DNA from: an uncultured virus (IMG/VR IMGVR_UViG_3300035501_000482)
Lineage: Duplodnaviria > Heunggongvirae > Uroviricota > Caudoviricetes
Length of the DNA: 20,216 bases
Strand: one strand, 5' to 3'
IMG/VR virus record: IMGVR_UViG_3300035501_000482
Both the position numbers and the translations under genes were made by a program. Within the stretch, counting starts at the first letter, position 1. Each line of letters begins with the position of its first letter. The notes under the pieces are model-generated. The model was not told where the DNA came from. It did not search any database and saw only the letters and a list, made by a program, of their open reading frames with translations. Below are positions 1 to 20,216 of the stretch, in pieces.

Positions 1-1
1 G

Positions 2-598
2 GCAAGTAAGTTAGAAATTCTTAGTACTAAATATAAAGCAAAGGTAAAAGAGGAAAAAGCAGCTTTAAGTGAACTTAATGGCCAACTAGAGTTAAAAATT
101 AAAGAACTAGAGGATTACAACTGGGTAATAGAGGATCCATTAGGTAATAATGGTATAAAAGCTTATTTATTCGATAGTAGTTTAGGGTTCTTAAATGATG
201 AGCTGGAGAGGTATTCAAATATACTTGGATTTAGAATATCCTTTGAAATAGACCTAAGCACTGCCCGCAAAGACTTTGTAACTCTCATAGAAAAGGATAA
301 TCATATTATAGAATATGATGAACTTAGTGGAGGAGAGAAGCAATTGGTAAATATATCAATAGCCTTGGCAATGAATAAGGCTTTAACATTATCAAAAGGT
401 ATTAATATAGCTTTCATGGATGAGGTATTTGAATCCCTAAGTTCTGATAATGTAGAGTTGGTAATACAATTAGTAAAGGAGGTATATAGTGATAGGACTC
501 TATTTTTAATATCCCACCATGATAACCTACCTTTCTCAAATGCTAAGATCCTAACTGTAACCAAAGAGAAAGGCTTATCACACTACCAAGGACTATAA
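2..598 (+). CDS. sbcC: SbcC/Rad50/gp46-like ABC-ATPase recombination nuclease subunit, C-terminal part (5' truncated by window)
   Basis: The frame is open from base 2, and the 344 start in the ORF track is internal. A coiled-coil tail is followed by signature LSGGEKQ, Walker B/D-loop IAFMDEVFESL and H-loop LISH. Confidence 0.9.
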   Translation, partial: ASKLEILSTKYKAKVKEEKAALSELNGQLELKIKELEDYNWVIEDPLGNNGIKAYLFDSSLGFLNDELERYSNILGFRISFEIDLSTARKDFVTLIEKDNHIIEYDELSGGEKQLVNISIALAMNKALTLSKGINIAFMDEVFESLSSDNVELVIQLVKEVYSDRTLFLISHHDNLPFSNAKILTVTKEKGLSHYQGL

Positions 599-628
599 AG
601 TATTGTAATCATAACAATACAAAAGTCT

Positions 629-1156
629 ATGGCAAACAGCAAGAAAAAAGGTAACAGATTTGAATTAAAAGTATCAAAATGGCTTACTGAGTGGACAGGG
701 TATAAATTCCAACGTACACCATATTCTGGGGCTAACCATATAAATAAAGAGTTAGCCTCAGATATTATGTGTTCAGATCCTAAGCATCAACATAGATGCA
801 GAATATCAGTAGAGTGTAAATCATATAAGGAAATAAAGTTTGAACATGTCCTATTAGGTAATAAGGGTAGTGATATAAATAGATTTTGGGAACAAGCAAA
901 AGGAGATGCCCAAAGATCTAATAAAGTACCAATATTATGTATGCGGTATAATTCTATGCCAAGAGATGACTTCTTCTTCGTTGTATCTTCAAAGATGGCA
1001 GATATATTAAAACCAGTATCAAAAAAAGCTCCATATATGGTATTAGGTTTAGGAAATGGTGATAACTTAATAGTATTCATGGCCAGTAAAATAATGAAGG
1101 AAGTATCTTATAAGGAATTTCATAAACTAGCAAAAAAGACATTAAGTAAGCCATGA
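629..1156 (+). CDS. PD-(D/E)xK nuclease, Holliday junction resolvase-like (Hjc / T5 D14-like)
   Basis: Motifs SKKKGNRFE, RTPYSGA, SDI and VECKSYK. It lies directly after the SbcC-like gene, as D13-D14 do in T5. Confidence 0.8.
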   Translation: MANSKKKGNRFELKVSKWLTEWTGYKFQRTPYSGANHINKELASDIMCSDPKHQHRCRISVECKSYKEIKFEHVLLGNKGSDINRFWEQAKGDAQRSNKVPILCMRYNSMPRDDFFFVVSSKMADILKPVSKKAPYMVLGLGNGDNLIVFMASKIMKEVSYKEFHKLAKKTLSKP

Positions 1157-1860
1157 AAAAATCTGTATATTGTATATTCTATATTGAGAATGAGTTCTAC
1201 AAGGATATACCTAGAGATCTAAAAAGGTATGGATATACTAATCTAAAACCCATTATACCAACGGTTAAGATCTTAAAGAAAGGTACTCATGGGAAGGAAT
1301 CCTATGAGGAAGTACCAATATTGTTCAACTATGGGTTTATGAGAGTTCCACTAGAGTTAGCTTTTTCCAGGGATTTTATGAATGAGGTAAAGAATAATAT
1401 TCCAGGTATAAGATGCTGGTTAAAGTCAACAGGTTCCTTGCACCCAAAGAAGAAAAAGGCTAGAATAGACAATATGGATATTTTTGATGATTTTTCTATG
1501 GTTGCTATGGCAACTAGAAGTGAGGTTAAGAGGTTTAAAAGGTTAGGAAAAGAGAATAAAAGATTCTCAGTAGAGGATATACTTAGTGTAAAGATAGGAG
1601 ATTATATTATATTAAAGGGTTATCCATACGATGGTCTAGAAGCTACAGTTGTTAATGTAGATAATAACCTAAAAAAGATAAAACTTACAATTGCTATGGC
1701 AAATGGGGAAATGACCGTTAACTTACCATTCGACCAGGTAATAGATACTGTATATTCAAACTATGATCCCGATGTACTAAAATCTCCAGAATTTGAGGTA
1801 GACCTAGCTAAAATAACCTCAGAATCAATAACTAGAGTATTAGACTTAAAAACTTACTAA
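1153..1860 (+). CDS. nusG: NusG-family transcription elongation/antitermination factor (NGN + KOW domains)
   Basis: NGN-like IIPT...EEVPILFNYGFM and C-terminal KOW IGDYIILKGYPYDGLEATVVNVD...V.LPFDQV. It is a phage-borne paralog rather than the housekeeping gene. Confidence 0.8.
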   Translation: MKKSVYCIFYIENEFYKDIPRDLKRYGYTNLKPIIPTVKILKKGTHGKESYEEVPILFNYGFMRVPLELAFSRDFMNEVKNNIPGIRCWLKSTGSLHPKKKKARIDNMDIFDDFSMVAMATRSEVKRFKRLGKENKRFSVEDILSVKIGDYIILKGYPYDGLEATVVNVDNNLKKIKLTIAMANGEMTVNLPFDQVIDTVYSNYDPDVLKSPEFEVDLAKITSESITRVLDLKTY

Positions 1861-1861
1861 T

Positions 1862-2845
1862 ATGATGACAGAAGCTCAACTAAAAGCATGGAATTGTTTA
1901 AGAGAAGACGAAAAACAAAGCCTTTTCTTACAGATGTCTAATGGTAAATCTACTTGGGAAGCCGGTACTATAATGGAAAGATCTCACTATAAGTACATAG
2001 AGATACGGGAAAGATCCCAAAAATTCTTCAGGATGTTTACTGAATTTTTCGAAATACATGAATCTATATTCAGGCCAGATGTACCATTAAAACAAACTTT
2101 CAAGGATTACATAGAGATGTGCATAGAGAAAAGACTAACAAGGAAGCAATCATTAAGTATGACTGGGGATTCTACTCTATGCCTACATCGTGTTAAAGCT
2201 AGGCTACTAGAGAATAGTATGCTGATCCTTAAGGAATCAACAGATAATTGGGATAAAGATACTCTAGCCTTAATTATGGAATTTGATAGGTGGAATAACT
2301 TTAGAATACTCCCAAAGATTATGCAAGCACCCTCAGCCTATAAAAGAAGGAATAACAGTAAGTATAAGATATATCTAAAATATATAATAAGCCATGTACC
2401 AGATTGGGCAATGGATAAACTATTCGAGAGGTATCATAAAAGGCTGCCAATTCAAAAGGATGCTAAATATAAAAGATACTGGGCCGTATTCATATCAAGG
2501 AAATATGACTTGGGTTATAAGGTATTCCCAACTGAGGCCTCTGAAGAAGTAATAAGAGAGATGAGTAAGTTCTACTTATATTTATTTCCAGATGATGATA
2601 CAGCAGATACATTCGGATTGATGGCTTCTCATTATTATGATATGACCGGTAAAATATCCCATGGTCAAAGATATTGGGCTGAATTTCGACAAGTAGTAGA
2701 AACTGCAGTTAACTATAAACAAGTGAATAATATAGATTTTACTGTTAAAACCTTAGATGATGCTTATGGTATACAAAAACCCCGTAAAAGCAGGAAGTCA
2801 AGAAAAGGTGGAAGTGAATCAACTACACAGGAATCCACTAGCTAG
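1862..2845 (+). CDS. Hypothetical protein with N-terminal sigma70 region-4-like HTH; putative transcription regulator
   Basis: AWNCLREDEKQSLFLQMSNGKSTWEAGTIMERSHYKYIEIRERSQKFFR follows the L...E...L....G.S..E.A..M..S........R..K..R pattern of region-4 HTHs. It is adjacent to the NusG-like gene. Confidence 0.5.
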   Translation: MMTEAQLKAWNCLREDEKQSLFLQMSNGKSTWEAGTIMERSHYKYIEIRERSQKFFRMFTEFFEIHESIFRPDVPLKQTFKDYIEMCIEKRLTRKQSLSMTGDSTLCLHRVKARLLENSMLILKESTDNWDKDTLALIMEFDRWNNFRILPKIMQAPSAYKRRNNSKYKIYLKYIISHVPDWAMDKLFERYHKRLPIQKDAKYKRYWAVFISRKYDLGYKVFPTEASEEVIREMSKFYLYLFPDDDTADTFGLMASHYYDMTGKISHGQRYWAEFRQVVETAVNYKQVNNIDFTVKTLDDAYGIQKPRKSRKSRKGGSESTTQESTS

Positions 2846-2846
2846 A

Positions 2847-2910
2847 CCTCAGCTATTAATAAAATAATTAGTAATTTATTTGCTATATATAAAATAATGT
2901 ATTAAATTTG
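2847..2910 (+). promoter_or_regulatory. Bacteroidota-type sigma-A promoter P1 with upstream CCTCAGC box
   Basis: CCTCAGC 2847; -33 TTTG 2879-2882; 20-nt spacer; -7 TAAATTTG 2903-2910. Confidence 0.85.
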
Positions 2911-2940
2911 CAGTGTAAAAGAAACAAATAAAATTATAAT

Positions 2941-3516
2941 ATGAAAAAGAACAAAGACAACCAGGCCAAGACCCAATATCTAAGGGCATCCTCAAAAGGG
3001 AGTAATATGACCTACAAAGAACTAAAAAGACAGGCAGTAGTACTTGGTATGCCATTTTCAGATGTATGCGGAGCTGGTATTTTCGAACTAATTGCTTATA
3101 TTAATAAATCAAAGAATGAACCAGATCCCCATAAGATAGACGAATTCGATGAATGGATAACAAAACATTTCGATGAAATTGGTATACCACAGAATGATGT
3201 TATCAGGAGCTCAAGATTAAGACTTGGATTTATTGGAGATGAACTAGACCCAGATACTGGAGAAGTAATTAAAAAGGTTAGACGAATCCCTGGATTAAGA
3301 AAACCCAGAGAAAAGAAAAGTAAAAGAGAAATGGATGAGAATGGTCATGTAAAAGGTACCAAAAAACAGTATACTTGGGAATTAACTCAAAAGGGGTATG
3401 ACTTAGATAGAATTATACGAAGAGTATCAAAGAAATTCCCAGATGCTAATGAGAAGTCAATAAATCTTTGGTATAGATCAGCAAAGAGAAACTTAAAGAA
3501 GAAAAATGGAATCTAG
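2941..3516 (+). CDS. Hypothetical basic protein, possible C-terminal helical DNA-binding domain
   Basis: 191-aa ORF directly after P1; Lys/Arg-rich; C-terminal helical segment GYDLDRIIRRVSKKFPDANEKSINLWY. Confidence 0.75.
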   Translation: MKKNKDNQAKTQYLRASSKGSNMTYKELKRQAVVLGMPFSDVCGAGIFELIAYINKSKNEPDPHKIDEFDEWITKHFDEIGIPQNDVIRSSRLRLGFIGDELDPDTGEVIKKVRRIPGLRKPREKKSKREMDENGHVKGTKKQYTWELTQKGYDLDRIIRRVSKKFPDANEKSINLWYRSAKRNLKKKNGI

Positions 3517-4171
3517 ATCAGTATATAGGAATAATCAGATAATATACCCAGATTTGTATTATATATGGACTTACATTCCAAGCGATATATCCAAGAAGTT
3601 CTTTAAAAAGAACAAACAGATGTATACTAAACACATATGTGGAGTTGGCTTTTATTCTAGGTTTCATGCAAGACATATAGTTAGTCTCATTATTGGAAAA
3701 AAGGCTTTACTTTACATTCATATAATAAGAGGAGATAAACTGATTAAAGATGGTATAAGATCTTTACCAGCATATAAAGTTGATAGAATATATGTAAATA
3801 ACCCATTTACTCCAGACGGATCTAAGAAGATCAGAAGATGGATATATCCCCCCGAGTTTAGGATGGATAAACACAGAAGGAGACACTTTATACTATATCT
3901 AGTAAAATCAGCGGAGGATAAAGGAGTTAGAGCATTCGATAATAAATATAAAAAGTATTTCAATGGATATAAAGAAAGTATTACAGTTGGAGCATACCTC
4001 AGAAAGAGAAAGAAGATCCTTCGCTCTTTCATACAGGAATTACGGGAGGCTAACGGACTCCCAAAAGAAGGTATACGATACGATAGCGAATTGTTATCCG
4101 CCTATCATAAACAAGTTCGTGCTGCTAATCGCAAAAAGAAGCGGGAAACTGAAAAAAAGCTATTGGGGTAA
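3506..4171 (+). CDS. Hypothetical basic protein
   Basis: 221-aa ORF overlapping the upstream stop. Confidence 0.7.
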   Translation: MESRSVYRNNQIIYPDLYYIWTYIPSDISKKFFKKNKQMYTKHICGVGFYSRFHARHIVSLIIGKKALLYIHIIRGDKLIKDGIRSLPAYKVDRIYVNNPFTPDGSKKIRRWIYPPEFRMDKHRRRHFILYLVKSAEDKGVRAFDNKYKKYFNGYKESITVGAYLRKRKKILRSFIQELREANGLPKEGIRYDSELLSAYHKQVRAANRKKKRETEKKLLG

Positions 4172-4481
4172 AGTAAAAAAGGCCCTGGATCAAGGGTATC
4201 TGCGTAGTTATATGGTATATACTCCATTAAAAGATAAATACCTTATAAAAGAACTAGAATTTCTTGGATGGGTACCATACAATGTATATAAGCTTAAACC
4301 AAACTATGGTTATTTCATTACTAATGAGAATCTGAAGTCGGCTAAATATATGTACCCAGTAAAATACTCAGACAATATAGATACAGTTGATTCAGCTCCT
4401 AACTATCAAGAAGCTTTGAACACTTTAGCTCATGGTGGGCCAGTTGGGTATATTAGGTATGAATACAGTCTACCCTTCTAG
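3963..4481 (+). CDS. Hypothetical protein (overlaps previous gene by 209 nt; start uncertain)
   Basis: 172-aa ORF that fills the otherwise empty 4172-4481 interval. Confidence 0.65.
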   Translation: MDIKKVLQLEHTSERERRSFALSYRNYGRLTDSQKKVYDTIANCYPPIINKFVLLIAKRSGKLKKSYWGKVKKALDQGYLRSYMVYTPLKDKYLIKELEFLGWVPYNVYKLKPNYGYFITNENLKSAKYMYPVKYSDNIDTVDSAPNYQEALNTLAHGGPVGYIRYEYSLPF

Positions 4482-4560
4482 ATAGAAGTTCTAGAATACC
4501 TAGTTCTATATTGAATTGAAAATTGCAAAACAATTATATAACATTTTAAAATAAATTATT

Positions 4561-5052
4561 ATGGCAAAGAAGAAAGCTGCTAAGGCAGTAGAAGTTAAGG
4601 AAGTATCTCGCAAAGAGATTAATGGTATTATAGTTATCACTTATGAGGATGGATCAGTAAAGATTATCCCAGCTCCAATCATCCTTACTAAGGAACAGGC
4701 AGATGAGATCTTCTGTTCAGACGAAGAGGAAGACGAAGATGAGGAAGACGAGGATGATTCTGAAGAAGAAGAAGATCCCGAAGAAGAAGAAGATGATGAC
4801 AACGATTCTGAGGAAGATGACGAGGATGATGATGATTCCGAAGATGACGAGGACGAGGAAGAAGATGAAGTAACTCCAGAAGCCTTGGCTGAAATGGACT
4901 TCGAGGAATTGGAGGATGTATGCGATGACAAGGACTTGGAGGTAGATCCAGATGACTATGAAGAGAAGGATGTAGAAAAGCTTCGTAAGGCAGTTGCTAA
5001 GGAGTTGGGTATTACACTTCCGAAGGGCAAGGATAAGAAAAAGAAGAAATAA
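4561..5052 (+). CDS. Highly acidic low-complexity protein with basic termini
   Basis: About 50-residue D/E tract, MAKKK start and KDKKKKK end. It has an A-rich leader and is followed by a terminator. Confidence 0.85.
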   Translation: MAKKKAAKAVEVKEVSRKEINGIIVITYEDGSVKIIPAPIILTKEQADEIFCSDEEEDEDEEDEDDSEEEEDPEEEEDDDNDSEEDDEDDDDSEDDEDEEEDEVTPEALAEMDFEELEDVCDDKDLEVDPDDYEEKDVEKLRKAVAKELGITLPKGKDKKKKK

Positions 5053-5075
5053 TTTTCATTCATATCTAGAGTTTT

Positions 5076-5103
5076 GGGGCCTCCTACGGGAGGTTCCTTT
5101 TTT
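5076..5103 (+). terminator. Intrinsic terminator
   Basis: GGGGCCTCC-TACG-GGAGGTTCC followed by T6 (cUACGg tetraloop). Confidence 0.85.
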
Positions 5104-5159
5104 CTAAGAACTATAGAGTAATAGGTAACTTAATTCATACATTAAAATTTTTAATAACT

Positions 5160-5552
5160 ATGGCAAAGAAAGCTAAAGAAGCTGCTCCTGCAGCAGCAAC
5201 AGAGAAAGATCAGGAAAAGTTGGCAAAGCGTAAGGTCCGTATGGAGGCTATCAAGAATCGCCCAGCAGTACAACGTCCTAACGGTAAGCAAATTGATGTA
5301 GTAGAGTCAGAGGCTGGTACTGTTAAGAATTTTGGTTATCCAGTAAAAGAAAAGAACCAGCATGTTGGAGTATTGGTAACCTCAGTTGCTTATGATAAGG
5401 CTGGTAATGTAATCTCAACTTCAGTAACCTTTGTACCTGGAAACCTTACCGTAAAGAGTAAGAAGGGACATGGAGTTATATGTGCTCCGAAAGCAAAAGG
5501 TGAAAAGGATATTGACGATAACACAGAAGTAGAGGAGGCAGACGAGGATTAA
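5160..5552 (+). CDS. Hypothetical protein
   Basis: 130-aa ORF with an MAKK start, A-rich leader and acidic tail. Confidence 0.85.
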   Translation: MAKKAKEAAPAAATEKDQEKLAKRKVRMEAIKNRPAVQRPNGKQIDVVESEAGTVKNFGYPVKEKNQHVGVLVTSVAYDKAGNVISTSVTFVPGNLTVKSKKGHGVICAPKAKGEKDIDDNTEVEEADED

Positions 5553-5601
5553 TACCCATTAGGCCTAATTTTCATAACTTACATCACCCCAAAAAATCAC
5601 T

Positions 5602-5636
5602 GGCCCATTCCTATTAAGGATGGGCCTTTATTATTT
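5602..5636 (+). terminator. Probable intrinsic terminator
   Basis: GGCCCAT-TCCT-ATTA-AGG-ATGGGCC followed by TTTATTATTT. Confidence 0.65.
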
Positions 5637-5642
5637 ATAATA

Positions 5643-5873
5643 ATGGATGATAAGGTAACTCTAGAGAACATTAAAAGAGGAATAATCATATTAGCCCTTG
5701 ATAATACAATCAAGTCTTACGAAGAAGCTATAGCATTAAATTATATAACAAATCCAGAAGACTTAGATGAAGCTAACTTCGTGATTGATATTTCAAAAGA
5801 GATAATAAATGACCTCAAAGAGAAAATGGATGTAGAAAAAGATACTAAAATTAAGAGACCAAAATGGAGTTGA
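5643..5873 (+). CDS. Hypothetical protein
   Basis: 76-aa ORF coupled to the next gene. Confidence 0.7.
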   Translation: MDDKVTLENIKRGIIILALDNTIKSYEEAIALNYITNPEDLDEANFVIDISKEIINDLKEKMDVEKDTKIKRPKWS

Positions 5874-6217
5874 ATGAACGCATCAATAGGCTAGCAGACC
5901 TTGTATATCTATTACAAAGTTGTTCTGGCAAAAAACCTAAGAATAAGGCAGAAGCTCAAAGTATTAGGCTTCAATATAGTATATTATGTAAAACGGCAAG
6001 GAAAGTAGCATTAGAAATAAAAAGTTTAACCATGGCTAGTATATGGGAAGTAAAATATAAGGTTGACGATAATCCTACTGTATTGGAGGCCAGAATAACT
6101 GGGGTGAATAAGGAACAAATAAAGACTGTAATTCAAACCTATAACCTAAAAGCTGAAAAAGTACAAATCCTAGAAATCCTGGAAATCCCAACTTATATAA
6201 ACAAGGTAAAACTATAG
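5864..6217 (+). CDS. Hypothetical protein
   Basis: 117-aa ORF overlapping the upstream stop. Confidence 0.7.
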   Translation: MELNERINRLADLVYLLQSCSGKKPKNKAEAQSIRLQYSILCKTARKVALEIKSLTMASIWEVKYKVDDNPTVLEARITGVNKEQIKTVIQTYNLKAEKVQILEILEIPTYINKVKL

Positions 6218-6253
6218 TAATATGAATTTCGAAAACCAATAAACTAAATAACT

Positions 6254-6820
6254 ATGGCAAAGAAGAAGATAAGTTCCGAGGAGAGGGCTAAGAACCTGGA
6301 ACAACAAAAAAACAAATCTCCAGAATTTGAGGCTGCACGTAAGGCTTTCCAAAAGTATTTCAAGGATAATGGCCTTGATATCACTAAGGATTATACCAAG
6401 GATAAAGTACATGGCAAAGCAGTAACTAAATTACTTGAAAAGCTTAATAAGGAAAGAGCCAAATTGGCGGCAAGATTCCCAGAGACTGATAAATCAACCA
6501 TGGAACGCATTAAGAAGGAGGCAGAACGTAAGGTTGAAAATGAGTTAAAAGTAGATAAACTACAGAAGAAGCTTAAAGCAGAGAAAGAAAAAAAGGACTC
6601 TAATCAGGCTAGAATAACTAAATATGAATACCCTCTAATAGATGGGCGAGAAATGACTCCAATGGAGAAAAAGAAATATCGTAGTGAACAGCGAAAATTA
6701 AAGAATAAAGCAACACCAAAAGAAAATCAATCTTCAAAGAAGGAGAAGGTTAAGAAGGAAGAAGCTCCAGTAAAGGAGAAGAAACTTAAGAAGATTAAGA
6801 AAGTTAAAGAAGAAGACTAA
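6254..6820 (+). CDS. Hypothetical Lys/Glu-rich coiled-coil protein
   Basis: 188-aa ORF with an MAKKK start, followed by a terminator. Confidence 0.85.
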   Translation: MAKKKISSEERAKNLEQQKNKSPEFEAARKAFQKYFKDNGLDITKDYTKDKVHGKAVTKLLEKLNKERAKLAARFPETDKSTMERIKKEAERKVENELKVDKLQKKLKAEKEKKDSNQARITKYEYPLIDGREMTPMEKKKYRSEQRKLKNKATPKENQSSKKEKVKKEEAPVKEKKLKKIKKVKEED

Positions 6821-6866
6821 ACAAAGTCCAATAGTTGTTCTTTTCATTTTTTTTAGTAGTGTTTTG

Positions 6867-6898
6867 AGCCAACCTATCTTCCGGTAGGCTGGCTTTTT
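6867..6898 (+). terminator. Intrinsic terminator
   Basis: AGCCAACCTATC-TTCC-GGTAGGCTGGCT followed by a T-run. Confidence 0.8.
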
Positions 6899-6912
6899 CA
6901 ATTTAATTAGAC

Positions 6913-7788
6913 ATGGAAGAAAAAAAAGAAACGTTTAAGCCAAAGATGAGGGTTGCATTACTTGAAGATAATGGAGCTATCATATCTGATAGATTGGTAG
7001 ATGCAACTTCTGAATTTTATGCAGGTCCAAAGTTACAACATAAAGGTCCAGTAAGAATAGAAATAACCCTTACAAATAATCTAGATGTAAATAACTTTAA
7101 GAACTACTTGGATCAGCTTGTAGGTAACTTACCAATAAAAGAAAATATTGGTAGAGGAAGACCAACTGCAGGAAGTACTACTAAAACCTTAGAAACTCCA
7201 AGAGAGGATATCCTTACAGATGTAGAGGGTATGGTTAAAGAGGGTAAAGACCAGATGGAGGTAATAGAATACCTTAGAAAGTTAGGATTTGTATTCATAC
7301 TTACTGAGGACTTCAAATATTATTTTAATGACTTTGACTTCAATAAGAAGGACGTTGGAGAAAAGACAGAAAATGGCCAATACCCAGATTCATTCTCATG
7401 GATGGTAAGATGTATTAAAAGAGGAAAAGATCCAAGAACGGATAAGTTTGATCCTATGATAATCTTCGGATTCAATCTCACCAATCAGACACGTAAGGTA
7501 GTTCCCTATCTGTATAAAGAAAGAAAGAAACCACTAAAAGTAGAAACAAGTAAGAGGGTACTTTCATTGAGTACAGTTGAATTTACTAAGCTTCCAAAGT
7601 ATATGCTTGAGGATGAGAGATTAAAATTCTCAGTAGAGTTAAGACAACTTATGCTTACAGAGGATAGGAAACCATCTAAGTTCTTCGAGAGATGGTCAAA
7701 GGATGCTTTGGTACCAGATAAAGTATATGAAGCCCTTTCAAAACGTGGTATTAAATTTAAAAACGACTCCATCAAACATGAGCAATGA
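6913..7788 (+). CDS. Hypothetical protein (contains AT-hook-like GRGRP)
   Basis: 291-aa ORF. Confidence 0.85.
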   Translation: MEEKKETFKPKMRVALLEDNGAIISDRLVDATSEFYAGPKLQHKGPVRIEITLTNNLDVNNFKNYLDQLVGNLPIKENIGRGRPTAGSTTKTLETPREDILTDVEGMVKEGKDQMEVIEYLRKLGFVFILTEDFKYYFNDFDFNKKDVGEKTENGQYPDSFSWMVRCIKRGKDPRTDKFDPMIIFGFNLTNQTRKVVPYLYKERKKPLKVETSKRVLSLSTVEFTKLPKYMLEDERLKFSVELRQLMLTEDRKPSKFFERWSKDALVPDKVYEALSKRGIKFKNDSIKHEQ

Positions 7789-8140
7789 TACAGAAGAGGT
7801 AATAAAGAGAATAGCATCCATCCAATTGGATGCTATTCAACGTATTATCGATAACCCAAGTAAATATAATAAGTTTGCATTACGTAAATTCTTTGGAGTA
7901 ACTGATGAGATGGTAACCCATGAAGCAAATAAGTTAAGAGAAACCTATAAAGGTATAATTGATAAACCAGCAAAGCTTTATTTACTTCATAATGATTACC
8001 AATTTTTAGTATGCTCCCATATATTATTCAGGATGGAAGACACCTGGATATTGGAATTTCCAAACGGAGTAAGAGAAACTTGGGAAATACTAAATAAAGC
8101 ATTATATGACTATCATCCAGAGTTCAAATTAATATTCTAA
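7778..8140 (+). CDS. Hypothetical protein
   Basis: The ORF track gives 7703. ATG 7778 (MSNDTEEVIK), which overlaps the upstream stop, is the more likely start. Confidence 0.7.
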   Translation: MSNDTEEVIKRIASIQLDAIQRIIDNPSKYNKFALRKFFGVTDEMVTHEANKLRETYKGIIDKPAKLYLLHNDYQFLVCSHILFRMEDTWILEFPNGVRETWEILNKALYDYHPEFKLIF

Positions 8141-8144
8141 AGTA

Positions 8145-8408
8145 ATGGAAAGTAAAGATATAAAAGAATTTCTAGACAAGGAGCTAGGTATTAATAATAT
8201 TCCAGTAGAATCAACCAGGGTAGAATTTATTGGGTATGATGAAAAGAAAAAAGAGCTATGGATAACCTTTAAGGGCCGTAAGCTTTATAAATACCCAGAT
8301 ATATCAAAGGAAGTTTTTGAAGACCTAACCCAAGCTCCCTCAAAGGGGAGATGGATTACCACTAACCTAGTAAAAACCAAATCAAAATTTACAAAATATG
8401 TATTCTAA
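8145..8408 (+). CDS. KTSC-domain protein (putative nucleic-acid binding)
   Basis: VESTRVEFIGYDEKKKELWITFKGRKLYKYPDISKEVFEDLTQAPSKGRW matches the KTSC pattern (S..I..IGYD....L...F.....Y.Y..V....Y..L..A.SKG). Confidence 0.85.
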   Translation: MESKDIKEFLDKELGINNIPVESTRVEFIGYDEKKKELWITFKGRKLYKYPDISKEVFEDLTQAPSKGRWITTNLVKTKSKFTKYVF

Positions 8409-8841
8409 TAACGAAACCAAAGATGGCTGCCTTATTATCCTAATCGGGGTATTAATAATTCTTATCATGGTACTTGGCAGTATACCACAAAGTAAGAAAG
8501 ATACAAATAGTGAGAATACTGAAAAACTGGTGTATTATAAATCCCCGTTAGGAAAAAATGAAACTCTTGGCAATATTCAATTGGAGGATTTAGGTATTAA
8601 CGCTAGTAATCATGAAGTACCCTCTAATGAAGAGTATAAAGTAATACTAGAAGCTGAGGATGAGGATTATTGGGAAGTTGAAAAGCTTGGTGATACTTAT
8701 TACAAAGTTAAAAGGGAGGACCGAGACAAGGATCTCCATGGACCAGATGAGTTCGAAACTGAAGAGGAAATTGGATCTTGGGAAGACCTATGTCAGTATG
8801 CACTGGATCATAACAGGATCATCAATGTTATATCAAAGTAG
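8398..8841 (+). CDS. Hypothetical membrane-anchored protein
   Basis: N-terminal hydrophobic stretch LIILIGVLIILIMVLG, with an acidic remainder. Confidence 0.75.
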   Translation: MYSNNETKDGCLIILIGVLIILIMVLGSIPQSKKDTNSENTEKLVYYKSPLGKNETLGNIQLEDLGINASNHEVPSNEEYKVILEAEDEDYWEVEKLGDTYYKVKREDRDKDLHGPDEFETEEEIGSWEDLCQYALDHNRIINVISK

Positions 8842-8869
8842 TAAATCACCCAAGCTCCAGGAGCAAAAA

Positions 8870-8943
8870 CCTCAGCTTTGATAAAAAATAAGTGATTTTT
8901 CTTGCAAAATATTTGGATAAATCAAAATAAAGTAGTACTTTTG
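8870..8943 (+). promoter_or_regulatory. Bacteroidota-type promoter P2 with CCTCAGC box
   Basis: CCTCAGC 8870; TTTG 8912-8915; 20-nt spacer; TACTTTTG 8936-8943. Confidence 0.85.
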
Positions 8944-9003
8944 CATATCGAAAATAAAAATTCGATATAACATTATTTATAAACATATAAAAAAATTAGT
9001 CGT

Positions 9004-9420
9004 ATGAAAAATAACAATTCAACTAGCACTGCTTCCAAACTGGAGGCTTTGGTATCAAACCAAATCTCAACAGCTATCGAAAATGCTAAGGCTTCTAAGA
9101 AACAGCCTAAAACCAAGAAGGAATCTAAACCAGAACCTGAAGCTAAAATCGAGGAAGTTACAAAGGAAGTAACCAACCAACAGAACTTAGCTATAGTAGA
9201 GAAGGTAATCAGTAACCGAGAAGTCAAATACCTTTATCCTGCAGATGTAGTTGATACTCTTGCTCGCAAAAGATGGAGACAAGCTACCAGAAACGAATTG
9301 CACACACTCGAAAGAAAGATGCACAGAATCCAGGATCAAAACTCCAAGGAATATCAGGAAGCTAAACGGGAATACGAAAAATTCTTGGCATCTCACTTAA
9401 AGCCCAATCAGATTGCTTAA
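9004..9420 (+). CDS. Hypothetical protein
   Basis: 138-aa ORF between P2 and a terminator. Confidence 0.85.
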   Translation: MKNNNSTSTASKLEALVSNQISTAIENAKASKKQPKTKKESKPEPEAKIEEVTKEVTNQQNLAIVEKVISNREVKYLYPADVVDTLARKRWRQATRNELHTLERKMHRIQDQNSKEYQEAKREYEKFLASHLKPNQIA

Positions 9421-9422
9421 TG

Positions 9423-9450
9423 GAGAAGGGGACTACGGTCCCCTTCTTTT
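9423..9450 (+). terminator. Intrinsic terminator
   Basis: GAGAAGGGGAC-TACG-GTCCCCTTC followed by TTTT. Confidence 0.85.
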
Positions 9451-9488
9451 CAAACTAAATTAATTACCCACTACAAAACATAACAACC

Positions 9489-9749
9489 ATGGCAACTGCA
9501 GCATACAGGGTTTTTGGAGATAAGGTCTTGCTCAAATGGAACAGAGACTTACTAGAATTACACAAAAGGGTCCTAACAACCTACTTAGTATCAAAAGGTA
9601 TAAAAGCTTCTACAAGGAAGAAGTTCTTTATAATCTATGATATGGATGTGACAGAAGACAATATCAAAGCTATATTTTATAAGCCCACTGACTTAGTAGT
9701 AAAAGCTCTGGTAATGGATAGAATAAAAGATATAATAGACATTTTATAG
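9489..9749 (+). CDS. Hypothetical protein
   Basis: 86-aa ORF at the start of a tightly packed gene run. Confidence 0.7.
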   Translation: MATAAYRVFGDKVLLKWNRDLLELHKRVLTTYLVSKGIKASTRKKFFIIYDMDVTEDNIKAIFYKPTDLVVKALVMDRIKDIIDIL

Positions 9750-9751
9750 GT

Positions 9752-10165
9752 ATGTATACAGAACAAGTTGGAAAGCTTTTCATTGGAAAGTTTAAAATGA
9801 AAATAAAGTATGTGCCTAATGATAAACCAGAAGGAACCACTCTTGGAGAACTTCCTACATTCTGGGATTTTAATCAGGTAAAGAAGGTATATAAGTTATT
9901 TACTGAAGAAGTAATAACGGATATACTCAAGATCAAGAGGCAATATAATAAACAAACACTTCCAGATTGGTATATACTGGGTAGATATAACCCATTAACC
10001 GATGAATTCGTTATGGATAAGGTTAAATATACCCACATGGCTTTTATTACTGGGCTTCCAAAAGGACACGTAATATATGCAGGAAAATCCAGTGAAGCTA
10101 TACGACCAATGGAGATATATAAGGATAAGTTTAGACAATACATTTTACACCTAATAAAGATATGA
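9752..10165 (+). CDS. Hypothetical protein
   Basis: 137-aa ORF with ATGA coupling to the next gene. Confidence 0.75.
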   Translation: MYTEQVGKLFIGKFKMKIKYVPNDKPEGTTLGELPTFWDFNQVKKVYKLFTEEVITDILKIKRQYNKQTLPDWYILGRYNPLTDEFVMDKVKYTHMAFITGLPKGHVIYAGKSSEAIRPMEIYKDKFRQYILHLIKI

Positions 10166-10488
10166 TAACACCAAACGGTAAAGAAATTAAGACAGAAAAC
10201 GAACTCTTCATGGAGAGATTCGGAGAAGAATGGAACAATCGATTAGCTGACGTAAAAGATTATAATGATTTTAGGCAGTTAGTTGGGAGTATGGCTGATA
10301 AATATATTATACTTAAGAAGCCAAAAGTTAAAAAGAATAAGATAGTTGGAGATAAGCAATGGAATTACTTCTATGCTGCTTATATTACACCAAGTAGAGC
10401 TAGGCTTTTCCCAGAGAAGCAGGCTTGGATATCAAATCGGAGGGAAATAGATGCGCAACGGAAGCAAAACCAAGGACCTTCACGGTAA
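10162..10488 (+). CDS. Hypothetical protein
   Basis: 108-aa ORF with an ATGA overlap. Confidence 0.7.
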   Translation: MITPNGKEIKTENELFMERFGEEWNNRLADVKDYNDFRQLVGSMADKYIILKKPKVKKNKIVGDKQWNYFYAAYITPSRARLFPEKQAWISNRREIDAQRKQNQGPSR

Positions 10489-10741
10489 TCTATACATGAT
10501 TAAAGGATGGGAAATACTCCCATCCTTTCCCGTTTATGATAAGTATACACATCTATCTTTCAGTAGGGATGTTATCAATCATATAAAGTATGTAACTTAT
10601 GGCCATAGGTTTGATGAGTACTTTATGCTAGTGCTAACCTGCTATGGGCTATGGGTTAAGTTTGAATTGAATTTTATAGAGCACAACGATTTAGAAGATA
10701 TAAGAAAAAGCTATATACATGGTAACAAATATCATTCGTAA
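10451..10741 (+). CDS. Hypothetical protein (start uncertain)
   Basis: 96-aa ORF filling the gap between neighbours. Confidence 0.6.
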   Translation: MRNGSKTKDLHGNLYMIKGWEILPSFPVYDKYTHLSFSRDVINHIKYVTYGHRFDEYFMLVLTCYGLWVKFELNFIEHNDLEDIRKSYIHGNKYHS

Positions 10742-11621
10742 CCCAAGACCAATGGGATTAACCGCTATGTCTCAGGAGTATCAGAAGACAAAAGAAGAAG
10801 GTACTCTGATGAAAATATACCAATATATAATCAATCAGTGGTACGTGAACACGGGTAACTTATGTGGAACTTACTATGATGTAAGTGAACTAGCCACTAA
10901 ATATGGTATACCAAAAGAGATGATCACTCTGTATATGAGAGATACCGTACTTAATTCCAAGTTATGGGATAAGGATAAGCAAGAGCAAATGGTACAAGGC
11001 CTGCTTGGAGAACAATTAATGTGGGCAATGGAGGACAGGATGGAAATAGTTAACCAGGTTAACCTATTAAAAAGATCTCAGGGAGGTAAGTATACCCCAT
11101 TTATAACTGCAGAGGTAAATAAAGCCATGAAACTTAGATTGGAGGCCTCTACCTCATTACAGTCAATAGTAAGGGGATTAACTGGAGGAGGTACTTATAA
11201 TATCTTTAATCAGTTCAATCAGCAGAATAATACGACTAATCTAGAGCAAAATAATTATATTACCATAGAACAAGCAAGGGAGATAATTCAAGAGTCCTCT
11301 AGATTAGAAGATAGAAGCGAAGAGGCAAAATACCTTGAAGCAAAATATGATATTGAAGCCCTGCCAGAAGTATGCGCCACAAAACAGACTGGGATTGATA
11401 CCTCTAAAGAAGGCCTTACGCTAAATAAAGCAGAGATAGAAAGTATAGTTGGAGATTACAAAGGAGCAATAGAAATATCCTCAAAGGAACACCATGAGAT
11501 CAGAAGGGAAATTGAGGAAAGAATAGGCCAAGATGAGGAGGACCCTGAGTTGGATATTTACGAAGATCCTATGCCAGATGAAGAAGTTAGTATTAGTTCA
11601 CAATATTTAATGCCACAGTAG
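10719..11621 (+). CDS. Hypothetical protein with HTH-like segment, coiled coil and acidic tail (terminase small subunit-like architecture, unconfirmed)
   Basis: 300-aa ORF with YYDVSELATKYGIPKEMITLYM (HTH-like) and an N/Q-rich linker. The function is inference only. Confidence 0.7.
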   Translation: MVTNIIRNPRPMGLTAMSQEYQKTKEEGTLMKIYQYIINQWYVNTGNLCGTYYDVSELATKYGIPKEMITLYMRDTVLNSKLWDKDKQEQMVQGLLGEQLMWAMEDRMEIVNQVNLLKRSQGGKYTPFITAEVNKAMKLRLEASTSLQSIVRGLTGGGTYNIFNQFNQQNNTTNLEQNNYITIEQAREIIQESSRLEDRSEEAKYLEAKYDIEALPEVCATKQTGIDTSKEGLTLNKAEIESIVGDYKGAIEISSKEHHEIRREIEERIGQDEEDPELDIYEDPMPDEEVSISSQYLMPQ

Positions 11622-11622
11622 T

Positions 11623-12282
11623 ATGTTTAATATTTTCAAAAGGAGAAAGCCAAGCGGTAAGCAAAACCAGGTTTACCTAAGCAGTGATAACCGAGTTATA
11701 TTAGGGGGTCCTTATGGATTGTTAATCCGTAAAATAATAAGGGATCTGAGTATAGTAAATAATATCTACGATGATGATGTGTATAGTTATATTTTGGATG
11801 ACTATAATGAGAATTACGAGGTATATGATTTAGTACCATTATTATTGCCATGCAGAGTACCAAAATTAATGTATGCTAGTCACCGTGACATGACTTTAAA
11901 GGCCTCCAAGGCAATATATAATGAGATATATAAGTCGGTTTTGGTTAATGCCGATGACTTAATCCCAGAATTATTCCATATAACTAAGGTACATGAAGAT
12001 CTATTAATGGGCCTGTATGATATATCAATACCATACATGGATAGAGCTGAAGTAGATTCAGACGAATTTAGAAACCTAATCCGTTACCATTATTTAAAGG
12101 AATGGGATGCTTTCTTTTTTGGTAACATGGACACTATTCAAGAGAACGTAGTGGCTTTCGATAACCTTATTATATCATTTATTAAATCTAGAGCGTCAAA
12201 CGAAGATAATAAACAAACAATACATAATGTTATCGAAAGAAGACTAGAAAAGATCGCAAAGGATGCCCAGCGAGACGAATAA
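11623..12282 (+). CDS. Hypothetical protein
   Basis: 219-aa ORF. Confidence 0.8.
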   Translation: MFNIFKRRKPSGKQNQVYLSSDNRVILGGPYGLLIRKIIRDLSIVNNIYDDDVYSYILDDYNENYEVYDLVPLLLPCRVPKLMYASHRDMTLKASKAIYNEIYKSVLVNADDLIPELFHITKVHEDLLMGLYDISIPYMDRAEVDSDEFRNLIRYHYLKEWDAFFFGNMDTIQENVVAFDNLIISFIKSRASNEDNKQTIHNVIERRLEKIAKDAQRDE

Positions 12283-12346
12283 CCTCAGCTTATATAAAAA
12301 TAATTAGTAATTTATTTGCTATATATAAAATAATGTAGTAATTTTG
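12283..12346 (+). promoter_or_regulatory. Bacteroidota-type promoter P3 with CCTCAGC box
   Basis: CCTCAGC 12283; TTTG 12315-12318; 20-nt spacer; TAATTTTG 12339-12346; 41 nt identical to P1. Confidence 0.85.
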
Positions 12347-12375
12347 CAGCGTAAAATTATAAATAATTAGTCGAT

Positions 12376-13038
12376 ATGATACACACATTAAACGAGTACA
12401 CCACCCTATATAACTTTACGGGTGATAACGAAAGCCCAATACAAAAACTTGAGATGGGCTTTTTCAAAAGAAATCGGGGCAGCTTACTATTCCATGCTGA
12501 TAACTTGATTAATGCTGGTTACGAATGCAACTCATTATATGGAGTCTTCAACATGTACAAGATGGTACATAAGCTGCAAACAATCCAAGGAAAAGAACAG
12601 GATCTCTACCATATTAGATTGGTATTCCTAATTGGATCCTATGAATTATTCGCTGAACTCCAGGTTAATACAAAACAATATAACGAGGATCCCGCTAAAA
12701 CATGGTTTGACTTACAGACTCCTAAAGATACCAGTAAATATCTTGCCCTAGATAATGGGTGGATATTACAATGGGAGGATGCCTTGAACCATTTATCAAG
12801 GCTTAACCTAATGGAAACTTGGATACAAGGCCTATCATTTATAGCTGCTTATTATAAACTAATGGATAAAGAGGGCTTAGAACTATCCTATGAGGAAACT
12901 AGAAATATGGACAAATTATATGAAGTACTTAAGGATTTAACCCATCTTATGGAAGCACCAGGCAAACTGGACTTCCTATACCATAGCCAAAATATTGCCC
13001 AAGCTATATCCGATAAGATGCACAGACTATATTACTAG
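12376..13038 (+). CDS. Hypothetical protein (putative early gene)
   Basis: 220-aa ORF between P3 and a terminator. Confidence 0.8.
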   Translation: MIHTLNEYTTLYNFTGDNESPIQKLEMGFFKRNRGSLLFHADNLINAGYECNSLYGVFNMYKMVHKLQTIQGKEQDLYHIRLVFLIGSYELFAELQVNTKQYNEDPAKTWFDLQTPKDTSKYLALDNGWILQWEDALNHLSRLNLMETWIQGLSFIAAYYKLMDKEGLELSYEETRNMDKLYEVLKDLTHLMEAPGKLDFLYHSQNIAQAISDKMHRLYY

Positions 13039-13068
13039 GATTTCCATACTGATTGTTTTATTTGTTCT

Positions 13069-13101
13069 GGTGGCTGGGTTAAACATTGCCCAGCCATCTT
13101 T
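13069..13101 (+). terminator. Probable intrinsic terminator
   Basis: GGTGGCTGGGT-N8-GCCCAGCCATC followed by TTT. Confidence 0.7.
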
Positions 13102-13109
13102 ACCTAGAA

Positions 13110-13172
13110 CCTCAGCTTTTATAAAATAATTTGAAAATAATTTGGTACATTAAAAATTTTGTCGTACCTTTG
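13110..13172 (+). promoter_or_regulatory. Bacteroidota-type promoter P4 with CCTCAGC box
   Basis: CCTCAGC 13110; TTTG 13141-13144; 20-nt spacer; TACCTTTG 13165-13172. Confidence 0.85.
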
Positions 13173-13199
13173 CAGTATAAATAATAAAGATATAAATAT

Positions 13200-13772
13200 A
13201 TGAATAATATGCAACCAACCAGAACTATAATGCCTATCAAGGCTCAACTTAACGGGAAAATTCCCTACATGAAACCTCTTATGGATAACAATGGTCATAC
13301 CATACTAAAGGCTAATAACCTAAGAGCTATACCCTCAAAATTTATACAGGCTTTACCAAAGCCAGCTCCATCTTATTATGCTTACTATGACCTAAGTAAT
13401 TACACCCATTATGAATTACTCCAGTTACTAAACCAGGAGATGCACAAACTAGAATTAACTTATATAGAAGAAATACATCAGGACCCATACCTAGAATTAG
13501 GCACTGGTTACGAACCAATATATTACGGAGAATGGGTATACTTCTTACTTACCCTAGCCTATATTATAAGTGAACATACCTATAATTTCGTTTACCACGA
13601 ATATGAGGCACTCGTAAAACAAAAGCCATTTAACAATGAATATTTCTCTGGAGTACTATTCAACAGTAAGGGTGCCAGAATACCAACTTTAAAATCCACT
13701 CTATTAGAGATACAGAGGGATCTAGAGTTATTCTATCATTACTACAGAGAACTATATTCGAATGACAAATAA
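13200..13772 (+). CDS. Hypothetical Tyr-rich protein immediately upstream of the hairpin array
   Basis: 190-aa ORF after P4. Confidence 0.8.
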   Translation: MNNMQPTRTIMPIKAQLNGKIPYMKPLMDNNGHTILKANNLRAIPSKFIQALPKPAPSYYAYYDLSNYTHYELLQLLNQEMHKLELTYIEEIHQDPYLELGTGYEPIYYGEWVYFLLTLAYIISEHTYNFVYHEYEALVKQKPFNNEYFSGVLFNSKGARIPTLKSTLLEIQRDLELFYHYYRELYSNDK

Positions 13773-14292
13773 AGTTTCATATTTATATATGCTATCCACC
13801 GAGGTGCTCTCGGGGACATTGGTAATGCACTTGGGAAAGACCATTACTAAATGATACAGCATTCTTTACAGTTTTCACAATGATTAATATCCGAAGCAGA
13901 GCTTCTGCGAAGACCCTCTGCTATTTTAAACTAGAGCATAAACATTTTGATTATATCTTGACCTATATACCCCTGAGAAGGGACTGGTCATCACATTATT
14001 CATAATTAATTGGTTATTAAAAAACACCATACCTGGCCTCTGGGAAGATCCCAGGTTATTAACTAGAACATTCATGATACTTTGAATATATTTTTATCCA
14101 TCCCAGGCCCTTGAGAAAGCCCCTTGGCTTTTACTTATAACGAACTGTATTTTCATGTAAGACATATTATTCATATTCGTAGCTTGGCTCATGTGAATGC
14201 CCCAAGCTTTTACAAGCAAAAACACCGTGACTAAATCATATATTTTAAACAGATTAAGCTAGGCCCTTGAGAAAGTCCCTAGCTTTTATTTT
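13773..14292 (+). ncRNA. Putative small-RNA array: 7 conserved GNGA-tetraloop hairpins separated by unique antisense-like spacers
   Basis: Hairpins at 13822-13847, 13895-13922, 13959-13990, 14031-14056, 14103-14127, 14181-14208 and 14256-14285. The stems covary and there is no ORF. The last hairpin is followed by a T-rich tract. Confidence 0.75.
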
Positions 14293-14336
14293 GTAACCCA
14301 TTCTAGGCAATGCCCAACCATGGACCTAGACCCAAA

Positions 14337-14410
14337 CCTCAGAATTTTGAAAATAAAATGAATTTTTTCTCTAAAATATTTTGATATTTAAAAATAATTT
14401 CGTAACTTTG
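14337..14410 (+). promoter_or_regulatory. Bacteroidota-type promoter P5 with CCTCAGA box
   Basis: CCTCAGA 14337; TTTG 14380-14383; 19-nt spacer; TAACTTTG 14403-14410. Confidence 0.8.
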
Positions 14411-14436
14411 CAGTAAATAATTAGAGATATAAATAT

Positions 14437-14571
14437 ATGATTAAAAACAATGAAACCAACCGCTATCCGGGCACCCAATGCCCTAAACCAAATGCCCAAG
14501 GCAATTGCCGGGGCTCCGAGATTAAACTAATCACAGTATTAACAAGACAACAATTAAAATCAACAGTATGA
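14437..14571 (+). CDS. Putative 44-aa small protein (not in ORF track)
   Basis: First ATG after P5. Its leader (AGATATAAATAT) is identical to that of the 13200 gene, and its stop overlaps the next start (ATGA). Sequence: MIKNNETNRYPGTQCPKPNAQGNCRGSEIKLITVLTRQQLKSTV. Confidence 0.45.
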   Translation: MIKNNETNRYPGTQCPKPNAQGNCRGSEIKLITVLTRQQLKSTV

Positions 14572-15137
14572 TATACCAAGCATTTTTATATCCTGGAAGC
14601 TCACAAGATTTCCTAAACCAGGCTTCAAAAGAATTTCCAAAAGATACAGTATCTAACGCTATGCGTAACTACTTCACTAAGTGGATTACCCAAACCAACC
14701 AGAGACCAGAAATCGAACTGGCAGGAAACAATAACTATGGTCCTTACTTAGCACTAGAACATGCCATAGCTAGCCTATCTGAAAAGATAGAACAAACCAG
14801 CTTACTAATAATAGCCCATGACGGTTTCCTATCAGTAACCCAGGAAATGAAACCAAGTAACAACCGCTACGTATGGCTATTATCTATATTCTTAGCTTAT
14901 CCAGATGGTACTATAGTTGATCTACATCAAGCTTACAGTACAAGAGAAAAAGCTATTGAAGCTCTACAAGATAGGATACAACTTTCCAGAGACTCCTTCT
15001 CGGGAGATATACTAGATCAAGGACGTATAACCTACAATGATCCCGATCACTATAGCTGGATCAAAACAGAAGGGGTTTACTCAGAGATCAAACTAACAGT
15101 AGACTCATTAAAACTAGACTTATATGCCAACCACTAA
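14568..15137 (+). CDS. Hypothetical protein (putative early gene)
   Basis: 189-aa ORF. Confidence 0.8.
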   Translation: MIYQAFLYPGSSQDFLNQASKEFPKDTVSNAMRNYFTKWITQTNQRPEIELAGNNNYGPYLALEHAIASLSEKIEQTSLLIIAHDGFLSVTQEMKPSNNRYVWLLSIFLAYPDGTIVDLHQAYSTREKAIEALQDRIQLSRDSFSGDILDQGRITYNDPDHYSWIKTEGVYSEIKLTVDSLKLDLYANH

Positions 15138-15723
15138 TTTAAATTACACACATATGAAACCAAATAACTTTGTCCAAAGAGTTAAAGTAACTCTTTTCCT
15201 AGACCAGAACGTAACCAATACATATGAGTTCAACATATACGATTCTATCATAGACTTCGTATCAGACCAATACAGCTTAAAACAAATCCTAGAAATGGCC
15301 ATGGACGAAGATAACATGACCCTTAACAATGGAGAATACGGAGAATTTACCAATTACCACGAGTTCTTCAACTTAAAGAAAGACTTAGACTCAGGCCTAG
15401 TAAAGGATTACTCACTAGAAGTACATATAACCCATGAAACCAAGGGTAACGACTACCTATCAGTAAAGGATCTTCAACTAGAGATTACCAGAGCAGCCAA
15501 AGCCTATCTAGAGAATCAAATAGATAACGCACTTATAGATATTAGGAGTAACTTCGGAAATTCACTAGAAGACTTAAGAACTACCCTATTATCTTTGAAA
15601 GAAATATCTGATGAAGATCCAGACTACTCTCCAACTAATATAGGTAAGAAACTAGTAAATAAACTGGCAATACGAATAGCTAACGAACTGAACATCCTCG
15701 ACTATAAAGAACTACTCAAATGA
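15124..15723 (+). CDS. Hypothetical acidic protein (start may be 15154)
   Basis: 199-aa ORF with ATGA coupling to the next gene. Confidence 0.8.
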   Translation: MPTTNLNYTHMKPNNFVQRVKVTLFLDQNVTNTYEFNIYDSIIDFVSDQYSLKQILEMAMDEDNMTLNNGEYGEFTNYHEFFNLKKDLDSGLVKDYSLEVHITHETKGNDYLSVKDLQLEITRAAKAYLENQIDNALIDIRSNFGNSLEDLRTTLLSLKEISDEDPDYSPTNIGKKLVNKLAIRIANELNILDYKELLK

Positions 15724-16073
15724 TATACAGATACCTAGACTCCAAAGAATGGCAGGGCTTCGAACTAATAATCGAAGAGAACTGGATAGAAAACCCAGAA
15801 TGCTACCAGCTAGCTAATCACTGGCATCACCTCAGGGTAGTAGAAACCCTCATCCAAGAACTAATAAAGAAAAGCCACGGTAAAATCAAAAGCCAGGATC
15901 AACTATACCAAATGGATATACCAGACCAGACCCATATAGAAAAACTAATATGGAAAGCCTACAAGGCCATAGCTAATAAACTATACCCAGAAGAGAAAGC
16001 CTGGCCAGGCAATCAATCCGACTCAAACCTATTCTGGGCAATCCACGATTACTCAATCCAGAACCCAGAGTAA
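15720..16073 (+). CDS. Hypothetical protein
   Basis: 117-aa ORF followed by a terminator. Confidence 0.8.
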   Translation: MIYRYLDSKEWQGFELIIEENWIENPECYQLANHWHHLRVVETLIQELIKKSHGKIKSQDQLYQMDIPDQTHIEKLIWKAYKAIANKLYPEEKAWPGNQSDSNLFWAIHDYSIQNPE

Positions 16074-16082
16074 GACAAACAG

Positions 16083-16110
16083 AAGCCCTCCTAAATCCCG
16101 GAGGGCTTTT
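16083..16110 (+). terminator. Intrinsic terminator
   Basis: AAGCCCTCC-TAAATCCC-GGAGGGC followed by TTTT. Confidence 0.75.
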
Positions 16111-16439
16111 CCATGTTACCCTCCCACTCCAAACACAAAAAGAAATCCTAAACAAACCCCACAAATCTCAGACCCACAAACAAAAATAGAGGCCCACAAA
16201 TCCTAATACCCATACAAATAGAACCCACTCACCCCAAACAAGAAACAATAGGAAAAACAAAACCCACCAAACACCTAACCTGAATATACCAATAATATAA
16301 TACCCAACAAACGTACATATACATAGGCCTATAATAAATAACCCATTATAAACTAACCCTTCCTTTCCTTTCCTTTCTCCTTTTTTCCCTTCCATTTCAG
16401 CAATCCACTTCAATTTCTAACATCAGGTAGCTCAAAACT

Positions 16440-17100
16440 CATATCCTAGTTCCGGGGGAACGCCACCCCTGGGGCCTTGAGTTGAGGTTGCCTAATCCCG
16501 AACCAACCCACTGTCCACCCCACAGCTATCTAGCCCTATTAGAGGTACTTTCCGGCTATCCCAGCCAAATTTCCCAAGGGCCCAGCTTGGGGCACCCCAA
16601 ACCCCTAAATCCCAGCCTTAATCCCAGTCAAGGCCCAGACTAATCCCCAAAAGCCACAACGCTATCCCTTGAGACACGTAATGTCAGTTTAAGGCCGCTT
16701 TTTTAACACGTAGCTCATTTTATCGCGCCCTATACAAAAGTTAGTACTTTGGGGCTCAGGATTTAGGGGATTAGGCCTTAAATCCCAGAATTTTTGGGGC
16801 CTCAGAAGCTAGGATTTAATAAGGATTTAGGGCCCCATACCAGTAAATCCCTTTGCCTAAGAGGGGCAATTTAGGGGCCCCAAATGACCTAAATTGGGGC
16901 TCAGGATTAGGCAACTTTTGCATTAATTTCAAGGCCCCAAGGAGGCAAATCCCAGTCCTTTTAAGGCCCCTAATTTGGGCAAATTCAAGGCCCCAAATTA
17001 AAGCCCCAGTTCTCCCTTCAAGGCCCCAGAGGCCCCCAAAATATTAAAGATTAGGGGCCCCTAATGGAAGTTATCCCATGCCCAAATCCCATGCCCAGAA
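16440..17100. repeat. GC-richer non-coding region dense in short direct and inverted repeats
   Basis: AAGGCCCC x4 (16931, 16963, 16987, 17020); TTGGGGCTCAGGATT x2 (16749, 16894); palindrome ATTAGGGGCCCCTAAT at 17050-17065; nested inverted repeats. Confidence 0.7.
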
Positions 17101-17163
17101 CCTCAGCTTTTATAAAATAGTTAGTAAAATATTTGCTCAATTCTAAATTATTTCGTACCTTTG
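17101..17163 (+). promoter_or_regulatory. Bacteroidota-type promoter P6 with CCTCAGC box
   Basis: CCTCAGC 17101; TTTG 17132-17135; 20-nt spacer; TACCTTTG 17156-17163. Confidence 0.85.
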
Positions 17164-17204
17164 CAGAGTATTAAAAACATTATTAATTTAAAAAATATAG
17201 AACA

Positions 17205-17687
17205 ATGAAACAATTAAAACCCACCGTACTGCTGCTCCCAATCAACTGGACTGCATCGGACAACTTCCTTACAATCGGAACTGCTATCTACAAGGACATC
17301 GACTTCACCCTTGCCAATGGCAACACTTATTCCTGCTCAGGGGTCATTGCCATTAACTACAACAAACAACTTAACGAACAATTCCTTACGGATGAACTCG
17401 ATGCTTTCCAAGATCACTTACAGGATCTAGGGCTTTCACTACCAATACCAGAATCCTATATCCCAGACAATGAAGCTGCACTTGCATGCTGGGCCAATTA
17501 CCTATTGCTCCTAGGATCACAGGTACTGGATGCCAATGCCTTTGAAACCTACAAAACCGAACTACTTAACAACTGCGATAACCTTTATCCAGACGGAACG
17601 GAATTTCTCCAGGATCGCTATCACCAGGACTTCTGCAATAACATCATCGAATCACTTAACAATCAATATTCATTAACAGACTTTTAA
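17205..17687 (+). CDS. Hypothetical acidic protein (putative early gene)
   Basis: 160-aa ORF after P6. Confidence 0.8.
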   Translation: MKQLKPTVLLLPINWTASDNFLTIGTAIYKDIDFTLANGNTYSCSGVIAINYNKQLNEQFLTDELDAFQDHLQDLGLSLPIPESYIPDNEAALACWANYLLLLGSQVLDANAFETYKTELLNNCDNLYPDGTEFLQDRYHQDFCNNIIESLNNQYSLTDF

Positions 17688-17689
17688 CA

Positions 17690-17932
17690 ATGGCTAGAAC
17701 TATCTCAACAATTGCCCAGGACATACTTAAGTCCTGGGTTAAACCCTCACCCTATGCAATGCCCTACATCAAGGCTATGCTTACTATTAATTCTACGGAT
17801 CCCAACACCAAGTATATCCTGGAACCCGCTAGAGACATAATACTATACTTCCTTGCCAATGCCCAGACATTCCGAGGCGAGGACGCTAGAAGACTTAAAA
17901 CTGAACTTAAACAACTTATTAACTACAAATAA
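17690..17932 (+). CDS. Small conserved-looking phage protein of unknown function
   Basis: 80 aa. The pattern R.I..IA..I...W......A.PY..AM...YFLANA.T.RG..ARR.K.ELK resembles, from memory, a recurrent phage hypothetical family. Confidence 0.8.
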   Translation: MARTISTIAQDILKSWVKPSPYAMPYIKAMLTINSTDPNTKYILEPARDIILYFLANAQTFRGEDARRLKTELKQLINYK

Positions 17933-17944
17933 ACCAATACAACT

Positions 17945-18409
17945 ATGGACAAAAAGATTATCATTGACTACTGCACAGAGTACACATTACAGGGCATTAC
18001 ACTTCACCACAACGATATCGATGACCCAAGACTACCAGAGAACGATACCGTTTGCTTCACTGGGTACTACATTATCGACCAGGATACCGATATACATGCC
18101 TTAGTCACCCAAAACCTGGAATACTACAAGGACCTTATTCACAAACGCATTGCCCAGGGTTTAACTTCTGGGGATGACGATTACGAGGACTATTTCCCTT
18201 GCCTAACGGATGTACTGGGCCAACTGGTTTCACTATCCCCAGATCCCAACGATGCAATCCTGGTACAGGACTTTATCAGATCCCAGGAATTTGCCCAACT
18301 ATGCAACATGGGTATGGTCGATTGCCTAAACTCGGATCCCCAAACTTTCCTAGACTATTGGAAGAAACGGGTACTTGAAAACACAAGCAAATACTCTTTC
18401 CTTCTCTAG
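17945..18409 (+). CDS. Hypothetical acidic protein
   Basis: 154-aa ORF followed by a terminator. Confidence 0.8.
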   Translation: MDKKIIIDYCTEYTLQGITLHHNDIDDPRLPENDTVCFTGYYIIDQDTDIHALVTQNLEYYKDLIHKRIAQGLTSGDDDYEDYFPCLTDVLGQLVSLSPDPNDAILVQDFIRSQEFAQLCNMGMVDCLNSDPQTFLDYWKKRVLENTSKYSFLL

Positions 18410-18413
18410 AAAC

Positions 18414-18443
18414 AGGGCCCAGCTACTTATGCTGGGTCTTTTT
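18414..18443 (+). terminator. Intrinsic terminator
   Basis: AGGGCCCAGC-TACTTAT-GCTGGGTC followed by T5. Confidence 0.8.
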
Positions 18444-18635
18444 GTGTGAACATACCAATAACATACTTAGCTAGCTAGGTGGGTGGATTAATGGCCATTA
18501 CTGCCTTCAAGGTACCAGCCAGGATTTGCTCGGGCTTCAAGGATAGCTGGTAATATCACTTAATGGCCCCTGAGGTTTAAGTGAATAGAACCATTCAGGG
18601 GTACCTGTACTTGATCCCTATGCCTAGACCCTATG

Positions 18636-18698
18636 CCTCAGCTTTTATAAAATAGTTAGTAAAATATTTGCTCAATTCAAAAAAAAGTCGTACCTTTG
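18636..18698 (+). promoter_or_regulatory. Bacteroidota-type promoter P7 with CCTCAGC box
   Basis: CCTCAGC 18636; TTTG 18667-18670; 20-nt spacer; TACCTTTG 18691-18698; first 43 nt identical to P6. Confidence 0.85.
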
Positions 18699-18740
18699 TA
18701 TTGAAATATAAAACATTATTCACTTTAAAGATTTATAAAT

Positions 18741-18989
18741 ATGAAACAAAAAGAAGTACAACAAACAATCTTAGAAAAGATTGCAGAGAGTTCTAAAAAA
18801 GAGCTATTAAAAAATCACATTGCCCACCTCGAAACCTACTTCAACCTGCATCAAACGGAGATCCTCACTCAGCAACGGTTCTTCCGCTACTACAATGCAC
18901 TGGTTACCGAGGACAACATCCAGGATCTCTACTTCCTGCCAATCGATCAATTTATCACATCATTTATTAACTACATTAACACTCTCTAA
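18741..18989 (+). CDS. Hypothetical protein (putative early gene)
   Basis: 82-aa ORF after P7. Confidence 0.75.
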   Translation: MKQKEVQQTILEKIAESSKKELLKNHIAHLETYFNLHQTEILTQQRFFRYYNALVTEDNIQDLYFLPIDQFITSFINYINTL

Positions 18990-18991
18990 CA

Positions 18992-19489
18992 ATGGAAACT
19001 ACAAATATCACTTACATCTACTCAGAAGTTTACGAATTCGATCTCCTTGGTGCTACTTGCACCTTGGATATCGACAATGCCCAACTCAGGGGACGTGCTT
19101 ACGGATTCGATCTTACTAACAAGGAACAACTACAGAAAGCTCTCATGGATAACATCCAATGCCTAATCAACCTAGTAAACTACAAAACTCTCTACGACGA
19201 CATGGCAGAGGACTACATCCCAGACTACATCGATTGCCTCCTAAAGCTTGCTATTATTGCTTTCGATAACGATTCACTAAACGGGCTGGATATCTTCAAA
19301 TCTACCCTAACTATGATATACCAACTTTGGGTAGCCAACCAACAATCATTTAACCTGGGCTTTAAACTGGATGCCTTCCAACAGAAGAACATCTCCAGGA
19401 TCTATGCTTACTACAGGAACTTTGTTAAGAACGATAACGAAGACATCCTCGACTTTGCTCAGGAATCCCTCAATCACTTGCATCACTAA
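18992..19489 (+). CDS. Hypothetical acidic protein
   Basis: 165-aa ORF followed by a hairpin. Confidence 0.8.
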   Translation: METTNITYIYSEVYEFDLLGATCTLDIDNAQLRGRAYGFDLTNKEQLQKALMDNIQCLINLVNYKTLYDDMAEDYIPDYIDCLLKLAIIAFDNDSLNGLDIFKSTLTMIYQLWVANQQSFNLGFKLDAFQQKNISRIYAYYRNFVKNDNEDILDFAQESLNHLHH

Positions 19490-19496
19490 TCCCAAT

Positions 19497-19526
19497 GCCC
19501 ATCCATATATGCCATGGATGGGCTTT
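19497..19526 (+). terminator. Probable intrinsic terminator
   Basis: GCCCATCCAT-ATATGCC-ATGGATGGGC followed by TTT. Confidence 0.7.
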
Positions 19527-19627
19527 ACTGTGTAACATACCAATAAGGCCATTAGCTAGCTATTTTACACCGTTAATGGCCCCTATACCCATTATGGCTT
19601 AAGCCAGGTATTTGATGGTCCTAAGCA

Positions 19628-19662
19628 TATCCCACCAGGCCTATCCCACCAGGCCTATCCCA
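19628..19662. repeat. 14-bp tandem repeat x2.5
   Basis: TATCCCACCAGGCC at 19628 and 19642, partial at 19656. Confidence 0.8.
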
Positions 19663-19944
19663 GTCCCATAATACCACTATGGCTTTCACCTAGCCAGACC
19701 CAAGTCCGCCAGAGCCTACCGAAGCCCGGTAATTTAAAGCCAAAAGGGGCCCCGCCGCTAGAAACCTATTTATTTATCCACCTTCTAGTTATAAGTTAAT
19801 TTAGAATGGTTGCTCTAGACCCAAAAAGGCCATGCCTATGGATCCACTATTCTGTATGAATGCAAAGATACCAATAGTATCAAAGCGGATCCCTAGCGGC
19901 GGATTTTCGTGGTGGTTTTGCATTATATAGGGGATTTTTAATCG

Positions 19945-20094
19945 ACTACATTTTATATAGGGGATTTGTAGTTTTACAATTTTTATTAGTTGAGTTAAAA
20001 ACTAATAAAACCATACCTATTTGTAGTTGAACTACATTTTATGTATTGAATTGTAGTTTTACAATTTTTATTAGTTATGCTAAAAACTAATAAA
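19945..20094. repeat. Degenerate ~85-bp direct repeat x2
   Basis: ACTACATTTTAT...TTGTAGTTTTACAATTTTTATTAGTT...TAAAAACTAATAAA starting at 19945 and 20031. Confidence 0.8.
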
Positions 20095-20216
20095 CTACAA
20101 AAAAGAATTAGTTATGTAGTTTAAAGGTATAAACTACAAAAAAGAATTAGTTATGTAGTTTAAAGGTATAAACTACAAAAAAGAATTAGTTATGTAGTTT
20201 AAAGGTATAAACTACA
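20091..20216. repeat. Perfect 39-bp tandem repeat, 3 full copies plus a partial copy (runs off window)
   Basis: TAAACTACAAAAAAGAATTAGTTATGTAGTTTAAAGGTA at 20091, 20130, 20169 and partial at 20208. Each unit contains the 9-bp inverted repeat TAAACTACA/TGTAGTTTA. Confidence 0.95.

Follow-up and report, generated by a model that had tools for sequence, protein, structure and literature searches.

The 20,216-nt stretch of DNA analysed here (the window, from the uncultured virus IMGVR_UViG_3300035501_000482, Caudoviricetes) contains a gene for a protein of 190 aa directly followed by an array of hairpins and variable spacers, raising the question of whether this protein serves the array or whether its gene is controlled by it. 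The initial annotation had considered both options and had described promoter P4, a single ORF and the array as one contiguous run. This run is present: a TAnnTTTG box of the Bacteroidota type (TACCTTTG) at 13165-13172 is followed by gene 13200 (13200-13772), the sole long ORF from the P4 promoter to the array, and by the hairpins at 13797-14285. GC content by codon position of the ORF (0.43/0.27/0.34) is like that of neighbouring genes, and the P4 cassette is repeated, with aligned copies at 14337, 17101 and 18636. The first spacer was said to start at the stop codon with no promoter or terminator in between, and indeed the non-coding stretch begins at 13773, immediately past the TAA of gene 13200, no TAnnTTTG box was found on either strand of 13172-14403, and a terminator scan of 13773-14292 resulted in 0 calls. 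Two weak matches were returned by cmscan of the window against Rfam at E ≤ 1, both outside 13100-14300, so that no Rfam family was matched inside this region. The 520 nt behind gene 13200 may well be the untranslated tail of a transcript started at P4, as part of an explanation to which we give, as a whole, about an even chance. The features of the locus, all on the + strand, are as follows.

13110..13172, + strand: promoter cassette P4, comprising CCTCAGCTTTTATAAAATA as its upstream element, TTTG, and TACCTTTG as -7 box (13165-13172)
13190..13211, + strand: leader of gene 13200 with its translation initiation region (ATGs at 13200 and 13209), target of seeds sp5 and sp3
13200..13772, + strand: ORFan gene 13200, product P0001 (190 aa, pI 6.2), without homologue or domain
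13774..13787, + strand: seed sp0, right behind the stop codon, 14 nt exactly antisense to 18734-18747, homologous to the 3'UTR seed of relatives
13799..13815, + strand: H0, plain 5-bp hairpin with 5-nt loop, at the position of the relatives' single 3'UTR hairpin
13819..13850, + strand: H1, GNRA class, GGGA loop (motif scan, alignment, ensemble fold)
13895..13922, + strand: H2, GNRA class, GCGA loop, then ATTTTA (motif scan, alignment, ensemble fold)
13958..13990, + strand: H3, variant with GAGA loop, 4-bp inner stem and asymmetric internal loop
13992..14004, + strand: seed sp3, antisense to 13199-13211 (10 nt exact, 12/13)
14031..14056, + strand: H4, GNRA class, GGGA loop, outer stem weak in the ensemble fold
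14077..14098, + strand: sp4, decayed anti-leader segment (17/22 against 13189-13210, 12/13 against 14426-14438), anti-start CAT lost
14103..14127, + strand: H5, GNRA class, GAGA loop, then CTTTTA, outer stem weak in the ensemble fold
14163..14176, + strand: seed sp5, 14 nt exactly antisense to 13198-13211, spanning both ATGs of gene 13200
14181..14208, + strand: H6, GNRA class, GTGA loop, then TTTTA (motif scan, alignment, ensemble fold)
14234..14245, + strand: seed sp6, 12 nt exactly antisense to 14431-14442 at the start of gene 14437
14256..14295, + strand: H7, GNRA class, GAGA loop, with a TTTTATTTTG tail read from the sequence
14431..14442, + strand: start region of gene 14437, first gene of cassette P5, target of sp6
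18734..18747, + strand: gene 18741 (leading cassette P7), start region matched by sp0

The array (13797-14285) consists of seven similar hairpins plus one plain hairpin with a period of about 73 nt (units of 67-80 nt). Six hairpins share a common build, in which an outer stem with covariation and G-C closure leads through a C-rich 2x2 internal loop to a 3-bp stem capped by a GNRA loop. A motif scan located this architecture at 13819, 13895, 14031, 14103, 14181 and 14256, with no further 2x2-internal-loop hairpins on the + strand of the 20-kb window and no matching architecture on its - strand. The three-core pattern had a single match in the window and none in 100 shuffles, stem cells were pairing in 95% of cases in the array hairpins compared to 68% in shuffles, and compensatory changes were detected at 7/10 stem pairs. 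The outer stems are different in every hairpin and 9/28 hairpin columns are invariant; over the aligned units, mean column identity amounts to 52% with the hairpin core alone being conserved, and TRF reported no tandem repeats in 13773-14292. H7 is followed by TTTTATTTTG and, with this tail, probably terminates the transcription unit of P4, while runs of four U are found behind H2, H5 and H6; the consensus terminator scan calls none of these, their two-tier stems being outside its definition. The GNRA loops, the 4-U tails of H2, H5, H6 and H7 and two G-U pairs (in H1 and H5) fit a reading on the + strand. The small ORFs that spacers contain (10, 3 and 1 codons) were not consistent from unit to unit.

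What the spacers carry was evident from their complementarity to gene starts. Three of the seven harbor exact antisense matches of 12-14 nt centred on the start codons of genes 13200, 14437 and 18741. Two spacers had been reported as complementary to the start of gene 13200 itself, and both were recovered, at 14163-14176 (14 nt exact) and at 13992-14004 (10 nt exact, 12/13 overall); sp1 and sp2 are without a start-codon match in the window. Each strong seed also matches post-ATG sequence specific to its gene, one gene apiece, and the complementarity ends sharply at the seed borders, unlike the leftover of an inverted duplication. None of 2000 dinucleotide shuffles had a second-best match of 14 nt, a third-best match of 12 nt, or at least three spacers with 12 nt or more. 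Natural 45-nt tiles outside the array reached 12 nt in 1/437 cases and 14 nt in 0/437, compared to 3/7 array spacers with at least 12 nt, and the spacers in control orientations (sense, reversed, complement-only) gave 8 nt at most. The seeds are also more accessible, with unpaired probabilities of 0.62-0.71 compared to an array average of 0.48.

Folding of the putative transcript (13178-14296) paired the start site of gene 13200 with sp5 in both the MFE and the centroid structure, folds of 1.1 kb being unreliable, and in the ensemble fold 14.3 of 18 start-site nucleotides were expected to pair inside the seed region. Array-wide, H4 and H5 were outcompeted in the ensemble, which counts against the explanation that we prefer. 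Duplex energies calculated with RNAduplex were -14.8 kcal/mol for sp5 at the start site compared to -20.8 kcal/mol at its best site in the window, and -10.6 kcal/mol for sp6 at the start site. The start-site target was the best one in the window for sp0 only, the ranking otherwise not being discriminating.

A simpler form of the same element was found in related phages. Of 80 related loci in IMG/VR, 15 (representing 9 sequence variants) have a seed (CCAGTTGTTTTCATATC) right behind a stop codon, followed by a covarying hairpin and the next cassette, and this stop-adjacent seed is conserved, with the stems of the neighbouring hairpin being variable. In 14/15 loci it is antisense (11-16 nt, ATG covered) to 1-4 gene starts of the locus, and in 10/15 to the first start codon of its own operon, about 980 nt upstream. 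MFE folds of full transcripts paired start site and seed in 3/3 folded relatives (12, 12 and 16 pairs), or 4/4 cases including the window. Spacer sp0 aligns to the element of the relatives with TTTCATAT being invariant, and the differences between the two seeds (A/G at -3; GAAAC versus GAAAAC) are mirrored in their targets, as seen in two lineages only. Family-wide, antisense start-codon matches of at least 12 nt numbered 86 (58 non-coding) compared to 184 (32) for reversed and 69 (36) for complement sequences, and this excess is not clearly above the orientation controls. Only with a cutoff of 14 nt, in non-coding DNA, did antisense matches exceed the control orientations (16 versus 5 and 0), the loci being phylogenetically redundant.

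The array itself, in comparison, belongs to this phage. Neither the GNRA hairpins nor gene 13200 occur in the 80 related loci or in MT121964.1, and the array region lies inside a 5.4-kb island missing from the closest relative. A covariance model of the hairpins (R1) searched against 1.47 Mb of relatives detected the six window hairpins only (33.7-40 bits), the next best match scoring 16.2. Several candidates from wider searches were rejected: one three-core match in IMG/VR was a coding repeat; 19 loci in GTDB genomes reached 16.9 bits at best with R1; a periodic-hairpin scan of the relatives gave chance matches only (7 inspected, mostly coding); GNRA clusters in four relatives (L014, L021, L022 and L069) were chance-like, the inspected one in L014 being coding sequence. 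A metagenome scan for the contig of the window itself gave 10 loci, all of them chance 22-nt matches without protein similarity.

At the level of sequence, a hairpin family, orientation-specific anti-start seeds and a single-unit counterpart in relatives can thus be described, and on these we base the following explanation, for which the chances appear roughly balanced: a 3'UTR antisense element, expanded here to an array, would limit the translation of the phage's own promoter-cassette operons. The tail probably throttles translation of gene 13200 plus two other phage genes. AU-rich and mostly single-stranded spacers would present the seeds against genes 13200 (sp5, sp3), 14437 (sp6) and 18741 (sp0), and the tail, once transcribed, would fold back onto the start site at the 5' end of the same mRNA. 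The ribosome entry site would then be closed, thus limiting the burst of protein obtained per mRNA. Either intact or trimmed by nucleases to hairpin-protected pieces, the tail could also act in trans by pairing at the start sites of sister operons, while the hairpins would act as fold insulators and protectors of the 3' end and the last one, with its U-tail, would serve as terminator. Judged by the promoter type, the hosts are presumably Bacteroidota, whose mRNAs are largely without Shine-Dalgarno sites, so that the start codon region would be the natural control point. If true, this amounts to a compact, RNA-only way of timing or capping early gene expression. Gene 13200 would accordingly count as one target of the array rather than as its demonstrated partner enzyme, a reading that follows from the pairing of tail seeds with its start site and shares the even chances of the whole. 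The option that the gene is regulated by the array gained support in silico, namely from the 14-nt anti-start seed, the folds and the recurrence in relatives; that it is the main target did not stand to the same extent, gene 13200 not being the sole one.

The other option, an effector or processing protein for the hairpins, found no support. As previously noted, no domain is recognisable in P0001, and Pfam, PHROG, PADLOC, NCBIfam and PDB all gave no match; in particular, no Pfam or PADLOC family, including ToxN and AbiQ, was matched at E ≤ 0.1, and a PDB sequence search returned nothing below E 0.65. Homology searches by word index and by exhaustive HMMER against 1.84 billion representative proteins found the self-match alone, and tblastn against 50,697 phage records and a search of IMG/VR gave self or nothing. 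The ESM Atlas held no usable feature match (Atlas model pLDDT 0.43), and the AF2 single-sequence model is a low-confidence fold (pLDDT 47.5), so that the suggested structure comparison, Foldseek against PDB and BFVD with 0 matches at E ≤ 0.001, is uninformative owing to model quality. With a pI of 6.2 and 8.9% K+R, among the lowest values in the window, the composition of P0001 is atypical of RNA-binding proteins. No relatives were found in IMG/VR for its neighbours, proteins 12376 and 14568.

Even so, a partner protein deserves consideration, as P0001 might bind or cleave the GNRA hairpins and release or load hairpin-tagged antisense guides in a Cas6-like manner. Unlike the covarying outer stems, the core is conserved, which suggests a specific reader of the core; this core (G-C closure, C-rich 2x2 loop, GNRA) exceeds the needs of a nuclease block, a point against the explanation that we prefer, and a hairpin class of this kind invites the search for a binding partner. 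The gene is in one transcription unit with the array, both are confined to this phage, being absent from the 80 related loci and MT121964.1, and MORTISE, an engineered Cas6f-based system of like logic, works as described in PMC13478208. On the other side stand the missing homologue, domain and confident fold, the few basic residues, and the seed-plus-hairpin element of the relatives, which is located behind genes unrelated to gene 13200, and therefore the antisense function does not need P0001. Arrays beside unrelated genes had been named as one of the observations that together would speak against a partner role; this was found in part, namely for the relatives' element. The proposed co-occurrence check has a sample of n = 1, the ORF and the hairpin array each being found only here. 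We consider this partner role improbable, and think no better of its wider form, a natural multiplex array with handle hairpins and guides against the phage's own early operons, read by a dedicated factor that is possibly P0001. If true, it would be a Cas-free, CRISPR-array-like device for timing translational shut-off and a natural counterpart of engineered Cas6f guide arrays.

Comparison with type III toxin-antitoxin modules, also brought forward in the initial annotation, does not hold. In these systems (ToxIN, CptIN, TenpIN), near-identical 36-40-nt repeats are located upstream of the endoribonuclease toxin that cuts them, with a terminator between RNA repeats and toxin gene. Though here, too, a protein gene adjoins repetitive structured RNA at one locus and in one operon, and its start codon is complementary to the array, the units are longer (67-80 nt) and not near-identical tandem repeats (none by TRF in 13773-14292, 52% identity), the spacers are unrelated, the array is downstream of gene 13200 instead of upstream, and P0001 matches neither ToxN, AbiQ nor another toxin family of PADLOC or Pfam at E ≤ 0.1. 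Furthermore, two other genes are targeted by seeds, and the maximum 19-residue Kyte-Doolittle mean of P0001 (1.08) reveals no hydrophobic segment suggesting a membrane toxin. Repeat identity, gene order and toxin family all disagree, and a toxin checked by its adjoining RNA array is extremely unlikely.

A passive tail has more in its favour, though we still regard it as unlikely. Here, a stack of hairpins bordering a variable island would serve as terminators that leak or as stabilisers of the mRNA, and the complementarity would be a by-product of AT-rich, leader-like sequence and of unit duplication, without a part in regulation. The 4-U tails on four hairpins, the location within the 5.4-kb island, the weak family-wide excess over orientation controls and the non-discriminating duplex energies are consistent with this, as are traces of block duplication, since the starts of sp2 and sp4 are 81% identical and the seeds of sp3 and sp5 are related. 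However, chance is rejected for the array by the shuffle, natural-tile and orientation controls, the strong seeds each fit a different gene's own post-ATG sequence, the stop-adjacent seed is kept in 15 related loci with varying hairpin stems, and ordinary terminators of this phage are plain GC stems without GNRA or internal-loop build. Very unlikely is a reading from the - strand, with the spacers as sense remnants of inverted leader-plus-start copies or as small ORFs. Two - strand ORFs of 43 and 49 aa do overlap the array, and 14094-14225 on that strand contains ATGAATAATATG, which reads M-N-N-M like the first four codons of gene 13200. Against this, 13172-14403 is without a TAnnTTTG box on that strand, the leader similarity ends at the seed borders, the two G-U pairs would turn into A-C mismatches, GNRA loops and U-tails fit the + strand, and the hairpins would fall inside the small ORFs.

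The preferred explanation, an antisense tail that limits its own operon, has known counterparts. OppZ and CarZ of Vibrio cholerae are described as autoregulatory sRNAs derived from 3'UTRs that repress their own operon, are released by RNase E processing and, by pairing with their own transcript, inhibit translation in a post-transcriptional negative feedback (PMC7398697). As in these cases, the antisense element of the phage is found at the untranslated 3' end of the operon that it would regulate, has no promoter of its own at the sequence level, and is predicted in silico to pair with the translation initiation region of the transcript that carries it, through the 14-nt complement of 13198-13211. 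Unlike the single sRNA described there, the phage element comprises seven hairpins, at least four seeds and matches to sister operons.

Within phages, self-encoded antisense control has a classical example in c4 of phage P1, an RNA excised by RNase P that regulates an antirepressor involved in lysogeny. The genes blocked by c4 share its strand and its operon (immI: c4, icd, ant1/2), and short complementary segments are what it works with (PMC8198154). The seeds are likewise short complementary segments on the strand of their targets; in contrast to c4, which is located upstream of its targets, they are downstream, multiple, and separated by a conserved hairpin class. A limited keyword literature search found no published precedent for hairpin or antisense arrays in phages. 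What was already known is self-limitation by 3'UTR-derived RNA in a small number of bacterial operons, as well as single antisense RNAs in classical phages. Distinct here is a lineage that has retained an anti-start seed immediately after the stop of a promoter-cassette operon, with the element multiplied in one member, a gut phage, to a regular array of seven hairpins and seeds directed at three of its operons, which offers clean, directly testable seed-target pairs.

Regarding CRISPR, searches of the proteins of 12376-19489 against PHROG, Pfam, PADLOC and NCBIfam revealed no Cas families or Cas6-like enzyme, the search of the 80-aa ORF 17690-17932 being by PHROG. Like CRISPR arrays and MORTISE, in which engineered Cas6f guide arrays are aimed at translation initiation regions (PMC13478208), the locus alternates a hairpin handle with variable antisense guides on one transcript. 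Unlike in both, its hairpins are no identical direct repeats, the outer stems varying and 9/28 columns being invariant with core and shape kept, and its guides match the phage's own genes.

The window derives from an uncultured tailed phage, and its genes 629-12282 are collinear with GenBank MT121964.1 ("Phage DP SC_6_H4_2017", 75.5 kb, originating from human faeces) and with a large group of IMG/VR contigs of about 85 kb. Relatives of the 300-aa protein encoded at 10719-11621 were found on 356 stretches in IMG/VR, the best 80 of which (56-62% identity) were kept as related loci. None of these 80 (best 80 of 356) had a counterpart of region 12282-17690, and in L013, the closest relative among them, about 270 nt separate the gene 11623 homologue from that of gene 17690. 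Therefore, gene 13200 and the array of hairpins downstream of it lie in what looks like a lineage-specific accessory island, encoding mostly acidic small proteins:

12282-17690 (5.4 kb): accessory island with gene 12376, gene 13200, the array, genes 14437-16073, a GC-rich non-coding kilobase and gene 17205

By its length in a genome of 36% GC, ORF 13200-13772 is a real gene, and its GC content by codon position (0.43/0.27/0.34) resembles that of neighbouring genes. The promoters of the window, with a -7 TAnnTTTG and an upstream TTTG, are of the Bacteroidota type and sit in a repeated cassette with CCTCAG at its start, often immediately 3' of the preceding terminator hairpin, and the TAnnTTTG box at its end. 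A regular expression detected the cassette seven times in the window and 176 times across the phage family, where 78 of 83 sources carried it.

2847, 8870, 12283, 13110, 14337, 17101 and 18636: cassette copies in the window
13165-13172: box of P4, the cassette ahead of gene 13200, TACCTTTG

P4 is followed without interruption by a leader some 22 nt long, then the ORF and the non-coding DNA that starts at 13773. Before 14403, neither strand showed another TAnnTTTG box, and the terminator scan gave no call between the ORF and the array (13797-14285), so that the contiguous arrangement of P4, a single ORF and the array, with neither promoter nor terminator in between, was borne out in all parts of its description in the initial annotation.

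Six of the array hairpins (numbered H0 to H7 in order), namely H1, H2 and H4-H7, share one architecture, consisting of an outer stem of 5-9 bp that differs in sequence in each copy and has a G-C closure in all, a 2x2 internal loop reading C-N on its 5' and N-C on its 3' side (for H5, a 2x3 drawing is also possible), a pyrimidine/purine inner stem of 3 bp, and a GNRA tetraloop (in order GGGA, GCGA, GGGA, GAGA, GTGA and GAGA). H3 kept the GAGA loop with an inner stem of 4 bp and a larger internal loop, while H0 is a plain 5-bp hairpin. Spacing from loop to loop is 74, 68, 67, 71, 80 and 76 nt. Since 95% of stem cells were paired compared to 68% in shuffled sequences, stem pairs were altered on both sides in 7/10, and covariance model scores reached 33.7-40 bits for the six copies against at most 16.2 bits for everything else in 1.47 Mb of relatives, these hairpins are a real family. 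They also are a class apart from the ordinary terminators of this phage, which follow genes 13038, 16073, 18409 and 19489 as plain GC stems with 7-10-nt loops. Rfam revealed no match to the array, a tRNA search found none, and GNRA hairpins of this kind were identified neither in MT121964.1 nor in the 80 loci (best 80 of 356). A putative array RNA from the + strand is indicated by the GNRA loops, by two G-U pairs and by runs of four U after H2, H5, H6 and H7; H7, which carries TTTTATTTTG, is the probable end of the P4 transcription unit.

The spacers before and between the hairpins (sp0 to sp6) harbor segments antisense to start codon regions, here referred to as seeds:

13774-13787, sp0: exact antisense over 14 nt to 18734-18747, centred on the start codon
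13992-14004, sp3: antisense to 13199-13208, 10 nt exact, 12/13
sp4: decayed anti-leader, 17/22
14163-14176, sp5: exact antisense over 14 nt to 13198-13211, spanning both ATGs of M-N-N-M
14234-14245, sp6: exact antisense over 12 nt to 14431-14442, centred on the start codon

No start-codon match within the window was found for sp1 and sp2. The three strong seeds target the genes that come first after cassettes P4, P5 and P7 (genes 13200, 14437 and 18741), and the earlier observation of two spacers antisense to the start of gene 13200 holds for sp5 and sp3. In 2000 dinucleotide shuffles, a second-best match of 14, a third-best of 12, and three spacers at 12 or more were each reached 0 times; natural 45-nt tiles outside the array reached 12 in 1/437 and 14 in 0/437, and the same spacers as sense, reversed or complement-only gave a maximum of 8. 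Complementarity ends sharply at the seed borders, and the unpaired level of the seeds was 0.62-0.71 versus an array average of 0.48. Weighing against the seeds, RNAduplex energies ranked the start site first only for sp0, the AU-rich 12-14-bp seed duplexes amounting to only -10.6 to -15.7 kcal/mol. When the putative transcript 13178-14296 was folded, sp5 was the partner of the start site in the MFE as well as in the centroid structure, and the ensemble predicts pairing within the seed region for 14.3 of the 18 nucleotides of the start site.

A related single-unit element was detected in 15 of the 80 loci (best 80 of 356) in nine sequence variants. Located immediately 3' of the stop codon that closes an operon led by a cassette, it comprises the near-invariant seed CCAGTTGTTTTCATATCTATCC and a GC hairpin (about 36 nt) whose stem shows compensatory changes, with the next cassette following. 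In 14/15 loci, the seed is antisense to 1-4 gene starts of its locus over 11-16 nt with the ATG covered. In 10 of those 14, one of these starts belongs to the gene leading the seed's own operon, some 980 nt upstream (963 nt between sp5 and its target in the window); distal cassette genes are matched as well, e.g., over 16 nt in L016. All three folded relatives (L018, L016 and L022) revealed pairing of start site and seed, with 12, 12 and 16 MFE pairs, respectively. The window's sp0 and H0 align to this element, TTTCATAT being invariant and CTATCC retained, and the two differences between the seeds are both mirrored in their respective targets. Genes upstream of the element (e.g., L018 12918-13902) are unrelated to the 190-aa product of gene 13200, P0001. 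Antisense start-codon matches of at least 12 nt in the relatives numbered 86 (58 non-coding), compared to 184 (32) in the reversed and 69 (36) in the complement control, which is not clearly above these orientation controls; raising the threshold to 14 nt in non-coding DNA left 16 antisense matches against 5 and 0. Because the former counts are unclear and the loci counted are redundant, we relied on the specific conserved element rather than on a global trend. A second conserved 3'UTR seed, TGGTTTGCATAGTT, flanked by a small hairpin and a strong terminator, was found in nine loci (e.g., L018 4293-4306); over 14 nt, it is exactly antisense to the start of the gene at 12305, which lies behind a cassette.

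As the most likely reading, we give about an even chance to the array being the 3'UTR of the P4 transcript, an expanded version of the family-conserved tail of seed plus hairpin, closing its own start site in cis and those of sister operons in trans. During synthesis of the 1-kb message, the start site would be open to ribosomes; once the tail is transcribed, the seed would shut it in cis, limiting each message to a burst, and the remaining seeds, on the intact tail or on hairpin-protected fragments, could act in trans on the start sites of sister cassette operons. The autoregulatory 3'UTR sRNAs OppZ and CarZ (PMC7398697) and P1 c4 (PMC8198154) follow the same logic; what is new about the array is that it has several units, resides in a phage and builds on a conserved class of hairpin. 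The proposal that gene 13200 is a regulated target in a feedback loop gains in silico support from the 14-nt sp5 match, the pairing in MFE, centroid and ensemble, and the element of the relatives.

The initial annotation alternatively considered the protein as a partner of the array, and P0001 working with the conserved hairpins would account for a core that the 3'UTR antisense model leaves unexplained, which keeps this idea alive. Synthetic Cas6f guide arrays are a functioning example of such a design (PMC13478208). P0001 itself lends it no support: no homologue, family match or relative among PDB sequences was found, the AF2 model (pLDDT 47.5, C-terminal half helical) gave no match in a fold search, and sequence, family and fold searches revealed no feature marking an RNA-binding or RNA-cutting enzyme. 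Its pI is 6.2 with 8.9% K+R, it has no transmembrane-grade segment, and its ORF occurs neither in MT121964.1 nor in the 80 loci (best 80 of 356). Altogether, we regard a partner protein as improbable, and the comparison with type III toxin-antitoxin systems likewise went unsupported.

Apart from the 3'UTR antisense model, some further features were observed. Gene 14437 (14437-14571), which opens the next cassette and whose start codon is the sp6 target, encodes a 44-aa protein with a pI of 9.9 and two cysteines, the sole basic protein of the island. The sp0 target, gene 18741 (18741-18989), is a small-protein paralogue of 9489-9749 (29% identity over 65 aa, E 3e-8). A 163-aa protein (4561-5052) with 44.8% Asp+Glu and a pI of 4.1, coded by GAA/GAT-rich tandem repeats, is kept in 63/80 relatives. 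GC-rich non-coding stretches at 16400-17100, 19500-19760 and L012 1-1100 are dense in short motifs, e.g., AAGGCCCC, GGGGCC and GATTTAGGGG, and the MT121964.1 record starts with a similar AAGGCC-rich stretch. The end of that record falls in an exactly repeated segment, about 90 nt long (L011 34058-34150 and 35413-35501), comprising its own promoter cassette and a gene start; the record probably breaks at a repeated cassette. Finally, 19945-20216 harbors a pair of repeats of 85 nt (79% matches) and a 39-nt repeat in 3.3 perfect copies that reach past the window end; this segment may represent an origin or terminal region.

Follow-up and report, generated by a model that had tools for sequence, protein, structure and literature searches.

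Seven Covarying GNGA Hairpins in Tandem, with Spacers Enriched in Antisense to the Phage's Own Start Regions, in an Uncultured Caudoviricetes Genome

Introduction

What could select, in a non-coding stretch of a phage genome, for a series of hairpins that keep their fold while their sequence changes, and what could such an RNA act on? This question is raised by the uncultured virus IMGVR_UViG_3300035501_000482, of which a stretch of 20,216 nucleotides (the window) was analysed. Just past a gene starting at position 13200, seven small hairpins with tetraloops alternate with AU-rich spacers, and a preliminary description, made from the sequence alone, had interpreted them as a CRISPR-like precursor of guide RNAs. 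How phages of Bacteroidota-type hosts control their genes at the RNA level has, to our knowledge, hardly been explored, and such hosts are, as far as we know, without the classical Shine-Dalgarno, Hfq and ProQ toolkit. Here we report on the fold, the position and the spacer content of the array, and weigh the functions that it might have.

Results and Discussion

The Fold of the Array

Between positions 13819 and 14285, the plus strand carries six canonical hairpins and one variant (Table 1), the GNGA loops of which begin at 13833, 13907, 13975, 14042, 14113, 14193 and 14269, exactly where they had been placed by the preliminary description. The canonical hairpin consists of an outer stem closed by a G-C pair, a 2x2 internal loop made of a C.C and a Y.Y mismatch, a 3-bp inner stem closed by a U-A pair, and the GNGA loop. 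In a strict scan that accepted only Watson-Crick pairs and asked for a 3-bp inner stem, a 2x2 gap and 5 bp or more in the outer stem, five such hairpins were found on the plus strand of the window, every one of them in the array, and none on the minus strand. By comparison, dinucleotide shuffling of the window (300 times) left 0.033 hairpins on average and never more than one, and shuffling of the array region (2000 times) left 0.0005.

Table 1. Coordinates of the array, its antisense segments and the flanking elements in the window; bit scores are those of the covariance model.
Feature	Position	Strand	Remarks
Conserved phage promoter (TTTG ... TAccTTTGCAG)	13134..13175	+	Drives gene 13200 and, probably, the array
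Leader and start-codon region of gene 13200	13182..13211	+	Main predicted spacer target; antisense matches from five spacer sites
ORFan gene, 190 aa, upstream of the array	13200..13772	+	
Antisense segment just past the stop codon	13774..13790	+	16/17 to start region of gene 18741; 10 nt to 13200/14437
Hairpin 1	13819..13850 (core 13822-13847)	+	GGGA loop, CTT/AAG inner stem, CA/AC internal loop; 34.8 bits; −9.6 kcal/mol, 1/200 shuffles equally good
Hairpin 2, type A	13895..13922	+	GCGA loop, then TATTTT; 38.4 bits
Antisense segment	13951..13959	+	9/9 to positions −13..−5 of gene 13200
Hairpin 3, variant	13959..13990	+	GAGA loop, 4-bp inner stem, 7x3 internal loop; only 8.6 bits
Antisense copy of the entire leader and start of gene 13200	13992..14019	+	24/30 positions, 2 gaps
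Hairpin 4, type A	14031..14056	+	GGGA loop; 37.0 bits
Imperfect antisense segment	14077..14098	+	17/22 to 13189-13210
Hairpin 5, type B	14102..14127	+	GAGA loop, imperfect outer stem, then CTTTTAC; 36.2 bits
Antisense segment	14163..14176	+	14/14 to positions −2..+12 of gene 13200
Hairpin 6, type A	14181..14208	+	GTGA loop, then TTTTAC; 39.0 bits
Antisense segment	14234..14246	+	12/12 to start region of gene 14437; 10/10 to that of 13200
Hairpin 7, type B	14256..14285	+	GAGA loop, longest stem, then TTTTATTTT; 41.7 bits; −13.1 kcal/mol, 1/200 shuffles equally good
Next conserved promoter, right boundary of the array	14372..14413	+	

When six of the hairpins were aligned, the mean column identity over the 30-nt cores was 71%, and 9 of the 30 columns were invariant (G8, C9, T13, G14, G16, A17, A18, C22 and C23). 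These nine are exactly the positions that are unpaired or close a helix, namely the GNGA loop, the U-A closing pair, the C.C mismatch and the G-C closing pair. The stems, as had been noticed before, vary in sequence yet stay paired: changes on both sides were observed in 8 of the 11 stem pairs, a number reached by 5 of 500 shuffles, and 90.9% of the cells were paired, against 66.9 ± 4.1 after shuffling (0 of 500 as high) and at most 55% in alignments slid out of register. Moreover, two compensated changes separate hairpin 6 from hairpin 7, and the nine columns have stayed invariant in spite of the divergence of the spacers. The strict scan, the invariant columns and the excess of paired cells over shuffles support the earlier suggestion that selection acts on an RNA fold rather than on the sequence.

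In isolation, the hairpins fold at −7.6 to −13.4 kcal/mol, and a clear gain over their own shuffles (at most 1 of 200 folding as well) was obtained for only three of the seven. Hairpin 5 has an imperfect outer stem, in which a mismatch separates 3 bp from 2 bp, and when folded alone it takes another hairpin as its lowest-energy form; for hairpin 4, a competing fold appears in the long transcript.

The array aligns as hairpin 1 followed by three superunits of two hairpins (A-B) of about 140-150 nt in the array alignment, i.e., the duplication unit is two hairpins. The spacers are AU-rich (72-81% A+T) and 36-53 nt long, as previously described, but they are not wholly unique: alternate spacers are weakly homologous, spacers 2, 4 and 6, and probably 3 and 5, being copies of each other. 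Similarly, the array is invisible to Tandem Repeats Finder, which returned no rows, but not to every repeat finder, as another repeat search paired hairpin 5 with 7 and hairpin 6 with 7 at 78% identity.

Position, Promoters and the Accessory Island

Four copies of a 42-nt promoter family lie in the window, at 12308, 13134, 14372 and 17125, and exact TAnnTTTGCAG motifs were found at 2903, 12339, 13165, 14403 and 17156. Between 13176 and 14402, no TAnnTTTGYAG motif, exact or with one mismatch, was found on either strand, the next one being at 14403-14413. Because it is positioned between gene 13200 and the next TAnnTTTGCAG promoter, the array is most likely the 3' untranslated region of that gene. 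Co-transcription of the two, already proposed in the preliminary description, is probable, given the promoter ahead of the gene and the absence of a promoter motif inside the array. Also the assignment of the plus strand as the RNA strand agrees with the GNRA-type loops, with the T-runs that follow four of the seven hairpins and with the neighbouring genes, all on the plus strand.

The sole match of protein 13200 among 5.8 billion proteins is the protein itself, on two contigs, the longest of 82,216 nt; no match was found in Pfam, PHROG, NCBIfam or PADLOC, nor by tblastn in 50,697 phage records. The proteins flanking the array, 13200 and 14568, have no relatives in IMG/VR, and protein 10719 has no match in species genomes. 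Moreover, homologues of the genes from 12376 to 17205, the island that contains the array, occur in 0 of 80 related loci, and each cassette of this island is flanked by the same promoter module. The array is located, in short, in an accessory island that is hypervariable, and the gut-type phage that carries it, of about 82 kb, has promoters of Bacteroidota type.

Antisense Content of the Spacers

What is new here is that, among the spacers, perfect antisense matches to leaders and start codons are enriched about tenfold, the targets being the promoter-proximal phage genes 13200, 14437 and 18741. Using as targets the positions −20..+12 of 32 phage genes and the 10-mer as match unit, 18 antisense 10-mers were counted in the spacers, against 1.74 ± 1.66 in 500 dinucleotide shuffles (0 of 500 as high) and no sense 10-mers, in a test that was post hoc, being devised after a repeat match had been seen, and in which the k-mers overlap. 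Control sets made of random targets, other ATGs or AT-rich windows gave 0 of 1000. The array, which is 2.8% of the window, contains 18 of its 67 antisense 10-mers. Of the maximal matches that are 9 nt or longer, 15 in number, 10 are to the six genes that come first after a promoter, and the longest ones pair 14/14 with gene 13200, 14/14 with 18741 and 12/12 with 14437. The independent events are fewer than these counts, because spacers 2, 4 and 6, and probably 3 and 5, are homologous copies. Spacer 1 and parts of spacers 2, 4 and 6 are without an assigned target in the window. In these counts and in the duplex-energy test below, the spacer limits were displaced by 1 nt at five hairpins, which leaves the matches given here unchanged. 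By our own reading, the start regions of the phage have no Shine-Dalgarno-type motif.

What 3'UTR-5'UTR pairing requires, a stretch that can base-pair with the start of its own mRNA, is present in the array at 14163-14176 and in four further places. In the predicted fold of 13181-14296, the start region of gene 13200 is paired to both spacers that flank hairpin 6, at 14163-14176 with P about 1.0 and at 14239-14246 with P about 0.9. In co-folding, this start region attained 0.79, compared with 0.35 ± 0.23 for shuffled arrays (0 of 60 as high), and other genes reached up to 0.76. In a duplex-energy test of spacers against start regions, one of eight segments did better than its shuffles, and that against the doubtful start 7703; control starts attained ddG values of −8 to −14 kcal/mol. 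The energy-based support for spacer-start pairing is, on the whole, modest. When automatically called ORFs were used, the antisense enrichment was found in three of eight sources (the window, L123 and L128) and was absent from L135, L186, L195, L196 and L198.

A Possible Control of Translation

On these grounds we suggest, with a probability of roughly 40%, that the array is an amplified 'anti-start-region plus hairpin' module controlling translation. The phage group would use this module singly at cassette ends, as a short anti-leader or anti-start sequence followed by a terminator-type GNGA hairpin, and here it would have been duplicated as a two-hairpin superunit, giving hairpin 1 and three A-B pairs. 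The AU-rich spacers may pair with the start region of their own mRNA and with those of the promoter-proximal cassette genes 14437 and 18741, whether by folding back in cis or, in trans, in the form of stable 3' fragments; this pairing would limit or time the translation of the target genes. The hairpins would protect the RNAs, while the distal ones (5 to 7), with their U-runs, would end transcription, hairpin 7 likely being the operon terminator. The invariant GNGA loop and the C.C/Y.Y internal loop could be the recognition site of a putative protein. Transcription, pairing in vivo, the effect on translation and the protein partner are what we infer from what is shown above, namely the covarying fold, where the array lies and the antisense enrichment of its spacers.

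If this is true, the accessory cassettes of this phage group would each have, next to the terminator, their own start region copied in antisense, and one phage would have amplified the antisense-terminator module into an array of seven hairpins. This would be a compact and transferable way for newly acquired genes to limit or time their own expression, and would point to a new hairpin-binding protein. A bolder version, which we regard as unlikely, would see here a new phage RNA regulator: in a 3' UTR, three 'start-region clamps' in tandem, each made of a spacer, hairpin A, a second spacer and hairpin B, would be released or fold back and, on a timer, silence the translation of promoter-proximal accessory cassettes of the phage itself. 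The GNGA/C.C core would be the handle of a dedicated RNA-binding protein and the whole a self-targeting guide array without Cas, whose simpler ancestors would be the 'antisense plus terminator' modules that related phages have singly. Even if the antisense reading were wrong, the array would still be a clean natural case of a small RNA motif kept among paralogues by compensatory change.

Single Hairpins in Related Phages and a Possible Role in Termination

The array was found in 0 of 80 related phage loci, where the covariance model gave no matches at E up to 0.1 with default filters; its best score on MT121964.1 was 12.6 bits, and in five full related records it gave three single matches, all in one record. 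No orthologous array was found that would allow a between-genome covariation test. Instead, single GNGA-capped hairpins with T-runs lie right after genes in 49 of the 80 loci, as in G001 at two sites, 41722-41751 and 81895-81924. The same 13-mer closes a cassette just ahead of the terminator in 58 of 66 loci examined, and in 52 of those 58 it is the perfect antisense of its own cassette's start region; in L123, it occupies 10898-10910. The stretches after the 13-mer occur in 21 distinct 48-nt versions, with terminator stems differing by compensated changes; no compensatory changes were found in these phages between the start region and its antisense partner.

These single hairpins also lend weight to a simpler explanation, namely that the array consists of plain tandem terminators or 3' stabilisers, i.e., one terminator duplicated seven times for fail-safe termination and exonuclease protection, with no role in trans. 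In fact, a run of four T lies within 3 nt of the stem after hairpins 2, 5, 6 and 7, and is longest after the last one, and the 78% identity common to hairpins 5-7 extends to the T-run. The GNRA-type terminators of the related phages share with the array a U-A-closed GNGA loop, a 3-bp inner stem of CCU/AGG type, an outer stem and the T-run. By contrast, their stems are continuous or nearly so and there is one per site, whereas the array has the C.C/Y.Y internal loop and seven hairpins in a row, three of which have no T-run. The 2x2 mismatch would weaken a terminator, yet it is kept in six of six hairpins, and a consensus terminator scan flagged none of the seven. Furthermore, the other terminator-like hairpins of the window (at 13071-13096 and after gene 15720-16073) differ in form, and neither invariant loop letters nor antisense spacers are required for termination. 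We consider termination or stabilisation alone an unlikely explanation of the array, though one that deserves attention.

A Possible Protein-Binding RNA

The nine invariant positions, being exactly those unpaired or closing a helix, are also what recognition by a protein predicts. The array could be a multivalent RNA with handles for one RNA-binding protein, acting as a sponge or assembly platform or as a loader of antitermination like nut/boxB, in which case the antisense matches would be incidental. The boxB hairpin of phage lambda has a GNRA-type loop closed by U-A, a shape that the array hairpins resemble: all seven loops are GNGA, and U-A closes them in the six aligned hairpins. More generally, CsrB/RsmZ sponges and the lambda nut sites are, like the array, repeated small hairpins in which the loops, and not the stems, are conserved. 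In addition, a NusG/LoaP/UpxY-like protein may be encoded at 1153-1860, with weak matches (E = 3e-4 to 0.014) that fall far short of the cut-offs and a PHROG match to 'transcription antiterminator' at E = 1e-5.

Against this stands that the NusG-like gene is found also in a related phage that has no array, that no N-like protein was recognised among 34 ORFs (Pfam, PHROGs), and that the boxA-type consensus, as we know it, is not enriched above chance (26 matches at up to 3 mismatches, 25.5 expected), with no match on the plus strand of the array and two on its minus strand. The GGA of the CsrB/RsmZ-type sponge occurs in only two of the seven loops (GGGA in hairpins 1 and 4; GCGA, GUGA and three GAGA in the others), and this candidate was rejected. 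No partner protein was identified: the AlphaFold2 model of protein 13200 had a pLDDT of 47.5 and was unusable, and a search of the Atlas yielded no usable match. Protein binding leaves the antisense enrichment unexplained. As the sole function of the array it appears improbable, albeit worth keeping in mind.

Less Likely Readings: DNA-Level Elements, CRISPR-Like Guides and the Minus Strand

The control of translation through the spacers was also weighed against readings in which the array is not a regulatory 3' region. The hypervariable island might favour a DNA-level element or recombination debris, such as leftover cassette boundaries of a hyperplastic region or single-stranded-DNA hairpins for replication or packaging; the cassettes flanked by one promoter module resemble the PeSL cassettes of T4-type phages (PMC4122927). 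On the other hand, the promoter module is not found after the hairpins, the compensated stem changes and the invariant, strand-specific loop letters argue for a selected single-strand fold, and the antisense segments all have one orientation (18 antisense against 0 sense 10-mers). A role at the DNA level is accordingly very unlikely.

The model of the preliminary description, in which a dedicated nuclease would cut a CRISPR-like precursor into handle-plus-guide RNAs of about 70 nt against foreign nucleic acid, has in its favour the alternation of a conserved structure with variable spacers that carry specific complementarity. However, every spacer match found, in comparisons within the window, is antisense to a start region of the phage itself, so that the complementarity would be to the phage and not to foreign DNA. 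With 71% identity and nine invariant columns, the repeats fall short of near-identity, and the two-hairpin duplication unit points to about 140-150 nt rather than to units of about 70 nt. The statement that the window has no cas gene agrees with the searches: neither cas nor any other nuclease or defence family was matched among 34 ORFs (Pfam, PHROGs) or 8 ORFs (PADLOC), over the 20 kb of the ~82 kb phage that the window covers. The CRISPR-like model is therefore highly improbable; a handle-plus-guide logic may apply, because the spacers are enriched in antisense to the phage's own start regions. A type III toxin-antitoxin RNA of the ToxI kind, in which near-identical tandem repeats adjoin a toxin gene of ToxN/AbiQ type, was also rejected, as the repeats are not near-identical and the flanking proteins have no Pfam or PADLOC match.

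No analogous array emerged from the pattern scans. In IMG/VR, the two-hairpin pattern matched one locus, a GC-rich coding repeat, and the three-hairpin pattern one coding repeat, while the exact core of hairpins 5 and 7 gave four single matches and no array. In metagenomes, the two-hairpin pattern gave at least 118 loci, with no analogous array among the matches listed; among these, 13 locus-strands with at least two hairpin-like matches were all near-identical short tandem repeats, on contigs of 61-69% G+C. The three-hairpin pattern gave 31 loci in 185,579 species genomes, with no real analogue. Several of the 31 are regular arrays in archaeal genomes, which do not form this hairpin. The DNA from 13100 to 14500 had a single, irrelevant 6% match in phage records, and no such array was described in the literature searched on tandem GNRA hairpins in phages and on Bacteroides phage transcriptomes and non-coding RNA.

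Finally, although the minus strand of the region folds slightly better (−152.4 kcal/mol, z = −3.24, against −126, z = −2.29, for the plus strand) and two of its start-like segments open ORFs, 26 and 25 codons long, whose first three residues are those of gene 13200, real starts of tiny genes or RNAs on that strand are hardly credible. The remaining segments open 2 or 12 codons or lack an ATG, and a promoter motif, exact or with one mismatch, is absent from that strand in and beside the array. Moreover, its loops read UCNC, the T-runs precede the hairpins, and the credible genes of the window are all on the plus strand.

Comparison with Known Systems

Phage antisense RNAs against a start region are represented by sar of P22 and c4 of P1/P7, which act on ant, c4 being made from the same transcript as its target. 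Like them, the array would be a phage RNA with complementarity to the place where a phage gene starts. However, sar and c4 each consist of one RNA, defined in sequence and encoded in an immunity region, whereas the array has seven hairpins in a 3' region.

A comparison with the FopS RNAs of Bacteroides had also been proposed. FopS and GibS (PMC11697453) are similar to the array in unit size (65-70 nt) and in that a hairpin follows an AU-rich single strand, which pairs, in the array by prediction, with start regions; the host phylum, to judge from the promoter type, would be shared too. In FopS, however, conservation lies in the 5' seed and not in the hairpin, and the RNAs are dispersed in the genome, each under a promoter of its own, whereas the array has no TAnnTTTGYAG motif within it and no Rfam match to FopS. 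In fact, Rfam gave no match in the window at gathering score, and at E up to 10 only three unrelated snoRNA/miRNA models with E above 5. A kinship is, hence, not supported.

In the promoter/terminator cassettes (PeSL) of T4-type phages (PMC4122927; PMC2839356), hypervariable orphan genes are each flanked by one conserved regulatory module, as in the island of the array, with one stem-loop and one promoter per gene; the array, by contrast, has seven hairpins without promoters or genes between them.

The pairing that we propose has its closest counterparts in icaR of Staphylococcus aureus (PMC3868564) and hbs of Bacillus subtilis (PMC5737220), where 3'UTR-5'UTR pairing is reported to control the translation or stability of the same mRNA. 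There, as probably in the array, part of the 3' untranslated region is antisense to the place where translation of its own transcript starts. Compared with icaR and hbs, the putative element of the array, in a phage whose start regions show by our reading no Shine-Dalgarno-type motif, is repeated, is interleaved with seven hairpins, and matches also the starts of other cassettes.

Architecture and Conservation of the Hairpins

By reading the sequence from 13000 to 14700, and by searching the window for GNGA motifs with complementary triplets on either side, we found the seven GNGA loops (hairpins hp1 to hp7) exactly where the preliminary description had placed them. Six of the seven hairpins have a common canonical architecture, detailed in the table; hp3 is a variant, with an inner stem of 4 bp and a 7x3 loop, and the outer stem of hp5 is imperfect. 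A strict Watson-Crick scan of the window returned five hairpins on the + strand, every one within the array; the − strand had none. The expectation was a mean of 0.033 hairpins (300 shuffled windows).

Features of the array and of the rest of the window
Feature	Coordinates	Size	Detail
Hairpin array, hp1 to hp7	13819–14285		+ strand
Canonical outer stem		5–9 bp	final pair G-C in every case
Canonical internal loop		2x2	outer mismatch invariably C.C; inner A.A, U.C, C.U or C.C
Canonical inner stem		3 bp	final pair U-A in every case
Canonical apical loop			GNGA
Antisense sites	13774–13790, 13951–13959, 13992–14019, 14077–14098, 14163–14176, 14234–14246
Pre-cassette module copies	12300–12353, 13103–13179, 14335–14413, 17094–17170
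Non-coding stretch	16074–17100	~1 kb	after gene 15720–16073
− strand ORF	16168–16413	81 codons	inside the C-rich non-coding stretch
Palindrome	16570–16594		GC-rich
Antiterminator-like protein	1153–1860	235 aa
TAGTTATGTAG copies	20109–20197		three, spacing 39 nt, right end of window

When the six canonical hairpins are aligned without gaps, 9 of 30 columns are invariant. Standard pairs fill 90.9% of the pair cells versus 66.9 ± 4.1% in column shuffles (0/500), and both sides have changed in 8 of the 11 stem pairs (5/500 shuffles). When the 3′ partners were slid as a control, pairing was only 19–55%; directly outside the hairpin, sequence conservation is at background level. The six canonical hairpins served to build a covariance model, with which they scored 34.8–41.7 bits; the runner-up among all other sites of the window had 13.2 bits, and hp3 had 8.6 bits. 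The proposed shape was taken by only five of the seven hairpins in a fold of 558 nt; folded in isolation, hp5 favours a different structure and only hp1, hp2 and hp7 show a clear gain over their own shuffles.

Genomic Setting

The window is phage DNA, and its + strand encodes an SbcC-like fragment, a PDDEXK/RusA-like nuclease, a KTSC protein and numerous orphan ORFs; no tRNA was found in the window. Promoters of a 42-nt family, which carry a TTTG and a TAnnTTTGCAG box and which we take to be of the Bacteroidota type, lie at 12308, 13134, 14372 and 17125; TAnnTTTGCAG occurs in five exact copies on the + strand, and a copy with one mismatch precedes gene 18741 (genes are named by start coordinate). 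The attribution draws in part on PMC11697453, where sigma-ABfr promoters are mentioned. Because motifs of this type are absent from 13176 to 14402, the simplest reading makes the array the 3′ part of a transcription unit starting at 13175 and encoding 13200–13772, a 190-aa ORFan whose sole match is itself, on two contigs, the longest of 82,216 nt.

Homologues of gene 10719 (49–62% identity) were retrieved in eighty IMG/VR loci. Since genes 9004–11623 are common to most of these loci and none of the 80 has a homologue of genes 12376 through 17205, the array lies in a hypervariable island whose cassettes are flanked by promoters, recalling the PeSL cassettes (PMC4122927). Each orphan-gene cassette is preceded by a conserved module made of CCyAGAACCTCAG, an A/T-rich stretch, TTTG and TAnnTTTGCAG; the 12376–17205 region is a PeSL-like shuffling island.

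Other features of the window were also observed. The non-coding stretch opens with a terminator-like hairpin, is strongly C/A-rich in the middle (GC skew −0.47) and ends in a part dense with short repeats and with GGGGCC/GGCCCC palindromes; it may serve as an origin or a packaging site, or be a large RNA, and the closest related phage has a similar-looking gap (L135 11998–12732, fold z −5.4). The ORF inside it, with a very hydrophobic product, is the window's only plausible − strand gene. The 235-aa protein shows weak similarity to antiterminators of the NusG, LoaP and UpxY kinds, at E 3e-4 to 0.014 and far short of the curated cut-offs, as well as to a PHROG with the name ‘transcription antiterminator’. 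It is kept at 42–45% identity in two phage records. The TAGTTATGTAG copies may be the beginning of a tandem repeat continuing past the window.

Spacers Antisense to Start Regions

A repeat search revealed that 14163–14176 is perfectly complementary to 13198–13211, the start of gene 13200. In a test devised post hoc, in which k-mers overlap and homologous spacers cannot be counted as independent, antisense 10-mers to the −20..+12 windows of 32 genes numbered 18 in the array's eight non-hairpin segments, versus 1.74 ± 1.66 in dinucleotide shuffles (0/500 reach 18), and no sense 10-mers; antisense 12-mers were 7 versus 0.15. The observed count was never equalled with random targets, with other ATGs, with AT-rich windows or with random query segments. 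The array makes up 2.8% of the window length, and 18 of the 67 antisense 10-mers in the window fall within it. The targets are chiefly genes 13200, 14437 and 18741; in each case no other gene stands between the promoter and the target.

Aligning hp2-sp2-hp3, hp4-sp4-hp5 and hp6-sp6-hp7 (sp, spacer) disclosed a two-hairpin superunit, in which type A hairpins have GCGA, GGGA or GTGA loops and type B hairpins GAGA throughout; the spacer motif conserved across superunits is the antisense segment. In a fold of the whole inferred transcript, the 13200 start region pairs with both spacers beside hp6 (P 0.9–1.0); energy-based controls for spacer–start pairing were favourable to a modest degree only.

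Elsewhere, the GC-rich palindrome complements hp7 (5′ arm and loop) at 17/19 positions and the 3′ arm of hp6, including its C-rich internal-loop letters, at 11/11, each match alone being at chance level (E 2.2).

Terminators and Antisense Modules of Related Phages

In 49 of the 80 loci a single conserved hairpin stands after the gene 5160 homologue. Its loop is GAGA, GCGA or GTGA, its inner stem CCT/AGG and its stem continuous over ~14 bp, and an A/T-rich tail follows; the window's own terminator at this position has a different form. Two further such hairpins (25.8 and 21.1 bits) lie between gene and T-run in a complete related phage, G001. GNGA-capped hairpins are thus the terminator style of this phage group.

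In one locus, L123, a cassette with start region AAAAATATGAAAACAAC has its stop codon ~1 kb on, and three bases past it a 13-mer (10898–10910), perfectly antisense to that start region, is followed by a terminator hairpin and the next promoter. Among 66 loci examined (4 of 70 were left out at locus ends), the 13-mer was found downstream in 58 and perfectly complements the local start region in 52; the adjacent terminator varies (21 distinct 48-nt stretches, with compensated stem changes). A second antisense segment, a 14-mer (L123 1259–1272) directly 5′ of the GNGA terminator, matches the start of a gene 8 kb off and is perfectly antisense in 14 of 49 loci. Both are single modules of antisense segment and terminator hairpin located at the ends of cassettes. 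Since neither pair shows a compensatory change in the related loci, and an antisense excess was seen in only 3 of 8 sources (automatically called ORFs), this apparent parallel to the array is a lead, not proof.

Searches for Similar Arrays

Neither the covariance model nor a looser hairpin-cluster scan detected an array in the related phage MT121964.1 or in the 80 related loci. Degenerate two- and three-hairpin patterns, which match only arrays with precisely this core and spacing and could therefore overlook distant analogues, revealed no analogous array in IMG/VR, in metagenomes (among the matches listed) or in 185,579 species, at one genome per species; the matches listed were coding repeats, identical GC-rich repeats and regular archaeal arrays. 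Contigs of 63–65% G+C from one metagenome (L047, L080, L083, L089 and others) carry perfect palindromes GGGGCCTTTGCGAAAGGCCCC every 66 nt, which may be a repeat-spacer array, unrelated to the hairpin array.

Proposed Mechanism and Comparison with Known Systems

We tentatively suggest, with a probability of roughly 0.4, a device working at the RNA level, in which 3′ UTR modules, each an antisense segment plus a hairpin, would pair with leader and start-codon regions, either in cis or by stable 3′ fragments, so that translation would be limited or timed; distal hairpins would additionally end transcription, and the invariant core would be read by a putative protein. A pure protein-binding platform, to which the conserved core would be suited, is unlikely beside the antisense spacers. 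Equally doubtful are plain tandem terminators: the GNGA caps recall those of the related phages, but the array hairpins, unlike these, keep the C.C/Y.Y internal loop. DNA-level debris is improbable given the pairing preserved in the stems. The CRISPR-like precursor of handle and guide RNAs put forward in the preliminary description is still less credible, in spite of the repeat-spacer layout. A function on the − strand, where the array region folds more stably than on the + strand, is the least probable of all.

When a defining feature of each was tested, the array lacked that of a CRISPR array, of FopS (a Bacteroides sRNA family), of a ToxI-like antitoxin and of a Csr-type sponge, and therefore belongs to none of them. 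Two antisense RNAs of phages, sar and c4, are close to the RNA-level device that we favour. The closest known mechanism is the 3′UTR–5′UTR pairing of icaR (PMC3868564) and hbs (PMC5737220). Neither the literature searched nor Rfam yielded a description of seven hairpins conserved in structure that are combined with a superunit of two hairpins and with spacers antisense to the genome's own start regions, and this combination appears undescribed. From the sequence analysis of one genome, the array seems, in its working, nearest to a 3′ UTR with an autoregulatory role, or to a 3′-derived antisense RNA, built on a terminator-type hairpin.

Follow-up and report, generated by a model that had tools for sequence, protein, structure and literature searches.

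The genome of an uncultured gut phage of the Bacteroidota (class Caudoviricetes; IMG/VR record IMGVR_UViG_3300035501_000482) contains an untranslated tail in which short segments are complementary to the translation start sites of the phage's own first-in-operon genes. This tail spans approximately 520 bases (positions 13773-14295) of the 20,216-nt stretch of DNA that was analyzed, referred to here as the window. It is organized into about seven modules, each of which combines an AU-rich single-stranded seed with a small, stable hairpin located mostly 2-12 nt further 3′. Start-site occlusion by RNA pairing is the best-supported reading of this arrangement. We hold it moderately probable that the tail is a co-transcribed 3′-UTR antisense array that dampens translation of the phage's own first-in-operon genes, and we infer the repression, its timing and the processing of the RNA from sequence. 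The reading builds on complementarity in excess of chance, a covarying hairpin on the plus strand, the lack of internal promoters and a single-copy counterpart in related phages.

All ORFs of the window lie on the plus strand, and no tRNAs are found in it. A motif scan of the window detects seven TAnnTTTG −7 boxes (at 2903, 8936, 12339, 13165, 14403, 17156 and 18691), and each of these Bacteroidota-type promoters leads through a short A/T-rich leader into a first gene. A CCTCAG motif, often directly after a terminator, precedes every promoter cassette (at 2847, 8870, 12283, 13110, 14337, 17101 and 18636) and is also found throughout the relatives. Promoter P4, recognized in the motif scan by its −7 box (TACCTTTG, 13165-13172, plus strand), would drive the gene at 13200-13772 and, by extension, the array behind it. 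This plus-strand gene is an orphan of 190 codons, and the array constitutes its 3′ untranslated tail. No homologue of its product was found other than the protein itself, nor any PHROG or Pfam family, and its predicted fold is of low confidence (Atlas pLDDT 0.43; AlphaFold2 mean pLDDT 47.5). Neither this protein nor that of the gene at 14568 on the other flank has relatives among viral contigs. The genes neighbouring the array are orphans without PHROG or Pfam families, and no candidate RNA-handling protein was found among them; likewise, no array-associated protein of a known family was found. Pfam domains in the window are limited to an SbcC-like ATPase, a phage PDDEXK nuclease and a KTSC domain.

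From ORF 2-598 to ORF 10719-11621, the window is collinear with a GenBank phage from human faeces (MT121964) and with many viral contigs of approximately 80-90 kb; 80 related loci were compared, and the closest relatives at the protein level show 67% identity. Synteny with these relatives stops past ORF 11623-12282, and the region of about 12300-17200, which includes the array, is specific to this phage. It forms a lineage-specific island of orphan genes and three extra promoter cassettes, inserted between homologues (ORF 11623-12282 and ORF 17690-17932) that are neighbours in the related locus L074. A search of the phage collection for DNA relatives, near or distant, returned none. A 1.1-kb non-coding stretch (16074-17150) has a C/A-rich start, after which small inverted repeats and motifs of the GGCCCC, AAGGCC and TAAATCCC types are densely packed, and similar motif-laden gaps occur in relatives (L074, 15750-16290; L087, 15100-15600).

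The first seed, S0 (13774-13790, plus strand), lies directly 3′ of the stop codon. Its nucleotides 13774-13787 are the exact 14-nt complement of 18734-18747, the start region of the plus-strand gene 18741-18989, which is the first gene behind promoter P7 (box 18691); the match can be extended to 16 of 17 nt. Seed S5 (14163-14176) is exactly antisense over 14 nt to 13198-13211 and covers both in-frame ATGs of gene 13200, the array's own upstream gene. The same start region is matched at 12 of 13 positions (13199-13211) by seed S3 (13992-14004), a paralogue of S5 (repeat D5). Seed S6 (14234-14245) is exactly antisense over 12 nt to 14431-14442 on the plus strand, the start of a small ORF (14437-14571) that is the first behind promoter P5 (box 14403). 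This unannotated ORF of 44 codons is the real first ORF behind P5; its TGA stop and the ATG of gene 14568 overlap as ATGA, an arrangement suggestive of translational coupling. These four matches had been reported in the initial annotation with the same coordinates and lengths (14, 14 and 12 nt exact, 12/13, and the 16/17 extension), and they are correct to the base. Each of the four covers the initiation ATG of the first ORF downstream of a TAnnTTTG box, and the boxes at 13165, 14403 and 18691 confirm the earlier assignment of these ORFs to P4, P5 and P7.

The remaining seeds are less specific. Seed S4 (14086-14098) is antisense at 12 of 13 positions to the leader common to the P4 and P5 genes (13189-13201 and 14426-14438, inverted repeat I2), and in both cases the match takes in the A and T of the ATG as its last positions. 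The candidate seed S2 (13945-13959) shows imperfect complementarity to the P5 start region (score 11), which is weak evidence, and its best partner by energy is a G·U-rich duplex at the doubtful start 7703. A fifth match, 13 nt between 14230-14242 and 11822-11834, falls on an out-of-frame ATG within an ORF. Duplex energies were expressed as z-scores against 150 shuffles per spacer, raw energies being dominated by the G-rich start window at 7703. By this measure, S0 with the start of gene 18741 reaches −4.78 (no shuffle of 150 as good) and S6 with start 14437 reaches −4.43. The pairing of S5 with start 13200 has an energy z-score of only −3.07, and the per-spacer test for it is not significant (0.21). 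No significant start-site partner among the starts of the window was found for S1 or S4 by duplex energy. The proposal of antisense silencing made in the initial annotation is sustained in part: complementarity to promoter-proximal starts is non-random, seeds are predicted to be open, match boundaries are sharp and relatives share the design. Host or competitor-phage targets, action in trans and the 'early' label of the target genes are conjectural.

The units are approximately 66-82 nt long and have a mean column identity of 56%. In their alignment, the seeds of units 2, 4, 5 and 6 occupy homologous positions, 2-12 nt before the next hairpin, and yet fit different starts: S6 that of P5, S5 that of P4, S4 the common P4/P5 leader, and S2 only loosely. 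The register of the seeds relative to the hairpins is not fixed, and S3 is the exception in sitting 3′ of a hairpin. The ends of the matches are sharp and the flanks are at random identity, which argues that the seeds are not decayed duplications. In the predicted fold of the array, seeds are unpaired with a probability of 0.53-0.71, compared with an array average of 0.48. The seed-target duplexes consist of A-U pairs only and are weak (−10.6 to −15.9 kcal/mol).

Such composition raises the question of chance, and several controls address it. Antisense matches of at least 12 nt number four, compared with none in the same-strand control. When the whole array is dinucleotide-shuffled (2000 shuffles), matches of at least 12 nt spanning an annotated ATG average 0.032, and the three observed are never reached. 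The enrichment at start codons over dinucleotide-shuffled spacers, put forward earlier as a check, is also recovered: in 3000 per-spacer shuffles the mean is 0.046, and three matches arise only once (P ~0.0003). For matches of at least 14 nt, the same 3000 shuffles average 0.076 against two observed (P 0.005). A census of the window lists 23 non-overlapping exact inverted pairs of at least 12 nt; an annotated start codon is spanned by three of the four pairs touching the array and by one of the 19 others (one-sided Fisher p=0.0087). All three array targets are promoter-proximal first genes, a group that makes up seven of the 33 annotated starts.

Length by itself is less informative. Two unrelated pairs elsewhere in this AT-rich window reach 14 nt (~2 per 20 kb), as does one 14-mer in the reverse-only control, so that the location of the matches, and not their length, carries the signal. 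A CAT triplet is present in all seven spacers, as had been noted, and this does not exceed what composition predicts (it recurs in 34% of shuffles; 13 CATs against 10.7 expected, P 0.2), while the longer TTCAT is in excess (5 against 1.4 expected, P 0.01). The accompanying idea that the reverse complements of the spacers read like initiation regions is not supported, since only two of the 18 minus-strand ATGs of the array score like true starts with a weight matrix from the 33 starts (background 4-5%).

These AT-only matches, the unrelated 14-nt pairs and the lack of any general likeness to start regions are what could be expected if the hairpins were ordinary RNA ends, acting as stabilisers or leaky terminators between operons, and their AT-rich linkers matched leaders by accident. 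Such an explanation is unlikely. It is at odds with the concentration of array matches on first-gene start codons and the single shuffle in 3000 that equals the observed count, and relatives conserve the same design. Moreover, the hairpins stand apart as a class from the other terminators of the phage. Array hairpins are predicted at −5.9 to −12.4 kcal/mol, weaker than its ordinary operon terminators (−16 to −22 kcal/mol), and only H5 and H7 have T-rich tails.

Six of the hairpins, beginning at 13819, 13893, 14028, 14099, 14179 and 14255, adopt a common shape, in which a 7-bp stem leads through a 2x2 internal loop to a 3-bp stem capped by a GNGA tetraloop. The internal loop places an invariant C opposite C, and the 3-bp stem is closed by a U-A pair. 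What these hairpins have in common is shape and not sequence. In their alignment, 95% of the cells are paired, 7 of the 10 pairs are changed on both sides, and none of 500 shuffles is as good. Only 9 of the 33 columns are invariant, including the G-C closing pair, the C·C mismatch, the U-A pair and the GNGA loop. A covariance model built from the six (R1) scores them at 34-44 bits on the plus strand and gives at most 11.3 bits on the minus strand. Elsewhere in the window R1 finds nothing but a degenerate seventh copy at 13966-13991 (10.4 bits).

All seeds and hairpins of the array are read on the plus strand. H0 (13796-13815) follows S0 after 8 nt and differs in shape, with a 5-bp core (−9.9 kcal/mol). 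H1 (13819-13850; 34.0 bits) folds into the common shape even when taken alone, and H2 (13893-13924; 39.9 bits) has the same shape. H3 (13959-13991) is the degenerate copy, with a CCCCTGAGAAGGG core, a predicted fold and an R1 score of only 10.4 bits. The common shape returns in H4 (14028-14059; 38.5 bits), in H5 (14099-14130; 37.7 bits), which is followed by a T-rich tail (6/8 T), and in H6 (14179-14210; 39.6 bits). H7, with its TTTATTTTGT tail (14255-14294; 7/8 T), scores highest at 43.6 bits and is likely the 3′ end of the array transcript.

The GNGA loop and a G·U pair fit an RNA read from the plus strand. This bears on a further possibility, that the minus strand is the meaningful one and the matches represent true starts of very small genes on it, or degraded inverted promoter-leader cassettes. 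The array does have minus-strand ORFs of 49 and 43 aa that contain MNNV and MNNM, an echo of the MNNM start of gene 13200, and in two related loci inverted leader copies (L076, 20420; L077, 20319) are true minus-strand gene starts with a promoter of their own; the latter were dropped from the set of antisense elements. Here, by contrast, no promoter box is found on that strand between 13700 and 14400, the similarity ends sharply at 12-14 nt, the two peptides are unrelated beyond MNN, the genes of the window are all on the plus strand, and the hairpin model fits the plus strand only. Minus-strand coding is thus very improbable.

For the invariant C·C mismatch and GNGA loop, a role as protein handle, as processing signal or just as a stable cap can be envisaged. 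If a protein were involved, the conserved hairpin could serve as a handle for an RNA-binding protein or nuclease, of phage or host, that cuts the tail into units, with the seeds acting as guides. Nine invariant positions within otherwise covarying stems exceed the needs of a terminator, and the units of ~70 nt are similar in size to the FopS small RNAs of Bacteroides, where RbpB is reported to bind small RNAs (PMC11697453). Nevertheless, guidance by a protein is decidedly unlikely: no candidate was found, the neighbours are orphans without families, the upstream protein has no usable fold, the register of the seeds is not fixed, and no convincing copy of the hairpin was found in the 80 related loci. 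Going further, and rather unlikely as well, is a retargetable multiplexed silencing device. There, a putative phage or host protein would recognize the C·C/GNGA hairpin, cut guides of ~70 nt and load them on starts, while new seeds would emerge by unit duplication and drift, and S1 and S2, the seeds that lack a partner in the window, would be aimed at starts of the host or of rival phages.

Beyond this phage, no array was found in the 80 related loci or in the pattern-derived loci. R1 run over the 80 related loci with default filters gives one match (17.8 bits) and none that convinces; with filters off, 4 of the 80 loci were scored, with a best of 15.7 bits. Searches of viral contigs with sequence patterns of the hairpin core or of the promoter cassette give 0 matches. 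Patterns of two or three hairpins retrieve 1 viral, 40 metagenome and 29 genome loci, of which R1 scores none as a true hairpin. The multi-copy matches proved to be CRISPR-like archaeal repeat arrays, caught by the looseness of the hairpin pattern, and a protein-coding repeat in one locus (L046), and not the hairpin array. The gaps of MT121964 hold tRNA genes and promoter cassettes and no such array; read by eye, its non-coding gap at 7070-7420 (L001) is filled by tRNA-like genes. A different non-coding array, with units of ~35-40 nt and the motifs 'agcctta', 'attctttt' and 'cctgttgg', is present in L087 at 16700-17500.

Relatives were also screened for inverted matches to start codons, and this revealed a single-copy version of the design. 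An element reading ACCA[G/A]TTGTTTTCATATCT is found in 15 of the 80 related loci. It follows the final stop codon of a three-gene operon and precedes the operon's hairpin, just upstream of the next promoter; in L082, it occupies 13899-13916, behind the operon at 12913-13897. In 11 of these 15 loci, it has 13-nt complementarity to the start of its own operon's first gene; the start in the other four reads ATGG..., where one A-U pair would become G·U. One or two further promoter-proximal starts likewise match the element, with 13-16 nt of complementarity. Across 10 aligned versions it has one variable base, while beside it strong divergence is seen in the final 45 nt of the coding sequence and changes in the hairpin are compensated (L083). 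This comparison supports the view that the single elements of relatives are under purifying selection. Where the variable base changes from G to A (L128, L133), no matching change is seen in a listed target.

A second element, in nine loci (L082, 4240-4253), belongs to another untranslated tail and has 14-nt complementarity to a first-gene start 8 kb away. It sits 25 nt before a terminator, which R1 aligns end to end at 15.7 bits, a score that is marginal in a wider search (E 0.065). Among 103 distinct inter-operon tails, six have an antisense match of at least 13 nt to a promoter-proximal start, and the rest reach at most 9 nt; the complement-only and reverse-only controls for the 103 tails yield 0 matches of at least 12 nt. 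The other 97 tails lack such an element and the six positives come from two lineages only, which points to a recurrent device and not a general rule. A looser count, which was not dereplicated, finds 37 antisense matches across an ATG in non-coding DNA, compared with a single complement-only match; on inspection, some 8 of the 37 proved to be true minus-strand gene starts and were excluded.

How the seeds might reach their targets depends on the transcript. Between 13200 and 14402 there is no other TAnnTTTG box on either strand. Together with the weak hairpins and the restriction of T-rich tails to H5 and H7, this lack of an internal promoter makes one long transcript ending at H7 likely. The simplest such transcript, transcription itself being presumed, would start at P4, include gene 13200-13772 and end in the T-run that follows H7. 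In the proposed mechanism, 13773-14295 would be the untranslated tail of this P4 transcript, and its seeds would pair with start sites and dampen translation of P4's own gene 13200, the small P5 ORF 14437 and the P7 gene 18741. Bacteroidota mRNAs are described as lacking Shine-Dalgarno sequences and relying on A-rich start regions (PMC7366714). Because such a start has to be open, pairing should exclude the ribosome, and by keeping it off the start could lower the output of the whole operon.

Pairing in cis may occur on the array's own mRNA and on read-through RNA. In the predicted fold of the 13176-14300 transcript, S5 pairs with its own mRNA start with a probability of 0.98, and S6 is predicted to pair with the P5 start in read-through RNA with a probability of 0.95, so that cis action is plausible for these two targets. 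Taken to its limit, this would make the tail a cis-only device: S3 and S5 would fold back on their own mRNA start and limit the rounds of translation, S6 would mask the P5 start in read-through RNA, and the P7 match would be incidental. The P5 gene start is predicted to be about half open in P5-initiated RNA, and most array hairpins have no T tail, so the tail would stay attached. In relatives, the element likewise shares its operon RNA with the first target and lies ~990 nt downstream of it, a distance comparable to the 965 nt here. As a complete account this remains doubtful, for the best partner of S0 lies 5 kb downstream, past two terminators and another promoter, and the element of relatives matches starts of other operons as well. 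In addition, one seed would suffice for such a device, which leaves seven modules unexplained. Start-site occlusion would accordingly have to include action in trans, by the whole tail or by pieces of it, at the P7 operon 5 kb away and on P5-initiated mRNA, and the same holds for the several targets matched by the element of relatives.

Several known classes of RNA resemble parts of this design. P1/P7 c4, P22 sar and lambda OOP are phage RNAs that pair with the start regions of phage genes, and c4 is cut from the same transcript that carries its targets. Each of the three is a single RNA that acts at one or two target sites and serves the immunity or lysogeny decision; unlike the array, they are without tandem modules of a common hairpin shape. 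PrrF1/2 and LhrC1-5 are tandem sibling sRNAs with overlapping target sets. Together with OmrA/OmrB, they are similar to the array in being duplicated, neighbouring seed-plus-hairpin RNAs. Siblings of the OmrA/OmrB type are chromosomal and have a promoter and a terminator each, whereas the units here appear co-transcribed and have diverged seeds.

CRISPR arrays and the repeat mimics of RNA anti-CRISPRs also alternate structured units with variable stretches, and this alternation is where the likeness to the present array lies. Here, in contrast, the repeats are non-identical, the variable parts have neither fixed length nor register, and their matches are of 12-14 nt and to the phage's own mRNAs. 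Tandem Repeats Finder reports no array, and no cas-like domain is found in the 33 ORFs. The CRISPR-like terms 'spacer' and 'array' used in the initial annotation are misleading in that sense, given a common shape in place of a common sequence, no fixed register and no protein of a known family. In type III toxin-antitoxin systems, the antitoxin RNA (ToxI-like) consists of identical tandem repeats of ~36 nt followed by the gene of a toxin endoribonuclease. The present units of ~66-82 nt, at 56% identity, differ from these, and no matching protein family was found beside them.

The closest parallel among bacterial small RNAs is in the proposed host group. FopS RNAs of Bacteroides thetaiotaomicron are reported to consist of a free seed and a terminator hairpin in ~65-70 nt, to block translation in vitro and to include a member, FopS-14, that derives from a 3′ UTR (PMC11697453). 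A seed beside a hairpin, units of ~65-70 nt and many paralogous copies are features that the array has in common with FopS and GibS (PMC11697453, PMC7366714); in the array, the seed-plus-hairpin layout is seen in sequence and predicted fold only. FopS copies are dispersed, with their own sigma-ABfr-type promoters (13/14 members) and one common seed. Here, the units are lined up head to tail downstream of a single gene, without a promoter between them, and differing seeds fit differing targets. Moreover, the present element is phage-encoded and would act on genes of the phage itself. Rfam, in a copy that includes Bacteroides sRNA models such as BTnc060, gives no match in the window (E<=1) or in 13700-14400 (E<=10).

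OppZ and CarZ of Vibrio cholerae are sRNAs from operon 3′ UTRs that base-pair with their own transcript, inhibit its translation and thereby exert negative feedback; each operon has one seed, RNase E releases the RNA and Hfq is needed (PMC7398697). The array is likewise located between the last stop codon of its operon and a terminator, beginning 2 nt past the stop of gene 13200-13772 and ending in H7 and its T-run, and the element of relatives is placed in the same way. Complementarity to the start of the own operon is also common to both, through S5 (14/14) and S3 (12/13) here and through 13 nt in 11 of 15 loci in relatives. The difference is that the array has seven modules, with targets also in other operons, in place of the one seed per operon of OppZ and CarZ.

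Keyword searches of open-access text turned up no start-site antisense array in phages of Bacteroides, and no Bacteroides phage that uses start-site-pairing sRNAs is known from the literature searched. In gut Bacteroides themselves, control of translation by such sRNAs was shown only recently (PMC11697453). The present phage combines several such modules in a single untranslated tail, putatively directed at the leading genes of the phage's operons with host-type promoters, and a one-module version of the same design is kept in a common family of ~85-kb gut phages. If the reading is right, it would show how early genes can be switched off or pulsed by a virus that has no known repressor protein. 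It would also supply small antisense parts, multiplexed by nature, for gene control in Bacteroides, for which few genetic tools exist.

Other features of the window may involve RNA pairing or repeats. Behind the gene of an acidic protein (4561-5052), a tail at 5053-5100 begins with TTTTCATTCATATCT and continues into a strong terminator. The complement of this TTTTCATTCATATCT tail resembles the common start motif of the family (AGATATGAA), and it has no match of at least 12 nt in the window. An exact 14-nt inverted match, which may be due to chance or reflect another pairing, links 5626-5639, a T-rich stretch just upstream of the ATG of ORF 5643, with 13176-13189 in the 5′ portion of the P4 leader. 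The window ends (19945-20216) in tandem repeats, an 85-nt unit present twice (79% matches) and a perfect 39-nt unit repeated 3.3 times and running off the end, which are possibly a genome terminus or origin iterons.
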